A stretch of 64,000 nt of DNA from NCBI GenBank assembly GCA_044221725.1, contig JBGAON010000002.1, positions 224,001 to 288,000 on the forward strand. The letters are read 5' to 3'. A program made the position numbers and the translations under genes. Under the pieces are notes generated by a model that saw only the letters and a list, made by a program, of their open reading frames with translations, ran no database searches and was not told the origin of the DNA. Below are positions 1 through 64,000 of this stretch, piece after piece (position 1 is the stretch's first letter; every line of letters starts with the position of its first letter). This stretch comes from Elusimicrobiota bacterium (lineage in GTDB: Bacteria; Elusimicrobiota; Elusimicrobia; F11).

Positions 1-96
1 TCGATCGCGCTTCCGGTGGGGCCGCATCTATCAAACGACGACCTCGATTATGTGGGCGAATCGTTCGTGAAGGTCGTAACGGAGATATTGAAATGA
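1..96 (+). CDS. C-terminus of a probable DegT/DnrJ/EryC1/StrS sugar aminotransferase (5'-truncated)
   Basis: Frame 1 reads SIALPVGPHLSNDDLDYVGESFVKVVTEILK*, the typical LP-x-x-P-x-L C-terminal signature; its TGA overlaps the next ATG. Confidence 0.65.
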   Translation, partial: SIALPVGPHLSNDDLDYVGESFVKVVTEILK

Positions 97-1127
97 GCGC
101 AGATATCGAATTAAAAAAACGTCGCATTGTTCTCGTGGGAGGGGCGGGGTTCATCGGGCACAACCTCGCGATGTATCTCACGCGATTGGGAGCCGAGGTT
201 CACATTATTGACGGGCTGCAAGTGAACAATCTGCTGTGGTTCTCCTCCGGATATTCGGGTGGTTCAAACAGTGAGATGTATTTGAAATTCATCAATCAAC
301 GGTTGGATATGCTGAAGAAAGAGAAAATCCCACTCTACGTTCAGGATGTCCGCGATTATCACGCGTTCACGCGGTTGATGGGGAATATCAAACCGCATGT
401 CGTCGTTCACTTGGCGGCGGTGTCTCACGCGGGCCGCTCGAACAAAGATCCGTACAGCACATTCGATCACAGCTTGCGGACGCTCGAGAACGCACTCGAC
501 ATGAGCCGCGGCTCGATTGAACATTTCATTTATTTTTCGTCGAGCATGGTGTACGGAAATTTTCTTACGCCGGAAGTCGACGAGAAACACGTGTTGGAGC
601 CGATCGGTATTTACGGCGCATTGAAGGTGGCCGGCGAGAAGATGGTGATTGCGTACAACCAAGTGTTCGATTTGCCTTACACCATTATTCGGCCGTCGGC
701 GCTGTACGGTCCACGCTGCGTCAGTGGTCGCGTGGGGCAGCTTTTTATCGAGGCGGCGCTGGCCGAGAAGCCTCTTAAAGTCTACGGCGACGGTAAAGAA
801 AAACTCGATTTCACGTACATCGACGATCTTTGCCACGGCGTGGCGTTGACAATTCAAAAGCCGGCGGCGAAGAATCAAATTTTCAATCTGACCTACGGCC
901 AGTCGCGCTCCGTTGATGAACTTCTGAGTATTCTTAAAAAAGAGTTTCCAAAAATGAAAATCGAACAGTTGGACCGCGACAAGTTAATGCCGTTCCGCGG
1001 CACGCTGAGCATCGAAAAAGCACGCCAACTTCTCGGATACAAGCCGGATCATCCCATTGAAATCGGATTCCCAAAATATGTTGACTGGTATCGGTCGTTG
1101 TTGAAAGGCGAAATAGGGTCAAAATGA
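93..1127 (+). CDS. NAD-dependent nucleotide-sugar epimerase/dehydratase (extended SDR)
   Basis: GGAGFIG Rossmann motif, HLAA, SSSMVYG, YGALK (YxxxK). Confidence 0.9.
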   Translation: MSADIELKKRRIVLVGGAGFIGHNLAMYLTRLGAEVHIIDGLQVNNLLWFSSGYSGGSNSEMYLKFINQRLDMLKKEKIPLYVQDVRDYHAFTRLMGNIKPHVVVHLAAVSHAGRSNKDPYSTFDHSLRTLENALDMSRGSIEHFIYFSSSMVYGNFLTPEVDEKHVLEPIGIYGALKVAGEKMVIAYNQVFDLPYTIIRPSALYGPRCVSGRVGQLFIEAALAEKPLKVYGDGKEKLDFTYIDDLCHGVALTIQKPAAKNQIFNLTYGQSRSVDELLSILKKEFPKMKIEQLDRDKLMPFRGTLSIEKARQLLGYKPDHPIEIGFPKYVDWYRSLLKGEIGSK

Positions 1128-2065
1128 AAATTGTCTTCTGGGGCAACGGGACGCGCGGGGAGAAATGCCTGCAGGCCATTGTGTCGGCGGGCTTTGACGT
1201 TGCTTGTGTTGTGCTTCATCCATCCAAAGGAAAACCGTCGGCGCTCTTTCACGAAGCGCAGCAACTGGGTCTGAACATCGTAACTCCGGACGATCCTCAC
1301 GCGCCCGATGTCGTGTCTCAACTCAAATCTCTAAACGCCGATGTATTCGTGTTGGCTGGTTACGGAAAAATTATCGATGCGCGACTAATTGATATTCCAA
1401 AGAAAATGACCATCAATCTGCACGCTGGAAAATTGCCGGAGTATCGCGGGTCGTCGCCTCTTAACTGGGCGCTCATCAACGGGCAATCGAGCGTGACATT
1501 GTCGGTCATAAAGGTGGATCCTGGCGTCGACAGTGGCGACGTGCTCGTCGAAAAGAGAATTCCGGTCAACACGAAAACCACGATTCGCGACGTGCACGAC
1601 AAAGCCAATGTCTGTTTCCCCCAGTTATTGAGCGGAATTTTAGAGAAGCTTTCAAAAAACAAGAAGATTCCAGTCCGCAAGCAGGATCCAAAAAAAGCCG
1701 GTTATTACCCACTGCGTTTCCCGGAAGACGGAATCATCTTGTGGGACACGCTCACACACATGCAAATCCACAACCGGATTCGCGCGTTGACCGAGCCTTA
1801 TCCGATGGCGTTCACTTATTTCAATGGTCGCCGCGTCAATTTGTTGGCGTCCGAAATTTACGAAAAGCAATTTTTCGGTGAACCGGGGCGAATTTATTTG
1901 AAAACGTCGCGCGGACTTTTGATTGGCGCGCAAGATCGCTGTTTGTGGATCACGAGCGCGGTGTTTGCCGATAACGGGAAACCGCTGGCAGACGAAGTGA
2001 AGCGTTATGATTCGCTTGCGACGGTGCGCGGGGCCGTCGCGCAGTGGCAGGAAAACTTGAAATGA
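1124..2065 (+). CDS. Fmt-like (sugar) N-formyltransferase
   Basis: INLHAGKLPEYRGSSP, VDPGVDSGD, C-terminal NRIRALTEPYPMAF Fmt domain. Confidence 0.85.
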   Translation: MKIVFWGNGTRGEKCLQAIVSAGFDVACVVLHPSKGKPSALFHEAQQLGLNIVTPDDPHAPDVVSQLKSLNADVFVLAGYGKIIDARLIDIPKKMTINLHAGKLPEYRGSSPLNWALINGQSSVTLSVIKVDPGVDSGDVLVEKRIPVNTKTTIRDVHDKANVCFPQLLSGILEKLSKNKKIPVRKQDPKKAGYYPLRFPEDGIILWDTLTHMQIHNRIRALTEPYPMAFTYFNGRRVNLLASEIYEKQFFGEPGRIYLKTSRGLLIGAQDRCLWITSAVFADNGKPLADEVKRYDSLATVRGAVAQWQENLK

Positions 2066-3063
2066 AAATCGGAAACGTCGACACCGATAAGAAAGTGCTG
2101 ATTGTGGCTGAGATAGGAAATAATCACGAGGGAAATTTTGAGGTTGCGCAAAAGTTGCTGCAGCAGGCGGTCGCTTGCGGCGTGGATGCCGTGAAATTCC
2201 AAACATTCCGGACCGAGCATTATGTAGCGCGATCGGACGAGTCGCGGTTTAATCGCTTAAAGTCGTTTGAATTCACGGCCGATCAATTCCGTTTGTTGGA
2301 AAAACTCGCGCGGTCGTTGAACGTGTTGTTCCTTTCGACACCGTTTGACCTTGTTAGTGTGGACGTGCTCGCACCGCTCGTTGATGCGTTTAAAGTTTCC
2401 AGTGGTGACTTTTCATTTTTTCCGTTGATCGCGCGCGTACTCAAAACAAAGAAGCCGGTTATTTTCTCCACGGGTGTGAGCGACGTGGCGCTCATCGACG
2501 AAGTAGCGAAATTCGTCCGCAACGAAGCTGCGGATCCCAGTAAGATTGCTTTTCTGCACTGCGTGAGCAGCTATCCGGTTCCACCCGAACAGGCAAACCT
2601 CAACTCCATTTCGTTTCTAAAAAATCATGTTCCGTTCACGGTCGGATACTCGGATCATACGATTGGCGTGGAGGCCGCCGTGGCCTCGGTGGCCGCGGGT
2701 GCCCGAATTGTCGAAAAACATTTTACGCTCGATAAAAACTACTCGTCGTTTCGCGACCATCAATTGTCCGCGGACCCGGCCGACATGAAACTTATGGTTC
2801 AACGAATTCGGCTCGTTGAGTCGATGCTGGGAAACGAGGGAAAAACGGTTCAGCCAAGTGAGGAGGCCGGCGTAATTGCGTTTCGTCGCTCCATCGTGGC
2901 GGCAAAAGATTTGTCAAAAGGATCGGTCATTCAAGCGGATGATTTGACCTGGGTTCGCCCCGCCGGTGGGTTGGCTCCGGGCAGGGAGAGTTTGTTGATC
3001 GGAAAGAAATTGGTGCGCGATGTCAGCGCTGGGCATCGCTTTGAGGCTGGTGATGTCCATTAA
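2062..3063 (+). CDS. neuB: NeuB-family nonulosonic acid synthase with C-terminal SAF domain
   Basis: IVAEIGNNHEG, AVKFQ, LHCVSSYP, GYSDHT, VEKHFTLD, RRSIVAAKDL; start taken at the ATG overlapping the upstream stop. Confidence 0.9.
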   Translation: MKIGNVDTDKKVLIVAEIGNNHEGNFEVAQKLLQQAVACGVDAVKFQTFRTEHYVARSDESRFNRLKSFEFTADQFRLLEKLARSLNVLFLSTPFDLVSVDVLAPLVDAFKVSSGDFSFFPLIARVLKTKKPVIFSTGVSDVALIDEVAKFVRNEAADPSKIAFLHCVSSYPVPPEQANLNSISFLKNHVPFTVGYSDHTIGVEAAVASVAAGARIVEKHFTLDKNYSSFRDHQLSADPADMKLMVQRIRLVESMLGNEGKTVQPSEEAGVIAFRRSIVAAKDLSKGSVIQADDLTWVRPAGGLAPGRESLLIGKKLVRDVSAGHRFEAGDVH

Positions 3064-3769
3064 TATCGTTTTGTTAACCACGGACACCAGTCATCATTTG
3101 TATTTCGCGTGGAAGATTCACGAGCGTTTTCCGTTGACCGGAATTTTGACGGAGACGAACGTGTTGAAAGCCGGCTTCGACACCGCGCATCCGTTGGAAA
3201 ACAAACGCGACGAATTTGAACGTTCGACGTTGCTAAAAGGTGCGCCCGCGACCCTTCGCGATATTGCCGAAACTGTTGGGGTCGGGAACACAAACGATGC
3301 GGACGCGCTGGTGCGTTTGAACCGTTGGGCGCCCGATTGGATTTTGGTGTTCGGTACGGGATTGCTGAAAAAAGCGGTGATTCAAAAACCCAAGAAAGGG
3401 ATTCTCAATCTTCATGGTGGGGATTCCGAGCGTTACCGCGGGCTTGATAGTCACTATTGGACGATCTATCACCGCGATTTTGCGCATCTGACGACCACGT
3501 TGCACGTTGTTGACGAGACATTTGATACCGGAAACATCGTTGGCCAAAAAACGTTGGCGCTTAAGCGCGGTATGGAACTGTTTCAACTGCGCGCATTAAA
3601 CACGCAGGCTTGCGTGGATCTCAGCTTAATGGCGCTTGAGGAAGCCGCAACAACATCCGCGGTGCGCTCGCGCAAACAAAAAGAGCAGGGCCGATATTAT
3701 TCGTTTATGCCATCGGTTCTCAAAGACGTTTGCGTGAAAAACTTCAACGAGCATGTGGCACGTCTATGA
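3053..3769 (+). CDS. Second formyltransferase (Formyl_trans_N domain only)
   Basis: GILNLHGG...YRGLDS, LHVVDETFDTGNIV. Confidence 0.8.
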   Translation: MSINIVLLTTDTSHHLYFAWKIHERFPLTGILTETNVLKAGFDTAHPLENKRDEFERSTLLKGAPATLRDIAETVGVGNTNDADALVRLNRWAPDWILVFGTGLLKKAVIQKPKKGILNLHGGDSERYRGLDSHYWTIYHRDFAHLTTTLHVVDETFDTGNIVGQKTLALKRGMELFQLRALNTQACVDLSLMALEEAATTSAVRSRKQKEQGRYYSFMPSVLKDVCVKNFNEHVARL

Positions 3770-4674
3770 GAAGCTACGCAAAACAATTGGATGAGAAAAA
3801 ACTGCTGATCTTGCTTTTTCATGGTGTGATTCCGAAGAACGAACATCCGGTGCGTAACTACACGGCCAAACACATCACGCGCTCGTATTTTTCTGCGATT
3901 CTCAAAGATCTTACGGACGCCGGTGGCGTTGGCCTTTCGATGGCAAACGTTTTGGCGTTGCGGGAAAGGAATAATCCGTGGCCGCGACGCGCTTTCGCGA
4001 TTACGTTCGATGACGGATTCGAAAATAATTTCAGTGTGGCCGCGCCGATTCTTGAGCAAATGAAAATTCCGGCGACGTTCTATGTCACGACGAAATTTGT
4101 TGACGCGGGAGAGTGTTCGTGGATCGATCGAATCGAATACGCCGTGGAGATGGCCGCGGTTTGCAAAATCGATTATCCCGAACTGAAAATTCTGGGCACA
4201 TTTAAATCGGATTCCGAGAAGATCGAGCTTTTGAAACAAATCCGCGCTCAAGTGAAGTCCAATAAAAGCGTGGATCCGTACGAAGTGGCCGATGAGATCA
4301 ATCGCCAATGCGGTGCGAAGGCAATGGTTCCCGATCGATATTTGGACGCGAAGATGAGTTGGGATCAGGTGCGCGCGCTGCAGAAAAATCCGCTGTTTAC
4401 CGTCGGCGGACATGGGCATACGCATCGCATTCTCTCGTACTTGAGCGGGAACGATCTCAAAAGCGAATTGGACAAAAGCTTCGATCTGTTAAAAAAGAAT
4501 CTTGCCTCCCCGATCGAGCATTACTCGTATCCCGAAGGCCTCAAGTCGTGTTACTCGTCGGCTGTCATTGATGCGCTGAAGCATCGCGGCATTCGATGTT
4601 GCCCCAGCGCCGAGGATGGCCTGAACACGATAAGCGAAGATTTGTTTGAGTTGAAGCGCGTGATGGTGAACTAG
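3766..4674 (+). CDS. Polysaccharide deacetylase (CE4 family)
   Basis: ITFDDG, PATFYV, GGHGHTH, YSYPEG. Confidence 0.88.
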   Translation: MRSYAKQLDEKKLLILLFHGVIPKNEHPVRNYTAKHITRSYFSAILKDLTDAGGVGLSMANVLALRERNNPWPRRAFAITFDDGFENNFSVAAPILEQMKIPATFYVTTKFVDAGECSWIDRIEYAVEMAAVCKIDYPELKILGTFKSDSEKIELLKQIRAQVKSNKSVDPYEVADEINRQCGAKAMVPDRYLDAKMSWDQVRALQKNPLFTVGGHGHTHRILSYLSGNDLKSELDKSFDLLKKNLASPIEHYSYPEGLKSCYSSAVIDALKHRGIRCCPSAEDGLNTISEDLFELKRVMVN

Positions 4675-4676
4675 CG

Positions 4677-6506
4677 ATGTGTGGTATTGCAGGATATTTT
4701 GGGCCGCGAAGAATTGACGATTCGGCGGTCGAGAATTGCCTTAAGTTAATGGGGCGCCGCGGCCCGGATCACGCTGCAGCCTATCGTTCCACACTGACCG
4801 ACAACGGAGAGGTCCTGCTTCTGCACACGCGGTTGAACATTATCGATTTGGATCCCCGATCGAATCAACCGTTCCGCGAAGGGAAAAAAGTGATCGTGTT
4901 TAACGGCGAGATCTACAACTATCTTGAAATGCGGCGGGAGCTCGAGGCGCAGGGGCGGACATTTCGAACATCATCGGACACCGAAGTTCTCATGCAGGCG
5001 ATTGAAACCGTCGGCTGGGATGCATTGGAAAAACTTGAGGGAATGTGGGCTTTCGCTTTTTACGACGAAGTTTCGAAATCGCTCGTGCTGTCGCGCGACC
5101 GGTTCGGCGAGAAGCCGCTGTACGTTTTTGAAGATGAAACGGGTTTGTACTTTGGTTCGGAAATTAAATTTATTTTCGCGCTGCTGGGGCGACGTTTGCC
5201 CGTCAATAGCAACCATGTTTGCCGTTATTTGGTGAATGGATACAAAGCGCTCTACAAAACGAACGAGCAGTTTTTCGTTGGATTGACGTCCGTCCCACGT
5301 GCCAGCTGCCAATCCATTGCCGTTGGAAATCGTTTCCATTGGACGTATTGGCAACCGCATTTCTCGCCGGACGAAAGCCTTTCGTTTGACGAGGCCGTGC
5401 ACGGTGTGCGGCACCGCCTGGAACAATCCGTGAAAATCCGTTTGCGCGCCGACGTGCCATTGGCCTTTTGTTTGAGCGGCGGTATCGATTCCAACTCAAT
5501 TATCGGCGTCGCGAAAAAAGTTTTTAACCAGGATGTTCATGCGTTCACGATCGTCACGAACGATGCGCGCTACGACGAAAATGAGATGGTCGCGGAGATG
5601 GTTCATGCGAATCATTTGAAGCATACGATCGTTTCCTTGGATCAAAAAGATTTCTTGCCGCATCTGCGCGAACAGGTTCGCTACCACGATTCGCCGGTGG
5701 CAACCATCAGTTATTACGTCCATTGGTTGCTTCAACAAGAGATTCGCCGAAACGGATATCGAATCTCGGTTAGTGGGACCGGCGCCGATGAAATATTTTC
5801 CGGCTATTTTGATCATCATCTGGCGTACCTCTATGAAATCCGCCAGGACCGCGTGCTTCACGATGCGCGACGAAAAGCCTGGGAACAAAACGTGCGGCCG
5901 CTGGTCCGCAATCCGTATCTCAGCGACGCCGATTTGTTTGTGAAGAACCGAAGCTTTCGGGATCACATCTTCTTGCAGGCGGATGATTTTTCCAATTGCT
6001 TGGTAAAACATTGGAGCGAAGCGTTTTCGGAAGAGCGTTACACAGACGATCTGCTGCGCAATCGCATGTTAAACGAAATGTTTCATGAGGTGGTCCCCGT
6101 GATCTTGCACGAGGATGACTTGAATGCAATGTATCATTCAATTGAAAACCGCTCCCCGTTTCTCGATCGCACTCTTTTTGAATTTGCGCTCAGAATTCCG
6201 ACGCGGCACCTTATCCAGAACGGTCGAGCAAAATATGTGCTGCGTGAAGCCATGCGCGGTATTGTGCCGGACGCAATCTTGGATAACGCCCGCAAGGTCG
6301 GATTTAACGCGTCAATTAATTCTCTATTGAATATGTCGGATCCACACGTGCAGACAGAATTGTTCGCCGATAGTCCTGTGTTTGATTATGTCGATCGCGA
6401 AAAGATCCGTCCGTATCTCCAAAAGGCGGCGATGCCAAACAGCGAAAGCAAATTCGTTTTTAATTTTGTGAACGCCAAATTGTTTCTTGAGGAGTTCGCG
6501 GCCTAG
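4677..6506 (+). CDS. asnB: Asparagine synthase (glutamine-hydrolysing)-type amidotransferase, probably acting on a sugar carboxylate
   Basis: MCGIAG Ntn nucleophile, RGPD, FNGEIYN, RDRFGEKPLY, LSGGIDS, SGTGADE, ENRSPFLD. Confidence 0.92.
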   Translation: MCGIAGYFGPRRIDDSAVENCLKLMGRRGPDHAAAYRSTLTDNGEVLLLHTRLNIIDLDPRSNQPFREGKKVIVFNGEIYNYLEMRRELEAQGRTFRTSSDTEVLMQAIETVGWDALEKLEGMWAFAFYDEVSKSLVLSRDRFGEKPLYVFEDETGLYFGSEIKFIFALLGRRLPVNSNHVCRYLVNGYKALYKTNEQFFVGLTSVPRASCQSIAVGNRFHWTYWQPHFSPDESLSFDEAVHGVRHRLEQSVKIRLRADVPLAFCLSGGIDSNSIIGVAKKVFNQDVHAFTIVTNDARYDENEMVAEMVHANHLKHTIVSLDQKDFLPHLREQVRYHDSPVATISYYVHWLLQQEIRRNGYRISVSGTGADEIFSGYFDHHLAYLYEIRQDRVLHDARRKAWEQNVRPLVRNPYLSDADLFVKNRSFRDHIFLQADDFSNCLVKHWSEAFSEERYTDDLLRNRMLNEMFHEVVPVILHEDDLNAMYHSIENRSPFLDRTLFEFALRIPTRHLIQNGRAKYVLREAMRGIVPDAILDNARKVGFNASINSLLNMSDPHVQTELFADSPVFDYVDREKIRPYLQKAAMPNSESKFVFNFVNAKLFLEEFAA

Positions 6507-6507
6507 T

Positions 6508-7158
6508 ATGGAAACAGATTTTCAAACCCAAAAGGATACGTCCGCGTCCCGCGTTGTTGTAGTCGATTACGGGTTGGGAAATCTGCGGTCTGTGGTCGGC
6601 GCCGTCGAACGCGTTGGTTATCCGGTGACGGTGTCGAGCAGCAAGGATGATATCGCTCGCGCGACGAAGATTATTTTGCCCGGCGTGGGCGCGTTCGGAG
6701 ACGGCATGTCGAAACTAACAGAACGTGGATTGATTGATCCATTAAATCGCGCGGTCCTCGAGAAAAAGACACCGGTGTTGGGTATTTGTCTTGGGTTTCA
6801 GCTTTTCGCAAATGAAAGTTACGAATTTGGCCATCACAAGGGATTGGGATGGGTCGATGGTTCGGTGGTGCGCATTGAACCAAGCGATAAACGACTGCGC
6901 GTTCCACATGTTGGGTGGGATGATCTGGATCAGCAGGACGATAGGCTGTTCGCGGGGATTCCCGCCGATGGTTTGTTCTACTTTGTGCACAGCTTCTTCA
7001 TGAAATGCAATCAACCGGAGAATGTGAAGGCGCGCTGTCACTACGGCGTGCCGATGGACGTGGTTTTCCATCGCGAAAATATTTACGGTACGCAATTCCA
7101 TCCCGAAAAGAGTCAGCTGAATGGTTTGGTGTTGCTGAGGAATTTTCTCGATGCTTAA
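6508..7158 (+). CDS. hisH: HisH-like glutamine amidotransferase (WbuY type)
   Basis: DYGLGNL, LPGVGAF, GICLGFQ, FYFVHS, QFHPEKS. Confidence 0.9.
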   Translation: METDFQTQKDTSASRVVVVDYGLGNLRSVVGAVERVGYPVTVSSSKDDIARATKIILPGVGAFGDGMSKLTERGLIDPLNRAVLEKKTPVLGICLGFQLFANESYEFGHHKGLGWVDGSVVRIEPSDKRLRVPHVGWDDLDQQDDRLFAGIPADGLFYFVHSFFMKCNQPENVKARCHYGVPMDVVFHRENIYGTQFHPEKSQLNGLVLLRNFLDA

Positions 7159-7897
7159 GAAGCGTCTGATCATTGTGCTGACTTTTAATGACGGTGTTCT
7201 GTTTCGGACCAAGGTGTTTCATCCGGATTACCGGTACACCAGCAATTTCGTCGATGCGTGGTCCGTGGACGAAATTGTGATGTTGGACGTGACGCGGCCT
7301 GGAAACGGAAGCCCATCCAACTTTTACGACGCTGTGGAGCGTATGGCAAAAAAGTGTTTTGTTCCGTTGGCTGTTGGCGGTGGGGTGAGAAACATTTCTG
7401 ACTTCAAAAATCTTTTGGGTCTCGGGGCAGATAAAGTAGTAATTAATTCGCAGGCGCTCGAGACGCCGACGTTTATCTCCGAAGCAGCGAATTTGTACGG
7501 ATCGCAGTGCGTGGTTGTTTCAATCGATGCAAAAATGAACGCGTCCGGTAAATACGAGGTGTATTCGCATCAGGGAACTCGAGCGACGGGCCTTGGTCCT
7601 GTTGAATGGGCGCTGCAATCGGAGCGGGCGGGGGCCGGCGAAATACTGATCACGAGCATCGAGCGGGACGGTTCGCTCGAAGGATACGATAACCGGTTGA
7701 ACCGCATGGTGTCCGATGCGGTTGAAATCCCGGTGCTCGTTTGTGGCGGCGCGGGGAAATGGGTAGATTTCGTGGACGGTTTTGTCGAGGGCGGCGCGAG
7801 CGCCGTTTGCACGACGAACATTTATCACTTTACAGAAACAAGCATTAAGAGCGCTAAGGCTTATCTGCTGGAAAATGGAATCGATGTTCGTAAGTAG
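7151..7897 (+). CDS. hisF: HisF-like cyclase subunit (WbuZ/AglZ type)
   Basis: MLKKRLI, VPLAVGGG, GADKV, GAGEILITSIERDG; sits in a glycan locus next to a WbuX-like gene. Confidence 0.88.
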   Translation: MLKKRLIIVLTFNDGVLFRTKVFHPDYRYTSNFVDAWSVDEIVMLDVTRPGNGSPSNFYDAVERMAKKCFVPLAVGGGVRNISDFKNLLGLGADKVVINSQALETPTFISEAANLYGSQCVVVSIDAKMNASGKYEVYSHQGTRATGLGPVEWALQSERAGAGEILITSIERDGSLEGYDNRLNRMVSDAVEIPVLVCGGAGKWVDFVDGFVEGGASAVCTTNIYHFTETSIKSAKAYLLENGIDVRK

Positions 7898-7917
7898 AGG
7901 CCGATAACAGGAATCCT

Positions 7918-9027
7918 ATGGTCATTTATTGCAAACGATGTCTCATGCCGAACACGCGTCCGCGAATTGGATTTGATACCGAAGGCGTTTGCAACGCGTG
8001 CAAGAACGCCGACGAAAAAAAGAAAATCGATTGGGCGGCGCGAAAAAAAGAGTTCCTTTCCATTGTGGAACCGTATCGATCGAAAAAGGGTGAATGGGAT
8101 TGCGTTGTGCCTTGGAGTGGCGGCAAAGACAGTAGCGCCATTGCCTACCATTTGAAATTCGAACTGGGAATGAACCCGTTGTTGGTCACCTTTTCGCCGC
8201 TCATGCCCACGGATGTCGGATGGCACAACCGCCAAGCGCTGGTGAATCTCGGGTTCGATCACATCTTTTTTAATCCGGATCAACGCGTGTCGCGTCATTT
8301 GGCGCGGAGGTTTTTTAAGGAGCGCGGCAATCATAAGGTCGCGTGGGACGCCGGAATTAACGCGATTCCAGTCCAAGTGGCCGTGAATTACAAAATACCG
8401 CTCGTGTTTTACGCGGAACATGGGGAAAGTGAATACGGCGGAAAGGTGCTCAACGAAGAATCGAAAAAAATCCGCAACTTTACCGAGGTCATTGAACATC
8501 AAATCGGCGACGATCCTCGCAACTGGGTTGACGACACGGTCAGCGCAAAAAATCTGAATCCTTATTTGTATCCCGATGCTCACCGCGTGCAAGAGGTTGG
8601 CGTGAAAGCGCTCTACTTTGCTTATTTCTTTCGGTGGAGTATGCTCGAAAACTATCAATACATTAAGACGAAGTTTGATTTTAAAACGAGCCCTCTGGGT
8701 CGAACGAACGGCACCTTCACGGATTTCGACAGCTTGGACGACAAAGTCGACAATCTGTACTACTATCTGCAATTCATTAAGTTTGGCTTCGGTCGCGCGG
8801 TCCGTGACGCCTGTCGCATGATTCAAAACGATCAGATGACACGCGAGGAGGGGTTGGCGTTGGCCCAGAAATACGACGACGAGTTTCCGTCGGAATATTT
8901 TGATGAGGTCTTGGATTTTCTTGGTTTGAGCAAAGACGAGTTCGAAAAGTTGATCGATCAACATCGGAATGCCGAAATTTGGAAGAAAGAGGGCGGTCGT
9001 TGGGTCTTGCGCCATCCGCTGAAATAA
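7918..9027 (+). CDS. N-acetyl sugar amidotransferase (WbuX/PseA family)
   Basis: CKRCLMPNTRP, GVCNAC, SGGKDS PP-loop, KFGFGRA. Confidence 0.88.
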   Translation: MVIYCKRCLMPNTRPRIGFDTEGVCNACKNADEKKKIDWAARKKEFLSIVEPYRSKKGEWDCVVPWSGGKDSSAIAYHLKFELGMNPLLVTFSPLMPTDVGWHNRQALVNLGFDHIFFNPDQRVSRHLARRFFKERGNHKVAWDAGINAIPVQVAVNYKIPLVFYAEHGESEYGGKVLNEESKKIRNFTEVIEHQIGDDPRNWVDDTVSAKNLNPYLYPDAHRVQEVGVKALYFAYFFRWSMLENYQYIKTKFDFKTSPLGRTNGTFTDFDSLDDKVDNLYYYLQFIKFGFGRAVRDACRMIQNDQMTREEGLALAQKYDDEFPSEYFDEVLDFLGLSKDEFEKLIDQHRNAEIWKKEGGRWVLRHPLK

Positions 9028-9043
9028 AAATCAAGGAGACACA

Positions 9044-9919
9044 ATGAAACGAAACGGATACACCGAATTTCCCTGCGACGTCTGTTTAAGCAAGGATGCT
9101 GTCGAGGTGCCTCACAGTCGGGAATATTCCCGTAACGAGCCAATCCACATTTGTAAGCAGTGCGGCTTTGTTTACGTGAAGCTTCGTCGTCCTCCGCAAA
9201 AAATCGCCGATGTGTGGTCCAAAGATATTTTTCAGAAAGGATACACGGCGCATATTCCGCACGTTCTCGCCCGACAAACGTTCGTGGCGGGTACGTTGGA
9301 CAATCACGTGAAACTCCGGGGAAAAAGCGTCTGCGACATTGGCGCCGGTGAAGGACAGTTTCTCGACATTGTTCGGGACCGCAAATACGGCGCGTCGGTG
9401 TTCGGCATTGAGCCGTCGGAGTACAATTGCAAACTGCTCAAGTCGATGAGCATTCCCTATTTTCACGGGAGCATGGAGGCGTTCTTAAAAAGCCCCGAGC
9501 GAAACAATTATCGTGCGGATGTCGTGACGATTATGTGGACGCTCGAGAATTGCCAGAACCCTCGCGGCATACTGAAGGCAGCCTACGGTCTCCTCAAAGA
9601 AGATGGATACATTGTCCTCGCGACCGGAAGCCGGATTCTTGTGCCGTTTAAGAAGCCGCTGAACATGTACATCAGCAAAAACGGGGCCGACACGCACGCC
9701 ACGCATTACAGTGCAAACTCCTTGCGCGGAATTCTCGCCGAATCGCATTTTGAAACGACGTTCATCAATCGTTATTTGGATAACGATATCTTGTGTGTGA
9801 TCGCGAAGAAACGCCCGCTGAGCAAAAAGATTGCGCGCGAAACCGACAATTATTTGGACGTGTACAACTTCTTTGAGCGTTGGCACGCCGACACGCAGGT
9901 CTATTACAAGGGGCGATGA
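9044..9919 (+). CDS. Class I SAM-dependent methyltransferase with N-terminal Zn ribbon
   Basis: CDVC...CKQCG, DIGAGEG, GIEPS. Confidence 0.85.
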   Translation: MKRNGYTEFPCDVCLSKDAVEVPHSREYSRNEPIHICKQCGFVYVKLRRPPQKIADVWSKDIFQKGYTAHIPHVLARQTFVAGTLDNHVKLRGKSVCDIGAGEGQFLDIVRDRKYGASVFGIEPSEYNCKLLKSMSIPYFHGSMEAFLKSPERNNYRADVVTIMWTLENCQNPRGILKAAYGLLKEDGYIVLATGSRILVPFKKPLNMYISKNGADTHATHYSANSLRGILAESHFETTFINRYLDNDILCVIAKKRPLSKKIARETDNYLDVYNFFERWHADTQVYYKGR

Positions 9920-9926
9920 CACGCCT

Positions 9927-11408
9927 TTGAAACTTTTCGCGCCGCAACGTTTCCATGTGGGACTCGGTTTCTCAACCGCATGTTTTTTTGTGGCAAAATC
10001 GGTCGGCTACGGTCGCCAGCTCATCTTGGCCTACAACTTCGGCGTTTCGAGAAATTTGGATATTTACTTGATGACCTACGCGATAACGATGCTGATCGTG
10101 TCGTCGTTTACGTTGTGGTTTGACCAAATGGCCATCCCGCGGCTCGTGCACATAAGCGAAAAAGACGGAAAAGCAGCGTTTCAGCATATGAGCGGATCGG
10201 TGTTGTCGCTGGCGGTGATTTTCGGAATTGTACTGACGGTTGTGTTTCTGCTGCTGGTCGGCCCGGTATCGGAACTCCTGTGCAAAGGATTTTCCATCGA
10301 CGAGCGCGCGTTGGTTCGGCATATGTCCTGGTATTTTGTGCCGTGGATCCTCACGATTTTTCCGTACAACGCGTTAACAGCGATTTTGAAAAGTTTGCGT
10401 TTCTATAGTGTCGTCTCTATTGCTGATCTTATGGTTTCGGTGATTTCCACAACTGGTTTTCTGTTCTGGCACTCCCGTTTGGCGGCGTTGCCGGTGACAT
10501 TGTCGCTTGGATACATAATTGCGTTTTCGACGTTGGCCTTTTTTGCGCGCTCGCATATTTCGCTTTTGGTTTCTCCTTTCCACGAGAAATTAAGCTCGCT
10601 GTACCATGATTTCAAACAGATGTTTGTGGTCAATCAAATGGTTTTCATTCAACAATCGTTTGAGCGTTTTTATCAGTCCTATTTGATTCCGGGTTCGATT
10701 GCCGCTTTCAATTATGTGAACCAACTCATGGGACCGCTTTACGAACTGCTCACGTTTGACGAAATATTCGTGGTGCCGATCTCAGCAACGGAAAATCGCG
10801 TCCAAAAATTCGAGCGCCTGCTTTGTGGGCTGCTGTTGTTGTCGGCTCCGATGGCGGTTTTTCTATTTTTCGAATCGGAAGCAATCATCCGGATTCTTTA
10901 CGAGCGCGGCCGTTTCGGTCCCGAAGCAACGCAGGTGGCTCACCGCATCCTTCAAGTCACCGCGTGCGGGCTAGCGATTGGTGCGCTCTCCACGCCGCTT
11001 ATTCGAATGCTTCAAATCTCAGGCCGCGTGCTATCGATTGGTTGGCCAAATCTCACGCTCACGACCGCCATGGTCATATTTAATTTCATTCTGATTTTTA
11101 TCATGAAGTGGGATGTGCTCGGCTTTGCCATCGCAACGGCGCTCGCGCAACAGGTTTGTGTCGTAACCGCCTTCATTATCCTCTTCCACCGCGGAATCCG
11201 GATTAACATCTTGCGGCTTGGAAAATATCTGCTGTGGTCGCTCGTTGTGAGTATGTTCTGTCACCTTGTTGCCAGTTTCCTGCCGTGGTCGGGTCGCGCG
11301 CTCATCGGATTCTTTTTACGGTCTGCCGTGTACGGCCTCATGTTGGCGTTGGCCTATTGGGGACTCCGGGCGCGATTGCGAGCAATTGTCTATGGACACG
11401 CCCAATGA
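9927..11408 (+). CDS. MurJ/MviN-like (MOP superfamily) lipid-linked glycan flippase
   Basis: Many TM segments, GYGRQLILAYNFG, IIRILYERGRF; start uncertain (TTG 9927). Confidence 0.8.
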   Translation: MKLFAPQRFHVGLGFSTACFFVAKSVGYGRQLILAYNFGVSRNLDIYLMTYAITMLIVSSFTLWFDQMAIPRLVHISEKDGKAAFQHMSGSVLSLAVIFGIVLTVVFLLLVGPVSELLCKGFSIDERALVRHMSWYFVPWILTIFPYNALTAILKSLRFYSVVSIADLMVSVISTTGFLFWHSRLAALPVTLSLGYIIAFSTLAFFARSHISLLVSPFHEKLSSLYHDFKQMFVVNQMVFIQQSFERFYQSYLIPGSIAAFNYVNQLMGPLYELLTFDEIFVVPISATENRVQKFERLLCGLLLLSAPMAVFLFFESEAIIRILYERGRFGPEATQVAHRILQVTACGLAIGALSTPLIRMLQISGRVLSIGWPNLTLTTAMVIFNFILIFIMKWDVLGFAIATALAQQVCVVTAFIILFHRGIRINILRLGKYLLWSLVVSMFCHLVASFLPWSGRALIGFFLRSAVYGLMLALAYWGLRARLRAIVYGHAQ

Positions 11409-12865
11409 AGATCCTTTTGTACGGAACCTGTAGCTTTCCTTACTTCTTTCGCGAATTCCTTCGCGTCGCCGCGCAGCGGAAATCGGATATCGACTGGCGC
11501 GTGATTGTTCTTTCGTGGCGACATTTGGCGCTCTACAAGGGCGTCATTGCGGACGAACACCTTTTCTATGTGCATTCGCGCGTGAACGAATTGATGACCG
11601 ACAAGCGGGTGGATCTTTCGGTGTTATCGACATATGAGGGGTCGGTGTTTCGCGATCTGTTCGCCGACAAGAGATTGCCCGGGCAGCTGCGAACCAAATC
11701 GAAGAACTACCAACTGCGCACGGCCATCGCGTTTTATCGAGCGTACAAGGAATACCTCATAAAAGAGAAGCCCGACGTGATCTTTTTGCCGTTGATCGAG
11801 ACGCTCGAAGGTTTTGTTCTTTACAAGGCAGCCGTGGAGCTCGGTATAAAAACATTTTTCCACTGCTCGGCACGGAACCTAAAGCTCAGCTTTTTTTCTC
11901 TAACGCCGTTCGAAGCCATGCCACCCAATGCAATGACGAACCCGGTTCCCGCCGAGTTCATAAAGAAGGCCGAAGAATATTTGGAAAATTTCCGGAAAAA
12001 CCCGCACCCCGCTTATTCGGTGCAATACGAACCACCGGAGTCCGAGATTGTTGCGTACGGACGAAGCAAGGCGATTCATGAAAAAATTTGGAAGTTTCCA
12101 ATGTTTGTTTGGAATCTCGCGAAAGATCAGATCTTGGAGCCGCACGCAGCACGCCCGAACCCAATTTGGTATCAACCCCACATTCAATTGTGGGCCCTTA
12201 ACAAAATGATTTGGTCTCTGAAAGCAAAGACGCGCGGCCATTTTTTCGACATTCATTCGGCCGATCAACTCCCGCCCAAGTTCGTTTATTTTCCGTTGCA
12301 CATGTCACCGGAGCTATCGTTGACCACGTACGCTCCATTTTTCGAGGACCAGATCCGCGCGATTGATTTGATTTTGTTGCACATGCCGTCCGATCACTAT
12401 TTGGTGGTCAAGGAACATCCCGTGATGAACGGAATGAGGCCCGCTTGGTTTTATAAAGATCTCAAAAAGAAAGCGGGAGTGTTATTGACGGCGAGCGGTG
12501 TTTCAGGAACCGAACTGATTCGCCGTTCCGCTTTGACGGCCATTGTCACTGGAACGGCCGGCATGGAAGCGCTTTTTTTGGGAAAGCCGTCCATGTCTTT
12601 GGGGTGTAGCTTTTTCTCTCCGTGGCTGACGCAGGGCGACTCGTTCGAACATTTGGACCAGACAATTCGGGAAGCGATGCGCCGTTCGCCCGAGGATATG
12701 CACGCAAAAGCCGTCGACTTGATCGCGCGCGTTTTCATGGTTGGGCACACCTGTTACTTTAAAGATCCGCATGACCCGGATTTCCCATGGAAGTACACAA
12801 TGAACAAAACAAACGTAAATAATTTTTATGATGCGTTTATGAGGTTTCTCCCGAATGTCCAATAA
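11405..12865 (+). CDS. Capsule polysaccharide biosynthesis protein, KpsS/KpsC-like ulosonic-acid transferase fold
   Basis: FVYFPLHMSPE, LVVKEHP, TGTAGMEALFLGKP. Confidence 0.75.
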   Translation: MKILLYGTCSFPYFFREFLRVAAQRKSDIDWRVIVLSWRHLALYKGVIADEHLFYVHSRVNELMTDKRVDLSVLSTYEGSVFRDLFADKRLPGQLRTKSKNYQLRTAIAFYRAYKEYLIKEKPDVIFLPLIETLEGFVLYKAAVELGIKTFFHCSARNLKLSFFSLTPFEAMPPNAMTNPVPAEFIKKAEEYLENFRKNPHPAYSVQYEPPESEIVAYGRSKAIHEKIWKFPMFVWNLAKDQILEPHAARPNPIWYQPHIQLWALNKMIWSLKAKTRGHFFDIHSADQLPPKFVYFPLHMSPELSLTTYAPFFEDQIRAIDLILLHMPSDHYLVVKEHPVMNGMRPAWFYKDLKKKAGVLLTASGVSGTELIRRSALTAIVTGTAGMEALFLGKPSMSLGCSFFSPWLTQGDSFEHLDQTIREAMRRSPEDMHAKAVDLIARVFMVGHTCYFKDPHDPDFPWKYTMNKTNVNNFYDAFMRFLPNVQ

Positions 12866-13679
12866 GCATCCGCTGTTCGATCAGAAGTTTCTATCCGTTC
12901 CGTTTCGCCCACTTCGCGATCTGTTTAACCAATTCCTCTCCAATGGTGGCGCCACCTATTACATGCTTCGCGACGGCATTACGACAAAGTTCTATTTGTA
13001 CAACTACTTCGCTCAGCTGGCCGGGCAGCCTTTTTCGGCCGAATGGACGCTGACGCTGTACTCACAGAAAGGCGATCGATCAAAGACGGTTTCCGGAAAA
13101 TTTCGCGATGTTGAAACCGTCGTCGTGAACGCCGAAGACGTGGCAAGCGGATTTGACGATATGGGTGTTTGCCTCGCGCATATACGTCCGACGGATCGCG
13201 GTCGGAGCATGCGCGTTAGTTACCCGACGATTTTCTTCGCCGAATTTCTCACCGAACATGGACGTGCGTTCATTCACTCGAACGCTTATCCGGTTCCGCG
13301 AATTCACGAGGCGCACGATCTGATTGTCGGCTCCGTGAACCCGAAGGAATTTCCGTTTCTACTGGTGTCAAATTCGTGCGACCGAGTGTTCGGCATTCCA
13401 CGCGCCGTGCGAGAGGTTGGCCCCACGATCAAAGTGGAAAATCACCGGGGCGAAACACGCGAGCACGGGCTCGAGCCGATTGCTCCGCTTGGTTGTCGAA
13501 TGGTTCGTCTGGAAGAAATTTGGCGCGATCTCCCTCAGTTTTTCGAAGACAAACCCGGTGTGGTTCATGTTAGCGGTCCAAACGTTTTGTATTCGCCGTT
13601 GATCGTGCTCAAGCGGGCCAACGTGGAACATTTCCAAGGGCTTAAATGGCGCGACGTGCCCGCTCCAAAGGAACGTTAA
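12855..13679 (+). CDS. Hypothetical protein
   Basis: 274-aa ORF overlapping both neighbours; no family recognised. Confidence 0.7.
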   Translation: MSNKHPLFDQKFLSVPFRPLRDLFNQFLSNGGATYYMLRDGITTKFYLYNYFAQLAGQPFSAEWTLTLYSQKGDRSKTVSGKFRDVETVVVNAEDVASGFDDMGVCLAHIRPTDRGRSMRVSYPTIFFAEFLTEHGRAFIHSNAYPVPRIHEAHDLIVGSVNPKEFPFLLVSNSCDRVFGIPRAVREVGPTIKVENHRGETREHGLEPIAPLGCRMVRLEEIWRDLPQFFEDKPGVVHVSGPNVLYSPLIVLKRANVEHFQGLKWRDVPAPKER

Positions 13680-14515
13680 TGGAACTGCAGCGATTGCTAT
13701 CGGCATGGCCAAAAACAAGTTTGTGGAATGGATACGTTCACAATCTCGCGAGCGATCAGGACGGAATCATTGAATACCGAAATTTTTGCCGGCAGCGTTT
13801 GTCGGTTCATGGATTGTTTTTGAACAGCGACGGCACCGAGCTCTCCGGTGTTCCGCCATTGACCGCGCAACTCAATCCAAACGAGTTTTTGCAAATTAGC
13901 ACGAAGAAATATCTGGGCGACCGAGGAATTCATTCGTTTCAAGGGCAGTGCATGCTTTTCTTTGAAAATCCCGCCGATGATCGCGACTATGTTCCGCCGG
14001 CGGTGACAATGAATTGGGTGTCGGAATCGCATCACAGCGAGGTAGCGTCTCAAGCGGTGCGAAATTTGAATTCGGCAGTGAAAAAAGGCGGGCGCTCGTT
14101 TTTTATGTACTGCCCGATGGCGCTTGTGAACGACGACTATAAGACGCTCGTGACAATTTTTAATTCCTCCGTGGATTCGTCGTACAACGATGCCGTCCTA
14201 CTTCGTCCCGTGCTGCGGCGTTTGGATGGAAAATCGCTGGAAGGCGAGCCGGTTCGCATTCCGCCGTTTGGTATGGCGTTAATCGATGTGGGAACGTTTG
14301 GAAACGGCGAGGGCGAGCGCTTTCTGCGCGCCGATGGCGGACGCGGTTCACTGTCGATATCTCACTCTGGTTACAGCCTTACGTCCTTCTTTTTCCTTGT
14401 TCATAAGAAAACGAACCGCGTTATCACTGGGCAACACACGCAGCCGCCGGGCTACGTATTTTCGGAACCAAAAGTCTGGTGGGGAAAATTGCGGCGGTAC
14501 GCGTTTTGGTCTTAG
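13679..14515 (+). CDS. Hypothetical protein, possibly a distant paralogue of the preceding gene
   Basis: TAATG stop/start overlap; no family recognised. Confidence 0.7.
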   Translation: MELQRLLSAWPKTSLWNGYVHNLASDQDGIIEYRNFCRQRLSVHGLFLNSDGTELSGVPPLTAQLNPNEFLQISTKKYLGDRGIHSFQGQCMLFFENPADDRDYVPPAVTMNWVSESHHSEVASQAVRNLNSAVKKGGRSFFMYCPMALVNDDYKTLVTIFNSSVDSSYNDAVLLRPVLRRLDGKSLEGEPVRIPPFGMALIDVGTFGNGEGERFLRADGGRGSLSISHSGYSLTSFFFLVHKKTNRVITGQHTQPPGYVFSEPKVWWGKLRRYAFWS

Positions 14516-14550
14516 TTTTTGCATGTCAAAACCGGAATCATAAGAGATAG

Positions 14551-15471
14551 ATGGCAGCTTCTGAGCCTCTGATCAGCGTCATTGTTCCAACCTACAACCG
14601 AGCGGACACAATCCGCCAAGCGCTGCAATCCGTCGTCGATCAGACGCACGACAATTTCGAAGTGTTCGTGGCGGACGATGGTTCAACGGACAACACCGAA
14701 GACGTCGTGCGCTCGTTCAATGATCCTCGAATTCACTATCTGCGCCTTGAGCACACGGGGCGCCCGGCCGTGGCACGAAACGAGGCTCTTAGAAAATCAA
14801 AAGGCTCGTTTATTGCTTTTTTGGATTCGGACGATATCTGGTATCCCGAGAAGACGGCCCGGCAGCTGGCCGTTTTTGAAAAGTATCCGGATTTGTTGGC
14901 CGTAGCCACGACGGTCATGTGGTTTGATGGAACGTCCGAGTGGCGCGAAGACCGGTTGTGGAGCGATTGGCGTGTTCGCATGGTGGACGTCATGAAAAAC
15001 AACATGATTGTTTACTCTAGCACGCTGATGCGCGCGTCACTCATCCAGCAAATCGGGTTGACCAGCGAAGCGCTGGAAGTGAATGCGTCGGAAGATTTCG
15101 AATATTGGTTGCGCTTGCTTGATTACAAAGACCGGTCCATTCTCATCATGAAGGATGTGCTAACAAAATATCGAACGCACAAAGGCAGTCATGTTTTTGT
15201 CTTGTCGAAAAAAACGTTGCCCGAGGAAGAACGGTACGCGTTCTGCTTGAACATGTACAAGCACAAATATCCCGAGCTTGTTCGCGATTATATTGCGGCG
15301 TACAAGCAACGCATGAATATTGTGCGGGCGACTATCGCGGTTTATCACGGGGTAAAAAATCCGTCAGAGATTTTGTCCGATAATGTTCTGCCGTTCTTGA
15401 ACCGACTTGTGATTTGCGCGAAGTACTACACAAAAAAGATTCTCGGCAAGTTGCCAGAGCCAGCACGGTGA
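14551..15471 (+). CDS. Glycosyltransferase family 2
   Basis: SVIVPTYNR, DDGSTD, AFLDSDD, SEDFEYW. Confidence 0.92.
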   Translation: MAASEPLISVIVPTYNRADTIRQALQSVVDQTHDNFEVFVADDGSTDNTEDVVRSFNDPRIHYLRLEHTGRPAVARNEALRKSKGSFIAFLDSDDIWYPEKTARQLAVFEKYPDLLAVATTVMWFDGTSEWREDRLWSDWRVRMVDVMKNNMIVYSSTLMRASLIQQIGLTSEALEVNASEDFEYWLRLLDYKDRSILIMKDVLTKYRTHKGSHVFVLSKKTLPEEERYAFCLNMYKHKYPELVRDYIAAYKQRMNIVRATIAVYHGVKNPSEILSDNVLPFLNRLVICAKYYTKKILGKLPEPAR

Positions 15472-17249
15472 AGCAACGCTTCGTTCTTGTCCTGATATTT
15501 GTCTTTTCTGTTGGCGTTTTTTGGCTGGGCACCTTCGCTTCCATCGATAAATCCGACCTGCCGGCGCTTTTGTTTGACGGTGTGGCGAACGCTGAAGGCC
15601 TTCGCACCACGATGTTGGAGCTCCGGTCCGAGGTTTATCAGTATTACAAGAACACAGGCACCGAGAATATTGTGATGTCGGCTTACCATGGTTACGTCGA
15701 TCCCTTGAAGAGTCACAGCGTGACCGTTGATCTCGAGGGGGAAACCGTAACGATGCCTTCCGCCGTCATTAACGAAATGCGGGGATCGCTGCTTCTCCAT
15801 CCTTATGATGAGGTAAACGCAATCCGCGCGCTGCAGCAGATTCGGCCGCGGCAATGGCAGTTCAATCCACACATCTTTCAGTACGGCACCGTTTTTATTT
15901 ACTTGCTCGGTTTTGGGTTGCTGGTGGCGCAAAAGGTTGGTGCGTTTGTTTTGACGTCGGACATGAGCTACTACCTGGTTCATCCAAACCAGATGGCCAA
16001 ATTGTATGCGGTCGCCAAAATGTGGGTGGGCGTGATGACCGCGCTCGGCGTATTTCCGCTCTATGCGCTCGGAAAATTCTGGAAAAACCGCCGCGTCGGC
16101 CTTGTTGCCGCGAGCCTTTATCCGTTCGTGCCGTTGTTTTTTATTTTCGGTCATCACATGAAACCGCACGGACTCGCTATGCCGTTCGCGTTGGCAGCGA
16201 TACTTCTTTGTTTAAAAGCGTTCCTCGAGCAGCCGACGCGGAAACAGTATTTTGTCGCCGGCCTCGTGACCGGCATGTGTATCGGTGTAATTTACACGTC
16301 GGTTTTTATTTTTCCCGTTTTGCTTATGAGTTATTGGTTTAACGCGGAGCGATCGACGTCCGAAAAAGGGACGTTCGTGATGGCTTTGCTCGGCGTGGGC
16401 GTCGGGTTCTTAATCTTCAATCCGTTCTATGTTTTGACGCCCGCAGAACCGTTGCAAGAACTGCACACACTTTTTGGTCGTCACGTGGTCACAACATCGA
16501 TCCCTGCCAAACTCAAGCAATTTTTCGGCTACGAAGTTCAAGTCGGAATTGGACGCGCGCTCTTCTTCTTGTCTTTGCTCGGCATGATCGTTGGGTTTCG
16601 CGACGGCCAGCGGTCAACACGGTTCTTGTTAGCGACGACCGTGTTGTCGGTGATTCCCACATTAATTAATCGTGGAGATGCTTATTATTCCGGACCGACA
16701 TTCGCGCTGCTGTTGTTGTGGGTTGGCATCTTTGCGGATCGAATGGTGTTCAGCACGCCGCGCTCGGTGACGGCGAGTTTCTTGTTGGGAATTACCGTCG
16801 TGCACGCCGTTTTACTTCAGCTGACGTACGTTGCGTTGTACCGGCAGCCGCAACCCGAATACGATGCCGCGAAGTGGATCAACACAAACATTCCGAAGGG
16901 GGCAACGCTGGTTCGAATTGAGGAACAAGGGGAGCATTTTTCTATTCCTTATCGGACGTGGAGATACACCGGCTACTATCCGGAGAAGCCGCTGCGTCTT
17001 GAGTCGCTGGGTTTGCCCGGGGCTCTGGAGGCCGACACGTTACGCGTAGGCTCCGCTTCTGCGCAATATGTTTTGGCCACCACGCTCGGCCAATTGCCGA
17101 CCGTTTTCGAAACGAACGGTGCTTCTTATAAACAAGTGCACATGTCCCGCCGCTACACGCAACTGCAAAAATTTTTTCCATTTGATCTGTTCCCGTATTG
17201 CATGGCGAACTTTGCGGCCAAAATTTATGTGTACGAGCGCCAACCGTGA
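15468..17249 (+). CDS. GT-C fold membrane glycosyltransferase (ArnT/PMT-like)
   Basis: About 11 TM segments, loop HPYDE...FNPHIFQYG, C-terminal AAKWINTNIP; GTG start overlaps the upstream TGA. Confidence 0.7.
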   Translation: MKQRFVLVLIFVFSVGVFWLGTFASIDKSDLPALLFDGVANAEGLRTTMLELRSEVYQYYKNTGTENIVMSAYHGYVDPLKSHSVTVDLEGETVTMPSAVINEMRGSLLLHPYDEVNAIRALQQIRPRQWQFNPHIFQYGTVFIYLLGFGLLVAQKVGAFVLTSDMSYYLVHPNQMAKLYAVAKMWVGVMTALGVFPLYALGKFWKNRRVGLVAASLYPFVPLFFIFGHHMKPHGLAMPFALAAILLCLKAFLEQPTRKQYFVAGLVTGMCIGVIYTSVFIFPVLLMSYWFNAERSTSEKGTFVMALLGVGVGFLIFNPFYVLTPAEPLQELHTLFGRHVVTTSIPAKLKQFFGYEVQVGIGRALFFLSLLGMIVGFRDGQRSTRFLLATTVLSVIPTLINRGDAYYSGPTFALLLLWVGIFADRMVFSTPRSVTASFLLGITVVHAVLLQLTYVALYRQPQPEYDAAKWINTNIPKGATLVRIEEQGEHFSIPYRTWRYTGYYPEKPLRLESLGLPGALEADTLRVGSASAQYVLATTLGQLPTVFETNGASYKQVHMSRRYTQLQKFFPFDLFPYCMANFAAKIYVYERQP

Positions 17250-17281
17250 GGTCATTGGGGTGACGAGGTCATTGGGATGAC
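17248..17281 (+). repeat. 17-bp tandem duplication with one mismatch spanning an intergenic gap and a start codon
   Basis: GAGGTCATTGGGGTGAC (17248-17264) followed by GAGGTCATTGGGATGAC (17265-17281). Confidence 0.9.
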
Positions 17282-18596
17282 GAAGATTTGCACGATCGGT
17301 CTCTGGCATCTGGGTTGCACAATGTCCGCGCATCTCGCTTCGCTCGGTTTCAACGTTGTCGGCGTTGATACCGACGCCACCATTGTAAAGAATCTCAACA
17401 ATGGAAAAGCGCCGTTGTCCGAGCCGGGTTTGAATGACCTAATTACGAAACAAATGAAGGACGGACACTTGTCGTTCACCTCGTCGCTTAAAGAAGGAAT
17501 CTCCGAGGCATCGTTTGTTTGGATTACATTCGACACGCCGGTTCGAGACGATGACGCGGCGGACGTGGGATTTGTTGCAAAACAATTTTCTCGCGTCGCC
17601 GAAGAAAATCTGTCGGCGGAAGGAATCATTGTTTCTTACCAGGTCTCCGTTGGGTTTTGTTCCCAGTTGGAGAAATTGGCGGAGAAAGCCGGATTCGGAA
17701 ATATTCCCATTTGTTACGTGCCAGAAAACCTGCGTTTGGGAAATGCGCTCAATGTTTTGAGAAAGATGGATCGCCTGGTGGCCGGTGTTCGCGAGGAGGG
17801 TCATAAAAAAATATTCGCGCCGGTTTTTGAAAAGATTTGCTCAAACATAATTTGGATGAAAACAGAATCCGCCGAAATGACGAAGCACGCTTTGAATGGT
17901 TTTCTCGCGACGTCCGTTGTGTTTGCAAACGAAGTAGCGACGGTTTGCGAAAGCGTGGGCGCGGATGCACGCGATGTGGCGTTGGGACTTCTTTCCGACG
18001 AAAGAATCGGCCCCAAGGCCTATTTGAAACCAGGAGCCGCTTTTGCGGGCGGAACATTGGCCCGCGACGTAACATTTCTCCGAGAATTAAGCGAGAAAAG
18101 GCGAAATCTCTCGGCGAATTTTTTCGCTGCTGTCACGAAGAGCAATCAAAGCCATCGTGATTGGGCGAAGCGAAAGCTAATATCGGAAATCAAATCGTTT
18201 GATAAGAAAGTTATTTCGGTGTGGGGTTTGAGTTACAAAGGAGGAACCGATACGTTGCGACGCTCCTGGGCCGCAGAACTGGTCGAATGGTTGATCGCGA
18301 AAGGGGCGCGGGTGAAAGTTTTTGATCCATTGATAAAACAATCTCCGAAATCGTGGCAGAAAAAAGTGGAATTCGCTCGGTCCAAAGAAGAAGCGTTGGT
18401 GGGATCGAGAGCGCTCGTGTTTGGTAACGATGACGCCTTCTTTAAGGACCTTAACGTTTCCAATCTCGCGCGGATGACAAACCGATTGATTATTGATGCG
18501 AATGGAGTTGCGCGGCTTCGCCTGTTGGCCGCGGACGTACCAATTAAATATTTTTCAGTCGGGTTTTCAGCGACGAGGATCCTTCATGGGCGCTAA
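17277..18596 (+). CDS. UDP-glucose/GDP-mannose dehydrogenase-family protein lacking the catalytic Cys (LmbL-like)
   Basis: IGLWHLG, PENLRLG, AEMTKHALN, DERIG, FAGGTLARD (canonical FGGSCFPKD), GLSYKGGTD. Confidence 0.85.
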   Translation: MTKICTIGLWHLGCTMSAHLASLGFNVVGVDTDATIVKNLNNGKAPLSEPGLNDLITKQMKDGHLSFTSSLKEGISEASFVWITFDTPVRDDDAADVGFVAKQFSRVAEENLSAEGIIVSYQVSVGFCSQLEKLAEKAGFGNIPICYVPENLRLGNALNVLRKMDRLVAGVREEGHKKIFAPVFEKICSNIIWMKTESAEMTKHALNGFLATSVVFANEVATVCESVGADARDVALGLLSDERIGPKAYLKPGAAFAGGTLARDVTFLRELSEKRRNLSANFFAAVTKSNQSHRDWAKRKLISEIKSFDKKVISVWGLSYKGGTDTLRRSWAAELVEWLIAKGARVKVFDPLIKQSPKSWQKKVEFARSKEEALVGSRALVFGNDDAFFKDLNVSNLARMTNRLIIDANGVARLRLLAADVPIKYFSVGFSATRILHGR

Positions 18597-19455
18597 ATCG
18601 CCGCGCGATATTCTGTTAACGGGGGCGAGCGGTGCCATCGGAACGGCCATGGCTTCCGCGCTCGCGAAAGCCGGTTTTTCACTTCATCTGACGTCGCGTC
18701 AACCGAAAAAGTTGTCCGCGCTCCAGAAAAGTGTGAAGGCCGCTGGAGCGAATGCTTTTGTGTATGCGTTGGACCTTAAATGTCCGCAAAGCATTACCGC
18801 TGTCGTAAAAACATTTATGCAGCGATCCGCAAACCCGTTTGGGCTCATCTGCAACGCCGGGGACTTCGGCGTTTTGGGAGATTTTTCAAAAGTGTCGGTG
18901 GAGCGCTGGATTTCCGATTTTTCTCAAAACTTTCTGTCGAACGCACGGCTGCTGCACGCTTTTCTCGATGGAATGAAAAGAAAAAAGGCGCCAGAAGGTT
19001 CGGTTGTCATGTTGAGCGGCGCGGGATTGGGCGGCAACAGTTCGTTTGCGCATTTCAGTTGTTACAGCACGGCCAAAGCCGCGGTTACCCATTTGGTGGA
19101 AGCATTGGCGCCAGAGCTTTTGCCGTCTCGAATTCGGATCAACGCAATTTCGCCGGGGCAAGTGTACAGCAACTTAACCGAAACGATGATCAAAGCAGGC
19201 GTGAAGCGCGTGGGCGAATTGGCCACGAGTGCCATGCGTTGCAAAGAAACGGGCGGAGTTCCGCCGCAGCTTGCGGCGCAACTGACAGAATTTTTAATGA
19301 GTCCGGACGCCGGAGAAATCACCGGTCGGTTATTGAGTGCTCGTTTTGATCTGTCTGCGCTGAAGAAGCAGGCCGGACGCGTCGCAAAGGATCCGAATCT
19401 CTTCAAGCTTCGGCGAATCGATGACGCACTATTCTCCGTTGTGAAGCCCTCATGA
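18586..19455 (+). CDS. Short-chain dehydrogenase/reductase
   Basis: TGASGAIG, CNAG, YSTAK, INAISPG. Confidence 0.9.
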   Translation: MGAKSPRDILLTGASGAIGTAMASALAKAGFSLHLTSRQPKKLSALQKSVKAAGANAFVYALDLKCPQSITAVVKTFMQRSANPFGLICNAGDFGVLGDFSKVSVERWISDFSQNFLSNARLLHAFLDGMKRKKAPEGSVVMLSGAGLGGNSSFAHFSCYSTAKAAVTHLVEALAPELLPSRIRINAISPGQVYSNLTETMIKAGVKRVGELATSAMRCKETGGVPPQLAAQLTEFLMSPDAGEITGRLLSARFDLSALKKQAGRVAKDPNLFKLRRIDDALFSVVKPS

Positions 19456-20423
19456 AAGCGATTGTGACCGGTGCGGCCGGTTTCATTGGAAGCAATGTGG
19501 TTGACCGCTTGCTCGCGGACGGAGCGACCGTTATTGGCGTCGACAATTTGGCAACGGGCCGAAAACGGTTTCTTGAGCGCGCACTGAAAAACTCGAAGTT
19601 CCATTTTGAGAGGCGGGACCTGTCGGAGCGAACGGCTTTGGATGGTCTTTTAAACAAAGATACCAACTGGGTTTTTCATTTTGCGGCCAATGCGGACGTT
19701 CGTGACGGGTTGCTTCATCCGGAAAAAGACGTTCAGCAAAATATTTTGGTGACCTGGAATATCCTGGAAGCCATGCGGAAGGCCGATGTGCACCGAATTG
19801 TATTCAGTTCCACCGGAAGTATTTATGGCGAGGCGCCGGTGATTCCCACTCCGGAGGATTGCCCGTTTCCGGTTCAAACGTCGCTTTACGGAGCGTCCAA
19901 GCTTGCGGCCGAAGGACTGTTGTCGGCGTATGCGGAGGGCTACGGTTTTAAAGCACGCATTTTCCGTTTTGTTTCGATTTTGGGACCGCGTTACACGCAT
20001 GGACATGTTTTCGATTTCGTTCGGCAATTGAAACAGAATCCCAAAAAACTAAAAATTCTCGGCGATGGAAAACAAAAGAAATCGTATCTCGGTGTGGACG
20101 ATTGCATCGAAGCCATCCTCACAGCCATTCGTCACGATACCTCGGCAAAAATTGCGATTTATAATCTCGGTGCGGACGAATTCGTAACCGTCGACCAATC
20201 CATTGATGTCATCACCAAAGAATTGAACCTCCAGCCCGAAAGAATTTACGCGGGAGGAGATCGCGGTTGGGTGGGCGACAATCCTTTCATTTTTTTGAAA
20301 ACAGACAAGATACGAGCCCTGGGCTGGTCCAATAAATCGGATATTCGCGCCTGTGTCTCGCAGACGGTTCGTTTCTTGTTAGAAAACCCTTGGGTCTACG
20401 AAAAGGAGGCTGTTTCCCAATGA
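19452..20423 (+). CDS. NAD-dependent nucleotide-sugar epimerase (GalE/LmbM-like)
   Basis: TGAAGFIG, HFAANAD, SSTGSIYG, YGASK. Confidence 0.9.
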   Translation: MKAIVTGAAGFIGSNVVDRLLADGATVIGVDNLATGRKRFLERALKNSKFHFERRDLSERTALDGLLNKDTNWVFHFAANADVRDGLLHPEKDVQQNILVTWNILEAMRKADVHRIVFSSTGSIYGEAPVIPTPEDCPFPVQTSLYGASKLAAEGLLSAYAEGYGFKARIFRFVSILGPRYTHGHVFDFVRQLKQNPKKLKILGDGKQKKSYLGVDDCIEAILTAIRHDTSAKIAIYNLGADEFVTVDQSIDVITKELNLQPERIYAGGDRGWVGDNPFIFLKTDKIRALGWSNKSDIRACVSQTVRFLLENPWVYEKEAVSQ

Positions 20424-21403
20424 TCATCACGCGAACGCCGCTTCGAATCAGTCTCGGCGGTGGAGGAACCGATCTCCCTTCTTATTATTCCCGTTTCGGC
20501 GGCTTCGTAATTTCCGCGGCCATTGATTGTTACGTTTACATTACGCTGTACCGAATTTTTCCGAAGAAGTACATCGTTAAATATTCGACGCTCGAAACGG
20601 TCGATGAAATAAGCCAAATCCAACATCCAATTGTGCGCGAGGCTTTTAAGATGCACGGCATCGATCCGTATATCGAAATGGTGAGCATTGCCGACATTCC
20701 CGCTGGCACCGGGCTCGGTTCGTCGGGTGCGTTTAATGTCGGGTTGCTTCGTGCGATTCATGCTTTCAAGAAACATCACGTGTCGCCACAAGAATTGGCC
20801 GAACAGGCCTGTCGCATTGAGATCGATTTGCTGAAGGAGCCCGTCGGAAAACAGGACCAGTACATATCGGCGTTTGGCGGCGTCATCTGCATGGACATAA
20901 GTTCCTCGGGCGACGTGAACGTGACGCCATTAAAAATACCTGCCGAAACGTTGAACGATCTCGAGGATCATCTGCTCATGTTTTTCACGGGCTACTCGCG
21001 CAACGCGAGCGATGTGCTGAAGGATCAAAAAGTACGAACCGAAAGTGATGATAAGGCAATGATTGAAAATCTCCATTTCATCAAGGAGCTGGGGCATTCC
21101 ATTAAAACCTCTTTGGAAAACGGTCAGCCGGAGAAATTTGCGAGTTTGATGCACGAACACTGGTTGCACAAGAAAAAGCGTTCGGCCACGATTAGCAACG
21201 ACAACATTTCCCGTTGGTACGATCTTGCGCGCGAAAATGGCGCGCTCGGGGGAAAATTGATCGGCGCCGGCGGAGGCGGCTTTCTTATGTTTTACGCGAA
21301 GGATGCAGAACGCCTTCGAAAAGCAATGGCGAAAGAAGGGCTTACCGAGGTGCGATTTGGTTTTGACCACGAAGGCGCCAAAGTAATGGTGATGGGCGGG
21401 TGA
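20420..21403 (+). CDS. hddA: GHMP-family sugar-phosphate 1-kinase (HddA/LmbP-like)
   Basis: RTPLRISLGGGGTD, PAGTGLGSS, GKQDQY, GGKLIGAGGGGF. Confidence 0.9.
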   Translation: MIITRTPLRISLGGGGTDLPSYYSRFGGFVISAAIDCYVYITLYRIFPKKYIVKYSTLETVDEISQIQHPIVREAFKMHGIDPYIEMVSIADIPAGTGLGSSGAFNVGLLRAIHAFKKHHVSPQELAEQACRIEIDLLKEPVGKQDQYISAFGGVICMDISSSGDVNVTPLKIPAETLNDLEDHLLMFFTGYSRNASDVLKDQKVRTESDDKAMIENLHFIKELGHSIKTSLENGQPEKFASLMHEHWLHKKKRSATISNDNISRWYDLARENGALGGKLIGAGGGGFLMFYAKDAERLRKAMAKEGLTEVRFGFDHEGAKVMVMGG

Positions 21404-22395
21404 TTCGCGTCGGGCTCATTGGGGCCGGCCTGATTGGCGCAAAACGCGCGCAGCATATGGGCGACGCCAAACTTGTTGCTGTGCATGACAAGGATGTTTC
21501 TCGGTCTCGCGCGTTAGCGAAAAATTACGGAGCGCAGGTCGAGGAGAATTGGAAAACCCTGGTCGGCCGTTCGGACATTGACGCGATCGTTGTCGCAACG
21601 TCGCACGATGGTTTGGCGTCGTGTTCAGTCGCGGCGCTTAAATCCGGCAAGCATGTGCTCGTGGAAAAGCCCGGTGGACGAAACCCACAAGAGATCAAGT
21701 TGCAAATCCAAGCCGCTCGCGCGGCGCGCAAGGTTCTTCGCGTCGGTTTTAATCATCGCTTTCATCCCGGGTTGAAAAAAGCCGCCGAACTGGTCGCGTC
21801 AAAAGAGTTTGGGTCTCTTTTGTTTATTCGGGCGCGCTACGGCCATGGAGGCCGCGTCGGATATGAAAAAGAGTGGAGAGCGAACCCAAAAATCAGCGGG
21901 GGCGGCGAATTGTTGGATCAAGGCGTGCATTTGATCGATCTCACGCAGTGGATCGGCGGCACGTTCAATCCCGCGTGGTCCATGACGAACACATTTTTCT
22001 GGCCCATGAAGGTTGAAGATTATGGCTTCGTCGCGCTCAAATCGGCGGATTCCAAGCGCTGGGCTTGGTTGCACGCGAGTTGGGTGGAGTGGAAAAATGT
22101 TTTCCACTTTGAAATTTTCTGTGAACGCGCGAAGTTCGAAATCAGCGGATTGGGGGGAAGCTATGGTCCCGAAGAACTGAAATGTTTCCGAATGAAACCG
22201 GAGATGGGACCTCCGGAGGTCGATGTGTTTTCGTTTCCGAGCGAAGACGTTTCGTGGAAAAACGAATGGGAAGACTTTGAGAGAGCGATTCACGGGAAAC
22301 CGGAAACCATGGGCGCGCGCGGAGAAGATGCATTAAGAACCATGAACATTGTGCACTGGGTGTATGCGCAAAAAAAGAAAGCGCGTCGACGCTGA
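21400..22395 (+). CDS. Gfo/Idh/MocA oxidoreductase (LmbZ-like)
   Basis: IGAGLIG, GKHVLVEKP, VGFNHRF, GGGELLDQGVH. Confidence 0.9.
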   Translation: MIRVGLIGAGLIGAKRAQHMGDAKLVAVHDKDVSRSRALAKNYGAQVEENWKTLVGRSDIDAIVVATSHDGLASCSVAALKSGKHVLVEKPGGRNPQEIKLQIQAARAARKVLRVGFNHRFHPGLKKAAELVASKEFGSLLFIRARYGHGGRVGYEKEWRANPKISGGGELLDQGVHLIDLTQWIGGTFNPAWSMTNTFFWPMKVEDYGFVALKSADSKRWAWLHASWVEWKNVFHFEIFCERAKFEISGLGGSYGPEELKCFRMKPEMGPPEVDVFSFPSEDVSWKNEWEDFERAIHGKPETMGARGEDALRTMNIVHWVYAQKKKARRR

Positions 22396-23119
22396 AAATT
22401 TCCCGGTCGTGATATTGGCCGGTGGGCTGGGCACACGGCTTGGCTCGCTCACCGCGGGTCGCCCCAAAGCGCTTGTGCCGGTGGCCGGAAAGCCATTCTT
22501 GTTTCATCAACTTGAGTTGTTGCGAAGAAAAGGTTTGTCCCACGTGATTCTTTCTGTTGGTTACAAAGCGGCATTGATCAAACGAGCGGTCAAAGCGGCG
22601 AAAATTTCGGGAATGCGCATTGAATTCGTTGAGGACGGTCCGGTGCCTCTCGGAACGGGCGGCGCTGTCCGAAAAGCGGCCCAGTTGGTGGACGGTCCTT
22701 TCTTCGTTCTTTATGGCGATTCGTATCTAGAAATCAATTATCTTGCTGTCGCGCAGGCTTATAAAAAATCTGGAAAAAAGGGGTTAATGACGGTATATAG
22801 GAATAATAATCGACTTGATAAAAGCAACTTGATTTTTCGACGTGGTTTGATAAAGCGCTATTCAAAGAACGAGGTAACGCCGCAAATGAGGCACATTGAC
22901 TACGGACTGACCATTATTAATAAGGAGCAACTGAAATCCTTCCCCGCCCACCGAAAATTCGATTTAAGCGCGATTTTCCAAAAACTCATTAAAAAAAACG
23001 AAATGGCCGCGGTCGAAGTGAAAAAGCGATTCTACGAAGTCGGTTCTCCGTCCGGAATTCAAGCGCTCGAAGTGCACCTTGCGAGGAAACGACGATGTCC
23101 TATTCCGAAGATTTCTTAA
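22364..23119 (+). CDS. Sugar-1-phosphate nucleotidyltransferase (HddC/LmbO-like)
   Basis: ILAGGLGTRL, PKAL, LGTGGA, VLYGDS; start uncertain. Confidence 0.85.
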   Translation: MRKKRKRVDAENFPVVILAGGLGTRLGSLTAGRPKALVPVAGKPFLFHQLELLRRKGLSHVILSVGYKAALIKRAVKAAKISGMRIEFVEDGPVPLGTGGAVRKAAQLVDGPFFVLYGDSYLEINYLAVAQAYKKSGKKGLMTVYRNNNRLDKSNLIFRRGLIKRYSKNEVTPQMRHIDYGLTIINKEQLKSFPAHRKFDLSAIFQKLIKKNEMAAVEVKKRFYEVGSPSGIQALEVHLARKRRCPIPKIS

Positions 23120-23694
23120 AGCTATCCGCCGACATCACGAGTCGGCTGGACGTTACGGTTCTTGAGAAGATGGTCACCGCACTTTTTGATTTGCGTGAAC
23201 GCGGTGGACGGTTGTTTGTTCTCGGTGTGGGAGGAAGCGCAGCAAACGCGTCGCACGCCGTAAACGATTTTCGCAAGATCGCCAACATTGAAACCTACAC
23301 GCCGACCGACAACGCAGCGGAACTGACCGCGCGAGTGAACGACGATGGGTGGGATTCGTGTTTCGCGAATTGGCTTAAAGTGAGCCGCTTTTCGAAGAAC
23401 GATATGTTGATGATTTTCTCTGTTGGCGGCGGCGACAAGAAAAGAAACGTTAGTCCGAATCTCATCGTTGCAATGGACATGGCGAAATCTCTCGGCGCTC
23501 CGATTTTATCGGTCGTCGGCCGTGATGGCGGATATGCCGCACAGGTTTCCACGCATTGCGTTGTTATTCCGCCGCTCAACGCGGAGATGGTGACGCCGCA
23601 GACCGAAGGCTTTCAAGCAATTGTTTGGCACTTGCTGGTGTCTCACCCGAAATTAAAGAGTGCTCCGATGAAATGGGAGTCCATCACGAAGTAA
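23095..23694 (+). CDS. gmhA: SIS-domain ketose-phosphate isomerase (GmhA-like)
   Basis: GVGGSAANASH, ELTARVND, VGRDGG, QTEGFQ. Confidence 0.82.
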   Translation: MSYSEDFLKLSADITSRLDVTVLEKMVTALFDLRERGGRLFVLGVGGSAANASHAVNDFRKIANIETYTPTDNAAELTARVNDDGWDSCFANWLKVSRFSKNDMLMIFSVGGGDKKRNVSPNLIVAMDMAKSLGAPILSVVGRDGGYAAQVSTHCVVIPPLNAEMVTPQTEGFQAIVWHLLVSHPKLKSAPMKWESITK

Positions 23695-23696
23695 TC

Positions 23697-24818
23697 ATGG
23701 TTGAGAATAATTCCACGTCCACATCCAATCTCGTCGTCCAGCCGGAGCGTTTGAGCAAAAAAATAAAGCGTCTCGTGAAAGGTCCTCGCCCGGTGTTCCG
23801 AACACTCTTTGGTTTGCGCGCGTTGCGAGAGGGCATCAAAGGGTATGTCAAAGGACGGCGTGGAGCGAAGGACCATTTGGCGGCCACAATTTCCTTTATC
23901 AGCGGCTCAAACACGGTGGCCGGACGCCCAATGAATATCACAATTGAACCAACGAGCGCCTGCAATCTTGCCTGCCCGATCTGTGAAACCGGAGACCGAC
24001 GACTCGAGCGTCCTATGAAGCACATGACGATGGACGATTTCAAAACGATCATCGACAAGATTGCTCCGCACACGAACACGTTGATGTTTTATTTCATGGG
24101 CGAGCCTTTTATTAATCAGGATTCTTACGCGATGCTGCGGTACGCCAAAGACAAAGGTATTCCATTTATCACAACCTGTACGAACGGCGATTTTGTGAAC
24201 GCCGAGAAGCTCATCGACAGCGGTATCGACGAAATTAGCTTTCAGATGGGTGGGCTAACGCAGGAAACCCACCAAACGTACAGAATCAACAGCAATCTTG
24301 AGCGCGTGATGAAAAATCTCCAAGAAACAATTCGCGTGCGAAACGAAAGAAAATCAAAACTAATCATTAAAAGCGGTTTGATCATCATGAAGCACAATGA
24401 GCACGAAGTGGTGCCGTTCTTAAAACAAATGAAGGACCTTGGCGTGGATCAACCGCACATTGTGGACACCGTCATTCGAACGTACGAGGAAGGCGTCAAA
24501 TATCTTCCGACCGATCAGAGTCACTGGAAATACGATCCCGAGGCGTTCAAACAAGGCGTCGTGAAACCACGGTTCTTACCGCCGAATGCGTGCCCATGGA
24601 TTTATTATTCGCTTTCGATTCACGTGAACGGAAACGTGGTTCCGTGTTGCTGGGATCCGACCGGCAAATACGTAATGGGAAATCTCGTCACGGAGTCGCT
24701 CGATGCTGTTTGGAATGGCCCCAAGTTTCGCGCGTTCCGCGATCAACTTCATAAGGATCAAGGACAGATTGAGATTTGTAAGTTGTGCTCGTCCTACCCT
24801 CACAGCCCCATCCGTTGA
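23697..24818 (+). CDS. Radical SAM protein with SPASM/twitch auxiliary cluster domain
   Basis: CNLACPIC, FMGEP, TNG, C-terminal CPW...GNVVPCC...CKLC. Confidence 0.9.
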   Translation: MVENNSTSTSNLVVQPERLSKKIKRLVKGPRPVFRTLFGLRALREGIKGYVKGRRGAKDHLAATISFISGSNTVAGRPMNITIEPTSACNLACPICETGDRRLERPMKHMTMDDFKTIIDKIAPHTNTLMFYFMGEPFINQDSYAMLRYAKDKGIPFITTCTNGDFVNAEKLIDSGIDEISFQMGGLTQETHQTYRINSNLERVMKNLQETIRVRNERKSKLIIKSGLIIMKHNEHEVVPFLKQMKDLGVDQPHIVDTVIRTYEEGVKYLPTDQSHWKYDPEAFKQGVVKPRFLPPNACPWIYYSLSIHVNGNVVPCCWDPTGKYVMGNLVTESLDAVWNGPKFRAFRDQLHKDQGQIEICKLCSSYPHSPIR

Positions 24819-24820
24819 CC

Positions 24821-25354
24821 ATGGCAATGGCCGTGTTTCTTGATCGAGATGGCGTGCTGAACGAAGCGATTGTGCGTGAAGGAAAACCTTTCGCCCCTCA
24901 GGCCATGGAAGATCTCAAGCTCGCGCCCGGCGCCGTCGATGCTTGCCATCAACTAAAGACCGCCGGATTTCTTCTCATTGGCGTCACGAACCAGCCGGAC
25001 GTGGTTCGCGGAACGACAAAAAAAGAATTGGTGGAAAGCATCAATGCGCACGTCTCCAAAGAACTTGGCTTGCACGATTTGCGGACGTGTTACCACGACA
25101 ACGCCGACAATTGTTTGTGTCGCAAGCCAAAGCCCGGCATGATTTTGGACGCTGCAAAGCAATGGAAGATAGATTTGTCCCGCAGCTACATGGTCGGTGA
25201 TCGTTCAGGGGATATTGAAGCCGGGCGACGGGCCGGCGTTACCACCATTTTTATCGAACACCACTATAGTGAGGAGTTGAAACTCAAGCCGGATTTTGTG
25301 ACGGCATCTCTTAAGGAGGCGAGTCTATGGATCCTAAAAAACTCGAGGCAGTAA
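24821..25354 (+). CDS. gmhB: HAD-IIIA sugar bisphosphate phosphatase (GmhB/LmbK-like)
   Basis: FLDRDGV, VTNQ, CYH...CLCRKPKPGM, MVGDRSGD. Confidence 0.9.
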   Translation: MAMAVFLDRDGVLNEAIVREGKPFAPQAMEDLKLAPGAVDACHQLKTAGFLLIGVTNQPDVVRGTTKKELVESINAHVSKELGLHDLRTCYHDNADNCLCRKPKPGMILDAAKQWKIDLSRSYMVGDRSGDIEAGRRAGVTTIFIEHHYSEELKLKPDFVTASLKEASLWILKNSRQ

Positions 25355-26067
25355 AAGATCCGCAGAAACTTAAGATCAAGATTTTTGCTGATGGGGCCAA
25401 CAAAGAGGGAATGTTGGCCATGTACGCGCGGCCTTACATCAAAGGCTTCACGACCAATCCCACTCTGATGCGCAAAGCCGGCATTTCCGATTACAAAGCT
25501 TTTGCGCAGGACGTTCTAAAGAGCATCAAAGATCGCCCAATTTCATTTGAAGTGTTCTCCGATGACCTGGAAGAAATGGAGCGTCAAGCGGTAGAGATTG
25601 CGTCGTGGGGCACGAACGTGTACGTAAAGATTCCGGTGACGAACACAAAGGGAACATTTTGCGGCGATGTCATTCGCGCGCTAGCGAATAAGAAAGTGAA
25701 GATGAACGTCACCGCGGTCATGACATTGGAGCAAATCAAGCAAATCGTTCCTTGCATGAACAACGGCGTGCCGGGCGTTATCTCGGTTTTTGCCGGACGC
25801 GTGGCGGACACAGGAAGAGACCCGGTCCCTCATATGCAGCAGGCGCTTACTATCCTGAAGCCGTTTCCGAATTTGGAGTTGCTGTGGGCGAGCCCGCGCG
25901 AGTTGCTTAACATTTTTCAGGCCGACGAGATAGGGTGTCACATCATCACCGTCACAAACGACATTCTCGAAAAGCTGTCGCTTTTGAACAAAGATCTTTC
26001 GCATTATTCTCTCGAAACCGTTCAAATGTTTTACAACGACGCTCAAAAATCCGGATTTTCCTTGTAA
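25327..26067 (+). CDS. tal: Transaldolase (short type; LmbR-like)
   Basis: IFADGA, GFTTNPTL, VYVKIP, NVTA, SVFAGR, LLWASPRE. Confidence 0.9.
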   Translation: MDPKKLEAVKDPQKLKIKIFADGANKEGMLAMYARPYIKGFTTNPTLMRKAGISDYKAFAQDVLKSIKDRPISFEVFSDDLEEMERQAVEIASWGTNVYVKIPVTNTKGTFCGDVIRALANKKVKMNVTAVMTLEQIKQIVPCMNNGVPGVISVFAGRVADTGRDPVPHMQQALTILKPFPNLELLWASPRELLNIFQADEIGCHIITVTNDILEKLSLLNKDLSHYSLETVQMFYNDAQKSGFSL

Positions 26068-26073
26068 GACCCA

Positions 26074-26805
26074 TTGACCAAACTTTCGATCATTATTCCA
26101 GCCTTTAACGAAAGGCCTACCGTTGAGCAGCTTCTAAAAGAAGTGATTGCTGTTGATCTCGCACCGCTCGGCGTCGAAAAAGAAATTATCGTTGTCGAAA
26201 GTGGATCGACCGATGGCACGCGCGAGGTGGTCAAAGATTTTGAAAGCAAAGGGCTCGTAAAGGCCATTTACCAACCGAAACCCCGCGGCAAAGGAAATGC
26301 GGTGCGCGCCGCCTTCGCGACGCTTACGGGGGATATCGTTCTCATTCAAGACGCCGACCTTGAATACCGCGTGTCGGAATATCCGGATTTGTTGAAACCG
26401 CTTTTGTCGGGGCAAACCGATTTTGTTTTGGGATCGCGTCACCTCGGGAAAGGCGATTGGCATTTTCGGAAATTCGTGCACGGAAAATTGTCCGCGGCCT
26501 TTATGAATTTTGGGAACAAATTGTGCAACACGCTCTTCAATATTCTGTACGGCGTTGATTTAACGGACCCCACAACGATGTTTAAGGTGTTTCGCGCGTC
26601 GTGTATCCGCGGAGTCACGTTTCGTTCGGATTACTTCGAGTTGGATTTGGAGATCGTGGGAAAACTGATTCGTCGGAAATATTTCCCGATCGAGATTCCG
26701 ATCAGTTACGTGTCGCGAGGGTTTGATGAAGGGAAGAAAATTCGGATTTCGCGTGATGGTTTCCTGGTCATCTACGCGATGTTTCGGTTTCGGTGGTTTG
26801 ATTGA
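26074..26805 (+). CDS. GT2, polyprenol-phosphate glycosyltransferase (DPM-synthase-like)
   Basis: IIPAFNE, SGSTDG, IQDADLEY, GSR, EGKKI. Confidence 0.88.
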   Translation: MTKLSIIIPAFNERPTVEQLLKEVIAVDLAPLGVEKEIIVVESGSTDGTREVVKDFESKGLVKAIYQPKPRGKGNAVRAAFATLTGDIVLIQDADLEYRVSEYPDLLKPLLSGQTDFVLGSRHLGKGDWHFRKFVHGKLSAAFMNFGNKLCNTLFNILYGVDLTDPTTMFKVFRASCIRGVTFRSDYFELDLEIVGKLIRRKYFPIEIPISYVSRGFDEGKKIRISRDGFLVIYAMFRFRWFD

Positions 26806-27947
26806 AAGTTCTTATGCTGATTTCGCGTTTCCATCCGCACGTCGGAGGAACCGAAAGCCAAGCGCTCCGCTTGTCGAAAGAGCTTGTCCGCCAGGGTGTC
26901 GCAGTTCAGGTGTTAACCCATCGGCACAGTTTTTCTCATCCGACATACGAACGCATCGGAGGCGTCGAGGTTGTTCGTGTGGGGTGGCCGGTCGGTTCGT
27001 TCATCGGATCATTTAGTTACCTTTTTCATGGCCTCTATTGGATCTGGCGACAAAATCCGAAGCCGGATATTTTTCACGCTCACATGTTGGCGGTTCCAGC
27101 GGTATTGGCGTGTCTTGCGCGGCAGTTGTTTGGCGTGAAGGTCATCGTGAAGATCGCATGCTCCGGGTCGCTGGGGGACATTGCTTCGGCCAAAAGGGAT
27201 GCGGTGGGGCGCGCGAAGCTCGCTTATGTGCGCCGCGTTGCGTCGACATTCATTAGTCTTTCAAAGGAAGTGCAGACGGAGCTGGTGAGCGAAGGGATTC
27301 CGCTCGAGAAAATTGCCTCCATTCCAAACGGCGTGGATACCGAGGAATTTCACGCGCTGATAGACGCGAGCGAGAAAGTCAGCGTGCAACAGTCCCTCGG
27401 TTTGTCGCCGGCGCGTTGGATTATGTTTTCGGGACGTCTGACCGCTCAGAAGAAACCGATTCCGATTTTGCGCGCATTTTCTGCGATTGCGGAAGAATTT
27501 CCTGACGCGCGATTGATTTATATTGGGGAAGGCGATCAAGCACCGCAGTTAAAAAAGGCCATTTCGGAAAGTCCGTATCAAAACCGTGTTGTTGTTAAAT
27601 CGGTGGCAAGCGACGTGCAGCGGTATTACGAAGCTTCCGATATCTTTTTGCTTCCATCAGAAGCGGAGGGTATGTCGAACAGTTTGCTTGAGGCAATGGC
27701 CTGCGGACTGGTGTGTGTCACGACACCGGTGGGCGCGAACATAGAACTCATCGAGAATCACGGAAATGGATTGCTCGTCGATTCGTCGGATCTTGCAAAA
27801 GGGCTTAGAGAAGCGCTGGCGAATCCCGCGGAGGGCCGGCAGCTCGGTGAAGCGGCTCGCGAAACCGTGCGATCCCGTTACGAATTGCGGCAGGTTGCCA
27901 GTCGGTATCGCGATCTTTATCGCGAGCTGCAATCGTCAAAAAACTGA
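26802..27947 (+). CDS. Glycosyltransferase family 4
   Basis: GGTE, IPNGVD, GRL, EGMSNSLLEAMACG (EX7E). Confidence 0.92.
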   Translation: MKVLMLISRFHPHVGGTESQALRLSKELVRQGVAVQVLTHRHSFSHPTYERIGGVEVVRVGWPVGSFIGSFSYLFHGLYWIWRQNPKPDIFHAHMLAVPAVLACLARQLFGVKVIVKIACSGSLGDIASAKRDAVGRAKLAYVRRVASTFISLSKEVQTELVSEGIPLEKIASIPNGVDTEEFHALIDASEKVSVQQSLGLSPARWIMFSGRLTAQKKPIPILRAFSAIAEEFPDARLIYIGEGDQAPQLKKAISESPYQNRVVVKSVASDVQRYYEASDIFLLPSEAEGMSNSLLEAMACGLVCVTTPVGANIELIENHGNGLLVDSSDLAKGLREALANPAEGRQLGEAARETVRSRYELRQVASRYRDLYRELQSSKN

Positions 27948-27957
27948 CGTCGATGCT

Positions 27958-27986
27958 TTGCAATAAAAACGTTGTTAGGATATTCT
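27958..27986 (+). promoter_or_regulatory. Putative sigma70 promoter
   Basis: TTGCAA (27958-27963), 17-nt spacer, TATTCT (27981-27986), in a 78-bp AT-rich gap upstream of ATG 28026. Confidence 0.55.
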
Positions 27987-28025
27987 CTCTGAGGTCCAGA
28001 ACGAGAGAAAAGGAAAAGAAATTTA

Positions 28026-29087
28026 ATGGATGAGTTGCTAAAAAGACACGAAGCGATTCCCGGTCAGGTTTTGCACCACGGTGAAACCGATCCGAACCTT
28101 TATATTTATAACGCTCACCTCGAAAAAGGCGATACGGAAAAGGCAGCAAAGTTTCTTGAATATCGAAAGAAATGGGAAAAGGCTCGAACCTCTGATGAAT
28201 TGTCGCCCCACCCGCTTGAAGTCGCGTTCGCTTTTCAAAACTCCTGCAATTTGGCGTGCCCGCATTGCTACCGGCAATTCAACGAAACGAAAGATCCGCG
28301 CAATTCTTTGCAATACGACGAAATAATTCGGCTCATCGATGAATGCAAGGAAATCGGCGTTCATTCCATCCAGCTCGGCGCCGGCATCGAAAGCTTTCAG
28401 TACCCGAAAATAAACGACATCATTAAATATATTGGCGCGAAAGGTTTTGAAGATTTTTAGGTGTCGACCAACGGTCAGTTGATGGACGAAGAGAAGAGCA
28501 AGTTGTTGCTCGATTCGAATGTTACGCGTATCCCGGTATCGATGGATGCCATCTCACCACAAACCTATGCGAAATCGCGCGGCGGCAGTTATTACAGGCT
28601 CATGAAAAATATTTTCCAATTCTTGGAACTGCGCGAGAAGCGGAATCAAAAGTTGCCGATTCTGCGCGTATCTTTTGTTCGGTACAACTTGACCGAGCAC
28701 GAGACCGAAGACTTTATTCGCTTTTGGAAAAAAATTGCGAACGAGGTGGACGTTCAGCCTTTGATCGATGTACGCAATGTGAACGAGCTCCGCTACGACA
28801 CGATCGAACCAGAAAAAATTAGCTGCCGATATCCAACGAACATGATGTGGATTGATTGGAATGGCGACTATCGCCCATGCTGCACCGATTTCTCGAAGCT
28901 CGTTAAAGTGGGAAACGTGAAAGATGGCGGTATATTAAAAGCCTGGCACGGTGAAAATATTAATGATCTCCGTGCGCAGTTGAGTCGAAAAAAGAAACTG
29001 AACCGCGCCTGCGTGAACTGTTTGCGTTCGATGAACAGTTCCGAAACCTACGAGCCGTTAACCAAAGGACGCAAAAAGTCTGCTTAA
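28026..29087 (+). pseudogene. Radical SAM/twitch protein interrupted by one in-frame TAG (28458-28460); nonsense allele, base-call error or read-through
   Basis: CNLACPHC lies before the stop; STNG and C..PCC..CVNC lie after it in the same frame (GFEDF*VSTNG). Confidence 0.8.
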
Positions 29088-29100
29088 TATCAAGAATGAT

Positions 29101-30759
29101 TTGAAGCACTTGATCATCTTGGCCTCTGTCACGATCGGATTGGGTTTTTGGGGCCTGTCCTGGGGCCTTCCTTCGGAATCTCGCCGTGAATTGTTTTTAA
29201 AGCCCGCGCTTCGAACGCCGGAGTTCTATGCGCAACTCGAGCGGTTGCGCACCACTCGATACAACGAAATGGGAATGAACAGCGCCGCGTACGCTGGCCG
29301 TCTTCAACGCGAAGGTCAGCAATTTCACGGTCCCACCGATATCTTGTTCTGTTATGGTTCGTACCTCGTGAGAAGCCACGACGCCGATGAACAGCAGACG
29401 CTCGTCGCGGTGTCACGACTCAATCCGCTGAAAGGGAAATGGTACCCGCACGCGTTCTACTACGGTGGAGGGTACATTTATCCGTTGGCGTTTTTTCTCG
29501 GTTTGGGGAAAGTCATCGGTTTTGTGACGTTGGTACCGCAGGTGTCTTTTTACTACGAGCATGCGAACGAAATGGGGAAAATTTTCCTCATGTTGCGCTC
29601 GTGGAGCGTTGTCGGGCTGTTGTTCAGTTGCATGTGTCTGTATGTCTGCGCGAAACAATTTGCGTCGAGATCCGTGGCGTTTTGGTCGAGTTTGTTTTTT
29701 GTTCTTGCACCGGTGAATCTCGCGTTTTCCAAAATCGGCAAGCCGCACACCTGGGGGCCCGGATGGACCCTGCTCGCGATAGGGATGTGCGCCCGATTTA
29801 AAGAGTCGCAGCGAACGCGTGACTTGTTGTTGGCCGCCGCGTTTATGGGATTTGCGATTGGGACGACAACGAGTCAGTGCGTCTTTTTTCCGTTTCTCGT
29901 TTGGGCCATAGGAATGCGCTCTCCAAAATTGTTCGTCGCGCGTTCATTGATGGCGTTTGTGGTGGTTTGCGGCGTTTTCCTCGTTTTGAATCCCACGTTG
30001 CCGTTTCATTTTCAGGATTTCATGGACGAGGTTCGGTTCATCGGTTCGTGGTATCCGTTTAAAGTCCGCATTCCGGCGATATTTGAGTTCGTTTATCACT
30101 CGGTGCTGCCCGCTTTAACGCCGGTGTTGTTTGTTGTCTCGGTGGCCGGATTGGTCGTTGTGATCGCAAACTCGCCGGATCGCAAAGTGCGCCATCTGTT
30201 GTTGTTATTCCTGTTGCCTCTCGCGTTGGTTTCGTTTCAGGTTCAAGCGGCGACCAAGGAGGCCATTCAGATTCGGATATTTCTTTCAGGAGTGGCGTTG
30301 CTGTCTTTTGCGGCCGCGTATTTTTCGTTTCAGTTTTCATGGGGTGTCGCTGTGCGCTGGATTGTTTTGTCGGTGTTGTTCGGGTTTGCCGCGCTTTACA
30401 ATCTTCATTTTGCGTCCGACCGGGCGCCCAACGATAACGCTTCGCTGGCATCAAAATGGATCGCCGCAACGATTCCCGAAGGATCGACTTTTGAAATGTT
30501 TTATTTCATCCCGACGCCCGACCAATTGCCGCCGGTGGATTTTCAGACGTACAAATTTGTCTCGTACCGATCCGGAGAGGCCGGTCAAAAGGGGAATTAT
30601 CTTCTGGTGAACCCGATTGGCATTGATATCGAAAAGGAAGTATTGGCGAAAGGGTACGTGCTCGTGAAGAAGTTTGAAACATCACCGCTGCAGAAGCTTA
30701 AACTCCCGGACTATTTTTCGAACGCGAACTTTCCGGTTCTGATTTATCAGAAAACGTAA
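29101..30759 (+). CDS. GT-C fold membrane glycosyltransferase (ArnT/PMT-like)
   Basis: WGLP, HDADE...WYPHAFYYG loop, many TMs, ASKWIAATIP. Confidence 0.72.
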   Translation: MKHLIILASVTIGLGFWGLSWGLPSESRRELFLKPALRTPEFYAQLERLRTTRYNEMGMNSAAYAGRLQREGQQFHGPTDILFCYGSYLVRSHDADEQQTLVAVSRLNPLKGKWYPHAFYYGGGYIYPLAFFLGLGKVIGFVTLVPQVSFYYEHANEMGKIFLMLRSWSVVGLLFSCMCLYVCAKQFASRSVAFWSSLFFVLAPVNLAFSKIGKPHTWGPGWTLLAIGMCARFKESQRTRDLLLAAAFMGFAIGTTTSQCVFFPFLVWAIGMRSPKLFVARSLMAFVVVCGVFLVLNPTLPFHFQDFMDEVRFIGSWYPFKVRIPAIFEFVYHSVLPALTPVLFVVSVAGLVVVIANSPDRKVRHLLLLFLLPLALVSFQVQAATKEAIQIRIFLSGVALLSFAAAYFSFQFSWGVAVRWIVLSVLFGFAALYNLHFASDRAPNDNASLASKWIAATIPEGSTFEMFYFIPTPDQLPPVDFQTYKFVSYRSGEAGQKGNYLLVNPIGIDIEKEVLAKGYVLVKKFETSPLQKLKLPDYFSNANFPVLIYQKT

Positions 30760-30768
30760 CGCCGACGC

Positions 30769-32226
30769 CTACGGTTTTTCGGCTACGACCACGACCGACA
30801 ATCCAAACGGTGGATCAATATAATCCTCGATTTTTAAAATCTTCACGAGAAAGTCGAACAGCCGAACCTGTCGGCTCGGAAATAATTTCTTCTTCAGCAC
30901 GCGTCCATTAATAAACCAACCAATCGCTCCAAGCATATTTAAGTAGGTGGACTTTTTTACCGTGAGCCCGCTTTCTTCGATAATCTTTGACAGCGATTCT
31001 TTTGAGTAGCGTCGGAAATGTCCCACCTGTTTATCAATGCTCCCATAAAGAAGTTGGTGGGCGGGGACCAAAATGACCAGTCTTCCGCCGGAGGGCAAAA
31101 GGTCCCGAATGTTGCGCAGCGCCTTCCCATGATCCTCAATGTGTTCGAGCACGTTCATCGAGAGCACCGTGTTTGGTTTTAACTGTTCGGCCACGGCACG
31201 CGTTTCGTTATCGAGAAGAAGATCAAGTTTTCTCACGTGGACGTTCGTGAACATTCGGAACTTCCGTTTCAAATCGTCGAGATAAAACTCTTCGAGATCT
31301 GTTGCGACGACCGATTCCGATTCGAGCAAGAACGTGGTGATGTTCCCTGTCCCGGATCCGGTTTCGAGCACGCGCGTGCCGACGTCTGGCAAAACCTTTT
31401 TGGCGAGCCAGCTGTTGTATGCGCTTGCACCCTCCATGATACGGAGCGCTCGCCACACGGCCGTGTTCTCAAACAAGTCATCGATCAGCCAGTATTTGAT
31501 AATCGTGAAGAGCACAAGAATTCCGTCAAACCACGTCGATTTTTTCCCTTCGGTGGCGGTTCGGCCGTTGAACGAAATGGGGACTTCGTAAATGGCGCAG
31601 CGAAGTTTGCTGATCTTCGCCGTGATCTCCGGCTCGATGCCGAACCGATTCGAACGCAGATTAATGCTTTTCATGATGTCGGTTTTGAACATCTTGTAAC
31701 CCGTCACCATGTCGGTGAGTCCAAGATCCGTAAAAATATTCGAGATAAACGTGATGATCTTGTTGCTCATGATGTTCGAGAAAGAGAGAACGCGTCGGCT
31801 TTCGCCGAGGAAGCGCGAGCCGTACACCACGTCCGCCTGTCCGAGAAGAATCGGCTCCATCAATCTTCCGTATTCGCTCGGATCGTATTCCAGATCGGCG
31901 TCTTGGATGATCAGAAGATTCCCGGTCGCTTCTTTAAGCCCGGCGCGAATCGCTGCGCCTTTTCCCTGGTTCGTCGGGTGATAAATGAATTTAAAAGCAA
32001 TGGACGCTCTTGAGCTTTGCGGAACAATTGAGTGATCGCTCTGGAATTTTTTTAGCCACACTTGGGTACCGTCCGTCGATCCGTCGTCCACAAGAATGAC
32101 TTCCATCGGCCACTCGAGCACGCCGATCTTCTCGAGAAGCTGGGGAAGAAATATTTTTTCGTTGTAAACCGGGATGATCACCGACAAAAGTCGGAGCGGC
32201 GGGAGTTCCATCGTTTCAGTTGGCAT
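30769..32226 (-). CDS. Fusion of DPM-synthase-like GT2 and class I SAM methyltransferase
   Basis: IIPVYNE, DDGSTD, QDADLEY; then VLETGSGTG and NVLEHI. Confidence 0.88.
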   Translation of the reverse strand: MPTETMELPPLRLLSVIIPVYNEKIFLPQLLEKIGVLEWPMEVILVDDGSTDGTQVWLKKFQSDHSIVPQSSRASIAFKFIYHPTNQGKGAAIRAGLKEATGNLLIIQDADLEYDPSEYGRLMEPILLGQADVVYGSRFLGESRRVLSFSNIMSNKIITFISNIFTDLGLTDMVTGYKMFKTDIMKSINLRSNRFGIEPEITAKISKLRCAIYEVPISFNGRTATEGKKSTWFDGILVLFTIIKYWLIDDLFENTAVWRALRIMEGASAYNSWLAKKVLPDVGTRVLETGSGTGNITTFLLESESVVATDLEEFYLDDLKRKFRMFTNVHVRKLDLLLDNETRAVAEQLKPNTVLSMNVLEHIEDHGKALRNIRDLLPSGGRLVILVPAHQLLYGSIDKQVGHFRRYSKESLSKIIEESGLTVKKSTYLNMLGAIGWFINGRVLKKKLFPSRQVRLFDFLVKILKIEDYIDPPFGLSVVVVAEKP

Positions 32227-33575
32227 TAGAGCGCAGCGTCATAACTCTTAGAATTTTTGACCGTAGACTTTAACTTTGCAAGCCCCAGGCCAGCGAAAAG
32301 AAAAATACTGGGCATGAGTGGTATGCGGTAACGAGCGCCCGTTCCAAATCCGATGCTCACCACAAAGAAATACGCCGCGGTTCCGAGCAACCAAAAGAAA
32401 ATCTCTCGATGATCGTGCCACGCAGAGAAAAGCCCGACGAGAGCTAACAAATAGAGCATTCCGAGATACGTCAAATAAATCATTAGCGATGCACCAAGGA
32501 TTTTGTGTCGGGCCCAAAGATTCGAAACTTGCGAGAAGTTGCTGTCTTTCGGATGAACTTCAACTTCGGCCGGATTGTAGCGTCGGTCTTTAAAAAACAT
32601 CCACGCCGATGCTTTCATTCCGTTTCCCGCAATCAGTCGGATCGATTCTTGGAACAGCACGATGGCGTAATCTTTTGGATGGCGGAGAACGTACCGAGAC
32701 GCCCATAAACTTTTTTCGATGGATTCATCGGCGCCCGGAGCGGGATTGGGATGTTCGTCGCGAAATAGCCTTTCCACCCTTTCGCACGCTTGGGGATACG
32801 TAAGATTGCTTAATCGTTCTTCGAGAATCACCGCGCGCGTTAGGCCTTGAATCGTGGATATGGTGAAGGAACCAGAAACGGCTTTGTTCCGAGCCATCCA
32901 CCCCATGGGAAGCAACGCGGCCGCGATGACAAACAAAACAGCGTGTTGGAAAGCATCGCGCAGATTTTTGCGAATTCCAAGGATGCCGATGATGCCGAGG
33001 GGAATAGCGAAATAATAAATGCTGACAGGGCGAACCATCGTGCACACGCCGGACAAAAATCCAGAAAAAAGGAGGGCGCCCATTCGTTCGTTTGGTTTCT
33101 CGAGAAAACGCGCAAACAAATAAAACATAAAAACCAAAAGAAAAAGGAACAGCGCTTCGGTCATAATCAACGATGAATAGACGATGATGACGTAATCACA
33201 CGCCATCGCGAACGCAATCAATGATGCGGACAGCGAATCCGTTCCGAGGGAGCGGGCGGTCAAAAATAGAATTCCAACGGCGATGGCTCCGAGAATCGCT
33301 TGAATCCAAGTAATGAGAATGACGTTTGGATTTTTTAGTGCCGATACGATGGCGATAAAGACGGGGTACCCGGGCGTTCGTTCCGTATCGATTTTCAGGG
33401 GAACGGTATCCGACTGAGAGAAAACACGTTGAGACACCAGGTTTTTTGTTAGGAGCAAATAACCAACGCTGTCGTTCGTTTGATACTTGTCGGGCGACGG
33501 CCCCACGGCCAACAAGAAGGCGGCTCGTAGCAAAAAAGCACATCCGACCAGCATCAGAAAGCGCCGAGCGTTCAT
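32226..33575 (-). CDS. GT-C fold membrane glycosyltransferase (ArnT-like)
   Basis: NDSVGY, RTPGYP, MTEALF, VRP, ARYRIP and multiple TMs. Confidence 0.75.
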   Translation of the reverse strand: MNARRFLMLVGCAFLLRAAFLLAVGPSPDKYQTNDSVGYLLLTKNLVSQRVFSQSDTVPLKIDTERTPGYPVFIAIVSALKNPNVILITWIQAILGAIAVGILFLTARSLGTDSLSASLIAFAMACDYVIIVYSSLIMTEALFLFLLVFMFYLFARFLEKPNERMGALLFSGFLSGVCTMVRPVSIYYFAIPLGIIGILGIRKNLRDAFQHAVLFVIAAALLPMGWMARNKAVSGSFTISTIQGLTRAVILEERLSNLTYPQACERVERLFRDEHPNPAPGADESIEKSLWASRYVLRHPKDYAIVLFQESIRLIAGNGMKASAWMFFKDRRYNPAEVEVHPKDSNFSQVSNLWARHKILGASLMIYLTYLGMLYLLALVGLFSAWHDHREIFFWLLGTAAYFFVVSIGFGTGARYRIPLMPSIFLFAGLGLAKLKSTVKNSKSYDAAL

Positions 33576-33599
33576 GCCTGGGCTTTATTTCCCGGATTG

Positions 33600-33628
33600 T
33601 TGACTTTCAGCGGATATCCCTGTATATT
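33600..33628 (+). promoter_or_regulatory. Putative sigma70 promoter in the divergent intergenic region
   Basis: TTGACT (33600-33605), 17-nt spacer, TATATT (33623-33628); each hexamer 5/6 consensus. Confidence 0.7.
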
Positions 33629-33669
33629 TTTTTCACATGGCAATTATGCTTGATTTTTAAATACAAATC

Positions 33670-35181
33670 ATGACACCGATCTGCCTCATCATACCGCCTT
33701 CTCCGTTTTTACTCGACGAACGCGTTTTCATGACGTTGGGCCTGCTGCGGATTGCGGCCGTGCTTGAAAATTCCGGTCATTCCGTTGAACTTGTGGACCT
33801 TTCGGGAATCGAAAACTTCATTGAAGCGATTGAATGTCACGCGAAACAAACGCCAGGCGCCATCTTCGGACTGACCTCGACAACGCCGCAAATGCCGGCC
33901 GCCACTCGCATCGCCGAAACGATTCGCAAGGTGCGGCCGGACGCGAAATTGATTCTCGGTGGTCCTCATCCAACGTTGGTGCACGCCGCTTACCGCAAGG
34001 AAGTGCTAAAGAAACAATCCGGCCGCGCGACGTTTGCGATGGACAATTTGCTGAAGTTGTTTGATACGGTCGTGGCGGGCGACGGCGAAGAAGCTATTTT
34101 CTTGGCCATCGAGCCAACCGCTCCGAAATTGATTAATGCGGATGATCCAAAGTCCCAGCTTTTTCTTAGTAATCAACGGCTCAACGAACTTCCTTTTCCA
34201 GCGCGCCATCTCGTGGATGTTAATAGCTACCACTATTCAATCGAAGGTGAGCGCGCGCTCAGTATGATTGCGCAACTTGGATGTCCATTTGCGTGCGGGT
34301 TCTGCGGTGGGCGCGAGTCTGCGATGCTCAGACGGGTGCGCATGCGCACCACCAAAAGTGTTATCGATGAAATGAGAAGCCTCTATCAAACTTACGGTGT
34401 GCGCGGGTTCATGTTGTACGACGACGAGCTGAATGTAAATCCGCAGATGATCGAACTTATGAACGGCATCGCCGACTTACAGAAGCAATTGGGAGTGAAT
34501 TTTCAGTTGCGCGGATTCATTAAGTCGCAGTTGTTCAACGACGCTCAAGCGGAGGCCATGGTGCGCGCGGGTTTTCGTTGGATTTTAACCGGCTTCGAAT
34601 CCGGATCTCCGCGCATCCTGGAAAACATAAATAAGCGCGCCACGCGCGAAGAGAATACGCGTTGTCTCAATATTGCGCACAAGCACGGACTTAAGGTGAA
34701 GGCGCTCATGTCGATGGGCCATCCGGGCGAGACCATTGAAACGATAAAAGAAACTCAAAACTGGTTGCTTGAGACCAAACCCGACGATTTCGATCTCACC
34801 ATTATCACGACCTACCCGGGAACGCCGTATTACGACCAAGCGGTTCGCGATCCCAACAATCCTTCTGTGTGGGTGTACACGTTCGAGAAAAACGGTGATA
34901 AATTGTACAGCTATGAAGTCGATTACATGAAAGTGGCGGATTACTACAAAGGCGATCCTGATGGCGGTTACAAATCCTACGTTTATACGGATGCGCTCTC
35001 GGCGGACGAACTGGTTTACTGGCGAGACAAGGTGGAGCGCGACGTGCGCGCCGCGCTCAAGATTCCGTTTAATGCGAGCAAGCCGGCGGCTCGGTTTGAA
35101 CATTCGATGGGCCAGTTTGGATTGCCGCCCACGATTCTTCGAACATCAGCAAACCCGTCGATGCTGCGAAAAGCCCAGTAA
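33670..35181 (+). CDS. B12-binding-domain radical SAM protein
   Basis: LGLLRIAAVL, ILGGPHPT, GDGE, GCPFACGFC, YDDE, GFESGS, YPGT. Confidence 0.9.
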   Translation: MTPICLIIPPSPFLLDERVFMTLGLLRIAAVLENSGHSVELVDLSGIENFIEAIECHAKQTPGAIFGLTSTTPQMPAATRIAETIRKVRPDAKLILGGPHPTLVHAAYRKEVLKKQSGRATFAMDNLLKLFDTVVAGDGEEAIFLAIEPTAPKLINADDPKSQLFLSNQRLNELPFPARHLVDVNSYHYSIEGERALSMIAQLGCPFACGFCGGRESAMLRRVRMRTTKSVIDEMRSLYQTYGVRGFMLYDDELNVNPQMIELMNGIADLQKQLGVNFQLRGFIKSQLFNDAQAEAMVRAGFRWILTGFESGSPRILENINKRATREENTRCLNIAHKHGLKVKALMSMGHPGETIETIKETQNWLLETKPDDFDLTIITTYPGTPYYDQAVRDPNNPSVWVYTFEKNGDKLYSYEVDYMKVADYYKGDPDGGYKSYVYTDALSADELVYWRDKVERDVRAALKIPFNASKPAARFEHSMGQFGLPPTILRTSANPSMLRKAQ

Positions 35182-35930
35182 TGCTTTCGCTCATTATTCC
35201 TGTCTACAACGAAGCGGCCACACTTCCAGAAATTTGGGACATCTTGCAGGGGATTTCTTGGCCGTTTGAAGTCGAATTCATTGTTGTGGATGATGGTTCG
35301 AATGACGGCTCCGCGGCGGTAATCAAATCCCTGCGCGCCCGCCGGTTAAAAACAATTTTCCAGCCGACGAATCAAGGGAAAACGGCCGCCATTCTTGCGG
35401 GAATTGCCGCCTCCGAAGGCACCGTCATTGCGGTTCAGGATGCCGACTTGGAATACGATCCGCACGACTTGATTCGTGTTGTGCAGCCCGTCATCGACAA
35501 CAAGGCCGATGCGGTTTACGGTTCGCGCTTCAAACAATCCGGCGATCAAATTCAACGCACCTATCACCGCATTGGTGTGCGCCTGCTCACGTATTTTTCG
35601 AATCTGTGCACCGGAATCTATTTAACCGATCTCGAAGGGTGCTACAAAGCGTGGCGGACTGACTTGTTAAAGAATGTCATTGTCGCCTCCTCCGGTTTTG
35701 ATTTTGATCCCGAGGTTACAGCGAAAATTGCGAAGCTTCGGCTTCGCATGCACGAGGTCCACATTGCGTACTATCCGCGCGTTTATTCGGAGGGGAAGAA
35801 GATAAAGTTTTCCGACGGCATCACGGCCGGTTGGAGCCTCATTAAATACAGTTTTCTCACGCCTTTCGAAAAATGTTTTCGCCCCACGCTTCCCGAGCGG
35901 TATTTGTTTCCTTCTCAAAAAAGAGGTTAA
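35181..35930 (+). CDS. GT2, DPM-synthase-like
   Basis: IIPVYNE, DDGSND, QDADLEYDP, YGSRF, EGKKI. Confidence 0.9.
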   Translation: MLSLIIPVYNEAATLPEIWDILQGISWPFEVEFIVVDDGSNDGSAAVIKSLRARRLKTIFQPTNQGKTAAILAGIAASEGTVIAVQDADLEYDPHDLIRVVQPVIDNKADAVYGSRFKQSGDQIQRTYHRIGVRLLTYFSNLCTGIYLTDLEGCYKAWRTDLLKNVIVASSGFDFDPEVTAKIAKLRLRMHEVHIAYYPRVYSEGKKIKFSDGITAGWSLIKYSFLTPFEKCFRPTLPERYLFPSQKRG

Positions 35931-35935
35931 GGTCG

Positions 35936-36757
35936 GTGTCCGTGCTCAATTTCCTTCCCGATCTCAAATACAAATGCGCGCGATTCGTCGAAAACCGCCC
36001 GCTTTTGTCGAACGCCATCTACAACAATGTTTCGCGATTTAAATTTTTGTTTCCACACGAGAAGGACTACCATGGCATCCGTTTCTTCTGCCAAAGCTCC
36101 CCCGACACCGACTTCATTGATATCGGCGCAAACATTGGACTCTCGGCAATCGGTTTTCGAAAGCTCGGGTTCGAGAATCCGATGCAGTTGTTTGAAGCGA
36201 ACCCGTATCTTGCTGGATTTCTTGATCGTCTCGCAAAAGAGGACCGGGGCCTCCACGTGCACCAACTGGCGCTGGGCGCTGACAACAAACAGTTGTCTCT
36301 GTTTCTTGCGTACTACCGCGGCACTTGCCTGCACACGTTTTCGAGTTTTAATAGAGAATTTATCGAGCAATCGTTGCGACGAAGCTATCCGGAAAAATTT
36401 CGAGAGGTGGAGATTCGTGAGGTCGCCGTTCCGGTGCGGCGTTTTGACGATATTGGGTTTGAGCGGCCACCGCAGTTCATTAAAATCGATGTCGAAGGTT
36501 TTGAGCACGAGATTTTGCAAGGCATGACGCGCACGATCGAAAAATATCGGCCGGTGTTTCTCATCGAATACAACGCCTCGAATTTTTCTAAGGTTTTTGA
36601 AATGTTGAAAGCCCATTACGCGGTGTATGTTTATGAATTCAAAAACGATCGTGTTCGGCCGATTTCTGCGGAGGAGTTGCCACGATTGACCGACAGCAAT
36701 TATTTGTCTCATATCCGGAATGTTTTCTACGTGCCAAAAAAAAGAAATGAAAACTAA
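35936..36757 (+). CDS. FkbM-family methyltransferase
   Basis: DIGANIG, FEAN, IKIDVEGFE. Confidence 0.88.
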   Translation: MSVLNFLPDLKYKCARFVENRPLLSNAIYNNVSRFKFLFPHEKDYHGIRFFCQSSPDTDFIDIGANIGLSAIGFRKLGFENPMQLFEANPYLAGFLDRLAKEDRGLHVHQLALGADNKQLSLFLAYYRGTCLHTFSSFNREFIEQSLRRSYPEKFREVEIREVAVPVRRFDDIGFERPPQFIKIDVEGFEHEILQGMTRTIEKYRPVFLIEYNASNFSKVFEMLKAHYAVYVYEFKNDRVRPISAEELPRLTDSNYLSHIRNVFYVPKKRNEN

Positions 36758-37286
36758 AAAAATAAACGACGAAGTGCTTTCGGTTGAAGATCCGATTCTG
36801 TGGATGTCGCGCAAGGATGTGCACGATCTCGTTTACCTTGCGCAAAAAAATCCACGAAAACGAATTCGCATCTGCGCGCATCGACAAGATTCTGAAAAGC
36901 ATCAGGAAATGTTTATCGTGCATATGAAGGGGGCGTATGTGCGTCCGCACCGGCACACAAGCCGAGCCGAGTCGTTCACGGTGTTGGAAGGCGTGGTTGA
37001 CGTCGTCATGTTTGACGAAAAAGGAAATATCGCGAACGTGATCCGCATGTCGGATTTTGCTTCCGGGTTTCCGTTCTATTACCGCATCGCTGAGCCGGTA
37101 TTCCATACGCTTATTATTCGGTCGGACTATTTGTTATTTAAGGAAAGCACGTCCGGGCCTTTCGTGCGCGAACAAACGGAATTTGCGCCCTGGGCGCCGG
37201 CCGACAATCAAGCGGCCGAGGTCGTGGCGTACAACGAACGGTTGAATGAAGAAATTGAACCGTTGCTAAAGGAAACTAAGAAATGA
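36747..37286 (+). CDS. wbuC: WbuC-family cupin-fold metalloprotein
   Basis: PRKRIRICAH, HQEM, YVRPHRH, FHT, ESTSGPF, FAPWAP. Confidence 0.85.
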   Translation: MKTKKINDEVLSVEDPILWMSRKDVHDLVYLAQKNPRKRIRICAHRQDSEKHQEMFIVHMKGAYVRPHRHTSRAESFTVLEGVVDVVMFDEKGNIANVIRMSDFASGFPFYYRIAEPVFHTLIIRSDYLLFKESTSGPFVREQTEFAPWAPADNQAAEVVAYNERLNEEIEPLLKETKK

Positions 37287-38014
37287 AATCGCAGCTGCAC
37301 ACTTTAATCGTTGGCGGAACAAAAGGGTTGGGGCGTGCCATTGCTGCGCACATCGCATCGACCGGGCATCGCGTTTCGATTATTTCGCGCAATCCTTCCG
37401 CGAAGAACGTTTCAAAAAACATACTTTGGTCGCACGCTGATATTGCGGAGCACAAATCCGTTCGTGCGGCGCTCCAAGAAATTGCGCACGCGAACGGCCC
37501 GCTGGACAATATCGTGCTCACACAGCGTTTCCGCGGAACGGACGACGTTTGGGCCGGCGAGATCGATGCAACAATTACGGGCACGCGCAATGTGATCGAG
37601 GTCGGTGCTGATTTTTTTAAGAAGAACGGAACAAAATCAATTGTTGTGGTGGGATCGGTTGCCGGTCGCGCGATCGTGGATGACCAGCCGGCGTCGTACC
37701 ACATGGCGAAGGCCGCGCAAGATCAACTGGTTCGCTATTACGCCGTGACGCTGGGAAAAGAGCAAATCCGCGTAAACGGAATCACGCCGTGCGCGTTTGT
37801 TAAGGAAGAATCGCGCAAACATTACGGCCAAAAACAGTTTCAAGATTTTTATCGGAAAATGGCGCCGCTTGGCCGCATGGTCACTGCCAGCGATTTGAGC
37901 GCGCTCGTGGAATTTCTCACAAGTCCTTCCTGCTTTCTCACGGGGCAAATTATTACGATCGATGGCGGAATTTCGCTGTTGTGGCCCGAAGCCGCCGCGC
38001 GGAGAGTTCGGTGA
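37283..38014 (+). CDS. Short-chain dehydrogenase/reductase
   Basis: GGTKGLG, YHMAK, IRVNGITP, LTGQIITIDGG. Confidence 0.9.
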   Translation: MKSQLHTLIVGGTKGLGRAIAAHIASTGHRVSIISRNPSAKNVSKNILWSHADIAEHKSVRAALQEIAHANGPLDNIVLTQRFRGTDDVWAGEIDATITGTRNVIEVGADFFKKNGTKSIVVVGSVAGRAIVDDQPASYHMAKAAQDQLVRYYAVTLGKEQIRVNGITPCAFVKEESRKHYGQKQFQDFYRKMAPLGRMVTASDLSALVEFLTSPSCFLTGQIITIDGGISLLWPEAAARRVR

Positions 38015-39249
38015 AATTCCATCGCAAGAGAGAAACGTGCCGATTGTGTGATTCCAAAAATCTCGAACTCGTGATTCATTTGAATCCGATTCCGGCCGCT
38101 GATCGGTACGTGTCGGCCGATCAGAAAGGAAAGCCGCAGGAGTTGTATCCACTCGATTTGTATTTGTGTCTGACGTGCGGTCACGCGCAATTGTTGGATG
38201 TTGTCGAGGCCAGCGAATTGTTCCGGGACTACCTTTACATGACGTCGACATCGTTGGGTCTCGTGGAGCATTTCAAGAATTACGCCAACGAGGTTTGTTC
38301 GGCGTTTCCGTTTGCGAAGGATTCGCGCGTGGTGGAAATCGGCAGCAACGAGGGCGTTTTGCTTAACTTCTTCAAGCAAAAAGGGTTTCGCGTGCTGGGC
38401 GTGGATCCGGCGAAGCAGATCGCCGAAAAGGCGACGGGCGCGGGACTTGAGACGTGGCCCGAATTCTTTACGAAAGCGATTGCCGAAAAAATCCGCAACG
38501 AGCGCGGAGCCGCTGCGATTGTTGCGGCCAATAACGTGTTTGCGCACAACGACGATTTGGCCGGCATGGCCGACGGCGTCCGTTTGCTGCTCCAGCCGGA
38601 CGGCATATTTGTGTTCGAAGCAAACTATCTTGGCGATCTCGTCGAGAAAAAGCTCTTCGATATTATTTATCACGAGCATTTGAGTTATCACTCGGTGAAA
38701 CCGCTGCAGTCGTTCCTTGCTCGCCACGGTCTGGAACTCATTCACGTAAAGCGCGTGCCGACGAAAGTAGGATCCATTCGTTGTGTCGCGCAGCTCGCCA
38801 ACGGGCCGCGCAAACGCGACCAAAGCGTTGATGCGTTGCTCGCGTTTGAAAAAGAACGCAAATTGGACCGCCCGGAGACATTTCGCGCGCTGGATCGTGA
38901 ATTGCAAAAAATGCGTGCCCGCATGAACGAGTTGATTGCGGGTCTTAAAAAAGAGGGGAAGAAAATAGCCGGGTACGGCGCGGCTCCGAGCTCGACAACG
39001 CTTATTTATTTCTTCGGCCTTCAGCCGGTGATGGATTTTATTGTGGACGATAATCCTCTCAAGCAGGGCCGTTTTTCACCTGGTTGTCATTTGCCGGTGA
39101 TCCCGTCGGACAATCTCGTGAAGCTAAAACCCGATTATGTTATTGTCCTCGCGTGGCCCTACATCCATACAATTGTCGAGAGAAATAAAATTTATCGCGA
39201 CCAGGGTGGAAAATTCATTGTGCCGTTGCCCGACGTGAGCGTCATTTAA
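38011..39249 (+). CDS. NDP-sugar C-methyltransferase family protein
   Basis: CRLC...CLTCGHAQL Zn site, EIGSNEG, YHEHLSY, GYGA, LAWPY. Confidence 0.85.
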   Translation: MKFHRKRETCRLCDSKNLELVIHLNPIPAADRYVSADQKGKPQELYPLDLYLCLTCGHAQLLDVVEASELFRDYLYMTSTSLGLVEHFKNYANEVCSAFPFAKDSRVVEIGSNEGVLLNFFKQKGFRVLGVDPAKQIAEKATGAGLETWPEFFTKAIAEKIRNERGAAAIVAANNVFAHNDDLAGMADGVRLLLQPDGIFVFEANYLGDLVEKKLFDIIYHEHLSYHSVKPLQSFLARHGLELIHVKRVPTKVGSIRCVAQLANGPRKRDQSVDALLAFEKERKLDRPETFRALDRELQKMRARMNELIAGLKKEGKKIAGYGAAPSSTTLIYFFGLQPVMDFIVDDNPLKQGRFSPGCHLPVIPSDNLVKLKPDYVIVLAWPYIHTIVERNKIYRDQGGKFIVPLPDVSVI

Positions 39250-39251
39250 CG

Positions 39252-39965
39252 ATGGCGAAAGTTTCTATTTCTATTGCGATTCCCGCCTACAACGAAGAAG
39301 GAAACATCGAATTGGCCGTTCAATACGCCATTCGCGGGCTCAAAGATTACTTTTCGTCCTATGAAATCATTGTTGTGAACGATGGTAGCTCGGACAAGAC
39401 CGGCGAAATCATTAACCGCTTGGCCGCGACGAATCCCAACGTGAAGGCGCTTCATCACGCGAAGAATCAGGGAATGGGCGAAAGTTTGCACACGGGCTTC
39501 ATGGCGGCCACGAAAGAATACGTGGGGTCTTTCCCAGGCGATAACGGTTTTGATGTGGAATCCTGGGGCGATATGTTGCGTATTGTCGGAGAGGCCGACA
39601 TTGTGTCGTATTATCTCGGTAATCCCGAATTTCGTCCGTGGTACCGCCGCACCGTCTCGTGGAGCTACGTGACCTTATTGAACACGGTTTTCGGATTGTC
39701 GAACCACTATTACAACGGTCACGCGGTGTACCGCCGAGAAGACATTCAAACACTGCCGTATCTTACGAACGGCCACACGTTCTTGTCCGAATGTTTAATT
39801 CGATTGCAGAAGCGCGGACTCACTTTCAAGGAAGTGCCAACCATCCAGATCGAACGGAAAACCGGGAAGACCAAGGCGTTCACCGCGAGAAATTTCCGCG
39901 ATGTGTTCAAATTGTTGTTCCTGCTTCCGTTTGATATGTCCCGGCGTCTGCCGGCGGTTCAATGA
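39252..39965 (+). CDS. GT2, DPM-synthase-like
   Basis: IPAYNEE, NDGSSD, PGDN, ERKTGK. Confidence 0.85.
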   Translation: MAKVSISIAIPAYNEEGNIELAVQYAIRGLKDYFSSYEIIVVNDGSSDKTGEIINRLAATNPNVKALHHAKNQGMGESLHTGFMAATKEYVGSFPGDNGFDVESWGDMLRIVGEADIVSYYLGNPEFRPWYRRTVSWSYVTLLNTVFGLSNHYYNGHAVYRREDIQTLPYLTNGHTFLSECLIRLQKRGLTFKEVPTIQIERKTGKTKAFTARNFRDVFKLLFLLPFDMSRRLPAVQ

Positions 39966-40969
39966 CCGCGTTCACGTCGACACTCGTCACGGGCGGTCTC
40001 GGTTTTATCGGGAGTCATTTGGTGGATCGTTTGTTGGCGGATGGTTGCAACGTGTGCGTGCTCGACAATCTCGCCACGGGCCGCGAATCAAACCTGAAGC
40101 ACCATTCAAAAAATCCGAAGTTGAAAGTTTTTAAGGTGGATATCGCGACGGCTTCGGATCTCAATAAATATTTTGCGGGAATCGATGCGGTGTTTCACTT
40201 GGCGGCGTTGGCGGACATTGTGCCTTCCATCCAAAATCCGCTCGCGTACTTTGAGGCGAATGTCACCGGCACATCGCGTGTGCTCGAAGCGGCGCGCGCG
40301 GCGAACGTAAAGCGTTTCGCTTATGCGGCCTCGTCCTCCTGCTACGGAATTCCGGATGTTTATCCCACGCCCGAAACCGCCGCCATCAAACCGGAATACC
40401 CCTACGCGCTCACGAAAAATCTCGGCGAGCAATTGGTTTTGCATTGGGGAAAGATTTACAAAATGTCGGTTGTGTCCACGCGGTTCTTCAACGTCTACGG
40501 TCCACGTTCGCGCACGACGGGCGCCTACGGTGCGGTGTTCGGTGTTTTTCTTGCGCAGAAGTTGGCTGGGAAAAACCTTACGATTGTCGGCGATGGAACA
40601 CAGACGCGGGACTTTACTTTTGTTACGGACGTGGTCGATGCGATGATGAGCGCGGCAAAAAGCGATGCCAACGGCGAAATTTTTAATGTCGGCTCCGGAC
40701 AAACCGTATCGGTTAACCGCATCGCCGAATTGATTGGCGGAACGAAATCCTACATTCCGAAACGGCCTGGCGAACCCGATTCAACATTCGCCGATATCTC
40801 AAAGATTAAAAGAACGCTGGGGTGGAGCCCGAAGGTGCCCATTGAGCAAGGGGTTCAAACGATGATGAGCAGCATTTCCGATTGGAAAGACGCGCCCGTG
40901 TGGACACCCGAAACAATCGCCGACGCGACAAAGGACTGGTTTAAATATTTGTCAAAGGAGACGGCGTGA
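39962..40969 (+). CDS. NAD-dependent nucleotide-sugar epimerase/dehydratase
   Basis: TGGLGFIG, HLAA, YALTK, RFFNVYGP. Confidence 0.9.
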   Translation: MTAFTSTLVTGGLGFIGSHLVDRLLADGCNVCVLDNLATGRESNLKHHSKNPKLKVFKVDIATASDLNKYFAGIDAVFHLAALADIVPSIQNPLAYFEANVTGTSRVLEAARAANVKRFAYAASSSCYGIPDVYPTPETAAIKPEYPYALTKNLGEQLVLHWGKIYKMSVVSTRFFNVYGPRSRTTGAYGAVFGVFLAQKLAGKNLTIVGDGTQTRDFTFVTDVVDAMMSAAKSDANGEIFNVGSGQTVSVNRIAELIGGTKSYIPKRPGEPDSTFADISKIKRTLGWSPKVPIEQGVQTMMSSISDWKDAPVWTPETIADATKDWFKYLSKETA

Positions 40970-42495
40970 GAACGGTAAACGAAAAGATCCGGCATATTGG
41001 TGAGCTCGCCTCCGAACTCGAGCACGAACGCAAGAAGCGAAAGAAGATTGTGCTCTGCCATGGCGTGTTTGATTTGATGCACCCGGGGCATATCCTTTAT
41101 TTTCAGGGCGCAAAAAAGCATGGGGATGTTTTGGTCGTGACGGTCACGCCCGATAACTTTGTCAACAAAGGCCCCGGCCGTCCGGTGTTCAATCAGCGGC
41201 TTCGCATGGAATCGATCGCGTCGCTTGAGTGCGTGGACTACGTGGCGCTGAACGAATGGCCGACCGCGGTGGAAACAATTCGCCGGCTAAAGCCCCACGT
41301 GTACGCCAAGGGCCAAGATTACGCGAACGCGGCTTCCGACATCACGGGCCAGATCCGCAACGAGATGGCGGCCGTGAAAGCGGTGGGTGGGAAAACGGTT
41401 TTCACAAACGAGCAGGCTTTCAGCTCGAGCAGCCTCATTAACAAGTTTTTCGATGTCTATCCGCCCGCCACGAGCCAGTATTTAAAAGACTTTCGAAACA
41501 AGCACACGGCGTCCGATATTTTCAAGTTGTTTAAAGAGGCGTCGAAATTAAAAGGACTCGTCATCGGCGAGGCGATCTTGGATCAGTACTGTTATTGCAA
41601 CCCGATGGCGAAGAGTCCAAAGGAAACCATCGTCGCCTCGCGTTTCTTGTCCGAGGAGAATTTTCCGGGCGGAAGCCTCGCGATCGCCAATCACTTGGCC
41701 GGAATTTGCAAATCGGTCACGCTCGTGACGGCAATGGGGAAAGAACCGCACATTCTCAAGTATTTCAAGAAAAAACTTCGTTCGAACGTTCAATTTCGTC
41801 CGCACTTTATGAACAACGCGCCCACGATAACGAAGCGACGTTACGTGGAACCTAACTTTCTTACGAAAATGTTTGAGATTCAATATTTGGATGATTCTTT
41901 GCTCTCGCCATCCGAAGAATCTCAGATCGTGAACGAGCTGCGCGACATGCTGCCCAAATACGACTTCGTGGTGGTGGCCGATTATGGGCATGGACTGTTC
42001 ACGCAGCGGCTGCGAGACGAGGTCTGCAGCCTGGCCAAATTCCTTTGCGTGAACACGCAAACGAACAGCGCGAACTACGGTTTCAACGTGGCAACCAAAT
42101 ACCACAAAGCCGATTTCGTTTCGATCGATGAACCGGAATTGAAGCTGGCACTGCGCACCAAGGTGGGCGATGTTGCTTCGCTGGCGCAGCGCCTGCGCGA
42201 CGAAATTAAATCCCGCATGTTGCTCGTAAGCTTGGGCCATAACGGGTCGGTCATCGTGAGCAACCGGAACAGCACGTTTAAAACGCCGATTTTCTCGGGA
42301 CGTGTGGTTGACCGTATCGGTGCGGGCGACGCGGTGTTCGCGATCACATCGCCGTTCGTGTTCAACGGCGTTTCGGAAGATATCATTGGTTTCTTGGGGA
42401 GCTGCGCGGGCGCGATGGCGGTCGGCACCGTTTGTAACCGCGATCCTATTGATCCGGTTCAGCTTCAGAAATTTATTACGGGACTTATGAAATGA
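40966..42495 (+). CDS. Bifunctional nucleotidyltransferase plus PfkB kinase (HldE/RfaE-like, reversed domain order)
   Basis: N-terminal HGVFDLMHPGH (HxGH); C-terminal DYGHG and DRIGAGD. Confidence 0.85.
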   Translation: MRTVNEKIRHIGELASELEHERKKRKKIVLCHGVFDLMHPGHILYFQGAKKHGDVLVVTVTPDNFVNKGPGRPVFNQRLRMESIASLECVDYVALNEWPTAVETIRRLKPHVYAKGQDYANAASDITGQIRNEMAAVKAVGGKTVFTNEQAFSSSSLINKFFDVYPPATSQYLKDFRNKHTASDIFKLFKEASKLKGLVIGEAILDQYCYCNPMAKSPKETIVASRFLSEENFPGGSLAIANHLAGICKSVTLVTAMGKEPHILKYFKKKLRSNVQFRPHFMNNAPTITKRRYVEPNFLTKMFEIQYLDDSLLSPSEESQIVNELRDMLPKYDFVVVADYGHGLFTQRLRDEVCSLAKFLCVNTQTNSANYGFNVATKYHKADFVSIDEPELKLALRTKVGDVASLAQRLRDEIKSRMLLVSLGHNGSVIVSNRNSTFKTPIFSGRVVDRIGAGDAVFAITSPFVFNGVSEDIIGFLGSCAGAMAVGTVCNRDPIDPVQLQKFITGLMK

Positions 42496-43490
42496 CGAAA
42501 TTTAAATCCGTTTGCGTGATTGGGGGCGCCGGTTATGTGGGCGCTGTGCTCGTGCCAAAGTTGCTTGAGAAAGGCTACGAGGTCCGCGTGCTGGATCTTT
42601 TTATTTATGGCGATGACGTGTTTGGCAGCGCCGCCAAAAATCCGCGACTGAAATCGGTCAAGGGCGATATTCGCAGCAAAACGGATCTCGAAAAGGCGGT
42701 TCCAGGTTCGGACGCCATTATTCATTTGGCGTGCATTTCCAACGACCCAAGTTTTGAACTGAATCCGGAGCTCGGGAAATCGATCAACTACGATCCGTTT
42801 CCGATGCTCATCGACCTCGCGAAGAAATCGAACGTGAAGCGGTTTGTGTACGCGTCGAGCTCAAGCGTTTATGGCGTTAAAGATACGCCCAACGTGAACG
42901 AAGAACTTTCACTTGAGCCGCTCACCGATTACTCGAAGTACAAAGCGCTTTGCGAGAAAATTTTGCTCGATGCCAAGGCGCCGAGTTTTGTACCGCTCGT
43001 TTTGAGGCCGGCGACCGTTTGTGGCTATTCACCGCGATTGCGACTCGACTTGTCGGTCAACATCCTCACGAACCACGCCATTAACAAAGGAAAGATAACC
43101 GTGTTCGGCGGTGACCAAATGCGGCCGAACATCCATATCGACGATGTCACTGATCTGTACGTGCAGTCGCTCGAATGGCCCGATGAGAAGATCAATGGCA
43201 AAATTTTTAATGTCGGCTACGAAAACCACACGGTCATGCAGCTCGCCGAGATCGTGAAGAAAGAAGTGGGCAGCAACGTGCAGATCGTTGTCGAACCCAC
43301 AAAAGATCATCGCTCGTATCACATTTCATCTGAAAAAATAAAACGCGAGCTTGGTTTTGTTCCAAAGAAAACGATTAACGATGCCGTGCGCGATCTCGTG
43401 AAAGCGTTTAAAGCGGGGCTTATTCCCGATTCGATGAAAGCGAGCCGCTATTACAACATCAAGCGCATGCAGGAGCTCAATTTAAAGTGA
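42492..43490 (+). CDS. NAD-dependent nucleotide-sugar epimerase/dehydratase
   Basis: GGAGYVG, HLACISNDP, SSSSVYG, YSKYK. Confidence 0.9.
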   Translation: MTKFKSVCVIGGAGYVGAVLVPKLLEKGYEVRVLDLFIYGDDVFGSAAKNPRLKSVKGDIRSKTDLEKAVPGSDAIIHLACISNDPSFELNPELGKSINYDPFPMLIDLAKKSNVKRFVYASSSSVYGVKDTPNVNEELSLEPLTDYSKYKALCEKILLDAKAPSFVPLVLRPATVCGYSPRLRLDLSVNILTNHAINKGKITVFGGDQMRPNIHIDDVTDLYVQSLEWPDEKINGKIFNVGYENHTVMQLAEIVKKEVGSNVQIVVEPTKDHRSYHISSEKIKRELGFVPKKTINDAVRDLVKAFKAGLIPDSMKASRYYNIKRMQELNLK

Positions 43491-44311
43491 AAGCAGCCGC
43501 TTCCGTCGATCTCGAAAAAATTGCCGCGCAGATCCGTGGGAAGCTTGTTGAAATGTCGCACCGTGCCGAGACGCCGCATCTCGGTGGATCGCTTTCCTGT
43601 GTGGATATTCTCGTCGCGCTCTACTGGGGCGTGTTAAAAATTGATCCGAAGAACGCCACCGACAATTCCCGCGATCGATTTATTTTCAGTAAAGGCCACG
43701 CCGCCACCGCGCTGTATACAGCGCTTGCTCTCAAAGGTTTCATTGATCCCGCCATGCTCGACACCTACGCCGAAGCCGGCAGCCCGCTTTGCGAGCATCC
43801 CGGACCGCAATGCGTCCCGGGCGTGGAAGCGGCGACCGGGTCCTTGGGACACGGATTGCCGATCGCGGTTGGAATGGCGCTCGCCGCGCGCGTGAAGAAA
43901 GAGAAGCATCGTGTGTTTGCCCTTTTGTCCGATGGCGAATGCGATGAAGGTTCGGTTTGGGAAGCGGCGATGTTTGCGGGCGGGCAGAAGCTGAACACGC
44001 TCACGGCGATTGTCGACTACAACAAATGGCAGGCGACCGGCCGCTCAAACGAAGTGATGGCACTCGCTCCGCTCAAACAGAAATGGGAAGCGTTTGGTTG
44101 GCACGCAGTGGAACTGAACGGTCACAATATTTCCGAATTGATTGCGGCCTTGAGTCTCGCACCACACGCGAGCGGTAAGCCTGTGGCCATCGTCGCGAAC
44201 ACCGTAAAAGGAAAAGGCATTTCGTTTATGGAAGACGACAACAATTGGCATTACCGAACGCCGACGGCCGAAGAAGTAGTGAAAGCGAAAAAAGAGTTGG
44301 GACTTCTGTGA
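43487..44311 (+). CDS. Transketolase, N-terminal (TPP-binding) subunit
   Basis: HLGGSLS, SKGHA, TGSLGHG, SDGECDEG, TVKGKG. Confidence 0.92.
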   Translation: MKAAASVDLEKIAAQIRGKLVEMSHRAETPHLGGSLSCVDILVALYWGVLKIDPKNATDNSRDRFIFSKGHAATALYTALALKGFIDPAMLDTYAEAGSPLCEHPGPQCVPGVEAATGSLGHGLPIAVGMALAARVKKEKHRVFALLSDGECDEGSVWEAAMFAGGQKLNTLTAIVDYNKWQATGRSNEVMALAPLKQKWEAFGWHAVELNGHNISELIAALSLAPHASGKPVAIVANTVKGKGISFMEDDNNWHYRTPTAEEVVKAKKELGLL

Positions 44312-45237
44312 GAAACGCGTTCGCCGCCGAAATCACCGCGCTTGGAAAGTCCGATCCCTCCATCGTTCTTTTGTCGGGCGACATCGGTAACAAACTTTTT
44401 GACAACTACAAAGCCGCGCAAGCCGATCGTTTCTTCAATTGCGGCGTTGCCGAGCAAAACATGGTTGGTGTCGCGGCCGGGATGGCGCTTTCGGGACTTC
44501 GCCCGGTTGTCTACACGATCAATTCGTTTTTGATTGGGCGAAGCTTCGAGCAAATTCGGTTGGATGTTTGCTACCACAATTTGCCGGTCGTGCTCGTCGG
44601 CGTTGGAGGCGGACTCGGCTACGCGTCGCTGGGTCCGACGCATCACTCGCTCGAAGATGTGGCGATTCTTAAATCGTTGCCCAATCTCACGATTCTGTGC
44701 CCGGCCGATCCCGTCGAGACGAGGGTGATGTTGCGCGAAGCGGTTAAACAGAAAGGTCCGGTGTTCATTCGTATCGGGAAAAAAGGCGAAGAGGTGATGC
44801 ACAAAGAACCTTTGTCGTACAAATGGGGAGACGCCATCACGATCACAGAGGGGAAAGACGTTTGCTTGCTTTCGACCGGCGTGGTGTTGCCGCTTGCGCG
44901 CGATGTGGCAAAAAAACTTTCCGAAAAAAATATAACGTCTCGCGTCGTTAGCGTGCCGATGATAAAGCCGCTCAACGAAGCGCTGCTTAAATCGGTGTTC
45001 GCGAATTTTTCTGCGGTCGTAAGTGTCGAAGAACATTTCCGCATTGGCGGTTTTGGGGCGAGCGTTGCGGAATGGCTTGCGGATCAAGGTCCGCAAAAAG
45101 CGACATTCCTGCGATACGGCACCGCGGACGAGTTTATGCACGAAGCCTCGACGCTGGAGTACGCGCGCGAGAAATTGGGTTTGTCGGAACAAAAAATAAT
45201 TTCGGATATCGAGAAATCGTTGAGGAGGACGTCTTGA
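44308..45237 (+). CDS. Transketolase, C-terminal subunit
   Basis: GVAEQNM, EQIRLD, GPTHHS, EEH. Confidence 0.92.
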   Translation: MRNAFAAEITALGKSDPSIVLLSGDIGNKLFDNYKAAQADRFFNCGVAEQNMVGVAAGMALSGLRPVVYTINSFLIGRSFEQIRLDVCYHNLPVVLVGVGGGLGYASLGPTHHSLEDVAILKSLPNLTILCPADPVETRVMLREAVKQKGPVFIRIGKKGEEVMHKEPLSYKWGDAITITEGKDVCLLSTGVVLPLARDVAKKLSEKNITSRVVSVPMIKPLNEALLKSVFANFSAVVSVEEHFRIGGFGASVAEWLADQGPQKATFLRYGTADEFMHEASTLEYAREKLGLSEQKIISDIEKSLRRTS

Positions 45238-46271
45238 AAACCAGCACCGCTGTTTTAGTTGAACTTGGAAAACCTTTGGAGATTGCCGATCTTGAAATCC
45301 CGTCGCTGCAACCGGGACAATCGATTGTTGAAATCTTGGTGAGCGGCATTTGTCAGACGCAACTGCTCGAGGCGCGTGGATACAAAGGCGAAGACAAATT
45401 TTTGCCGCACTGCTTGGGGCACGAAGGAATCGGTATTGTTCGCGAAGTGGGGCCCGGCGTCAAGAAAGTGAAAGTGGACGACACAGTGGTTCTCTCGTGG
45501 ATGAAAGGATCCGGTTTTGAAGTGCCGAGCACGAAATACGTCTGGAGCGGCAAAACTGTGAATTCGGGAGCGATCACGACGTTTGGTCGCTATTCGGTGA
45601 TTAGCGAAAACCGACTGAACAAAGTTTCACCGGATTTCCCGAAAAAAGAATCGGCGTTTTTTGGTTGTGCGCTTCCCACCGGAATGGGTGCGGTGCTCAA
45701 CACCGCGCGCGCGCAAGCCGGACAAAGCTTGGCGGTGTTTGGCGTGGGCGGGGTCGGACTTTTCGCAATTATGGGCGCTGTGGTGGCCGGTTGTTATCCG
45801 GTGATTGCGGTTGACGTGAACCAAATGAAGCTGGATGCCGCAAAAAAGATTGGCGCGACGCACACGGTGCTCGTAAAAGGGGACAACGTTCTCAAAGATT
45901 TGGCGGCCATCGTTCCGGAGGGTTTGGATTTTGCGATTGAAGCGTCCGGCCAGCCGATCGCGATGCAACAAGCTCTTGAAAGTGTTCGGCCGCGCGGTGG
46001 AACGGCGGTTGTCATCGGGAATGCGAAGCACGGCAGCAAGATCGAAGTGAATCCTCGGCAATTGAACGATGGAAAGCGGTTGCTGGGCACCTGGGGTGGC
46101 GACAACGACCCGGACGTTCATTTTCCGCGGTACTTCAAGCTCTTCCAATCAGGCCGGATCAAAACCGATTTGTTCACCACGAATGTTTACCCGCTCGGTC
46201 AGATCAATCGCGCGATGGACGAACTCGAAGCCGGAAAAGTGGTGCGACCGCTTATTGACATGAAGATCTGA
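45234..46271 (+). CDS. Zn-dependent medium-chain alcohol dehydrogenase
   Basis: GICQTQ, LGHEG, GCALPTG, GVGGVG; no structural-Zn Cys loop. Confidence 0.88.
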   Translation: MKTSTAVLVELGKPLEIADLEIPSLQPGQSIVEILVSGICQTQLLEARGYKGEDKFLPHCLGHEGIGIVREVGPGVKKVKVDDTVVLSWMKGSGFEVPSTKYVWSGKTVNSGAITTFGRYSVISENRLNKVSPDFPKKESAFFGCALPTGMGAVLNTARAQAGQSLAVFGVGGVGLFAIMGAVVAGCYPVIAVDVNQMKLDAAKKIGATHTVLVKGDNVLKDLAAIVPEGLDFAIEASGQPIAMQQALESVRPRGGTAVVIGNAKHGSKIEVNPRQLNDGKRLLGTWGGDNDPDVHFPRYFKLFQSGRIKTDLFTTNVYPLGQINRAMDELEAGKVVRPLIDMKI

Positions 46272-46843
46272 TGCGGATTGGCATCGACTTCGACAACACG
46301 ATTGTCTGTTTCGATCCGCTGTTCTTGTCGGCCGCCCGCCAGAAAAAATTAATCCCTGCGAAGGCTCCGCTTTCCAAAAAAGGAATTCACGATTGGCTGC
46401 ACGCCGAAAAGAAAAACGATGAATGGACGCGTCTGCAGGGCATCGTGTACGGCCAGCTAATCGCGAAGGCCGAGCCATTCCCCGGGGTGAGCGATTTTTT
46501 CGCCAAAGCCAGAGAAAAGGGTCACGAGCTCCTTATTATTAGCCACAAGACCGCCAAGTCCGCGCTGTCGCCGTTTACGGATTTGCACGGACCCGCGTAC
46601 GCGTGGCTGACCGCGCACGAATTTACGGAGAAAGCGTTTTTTGAACCCACACAGGAACAGAAAATCAAACGCATCGCCGCCATGAAGTGCGATGTCGTGA
46701 TTGATGATCTGCTCGAATTTCTTGAGCGCCCTGACTTCCCATCTTCGGTTAGAAAGATCCTGTTCGATCCGCACAACGAACACAAGAAGGTATCGTTCGA
46801 ACGCGAAACGTCTTGGCAAGGTTTGGCGCGCCTGCTTCTGTGA
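46271..46843 (+). CDS. HAD-superfamily phosphatase
   Basis: GIDFDNTI (DxD), SHK, IDD. Confidence 0.8.
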   Translation: MRIGIDFDNTIVCFDPLFLSAARQKKLIPAKAPLSKKGIHDWLHAEKKNDEWTRLQGIVYGQLIAKAEPFPGVSDFFAKAREKGHELLIISHKTAKSALSPFTDLHGPAYAWLTAHEFTEKAFFEPTQEQKIKRIAAMKCDVVIDDLLEFLERPDFPSSVRKILFDPHNEHKKVSFERETSWQGLARLLL

Positions 46844-47805
46844 GCAACTCCTTCCAAATGATTCCGCTCGGAGGGGCGGGAAACAACAAAGGTTTTCTTG
46901 TTCGGCGCGGCCCGAAGAAATATTTCCTGAAAGTGTATGCGCAGCACGCGGGGGACAAACGGAACCGGTTGCGAAACGAGTTTCGGTTTTGCGAATTCGC
47001 GTGGAAGCAGGGCCTTCGCTCCGTGCCAAAGCCGCTGGCGAAAGACGAGGTCGGGCGTCTCGGAATTTACGAGTTTGTTGAGGGGCGACCGCTCACCGAA
47101 TCCGATATCAATCGACGTCGGGTGACCGAAATGGCGACGTTTTTTGTCGAGCTGAACAAACACCGTGCTTCAAAGGCCGCCGCGCGATTGGCGGCCGCCT
47201 CCGAAGCGTGTTTTTCGATCAATGACCACCTTCTCCTCGTGGACGAGCGTGTTCGCCGGCTCCGTCGCATAAAACCCGTTACCCCGGTTCATCGCTTGGC
47301 CATTCGGTTCGTCTCATCGAAACTTGTTCCAACCTGGGCGGAAATAAAAAATGGTGTGCGACGCGGTGCGCGCGACGAAAAAGTTTCCGTCGCGGCTGTT
47401 TTGCCGCAAAAGTTGCGCTGTTTATCGCCGTCGGATTTCGGTTTTCACAACGCTATTCTCACGCCCAAAAATCGTCTGCGGTTCGTCGATTTTGAATATG
47501 CTGGCTGGGATGATCCGGCGAAGGGTATTTGCGACTTTATTTTGCAGCCGCGACTGCCATTCCCAAAGAAATTTTCGTCGGATTTTTTGAAACCCCTTCG
47601 ACGATATTTCCAAGCGGACGTCACATTGGGCGCACGTTGCCGATTGCTTTATCCGGTGCTCGCGCTCAAATGGAGTTGCATTGCTCTTAATTCGTTTTTG
47701 CCGGAGAGATTTGAATCCGGAAACGAAACTTCAAAAATGCTAATTCGACGCGTAAATAAAGCGAAAAATTACTTGAAGGAAGTTCGATTTCCGGTGATAT
47801 TTTAA
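46840..47805 (+). CDS. APH/choline-kinase-fold phosphotransferase
   Basis: GGAGNN, LKVY, PSDFGFHN, VDFEYAGWDDP. Confidence 0.82.
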   Translation: MSNSFQMIPLGGAGNNKGFLVRRGPKKYFLKVYAQHAGDKRNRLRNEFRFCEFAWKQGLRSVPKPLAKDEVGRLGIYEFVEGRPLTESDINRRRVTEMATFFVELNKHRASKAAARLAAASEACFSINDHLLLVDERVRRLRRIKPVTPVHRLAIRFVSSKLVPTWAEIKNGVRRGARDEKVSVAAVLPQKLRCLSPSDFGFHNAILTPKNRLRFVDFEYAGWDDPAKGICDFILQPRLPFPKKFSSDFLKPLRRYFQADVTLGARCRLLYPVLALKWSCIALNSFLPERFESGNETSKMLIRRVNKAKNYLKEVRFPVIF

Positions 47806-47823
47806 GCAGAAAGGAGTTGTTCG

Positions 47824-48486
47824 ATGGCTTACGTAGATTTCATCATGGGGTTACACAAATCCACCAAGCGCGATTATGTTCAACGCGTTGTGGAGTACGA
47901 CAAAGCCGAGTGCGCCGAGGTCGCCACGAAGTTTGGCAAAGATTATTGGGATGGCGACCGCAAATACGGCTACGGCGGCTACAAATACGACGGGCGCTGG
48001 CGCGCGATCGCCGAAGCGATGGTGAAACACTACAAGCTGAAACCCGATGCGAAAATCTTAGACGTGGGCTGCGGAAAAGGATTTCTGCTCTATGAATTTA
48101 TGCAAGTTCTTCCGAAGGCGCAGGTCACTGGAATTGATATCTCATCGTATGGAATTGAAAACGCAAAACCGGAGGTAAAGCCGTTTTTGCAAGTGGGAAA
48201 CGCGACGAAGCTTCCGTTTCCGGACAAGTCGTTTGATTTTGTGGTCTCGATCACGACGTTTCATAACCTGCGCAATTACGAATTGTGGTCCGCGTTAAAA
48301 GAGGTTGAACGCGTGGGCAGAGGTGCCAAACACATTATCATCGAATCCTTCCGCAACGAGCGGGAGAAAGCGAATCTGCTTTATTGGCAACTCACGTGCC
48401 GGAGCTTTTACTCACCCGATGAATGGGAATGGATTTTTAAACAAACCGGTTACACCGGCGACTATTCGTACATTGTTTTCGAGTAA
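47824..48486 (+). CDS. Class I SAM-dependent methyltransferase
   Basis: YWDGDRKYGYGGY, LDVGCGKG, LPFPDKSFD; AGGAG RBS upstream. Confidence 0.88.
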   Translation: MAYVDFIMGLHKSTKRDYVQRVVEYDKAECAEVATKFGKDYWDGDRKYGYGGYKYDGRWRAIAEAMVKHYKLKPDAKILDVGCGKGFLLYEFMQVLPKAQVTGIDISSYGIENAKPEVKPFLQVGNATKLPFPDKSFDFVVSITTFHNLRNYELWSALKEVERVGRGAKHIIIESFRNEREKANLLYWQLTCRSFYSPDEWEWIFKQTGYTGDYSYIVFE

Positions 48487-48506
48487 GTGCATGATCAGCC
48501 CGCCCC

Positions 48507-49916
48507 ATGCTGTTTAATTCGTTTCGTTTCCTCATCTTCTTCCCGGTTGTCACCGCCGTTTATTTCCTGCTTCCGTTCCGCGCGCGTTGGTTTTGGTTAT
48601 TGGCCGCCAGTTGTTACTTCTACATGTGTTTTATTCCCGTTTATATTCTCATTTTGTTTTTCACGATCACGGTCGATTATGTGGCCGCTCGTGCGATGGA
48701 GCGAACGTCGGGTGGGACGCGTCGCTCGATTTTATTGGCAAGCATCGTGGCGAACGTTGGCGTGCTGGCCGTTTTTAAATATTTCAATTTCTTGAACGCG
48801 AATTTTTCGCAGTTGGCCCATCTCATCGCGTGGAATTATCCGATACCGATGCTGAAGATTATTTTGCCGATTGGACTTTCTTTCCACACATTCCAGTCGC
48901 TCAGTTACACGATCGAGGTTTATCGCGGAAACCAAAAAGCCGAACACCATTTCGGTATTTTCGCGTTGTACGTCATGTTTTATCCGCAGCTCGTGGCAGG
49001 TCCCATCGAACGACCGCAAAACCTTTTGCATCAATTTTATGAGGAACATCGTTTTAACTATGAGCGATTTCGCAGCGGCATTGTTCTGATGGCCTGGGGA
49101 CTTTTTAAAAAAGTCGTCGTTGCGGATCGCGTTTCCACATTGGTCGACCAAGTCTACAACCATCCGAGTCAGTTTCAGGGAGTGGCACTTCTGGCGGCAA
49201 CGTTCTTTTTTGCGGTTCAAATCTACTGCGATTTCTCAGGATATTCGGACATCGCACGCGGATGCGCGCAAGTGATGGGATTTCGGCTCATGGAAAACTT
49301 TCGGTCGCCGTATTTTTCTGAATCGATCGCCGAGTTTTGGAAGCGTTGGCATATTTCGCTCTCCACGTGGTTTCGAGACTATGTGTATATCCCGCTTGGT
49401 GGGCGTCACGTCACAAAGAGCCGATGGGTTTTCAATTTGCTGCTCACGTTCATGCTGAGCGGGCTTTGGCATGGCGCGAACTGGACGTTCGTCTGCTGGG
49501 GACTGCTGCATGGGTGTTTTGTCGGACTGTATTACGTGAAAGGAGATCGGTTTCATCTCTGGCGCCCGCTGCGCGCGCTCGCAACGTTTGCGGTGGTGTG
49601 CGTCTCGTGGGTTTTCTTCCGCGCGAGCAATGTGTCCGACGCGCTTTATATTTTGAGGCACCAGTTTTCCAATCTTCTCGCGCCGATGGGCAACGCAATT
49701 GCAAATCTCGGGCTGCTTCGTGTTGATTGGATTGTCGTGGCTGTTACCATTCCGGTGCTTTTCGGAATTGAAAAATGGTCGGAAAAACAGGATTGGCGCG
49801 AGATATTGCTTCGTCAAAATGCGGTGCTTCGATGGACGGCGTATGCGGCTCTTGTTTTTGTGATTGTGGTGTTCGGCGTCTTTCGAGAAGCGCAGTTTAT
49901 TTATTTTCAGTTTTAG
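48507..49916 (+). CDS. MBOAT O-acyltransferase (AlgI/PatA-like)
   Basis: MLFNS, LPIGLSF, FYPQLVAGPIER, YCDFSGY, FWKRWHISLS, GLWHG, C-terminal FIYFQF. Confidence 0.93.
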   Translation: MLFNSFRFLIFFPVVTAVYFLLPFRARWFWLLAASCYFYMCFIPVYILILFFTITVDYVAARAMERTSGGTRRSILLASIVANVGVLAVFKYFNFLNANFSQLAHLIAWNYPIPMLKIILPIGLSFHTFQSLSYTIEVYRGNQKAEHHFGIFALYVMFYPQLVAGPIERPQNLLHQFYEEHRFNYERFRSGIVLMAWGLFKKVVVADRVSTLVDQVYNHPSQFQGVALLAATFFFAVQIYCDFSGYSDIARGCAQVMGFRLMENFRSPYFSESIAEFWKRWHISLSTWFRDYVYIPLGGRHVTKSRWVFNLLLTFMLSGLWHGANWTFVCWGLLHGCFVGLYYVKGDRFHLWRPLRALATFAVVCVSWVFFRASNVSDALYILRHQFSNLLAPMGNAIANLGLLRVDWIVVAVTIPVLFGIEKWSEKQDWREILLRQNAVLRWTAYAALVFVIVVFGVFREAQFIYFQF

Positions 49917-49918
49917 CT

Positions 49919-51049
49919 ATGCAAATGAAGACGATCCCGAAACTCGCCATTAAGTTTTTAATGCTCGCGGCGCTTGTTTTTTGCGCGATGGAAGTGCGTC
50001 TCGAAATGTTTTCGCCTTCGCCGTTCATCGCGAAAGGCGGGAAAATTGTTTTGCCGGCAAACAAAGAATACGTGTTTGTCAACAAAAACGCCGTGCGACT
50101 GGATCCGGTCGTGCACGTGAGAAAAAATTCGCTGGGTTTCCGTGGAGTGGAGCCACCTGCAAATTTCTCGGATCATTACTCTGTCATCATCGTGGGCGGG
50201 AGCTCGGCCGCGTGCGACAACTTAAGCGAGGGAAAAACATGGGAGGATCGCCTTGCAGAGAAGCTTCGTGCGGCCGTCGCAAATCTTTGGCTCAACAACG
50301 CGGGTTTTGCCGGGCATTCGTCCATCGCGAATATTCTTTTAATGGAAGACTATGTCGTGAAACTCAAGCCCAAGATGGTGATTTTCTTTGTGGGTATTAA
50401 TGACATTAATATCGAAGGGCAGAGCCAATTTGATAATTCCATCGTGCAGGGGCGCTTCCAGTTTAATTCGGCGATTGATTTTTTGCGCTCCGTCAGCCGA
50501 AACATTGAAACGATTAATTTGCTCGTGAACCTCGCGCAGCGGACTCTCGGCGTGAAGCGTTCAATGGCCTACGGCGAATACGATTTGCGAACAATTCCAC
50601 GCATGGATTTACCGGAAAATATTGTTCGTGACCGCTTGAAAAAGCAGCAAGAAAGCCTGTTGCCAGCGTTCGATGGGCGAATTCATCAATTGCTAAAGCT
50701 CTGTCGCGACAATAACATCATGCCGGTGTACGTGACGGTTCCCGCGTTGTTTGGCGACGCGGTTGATGATGTAACAGGTGTGAATTTGGGCACCATGGCG
50801 GTGTCCGACAACGAAAACGGACATCTTAAAGGGGCGTTGCTCGAAATGTACAACCAGCGTATTCTTGATTTACGGACCGAACATGTCATCGTGATCGACT
50901 TGGCTCACGAACTCCCGAAGAGCAGTCGTTATTTTTCAGATTTTTATCACTTTACAAACGAAGGCGCCGCGCTTGTTGCGGACCTGATTCATAAGGACCT
51001 TATGCCCGTCATCCAAAATAATTTGGCGCAAAGCCCCGAGCAACAATGA
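49919..51049 (+). CDS. SGNH/GDSL-family protein, probable extracytoplasmic O-acyltransferase partner
   Basis: N-terminal TM, NSLGFRG, GGSS, NAG, GIND, DFYH. Confidence 0.82.
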   Translation: MQMKTIPKLAIKFLMLAALVFCAMEVRLEMFSPSPFIAKGGKIVLPANKEYVFVNKNAVRLDPVVHVRKNSLGFRGVEPPANFSDHYSVIIVGGSSAACDNLSEGKTWEDRLAEKLRAAVANLWLNNAGFAGHSSIANILLMEDYVVKLKPKMVIFFVGINDINIEGQSQFDNSIVQGRFQFNSAIDFLRSVSRNIETINLLVNLAQRTLGVKRSMAYGEYDLRTIPRMDLPENIVRDRLKKQQESLLPAFDGRIHQLLKLCRDNNIMPVYVTVPALFGDAVDDVTGVNLGTMAVSDNENGHLKGALLEMYNQRILDLRTEHVIVIDLAHELPKSSRYFSDFYHFTNEGAALVADLIHKDLMPVIQNNLAQSPEQQ

Positions 51050-52719
51050 AGTTATCCAAGCTACTAACGCGTTATCCGCTGTTGTTGCTGTTTGTGGTTG
51101 GGTTCTTTGTCCACGCGTACAAGATCGGAATGGACTTGCCGAACAATTACAACACGGACGAGCCGCACCATCTGAACGTGGCTGCGCATTTTGGGACGGG
51201 CGACTTGAATCCGCACGATTTCAAATATCCATCGCTGTGGAAGTACGCGCTGTTCGCGATGCTCGGGGCAATCTACGTAGCGGGTCTCTTAATGAGTCTC
51301 GTGGCGACGTCCGCGCAATTCGCGCAGCAATATCTTTATCATCCGGGCTTTTTCTTTTTGTGCGCGCGGTTGCTCAGTGCCGCGTTTCTCTGCCTGGTTC
51401 CGCTGGTTTTTTATGTGATCGGCACGCGTTTTTATAATCAGAAAATAGCGTGGAGTGCGGCATGTCTAGCGCTTCTGTCGAGCGCTCTTTCTAATTTTGG
51501 GATACAAGCGGTGCCTTACAGCCTTCTCGTGTTCTGCGCGGCCTGCGCGCTTGTTCCGCTGCACGAAATAATGAGCGGTGCGGGCCTTAAGTCTTACCTT
51601 TTGATGGGATTGTTTATCGGGCTTTCCATTTCTTCGCACTACGTGGCCGCTCCGTTTGTGAGTCTGCTGGCGGTAGCATTTTTTCAGCCGATTTCACTTC
51701 GAACGAAAATTCAATACATGTTGGCCGGATTCGCGATGGTTCTCGTTGGTTTCTTCTTGGGAACGCCGTACCTGTTGATCGATTTAAAAGGGGCGATGCC
51801 GACCTTTACCGAGCATTACGAGATTGAAGACGTGGGAATTTTTTCGAACGTGAGCCGCGAGAAATTTGCGGCGATGGCGCTTAATTTTTTCCAATTCTTG
51901 GATACCTGGGGCGTGGGTTTTGTTTTGATGGTGGTTGGAGCCTTTGCGGCAATTCGGAAGAATAAAAAGATGGCGGTTCTTTTTTTTCCGCTGGTCAGTG
52001 CTTGGCCCATATTGCTCATTTCTTTTTATGGGAATGTGATTCGCTACACGGTGCTTTTGTCTCTTCCATTAATTTTGCTGGCCTCGTTCGGTGTTGTGTA
52101 TGTGCTGGAGACGTTCGGACAGAGCGTCGTCAAGCGCAGCGTCATTATCTTAGCGTTCGTCGCCGTGTTGGCATCGGACTATTGCTTGAACCGTTATTAT
52201 CTGGCGCTGCCCGATTGCCGAACGCAGGCCAAGGAATGGATTCAAAAAAATGTGCCGAGCGGAGAAAAACTGTTTTTGCCGGGCTTCTATTACGGACCGC
52301 AATTGTTGATGGACAAAACGCAAACGGACCGTCTCGCGCAGCGCATGCGGGAGCTGAATCATCCGCGCGCCATTTATTTCGAAACGTTGTCGGCTGGTCA
52401 CCCGGGCGGTGGATACGAGCTTTTCTACATCAAGAAAACGATTGAGGAGATGCGCGATTTGCCAGGGCGAACGCAGCGTGCGTTTGAAGCGCAAGAGCTG
52501 CTCGATGTGGCGTCCGACGGTACGCGCGTGTTGCACGCGAATGGAATTCGGTGGGTTGTCGTACTCAAGAAGTGGTACGTGCAAGATCGGTACAAGAGTT
52601 GGTTGCAACAGCTGCGCACGGAAGCGCGCCTCGTCGCCACGTTTGACGCTGTGCCGAAAAGAATTAAGGGGGAGTCTGTTGATATCTATGAATTTGAAGC
52701 GGCGGCCCCACGTTCATGA
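51046..52719 (+). CDS. GT-C fold membrane glycosyltransferase (ArnT/PMT-like)
   Basis: NTDE...LNPHDFKYP loop, ARLLSA, GTPY, AKEWIQKNVP. Confidence 0.75.
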   Translation: MKLSKLLTRYPLLLLFVVGFFVHAYKIGMDLPNNYNTDEPHHLNVAAHFGTGDLNPHDFKYPSLWKYALFAMLGAIYVAGLLMSLVATSAQFAQQYLYHPGFFFLCARLLSAAFLCLVPLVFYVIGTRFYNQKIAWSAACLALLSSALSNFGIQAVPYSLLVFCAACALVPLHEIMSGAGLKSYLLMGLFIGLSISSHYVAAPFVSLLAVAFFQPISLRTKIQYMLAGFAMVLVGFFLGTPYLLIDLKGAMPTFTEHYEIEDVGIFSNVSREKFAAMALNFFQFLDTWGVGFVLMVVGAFAAIRKNKKMAVLFFPLVSAWPILLISFYGNVIRYTVLLSLPLILLASFGVVYVLETFGQSVVKRSVIILAFVAVLASDYCLNRYYLALPDCRTQAKEWIQKNVPSGEKLFLPGFYYGPQLLMDKTQTDRLAQRMRELNHPRAIYFETLSAGHPGGGYELFYIKKTIEEMRDLPGRTQRAFEAQELLDVASDGTRVLHANGIRWVVVLKKWYVQDRYKSWLQQLRTEARLVATFDAVPKRIKGESVDIYEFEAAAPRS

Positions 52720-54125
52720 CCGCACAAATTTTTGTTTTGCACCGTAAAAATGTTGATCGCGGCGATGCGAATGTCTATTTGTTAATCGCGGATCGCCCCG
52801 ATTCAAACGATCGAGAGATAACAGAATCTTTTCTCAAAAATGCGCCGACCCCCAACGCCCACGTATTGAAAAACAAGTCGCCGCAAGGTGTCGGTGGAAA
52901 TCAGAAAATCGTTTTCCGGTACGCAGTCGAAAACGGGTTTCAATCGGTCGCTGTGCTGCAAGGCTGCAACGTTGCTTTGTTAAACCAATTGCCGGAAATG
53001 TTCCGCACGTTTGATAGCGAAGACAACGATGCGCTGTTGGCGGTGAACGAATATCGCTCGGTCGTGGACAAAATTGCCGGAGGTATTCATAACAAGTTGA
53101 CCGGCGCCGGCCTGAAAGGCTGGCGGTCCGCCGTGAGGATTTATAACACAGCCGCGCTTTCCAATATCGCCTATGTCTTAAATACGAACAGTGAGAATTT
53201 TGATACCGAGGTTCTGTTGCAGTTTGTTCACGCGCAACGTCCCATCAAAGAAGTTGCGTTGCCACGCAATACGTTTGGCGGTGGATCGTGCGGTGGTTCG
53301 CTCAAAGACGCGCTGAAATCCTCACTCAAGTTTTTCTTTCAGCGCTTTCACTTGTTTTACGACGTGCGGTTCCACGCGTCGATTCTCTCCGACGCGCACC
53401 TGACGCGTGAGCAACACGAGGCGCCCGTTTACGAAAGCAAAATGTCATCGGTGAGTCCGCATTCGCTCGTGTGCGAATCCGAGAACATTGTTCCCAAAGA
53501 GAGTCGCGTCCTTGATATCGGTTGTTCGAAAGGATACGTCGCGACCTATTTGAGCAAGCGCAAGGGATGTCGGGTGGTTGGTATCGATGTTTTGCCGAGA
53601 TCGGAAGTGTCCCCGGATGGTTTTCGGTACGAGCAAATAAATCTTGAGACGGAGCTGGGCAAGCTTAACGATGTTCTTATTCGGGACGAGTTCGATACCA
53701 TTCTTATGTTGGATGTGCTCGAGCATTTGGCCGTGCCCGAGAGCTTTCTGCTCAATTTATCGCAACACAAATTTCCGACGTCCCCTCGATTTGTGTGCAG
53801 CACCGCGAATGTTGCTTTTATCGTGATTCGAATCATGCTCCTGCTCGGGCACTTCAACTACGGTCGCCGAGGGATTCTTGATATTACGCACAAACGGCTT
53901 TTCTCGGCGCACACGTTCCGAAACATTTTGACCCAAACGGGTTTTGTGATCACGCACGAGCACTATATTCCGTTCCCGTTTGCGTCGTTGGGGTGGCCGG
54001 CGTCTGTCGCCAAGAAGCTCGAGACGATCAATCGCTGGCTCATTAAGCTGCGACCGCGTCTGTTTTCTTATCAGATCCTGTTCGAGGCGACTCCATTGTC
54101 CGCGCCAGATTTGGTATTGAAATGA
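52716..54125 (+). CDS. Fusion of a degenerate GT2 domain and class I SAM methyltransferase
   Basis: GVGGNQK and FDTEVLLQ GT2 remnants; VLDIGCSKG, LDVLEHL, GILDITH. Confidence 0.78.
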   Translation: MTAQIFVLHRKNVDRGDANVYLLIADRPDSNDREITESFLKNAPTPNAHVLKNKSPQGVGGNQKIVFRYAVENGFQSVAVLQGCNVALLNQLPEMFRTFDSEDNDALLAVNEYRSVVDKIAGGIHNKLTGAGLKGWRSAVRIYNTAALSNIAYVLNTNSENFDTEVLLQFVHAQRPIKEVALPRNTFGGGSCGGSLKDALKSSLKFFFQRFHLFYDVRFHASILSDAHLTREQHEAPVYESKMSSVSPHSLVCESENIVPKESRVLDIGCSKGYVATYLSKRKGCRVVGIDVLPRSEVSPDGFRYEQINLETELGKLNDVLIRDEFDTILMLDVLEHLAVPESFLLNLSQHKFPTSPRFVCSTANVAFIVIRIMLLLGHFNYGRRGILDITHKRLFSAHTFRNILTQTGFVITHEHYIPFPFASLGWPASVAKKLETINRWLIKLRPRLFSYQILFEATPLSAPDLVLK

Positions 54126-54153
54126 TCCACTTTTACAAACGTTAGGAGAAACG

Positions 54154-54705
54154 ATGGACGAGCAGAATTGGCTCTCAACATACTTTGAGCAGTACAAGAA
54201 GACGATTATTGCGCCCGGTGTGTACAAAGATCTTGTTGAGCTTAAAAATTGGATCGAGAAAGCGAACCAGGCTGGCAAAAAGACGATTTTTGTCGGCAAT
54301 GGCGGCAGCGCCGCCATGTCGAGCCATGCGGCGGTCGATTTCACGAAGACGGCCGGCATTCGAGCCGTCAATTTCAACGAAGCTGACTTGATCACGTGTT
54401 TCGCAAACGATTACGGCTATGAAAATTGGGTGGCGCGAGCGCTTGAATTTTATGCGGACCCGGGCGACGTCGTCGTGCTGATCAGCTCAAGCGGAAAATC
54501 ACCGAACATGGTGAATGGCGCAACGTACGCGAAGTCAAAAAATCTTTCGCTAGCGACGTTTACCGGTTTTTCAAATTCGAATCCGCTGCGCGCGCTCGGA
54601 GGCTTAAACTTTTGGGTCGACAGCACCGCGTACAACGTTGTCGAAAACACCCATCTTGTATGGATTCTCGCGGTCTGCGATCTCGTGATCGCCACAAAGA
54701 AATGA
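54154..54705 (+). CDS. Second SIS-domain phosphosugar isomerase (GmhA-like)
   Basis: GNGGSAA, ANDYG, SSSGKSPN, VENTH; AGGAG RBS. Confidence 0.85.
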   Translation: MDEQNWLSTYFEQYKKTIIAPGVYKDLVELKNWIEKANQAGKKTIFVGNGGSAAMSSHAAVDFTKTAGIRAVNFNEADLITCFANDYGYENWVARALEFYADPGDVVVLISSSGKSPNMVNGATYAKSKNLSLATFTGFSNSNPLRALGGLNFWVDSTAYNVVENTHLVWILAVCDLVIATKK

Positions 54706-55901
54706 AGCGCTTCGATTGCATTGTTGTTGGAGCCGGCGTGATCGGTTCCGCGGTCGCGCGGTCGCTGCTGTTGCGCAAGAAAGCGAAATCCGTGGCTGTG
54801 ATCGAAAAAGAAAACGAGCCCGCGCAACACACGAGCGGACGCAACAGCGGCGTCGTGCACGCCGGGTTTAATCTGAAACCAGGAAGCCTCAAGGCCAAGT
54901 TCTGCGTTGAAGGCAACGTGCGCATGAAAGAATTCTGTACGAAGAAAAACGTGCCGCTCGAGCCCGTGGGCACGCTGGTTGTGGCATTGAAAGACGAAGA
55001 GAAATCCGTGCTCGAGGAGATCCATCGCCGTGGCGTCGCGAACGGAGTGCCGGGTGTCGAACTCATCGATGCAAAGCGGTTGCAACAATTGGAACCAAAC
55101 GCGATCGGTGTTGCTGCGCTTCACGCCCCGTCGGGAGCCATCACGAGTGGAAAATACGTGACGCAAGCGCTCGTCGAGGATGCCAAGCAAATGGGGGCTC
55201 AATTTTTCTTTGGTGAGCGTGTGCGCGCAATCGAAGAAGTGGGGCCCGATTATCGGGTGTTGGCCGGTTCCGATGCCTACGTCGCGCCGAAACTCTTCAA
55301 TTGCGCCGGCTTGTACGCGGACAATGTCGCGCACAAAATGGACGTTGGCCTTTCGTATACGATCGTGCCCTTCCGCGGCGAATACTTTAAGCTAACGTCC
55401 GAAAAAAAGAATCTCGTACGCTCCATGATTTACCCGGTGCCGGATTTGAACTATCCGTTCCTGGGCGTGCACTGGACAAAAATGATTTCCGGCGACCTCA
55501 TGATTGGCCCCAGCGCCACAATGGCGTTCGGGCGCGAATCGTACAAGCCGACCTCGATTGGGTGGGGGGACACGCTGAAAATGTTTTCCACGGCAAATTT
55601 CTGGAAAATGTTTGCGTCAAAAGATTTCCGACGGATGGCACGTCAGCAAATGGCGATGTCGTTCAATCGCGCGATGTTCATCGGCGAAGCACAAAAACTT
55701 GTGCGCGGAGCCGAGGTAAAGGATTTCTTGCCCGGCAAAAACGGAAACCGATCGCAGGTTATCGACCGAAACGGCAAGCTTGTCGATGATATTCTCATCG
55801 AAAAGAAAGGCGGCTCTCTCCATGTGTTGAACGCCGTGTCGCCCGGTTTCACATGCTCGCTGCCGTTTGCTGATCATCTTGTGGATTCGCTGTTGAACTG
55901 A
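54702..55901 (+). CDS. lhgO: L-2-hydroxyglutarate oxidase-family FAD oxidoreductase
   Basis: VGAGVIG, HTSGRNSGVVHAG, NCAGLYAD, PFRGEY, IYPVPD, FLGVH, NAVSPG. Confidence 0.85.
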   Translation: MKRFDCIVVGAGVIGSAVARSLLLRKKAKSVAVIEKENEPAQHTSGRNSGVVHAGFNLKPGSLKAKFCVEGNVRMKEFCTKKNVPLEPVGTLVVALKDEEKSVLEEIHRRGVANGVPGVELIDAKRLQQLEPNAIGVAALHAPSGAITSGKYVTQALVEDAKQMGAQFFFGERVRAIEEVGPDYRVLAGSDAYVAPKLFNCAGLYADNVAHKMDVGLSYTIVPFRGEYFKLTSEKKNLVRSMIYPVPDLNYPFLGVHWTKMISGDLMIGPSATMAFGRESYKPTSIGWGDTLKMFSTANFWKMFASKDFRRMARQQMAMSFNRAMFIGEAQKLVRGAEVKDFLPGKNGNRSQVIDRNGKLVDDILIEKKGGSLHVLNAVSPGFTCSLPFADHLVDSLLN

Positions 55902-56608
55902 TGAACGCGCTGACGCGACTTTCGATTGTTGTTCCGGTCTATAACGAAGTCGCGTTGGTGCCTGGCACGATTGCCCGTCTAAAGCAATTATCAATTCCCA
56001 AAGAGATCATTGTTGTCGATGACGGATCCACCGACGGTACGCGGGAATTTCTTGAGAATCTTCACTCGCAGGAAAAAGAAATCAAATTCCTGTTCCACGA
56101 AAAAAATCAAGGCAAAGGCGCCGCGCTTCGTACCGGTATTCGGGCAGCGACCGGTGATATTATTGGGATCCAGGACGCCGATCTTGAATACGATCCGAAA
56201 GAATTTTCAAGGCTCATTGAGCCCATCGTGTCGGGCGATGCGGACGTTGTGTACGGGTCTCGATTTAAAGGCGAGCGGGTGCGCGTGCTGTTGTTCTGGC
56301 ATTACGTCGGTAACAAATTCCTTACGCTGCTGTCGAACATGTGCACAAATTTGAACCTCACCGACATGGAAACCGGTTACAAAGTGTTTCGCGCGGACAT
56401 GTTAAAGAGCATTCCCATCCGGTCAAACCGCTTTGGTTTTGAGCCGGAAATTACCGCCAAAGTCTCAAAGCGCAAATGCCGCGTCTACGAAATTCCAATC
56501 TCCTACCGGGGACGCACCTATGCCGAGGGAAAAAAAATTAGCTGGAAAGACGGTTTGGCCGCGATTTTTACGATTCTTCGGTTCTGTTTGATCGACGATT
56601 CCAAGTAG
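55901..56608 (+). CDS. GT2, DPM-synthase-like
   Basis: VPVYNE, DDGSTD, QDADLEYDP, TDMETGYK, GRTYAEGKKI. Confidence 0.92.
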   Translation: MNALTRLSIVVPVYNEVALVPGTIARLKQLSIPKEIIVVDDGSTDGTREFLENLHSQEKEIKFLFHEKNQGKGAALRTGIRAATGDIIGIQDADLEYDPKEFSRLIEPIVSGDADVVYGSRFKGERVRVLLFWHYVGNKFLTLLSNMCTNLNLTDMETGYKVFRADMLKSIPIRSNRFGFEPEITAKVSKRKCRVYEIPISYRGRTYAEGKKISWKDGLAAIFTILRFCLIDDSK

Positions 56609-56715
56609 TTTGCGTTTCTTTTTCGTTTTTGCGTGTTTTTTCTCCTTCCTTTAATTGATATTCGCAATTCAAAAATGGTAAACCTTTCGTCAGAAATCAA
56701 TTTGGAGGCCCTACC

Positions 56716-57681
56716 ACGCGAATTTTAATTACGGGCGGCGCGGGATTCCTCGGCAGTCATCTCTGCGAACATTTCTTGAGCAAAGGGAACGACGTGATTG
56801 CCATGGATAACTTGCTCACCGGTCGTCTCGATAACATCGAACATCTGTTTGCCAACGAGCATTTCACGTTCGTTAAACAAGACGTATCCAATTACATTCA
56901 CGTTCCCGGAAAGTTGGACGTTGTCCTCCATTTCGCCAGTCCCGCCAGTCCCATCGATTACGCCGAACATCCGATTCCAACATTAAAAGTGGGCGCGCTC
57001 GGCACGCACAAAACCCTCGGTTTGGCCAAAGACAAAAAGGCCATCTTTATGCTGGCCTCCACCTCGGAAGTTTATGGCGATCCGGAAGTGAATCCGCAAC
57101 CCGAAACCTATTGGGGCCATGTGAACACGGTGGGGCCGCGCGGCGTTTATGACGAAGCAAAACGATTTGCCGAAGCAATGACGATGGCGTATCACCGCTA
57201 TCACAATGTGTCGGTGCGGTTGCTGCGAATTTTTAATACGTATGGGGAACGCATGCGGCTTCGTGATGGTCGTGCGGTTCCAAACTTCATCACGCAAGCG
57301 CTCAAAGGGGAGCCGTTGACCGTTTACGGAGACGGTTCACAAACCCGGAGTCTGTGTTACGTGAGCGATTTGGTGGACGGTATTGACCGCCTTTTGAATT
57401 CCAATGTGCAAACGCCCGTGAACATTGGAAACCCCCACGAGATGACCGTAAAAGAAATCGCCGAATGGGTTCGGCGCCTCACCAACACAAAATCCGAAAT
57501 TGTTTATCAGCCTCTTCCGGTCGACGATCCGAAGCAGCGCCGCCCTGATATCCGCGTCGCGAAACAGTTGCTTGGTTGGGAACCGCGCGTTCCGGTCGAA
57601 CAGGGATTAAAAAATACCATCGCTTACTTCAAAAAAGCGCTGGGCGTGTCCGACGCGTCGGCGCCTCTCGTCAACGTTTAA
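56716..57681 (+). CDS. UDP-glucuronic acid decarboxylase (UDP-xylose synthase) family; apparent start codon is ACG
   Basis: (T/M)[15 protein letters not shown] from 56716, [40 protein letters not shown] at 56704-56708. Confidence 0.88.
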
Positions 57682-57696
57682 GGCGCACCGCGCTTT

Positions 57697-58677
57697 ATGA
57701 CACGCCTAACCGTCGTCATTCCCGTCTATCAAGAAGAAAGAAACATTCGACCTCTGTATCTTCGTTTGAAGAAAGTGACGGCGGCAATAGCGGATATTCA
57801 GTGGGAATACCTTTTTGTGGATGACGGCAGTCGCGATCGTACGTTTGAGGTTTTAAGAGCGCTCTCAGAAGAAGACCAAAAAGTAAAAGTCGTGAGCTTA
57901 ACGCGCAATTTCGGCAAGGAGATTGCGCTTTCGGCCGGTGCGCACGCAGCGAGCGCGGACGCCATTATTTGCATCGATGCCGATTTGCAGCACCCCCCCG
58001 AGCTCATGCCCACCATGGTGGACGAATGGAAGCGAGGAGCGGACGTCGTGATCGCCATCCGCGAAAGCACGGCGAAGAATCCGCTGTTCCGGCGGCTTGG
58101 TTCGTATCTTTTCTACCGAATTATGCGTTGGTCGTCCGGTTTGGAATTTACGCCGGGTACAACCGATTTCCGATTAATTGATAAAAAAGTGTTGTACGTG
58201 TTTCGCGAAATGACCGAGCGCGCGCGACTTTTTCGAGGCCTCGTTGATTGGATGGGCTTCCGTCGCAAAAACATTTATTTCCATGCGGATTCTCGGCTCG
58301 ATGGAGAAACATCGTTTTCGTATCGTCGGCTTTGGCAGTTGGCCGTTAACAGTCTCACCTCCTTTTCACTTTTTCCATTGCGGCTCGCGGCGTATCTCGG
58401 GCTCGTCATCACAATGCTGAGCGGCCTGCTTTTGGTTCGTATGTTGATCGCGAAATTGTTTGCGACCGAAGTGTTCACTCCGCTCGCGGTCGTGGTGGTG
58501 GTGAACACGTTTCTTATGGGCATCGTGCTCATGGCCATTGGTCTCGTGGGATTTTATATTGGCACCATTCACACCGAGGTGATCAACCGTCCGCTGTATA
58601 TTGTTCGGGACCGGCTCAACTTTGGCACGCATCACTACAGCACGGTCGCGCCAGAAATGAAAGCGGTCGAACCGTAA
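57697..58677 (+). CDS. GT2, GtrB/ArnC-type undecaprenyl-phosphate glycosyltransferase
   Basis: DDGSRD, RNFGKE, DADLQHPP, DFRLID, two C-terminal TMs, RPLYIV. Confidence 0.9.
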   Translation: MTRLTVVIPVYQEERNIRPLYLRLKKVTAAIADIQWEYLFVDDGSRDRTFEVLRALSEEDQKVKVVSLTRNFGKEIALSAGAHAASADAIICIDADLQHPPELMPTMVDEWKRGADVVIAIRESTAKNPLFRRLGSYLFYRIMRWSSGLEFTPGTTDFRLIDKKVLYVFREMTERARLFRGLVDWMGFRRKNIYFHADSRLDGETSFSYRRLWQLAVNSLTSFSLFPLRLAAYLGLVITMLSGLLLVRMLIAKLFATEVFTPLAVVVVVNTFLMGIVLMAIGLVGFYIGTIHTEVINRPLYIVRDRLNFGTHHYSTVAPEMKAVEP

Positions 58678-59961
58678 ATGGTTCTTCGGCACGGCGTGCG
58701 AATTGGAAAGGGAATCCTTTCCGATCGCTTGTTTCGCTCGATGTGTTATTTGTTGGTCGGCGTGGTTGTGACGGGCGTCGCCAATTACGGTTTGCAAGTT
58801 GTGCTGGGGCGCACGCTCACAACGGCCGAATATGGATTCATGAATGTTTTGCTCGGGGTGCTGGTTGTGTTCGGCGTGCCGGTCTCCACGATGCAGATGC
58901 TGATCGCGCGTAAAACATCCGAACACAAGGCCGCGGACGAATTCGGTGCGATCGGTGGTTTGTTGAAGCGCGTTTCGGTAACTTTGTTGGTGGGAAGCGC
59001 GGTGGGATTTGTGATTTACACAATTTTTTCTGCGCCGTTTGCTGCGTTTCTTCGCTCGCCTTCAATTGTTCCAGTGCTATTGCTCGGTCTTTGCGCATTC
59101 TCGGCGATCATGATGCCGGTTCCACTGGCCATTCTTCAGGGGCTGCAAGAAAGTTCATGGTTTGCGTTCCTGCAAGGTTTCACCGGACCATCGCGTTTTA
59201 TTTTGTGCGGGCTGGCCGGAGGCCTTGGCTTGGGCGTGAACGGCGTGCTTATCGGGCTTTTTCTTTCGCAATTTGTGATTTGGTTGTGGGCGTTTTTCGT
59301 GGTCAAGAAAGATGTTGGACATCTTCCCGCGCACGCCGACGCTGAACCGCTGGCTTGGAGGGACATGGTTCCGGTGCTTGTCGCAAACCTTGCGTTCGCG
59401 CTTATCACGCAGATGGATCTTATTCTCGTGAACCGATATTTTCATGCCGAGGACGCCGCGTTGTACGCGTCGGCCGCGGTGTTGGGCCGTGCCGTGATCT
59501 ATGTGCCGGCGGCGCTCGTGCTGGCGATGTTTCCAATGGTCTCGGAAAGCAAAGCGAGAAATGTTAATACGTTACCGCTGCTGTTTCGGTCGTGCGCGTA
59601 CACGGTGTTGTTTTCAGGAATTGGCGCGCTGTTGTTTTTGTTGTGGCCGGAACCGATCATCGGTGTGTTGTTCGCGCATCGTTACGACGCCTCGGCGGTC
59701 ATCCTAAAATACTACGGCATTTCGATGTTGCCGGTGGCGCTTTTAACGGTGTTGATGAATTACTTTGTGGCGCGTGGTCATCGGCTTTTTGGATACGTAA
59801 TGATGGTGGGAGCGTTTGTGGAAATTGCTCTGGTGTCTTTGTTTCATCCGTCGATGTTAAGCGTTGTATTTATTTTGGGCGCGGTGGGCACCGCGATATT
59901 AATTTTTGGAATTATTCTTTCGGGGGGCTTGGAATCTCATGAGCAACGTCAAATCGGATAA
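58678..59961 (+). CDS. Wzx-like oligosaccharide flippase
   Basis: About 12 TMs, LGRTLTTAEYG, DLILVNRYF, MFPMVS. Confidence 0.82.
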   Translation: MVLRHGVRIGKGILSDRLFRSMCYLLVGVVVTGVANYGLQVVLGRTLTTAEYGFMNVLLGVLVVFGVPVSTMQMLIARKTSEHKAADEFGAIGGLLKRVSVTLLVGSAVGFVIYTIFSAPFAAFLRSPSIVPVLLLGLCAFSAIMMPVPLAILQGLQESSWFAFLQGFTGPSRFILCGLAGGLGLGVNGVLIGLFLSQFVIWLWAFFVVKKDVGHLPAHADAEPLAWRDMVPVLVANLAFALITQMDLILVNRYFHAEDAALYASAAVLGRAVIYVPAALVLAMFPMVSESKARNVNTLPLLFRSCAYTVLFSGIGALLFLLWPEPIIGVLFAHRYDASAVILKYYGISMLPVALLTVLMNYFVARGHRLFGYVMMVGAFVEIALVSLFHPSMLSVVFILGAVGTAILIFGIILSGGLESHEQRQIG

Positions 59962-60643
59962 CAAAGCGTCGGTTGAAGATCTCATCACCAAAGACACCGC
60001 CAATATTTTGCATCGCGTTTTGGAAGTTCGGTTCCTGTCCGATCGCACCTATTGCATCCGTGTTGAAAGAAAAAACTTTCAGTTCCGGGCCGGTCAGCTC
60101 ATGAACATGGGCGTGCCGGGTTCGGGTGTGAACCGTGAATATTCTCTTTACTCCTCGCCAAACGACCCGTATCTCGATGTTTTGATCCGCGAAGTGGAAG
60201 GCGGATTGGTGAGCGTGGCGCTCAAATCCCGCCGTCCGGGCGACTACGTTGAAGTGCACGGCCCGTACGGAGAATTTGTGTTGAACAATCCGAAGAAAGA
60301 TCGTCCGTACTTATTTATCGGAACCGGCACCGGTATTGCGCCATTTCATTGTTTCGCGAAAACCTACGCCGATTTAAATTACAAAGTGCTTCATGGCGTG
60401 CGAAAAGCCGACGAACGTTACGATTGGGAATCCTATCCCAAGGGCCGCTACATTTCCTGCGTGTCGCAAGACAATGGTGGGGATTTCAAAGGACGCGTGT
60501 CCGACTACTTGCGCCAAAACAAAGCGGATCCGAATTCCATCGTTTATTTGTGCGGGAACCGTTCGATGATTATTGAATGCTACGGCATTCTCAGGGACCA
60601 AAATATTCCGAGCGATAATATTTTTACGGAAGTTTTCTTCTAA
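59939..60643 (+). CDS. Ferredoxin/flavodoxin-NADP(+) reductase-like flavoprotein
   Basis: FRAGQ, REYS, GPYG, GTGIAP, YLCG, terminal EVFF. Confidence 0.88.
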   Translation: MSNVKSDNKASVEDLITKDTANILHRVLEVRFLSDRTYCIRVERKNFQFRAGQLMNMGVPGSGVNREYSLYSSPNDPYLDVLIREVEGGLVSVALKSRRPGDYVEVHGPYGEFVLNNPKKDRPYLFIGTGTGIAPFHCFAKTYADLNYKVLHGVRKADERYDWESYPKGRYISCVSQDNGGDFKGRVSDYLRQNKADPNSIVYLCGNRSMIIECYGILRDQNIPSDNIFTEVFF

Positions 60644-60663
60644 AGAAAACGGGAGATCAATTC

Positions 60664-62208
60664 ATGAAAGTTGCTATTTCGTATCCACCAATCGTTAACA
60701 AATATGGCCAGAAAGCCATGGTGTCGCAAAATCGGAACGTTCAATTTTTCAAGAAGCCGACATATTTGTTGCCGGTCGTTCACGCGCAAGCCGCCACATG
60801 GCTTCGCGATCAAGGCCACGATGTTCGTTGGGACGACGGAAACGCCCAGCTGAAAACGTTCGATAAATGGTTCACGGATCTTGTGAACTGGGGGCCCGAC
60901 GTCGTGGTGTTCGAAAGCACTACGCCGGTCATGAATTTTTATTGGCACACCGTCGATAAATTGAAGGAAGCCTCGCCGAAAACGATCATTATTATGACCG
61001 GTTATCATTCGATGCGGAAACCGGAAGAAACACTCCAGAAATCGAAAACGGATATCGTGCTGCGCAGCAACCACATTGACTTTGTTCTATCGAAGCTCGT
61101 TCCCTTCCTCACGCAGCATTCGACAACCTGGCGCCAAGATCTCAAAGTGGACGGTCTCACGTTTCGTGATTCGTACGGCAATATTCAGTCGACCGGAAAT
61201 TTCCGCCAAGTGGAACCGCTCGAGAACTCGCCGTTGGTGGACCGCGATCTCGTTCGCTGGAAAGATTACGCGTACGAGAACGGAAATTATCTTCAAACCC
61301 CGGGCACTTACGCGACGAGCGTCATCCGCGATTGCATGTTTGGCAAATGCACGTTCTGTCGTTACAACGGTCCCGATTTAACGTTCTCGGTGTTGCCGGT
61401 CGAAAAAAGTTTGCAGGAATACGAAACGCTCGTGCGCAAATACAAAGTGCGCGAAATTTTTGACGATTCGGGCGTGTGGTACCGCGGCGCCGACGCTCGG
61501 CGCTTTGCGCAAGGCCTCATCGACCGAAATTTGCACAAAGCCGACTGTTATTACGGATTCAATACGCGGTTCGAATATCTCGACGAAGAAACCATCAAAC
61601 TCATGGGCAAAGCGAACTTCCGTTTCGCGCTGCTCGGGTTCGAAGCCGCGGACGCCGAAACACTGAACCGACTCAACAAAGGTTATTTGCCCGAGAATGC
61701 TTACCGCTGCTTGGATTGGATGACGAAGTACGGACTCCATCCGCATCTGACGATCATGGTCGGGTATCACTGGCAAACGCAGGAACAACTGAATCAAACC
61801 GTGAGCATGGTGCAAGACATCATGCTGAAAGGTCTGGCGCGCACGCTGCAAGTGACAATCTGCACACCGCTCGACTACACCCCGTATCACAACGAGTGTA
61901 TCGAGAAAGGGGTGCTTCTTGCGCAGGATTACGATGATCACGATATGAGCAAACTCATCGTGCGCACGCCGATTCCGCACGAACAGTACTATCAGGCCAT
62001 CAAAGACATTTACAACGTGGCGTTTCATCCGAAGTTTATTTTGCGCCAGGTTCAGTTCTTGCTGAGTTTTAAGAAGCGCGACTGGCAATTTTTGTTCACG
62101 TACGGGTGGCGCGCGATCCGTCGCGTGCGGCAGCACATCTATAACTTGACGCGTCACAGCAAAGGAAAATCCGCACCGGAAGAGGTTCCGCATCCGAAAC
62201 CGGCATGA
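60664..62208 (+). CDS. B12-binding-domain radical SAM protein
   Basis: ESTTP, MTGYH, CMFGKCTFC, FDDSG, GFEA, MVGY. Confidence 0.82.
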   Translation: MKVAISYPPIVNKYGQKAMVSQNRNVQFFKKPTYLLPVVHAQAATWLRDQGHDVRWDDGNAQLKTFDKWFTDLVNWGPDVVVFESTTPVMNFYWHTVDKLKEASPKTIIIMTGYHSMRKPEETLQKSKTDIVLRSNHIDFVLSKLVPFLTQHSTTWRQDLKVDGLTFRDSYGNIQSTGNFRQVEPLENSPLVDRDLVRWKDYAYENGNYLQTPGTYATSVIRDCMFGKCTFCRYNGPDLTFSVLPVEKSLQEYETLVRKYKVREIFDDSGVWYRGADARRFAQGLIDRNLHKADCYYGFNTRFEYLDEETIKLMGKANFRFALLGFEAADAETLNRLNKGYLPENAYRCLDWMTKYGLHPHLTIMVGYHWQTQEQLNQTVSMVQDIMLKGLARTLQVTICTPLDYTPYHNECIEKGVLLAQDYDDHDMSKLIVRTPIPHEQYYQAIKDIYNVAFHPKFILRQVQFLLSFKKRDWQFLFTYGWRAIRRVRQHIYNLTRHSKGKSAPEEVPHPKPA

Positions 62209-63194
62209 CGGCGCCCTTCTTCAGCATCGTCATTCCGGTTAAAGCGATCAACGGCTATGTCCGGGAGACGGTGTCTCACATCCTAAAACTCAACGATTCC
62301 GACTGGGAACTCATTATCGTTCCGAACGATGACGCGCCGTCCGAGTGGTCCGATCCGCGCATTCGTTTGATGGCGTCCGGGCGCGTTGGACCCGGCATCA
62401 AACGCGACTTGGCCGCCGAATCCGCGAAAGGTTTTGTGCTTGTGTTCCTTGATGATGATTCCTATCCGAAAGCCGATTTACTGACGGTGGCGCGCCCGTA
62501 TTTTGATGATCCCGATGTGTCCGCGCTCGGCGGACCCGCGATCACGCCGCCCGAAGACAGTTTTTGGCAGAAAGTTTCGGGCGCGGTGTTCTTGAGTCAT
62601 TTCTCAGGCGGTTCTCCGGAACGTTATGTTCCGCTCGGAAGCGTGCGCGAAACAAAGGACTGGCCCTCCGTAAATCTCATGGTGCGGCGCTCGGATTTTC
62701 TTGGCGTTGGCGGTTTTAATAGTGCGTATTGGCCGGGCGAAGACACAAAACTCTGCCTGCAAATTGTAAAGACCGGGAAAAAGATTCTTTATGTTCCTCA
62801 ACTAATGGTGTGGCATCACCGCCGCGCCGGGTTCTTCCAACATCTGAAACAAGTGGGCGCGTACGGTCTTCACCGCGGATTTTTTGCAAAGCGCTTTCCC
62901 GAAACCTCGCTCAAGATTGGATACTTCGCTCCATCGATGTTTCTTTTGTTCACGATTTTTTCATTGACCGGTTTTGCGCTCGGCATGCCGCCGGTGCTCA
63001 AAGCACTTTGTCTCACGGGATGGGGAATTTACGGGCTCGCCATGGTAAAAGCGTTTTTTGATTTTCGGCGTTATGTTTCGTCGCTGGTGGCGTTAAACGC
63101 GCTCGGTTATTCGATCTTTACGCATCTTGTGTACGGCGCGCAATTCCTTCGTGGACTCTTCTTTACGCAAAATCTTGTGAGCCGACTTCGATGA
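62205..63194 (+). CDS. Glycosyltransferase family 2 with C-terminal TMs
   Basis: SIVIP, FLDDD, GEDTKL, WHHRR. Confidence 0.88.
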   Translation: MTAPFFSIVIPVKAINGYVRETVSHILKLNDSDWELIIVPNDDAPSEWSDPRIRLMASGRVGPGIKRDLAAESAKGFVLVFLDDDSYPKADLLTVARPYFDDPDVSALGGPAITPPEDSFWQKVSGAVFLSHFSGGSPERYVPLGSVRETKDWPSVNLMVRRSDFLGVGGFNSAYWPGEDTKLCLQIVKTGKKILYVPQLMVWHHRRAGFFQHLKQVGAYGLHRGFFAKRFPETSLKIGYFAPSMFLLFTIFSLTGFALGMPPVLKALCLTGWGIYGLAMVKAFFDFRRYVSSLVALNALGYSIFTHLVYGAQFLRGLFFTQNLVSRLR

Positions 63195-64000
63195 AGCCGG
63201 CCTCTTCCGTCTCGGGCGCCGAAAAAAGCACCGCGGTGTTAGCGCCGCTGGTCTCGGTGGTTGTTACGACGAAAAACGAAGAACGCAACATTGAATGGTG
63301 TTTGCGCAGTATCGAACTGCAAACATGGCCCAACATCGAAATCATCGTGGTTGATAACAACTCCACGGATCAAACCAAGCCAATCGCGGCTTCGTACACG
63401 CCCAATGTTTTTAACAAAGGCCCTGAGCGCTCGGCCCAACGCAACTTTGGAATGTTGGAGTTGGCCAAGGGCGATTACGTCATTTATGTCGATGCCGACA
63501 TGATTTTGTCACCGCTGCTCGTCGAGCGATGCGTTCAGAAAATGGCCGAACCCGGATGTTTGGCTCTGCACATTCCAGAGATTATTCTCGGTTCGAGCTT
63601 CTGGTGCCGCGTGCGTCGGTTCGAGCGAACGTTTTATGACGGCACGGTCATTGACGGTGCGCGCTTCTTCCGACAAGGTGTGTTCCGAAAAATCGGCGGG
63701 TTTAACGAAAAGATCAACGCGGCTGAAGATTGGGATGCCGACAAACGCATTAAAAAAATCGGCGGAACGATCGCGCTGATTCCACGTCGCCGCACGGAAT
63801 CGACGGAGACGTCTTGGGAGCTTTCTTATTTTGTTCGTTCGAACGGTGTCAGGCCGATTTTCGAAACCGTTATTTATCACAACGAATCCGATTTCTCATT
63901 GAAAAGATATTTGCTGAAGAAAAAAGCGTACACCGGCGATGTCGGCGAATACGTGCGCATGTGGGGAAAAAACGATCCTGACGTGCGCCGCCAGGTTGGC
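63191..64000 (+). CDS. Glycosyltransferase family 2 (3'-truncated; absent from the ORF track)
   Basis: My translation from ATG 63191: VSVVVTTKNEE, VDNNSTD, ERSAQRNFG, YVDADM, AEDWD; open to the window edge. Confidence 0.88.
   Translation, partial: MKPASSVSGAEKSTAVLAPLVSVVVTTKNEERNIEWCLRSIELQTWPNIEIIVVDNNSTDQTKPIAASYTPNVFNKGPERSAQRNFGMLELAKGDYVIYVDADMILSPLLVERCVQKMAEPGCLALHIPEIILGSSFWCRVRRFERTFYDGTVIDGARFFRQGVFRKIGGFNEKINAAEDWDADKRIKKIGGTIALIPRRRTESTETSWELSYFVRSNGVRPIFETVIYHNESDFSLKRYLLKKKAYTGDVGEYVRMWGKNDPDVRRQVG

Follow-up and report, generated by a model that had tools for sequence, protein, structure and literature searches.

The known system nearest to the locus described here is the route to GDP-octose and GDP-lincosamide used in making lincomycin and celesticetin, and functions for LmbR, LmbN, LmbP, LmbK, LmbO, LmbM, LmbL, LmbZ and LmbS and for their Ccb counterparts are tabulated in two papers (PMC4351081, Table 2; PMC12945683). 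The GDP-D-glycero-alpha-D-manno-heptose pathway has the same isomerase, 1-kinase, phosphatase and nucleotidyltransferase logic as the locus discussed below, and the three-component lipid-monosaccharide systems (ArnC/ArnT, GtrB/Gtr, DPM synthase/PMT) likewise pair a DPM-synthase-like GT2 with an ArnT/PMT-like GT-C. To our knowledge, the straight-chain octose nucleotides that have been characterised come from Streptomyces antibiotics, and the 6,8-dehydration by the L/Z pair was reportedly described by Wang in 2020. In UDP-glucose 6-dehydrogenase (UGDH), the Cys of GGSCxPKD is catalytic, and HygY, NeoN and SpeY are twitch radical SAM enzymes acting on sugars.

In our window, a stretch of 64,000 nucleotides from an Elusimicrobiota bacterium, eight of the nine families of the lincosamide octose pathway are present in a block of ten genes followed by a GT2. 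An ORF check with Pfam and NCBIfam bore out the positions, strand and families that the sequence-only reading had given. The block and two membrane transferases near it are as follows (single letters refer to Lmb/Ccb proteins):

15414..17249, +, ArnT/PMT-like GT-C membrane glycosyltransferase, about nine hydrophobic segments (PMT_2 E 4.8e-9; Atlas top match putative ArnT family, score 0.98)
17277..18596, +, UGDH-like protein of LmbL/CcbL type lacking the catalytic Cys (GLWHLG, PENLRLG, AEMTKHALN, GGTLARD; 34% to CcbL, reciprocal best hit)
18586..19455, +, SDR of cassette type but divergent subtype, predicted ketoreductase in the place of LmbS (24-32% to most cassette SDRs, 59% to that of genome G002)
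19452..20423, +, extended-SDR, LmbM/CcbM-like NAD-dependent epimerase (reciprocal best hit of CcbM at 40%, with many paralogues)
20420..21403, +, HddA-family GHMP sugar-phosphate 1-kinase, predicted LmbP role (outside the CcbP group)
21400..22395, +, Gfo/Idh/MocA oxidoreductase, LmbZ/CcbZ-like
22349..23119, +, nucleotidyltransferase, LmbO/HddC-like (start codon uncertain; putative GTP use)
23095..23694, +, SIS isomerase of LmbN/CcbN type, not a canonical GmhA (NCBIfam, trees, insertions)
23697..24818, +, twitch-type radical SAM protein (SPASM/twitch), apparent local insert from another glycan-locus family (locus comparison)
24821..25354 (alternative start 24785), +, HAD bisphosphate phosphatase, LmbK/CcbK-like (40% to CcbK, which falls inside the window gene's clade)
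25327..26067, +, transaldolase, TIGR02134-type (360 bits, cut-off 282; outside the CcbR group)
26074..26805, +, soluble DPM-synthase/ArnC-like GT2, predicted polyprenyl-phosphate sugar synthase (best PDB match dolichol monophosphate mannose synthase, E 1.7e-20)
29101..30759, +, second GT-C-like membrane protein, alternative acceptor-side transferase (hydropathy; 26% to the GT-C at 15414)

From the UGDH-like gene to the GT2, the intergenic spacings are -11, -4, -4, -4, -47, -25, +2, -34, -28 and +6 nucleotides, with some start codons uncertain. Below, the cassette denotes the ten-gene block minus the radical SAM gene.

Relationship to the lincosamide sugar enzymes

As a reference we used a recovered cluster (L110), which is a genuine ccb cluster, as the C-terminus of its Gfo protein matches the CcbZ carrier domain in the PDB (9dkr) at 84 of 85 residues and its neighbours fit the ccb gene set. 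Four further Streptomyces clusters share a K-L-M-N-Z-P-O-S-R layout. These clusters were retrieved with a kinase query; a profile of the L alignment (E 1e-92) found no match over 401 Streptomyces-like genomes because CcbL is divergent. For all eight Ccb sugar enzymes the top match in this genome is the window gene (31-40% identity), ahead of the canonical UGDH, GmhA and GmhB paralogues, a result that is trivial for the kinase and the transaldolase, neither of which has a paralogue there. In trees and reciprocal searches, the grouping with Lmb/Ccb proteins that had been proposed for the block held, with the Ccb proteins as reference, for L, N, K, O and Z, which have derived motifs or insertions in common with them, and more loosely for M, but failed for the transaldolase and the kinase.

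The UGDH-like protein has GGTLARD and GLWHLG where true UGDH has GGSCxPKD and GxGxxG. GGTLARD, without the catalytic Cys, is present in 119 of the best 120 homologues, and CcbL itself carries GLWHLG and GSTLQRD. Given the missing Cys and a tree in which the cassette and Ccb proteins separate from true UGDH at support 100/99, true UGDH activity is rejected; on chemical grounds, a UGDH lacking this residue suits oxidation of a secondary C6 alcohol. The window Gfo protein is 38% identical to CcbZ (E 4e-57, reciprocal best hit) and has GGRxGYExEWRA and GLxGSYG in common with it, while the outgroups of the Gfo tree are three long branches. L and Z are retained as a pair, each with Ccb-like motifs, and a complex prediction for L-type and Z-type proteins (score 0.00) gave no verdict in either direction.

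In quick trees, the phosphatase and nucleotidyltransferase group with CcbK and CcbO (SH-aLRT 96 and 97, respectively). In the HAD tree, the HADs of the four Lmb-like Streptomyces clusters and some of those from cassettes branch elsewhere. The epimerase and CcbM fall in a 98-supported group that also contains epimerases of other loci. The kinase lies outside the LmbP/CcbP clade, being 37-42% identical to other HddA-like kinases versus 31% to CcbP, and matches heptose kinases of solved structure at 149-158 bits. The transaldolase (31% to CcbR) forms its own long branch outside the LmbR/CcbR clade, has Glu/Phe where CcbR has Gln/Leu, and is far above CcbR on TIGR02134 (105 bits for the latter). 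Strict LmbR/LmbP orthology is thus rejected, as both proteins belong to the same families but to other clades. The transaldolase is the only gene of its family found in this genome, and it could be a housekeeping enzyme.

The lincosamide pathway employs a DegT aminotransferase where the cassette has an SDR. No LmbS/CcbS aminotransferase is present in the block, and the DegT homologues that the contig carries outside it are at 27-39%. The substitution suggested earlier, SDR for LmbS, finds support in homologous loci, as all 47 long cassette loci have the SDR and 5 of 80 loci a gene resembling CcbS. The carrier domain, S-glycosyltransferase and condensation genes of lincosamide clusters have no counterpart in the window.

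Distribution and genomic context of the cassette

That the block would co-occur across genomes was confirmed by a synteny search: all nine cassette genes are found together in 31 of the 47 GTDB loci of at least 16 kb, which rules out chance clustering. Carriers span at least 14 bacterial phyla as well as archaea, a breadth that sets the cassette apart from the lincosamide clusters, as do its GT2/GT-C genes and glycan island, and at least 564 L-type stretches were confirmed. Rhizobium jaguaris CCGE525 and Rhizobium sp. CB3060 are among the carriers. In G002, a genome of the same genus, L, SDR, M, P, Z, O, K, GT2 and GT-C form an isolated locus between housekeeping genes.

The radical SAM gene does not share this history. 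Its product has CxxxCxxC and a C-terminal twitch Cys set, with Cys motifs like those of BtrN (best PDB match, E 1.8e-12), but belongs to its own family outside the cassette loci, whose members (at least 120, at 54-67%) reside in other loci for amino-sugar glycans; a Cys common to that family (DPC) is replaced by DTV in the window protein. The gene is found in none of 47 cassette loci, and the cassette in none of 36 long loci of the radical SAM family, and its proposed place as a core pathway member is therefore rejected. From these comparisons it appears to be a lineage-specific guest that need not act on the cassette sugar.

The link between GT2 and cassette that had been proposed was upheld by a 69% GT2 homologue adjoining the cassette in G002, where a 24% homologue of the GT-C at 15414 flanks the cassette as well. 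A polyprenyl-phosphate GT2 and a GT-C thus occur in one conserved locus, as judged by homology and linkage. As a difference from the lipid-monosaccharide systems, the window GT2 has no TM segment to serve as an anchor. Several further GT2 and GT-C genes are present in the island, and the GT-C at 15414 is likely the final transferase, judging from its sequence and position; a single-sequence fold of it was uninformative (pLDDT 42). No small GtrA/ArnEF-type flippase was recognised among the larger window ORFs. Farther along the island lie reversed-HldE/transketolase genes (39962-45237), homologues of which elsewhere directly adjoin a transaldolase and CcbN-type core.

Searches for a carrier with a known glycan structure, in literature and genomes, found none. 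One 3.9 kb cassette query had no match in E. coli genomes and the cassette SIS had none in phages, so there is no tie to a solved O-antigen. Among titles and abstract openings from a mostly open-access literature, no description of this cassette as part of a glycan locus was found.

A proposed octose pathway and its alternatives

On balance, we favor a scheme in which the cassette makes an NDP-8-deoxy-octose, probably with GDP, that is loaded by the GT2 on polyprenyl phosphate and transferred by the GT-C to an envelope acceptor; the reactions, chain length, nucleotide and acceptor are predicted from gene content, conservation and the grouping of L, N, K, O and Z with Ccb proteins. The transaldolase would move three carbons of F6P or S7P onto ribose-5-P, giving octulose-8-P, which the CcbN-type SIS would convert to octose-8-P. 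Kinase, HAD phosphatase and nucleotidyltransferase would then lead through octose-1,8-bisphosphate and octose-1-P to NDP-octose. Epimerisation and dehydration, by the CcbM-like epimerase together with the CcbL/CcbZ pair, would yield a 6-keto-8-deoxy sugar, whose ketone the SDR would reduce at the point where lincosamide producers transaminate. Finally, the GT2 would load the sugar on polyprenyl phosphate, and the ArnT-like GT-C would pass it to an envelope acceptor outside the membrane.

An octose with other tailoring or another exit is an unlikely alternative: the sugar would not be 8-deoxy, or would enter a flippase-dependent polysaccharide via a cytoplasmic GT4/GT2 instead of taking the lipid-monosaccharide/GT-C route, and in this genome the radical SAM enzyme may oxidise it further. 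A close GT2 homologue (44-53%) is missing from most cassette loci, occurring in only 10 of those compared plus three loci of another kinase type, and the glycan genes surrounding the cassette vary among homologous loci. Within the window there are a GT4 gene overlapping that of the GT2 and a MurJ-type flippase (at 9831); the SDR is of the divergent subtype, and the radical SAM gene has the orientation of its neighbours, with little space between them. Against these points stand the isolated locus of G002, in which GT2 and GT-C are the sole transferases, and the joint retention of L and Z with their Ccb-like motifs.

Somewhat less probable is a heptose variant, in which the transaldolase would do no more than raise S7P, a divergent GmhA would act as the SIS, and a modified NDP-heptose would come from the redox genes. 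The kinase is nearer to HddA-like proteins than to CcbP, the single-copy transaldolase has canonical-type residues, and a heptose enzyme is the top curated model for each of four genes; all four score below cut-off (GmhA 42/209 bits, HddA 173/600, GmhB 85-111/150-250, HddC 100/300), the HddA cut-off being so strict that none of 151 genomes and no controls reach it. The cassette goes beyond the GDP-heptose pathway in its linked transaldolase and four redox genes, and canonical GmhA, HldE and GmhB are encoded as a separate set in this genome. The SIS itself scores at best 37 bits against solved GmhA and, like CcbN, has a loop of 10-13 residues in cassette proteins, versus 3-4 in eight GmhA-type rows. 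Cassette and CcbN proteins separate from GmhA-like rows at 99/97 in an unrooted tree with a long cassette branch. AU tests rejected a grouping of the cassette SIS with canonical GmhA (p 0.029) but not with all GmhA-like rows (p 0.145). The model score, the CcbN insertions and the former test together reject a canonical GmhA identity.

A transaldolase accompanies 61 of 65 N-type SIS loci versus 2 of 9 rows classed as GmhA-like, and 6 of 8 where loci were chosen by SIS alone. An N-type SIS is present elsewhere in the genome in G002 and in 8 of 10 other genomes with an SIS-less L locus, compared to 9 of 110 in a phylum sample, so SIS loss as a mark of heptose use is rejected. N-type SIS and transaldolase also occur in other modules, including an HpcH-aldolase/cytidylyltransferase locus, and therefore these two alone leave chain length unfixed. 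On chemical grounds, beta-elimination from a tail 6-ketone would require C8, which a heptose could not offer to the L/Z reaction.

Supply of a small secreted, lincosamide-like glycoside instead of the envelope is very improbable: antibiotic clusters are the only characterised relatives and four more were found in Streptomyces, but adenylation, MDMPI and PIG-L type condensation genes are absent among 62 window ORFs, the cassette is set in a long glycan island that also encodes flippase, GT and NeuB proteins, and homologous loci lie beside glycan genes.

Implications for envelope glycans

Beyond the 8-deoxy-octose scheme, we tentatively suggest, as a possibility short of even likelihood, that straight-chain octoses are common but overlooked in bacterial and archaeal envelopes, with a transaldolase and CcbN-type core feeding octose-8-P to several tailoring modules. 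The lincosamide sugar pathway may have been recruited from this envelope pathway, and the island may hold two of its branches, L/Z/SDR leading to a lipid-carried 8-deoxy-octose and the reversed-HldE/transketolase genes forming the other. If an octose is made for the envelope, a sugar class would be absent from the glycan inventories of hundreds of species. Large families labelled UDP-glucose 6-dehydrogenase and phosphoheptose isomerase would then be mis-annotated, and the origin of the lincosamide pathway would lie in envelope metabolism.

Distribution of the sugar cassette

The ten open reading frames and the adjoining GT2 gene that a sequence-only reading had placed at 17277..26805 were recovered there, in the same orientation and nearly all overlapping, and domain and family searches agree with the protein families it had assigned to them. 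The block has a flat GC content (~0.50-0.52) within a 2.82 Mb, 94% complete genome, and two genes of the window have their named close homologues in Elusimicrobia. For the UGDH-like protein (L), at least 120 homologues were recovered at E <1e-109; when their alignment was used to scan GTDB, at least 564 stretches were confirmed, of which the best 80 were analyzed. These 80 loci, chosen by likeness to the window L protein and including related, non-independent loci, span 14 named bacterial phyla and archaea. Among the 47 loci of at least 16 kb, the SDR occurs in 47, the Gfo protein in 46, the kinase in 44, the epimerase in 43, the HAD phosphatase in 39, the transaldolase in 38, the nucleotidyltransferase in 36, and the SIS isomerase in 35; all nine core genes are present in 31. 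Lawsonia intracellularis and two Rhizobium strains also have the cassette, on plasmids, and our literature search returned no paper describing it.

A class I methyltransferase family, absent from the window, recurs beside the cassette in 13 loci (L076:671-1399 and 12 others) and may methylate the sugar. In two archaeal cassettes (L049 and L058), the SIS protein has a 13-residue loop, as long as that of CcbN, the nucleotidyltransferase and HAD phosphatase are fused, and the transaldolase is of a different clade; these loci are good intermediates for rooting the trees.

The proposal that the SDR stands in place of the lincosamide aminotransferase fits its presence in all 47 long loci, against a CcbS-like aminotransferase in 5 of 80. 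The SDR family retains the YxxxK motif and family-specific C-terminal motifs, and the window protein, a divergent subtype common to its relatives, would act as a C6 ketoreductase. By contrast, the radical SAM gene, also proposed as a pathway member, is a local insert: it occurs in none of the 47 long cassette loci, and none of 36 long loci from its own family (at least 120 members at 54-67%) contains a cassette gene at ≥38%. Those 36 loci contain DegT, amidotransferase, and GT4 genes, and a search of 200 further genomes from the phylum did not detect the gene. A Cys common in the family (DPC or DAC in 92 of the 100 rows with the motif found) is replaced in the window protein, which reads DTV. 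A second radical SAM/SPASM gene (28026-29087) carries an in-frame TAG at codon 145 (28458-28460); ARAGORN reported no Sec or Pyl tRNA, and the gene is presumably a pseudogene or an assembly error.

Comparison with the celesticetin enzymes

The lincosamide branch follows a defined order of steps that includes a 6,8-dehydration. For reference, 401 genomes belonging to a Streptomyces-like genus (chosen by SsgA copy number) were queried with the kinase, which yielded 13 loci. One of them, L110, is read as the ccb cluster because of its gene order (K, L, M, N, Z...P, O, S, R, Q, T, V), its salicylate genes, and the match of its Gfo C-terminal domain to CcbZ (PDB 9dkr) at 84 of 85 residues. It agrees with the account of the ccb cluster in PMC4351081, where K, L, M, N, Z, P, O, and S are given as C8 enzymes; GDP-octose is converted to GDP-lincosamide via LmbM, LmbL, CcbZ, and CcbS according to PMC12945683. 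Four other Streptomyces-like genomes (L113-L116 in G670, G474, G503, and G407) carry K-L-M-N-Z-P-O-(S)-R clusters with a Z-N interval too short for a carrier domain; these are candidate octose clusters related to those for lincosamides.

Identities between window and Ccb proteins are 34% (L), 40% (M), 30% (N), 38% (Z), 31% (P), 32% (O), 31% (R), and 40% (K), and every Ccb protein finds its top match among all ORFs of the genome in its window counterpart. Grouping with the lincosamide enzymes held for L, N, K, O, and Z, more loosely for M, and failed for the kinase and transaldolase. In quick trees of subsampled rows, CcbK nests within the window HAD clade (support 96), window and Ccb proteins share a group for O (97) and a wider group for M (98), and Z groups with its Ccb counterpart, with distinctive motifs common to both. 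P and R do not group with their Ccb counterparts in such trees; the window kinase, placed apart from CcbP, shares 37-42% identity with other HddA-like kinases.

In L, GLWHLG and GGTLARD replace GxGYVG and GGSCFPKD of UDP-glucose dehydrogenases, and the Lys of AEMTKH is retained; GGTLARD occurs in 119 of the 120 homologues listed. CcbL has GLWHLG, VPENLRLG, AELVKHATN, and GSTLQRD. Cassette and Ccb/Lmb-like proteins form one side of a long-branched tree with four true UGDHs as outgroup (100/99). On chemical grounds, the loss of the catalytic Cys would suit a substrate with a secondary-alcohol C6, and therefore at least seven carbons. Elimination at the tail from a 6-ketone would require C8, which is the strongest argument for an octose.

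The window SIS reaches 42 bits with the gmhA model, at most 37 against solved GmhAs, and 80 BLAST bits against CcbN, with which it has two insertions in common. In a survey of 77 rows (pattern unmatched in 11), the loop after the conserved Ser has 3-4 residues in eight GmhA-type rows and 6 or 8 in two rows. It has 10 residues in 47 cassette-type and four Lmb-like Streptomyces rows (51 in all) and 13 in five rows, three from Ccb and two archaeal. An unrooted 25-row tree with a long cassette branch separates cassette and Ccb from GmhA-like proteins (99/97); on it, grouping of cassette SIS with canonical GmhA was rejected (p 0.029) and with all GmhA-like rows was not (p 0.145). In 110 sampled genomes, N-type SIS occurs in nine and L in one; because it is more widespread than L and serves other modules, N-type SIS alone is insufficient to indicate chain length.

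The window transaldolase is of TIGR02134 type, with Glu and Phe at the positions aligned to the small transaldolases; CcbR has Gln and Leu instead. Other clades occur in some cassettes (L049, L058, L075, and L117), and therefore the gene appears to have been swapped with its function kept. A housekeeping role is possible, as this is the only transaldolase found in the genome, although 18 of 31 near-complete sampled genomes have none and five other fetched TIGR02134 loci all adjoin sugar-nucleotide genes. A transaldolase accompanies 61 of 65 N-type SIS rows (the four misses being two partial views of ccb clusters and two loci cut by contig ends), two of nine GmhA-like rows (one a frameshifted N-type gene), and six of eight loci chosen by SIS alone. 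This coupling suggests that the ketose phosphate lies outside the central-metabolism supply.

The glycan island and the fate of the sugar

By domain search, the entire window is a glycan island: besides NeuB-type and amidotransferase genes, it encodes a flippase of MurJ type, numerous GT2/GT4 enzymes, and several membrane proteins resembling PMT_2. A predicted modified nonulosonate module at 93-9027 comprises a NeuB synthase, two formyltransferases, a deacetylase, an Asn-synthase-like gene, and a HisH/HisF/WbuX amidotransferase trio. A third SIS type at 54154-54705, different from both GmhA and the N type, is conserved at 72-74% among same-genus genomes. Several putative lipid-monosaccharide decoration systems lie within the one island:

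30769-35930, 39252-39965, and 55901-56608: additional GT2 genes similar to DPM synthase, one of them with a fused methyltransferase, together with a GT-C of PMT_2 type on the minus strand and a gene for a B12 radical SAM protein

A candidate second higher-sugar module (39962-45237) comprises an epimerase, a reversed HldE-like nucleotidyltransferase-kinase, another epimerase, and a split transketolase. In layout, it resembles the annotation of Coxiella cbu0674-cbu0678, given in PMC5843353 as an isomerase, two epimerases, and a reversed HldE. In locus L296, homologues of these genes (58%, 27%, 54%, 42%) directly adjoin a transaldolase, HAD, and N-type SIS, together with a Gfo protein and another Cys-less UGDH variant (GLTHLG, GGSNLGRD); the window core may feed both modules. 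In loci L180 (G002:C4:50000-69999, 4122-13162) and L166 (G001:C2), N-type SIS and transaldolase occur together with an aldolase of HpcH type, a cytidylyltransferase of CMP-sugar type, two SDRs, and Gfo (domain scan of L180 only); such a set may lead to a long ulosonic acid.

The GT2 has dolichol-phosphate mannose synthase as top solved relative, followed by ArnC, and the gene directly upstream of the block is ArnT/PMT-like. In a same-genus genome (G002), L, SDR, M, P, Z, O, K, GT2 (69%), and GT-C are isolated between serA and fpg, with N-type SIS and transaldolase at a separate locus; this isolation ties GT2 and GT-C to the cassette sugar in this lineage. A GT2 at 44-53% is present in 10 cassette loci elsewhere and in three loci of another kinase type. 

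Overall, the cassette would work like the lincosamide octose branch without being a member of it, because that branch has an aminotransferase absent from the window cassette and its transaldolase and kinase belong to other clades. The cassette probably yields some octose, a heptose variant being improbable, and an NDP-8-deoxy-octose for envelope glycosylation is the product we somewhat favor.
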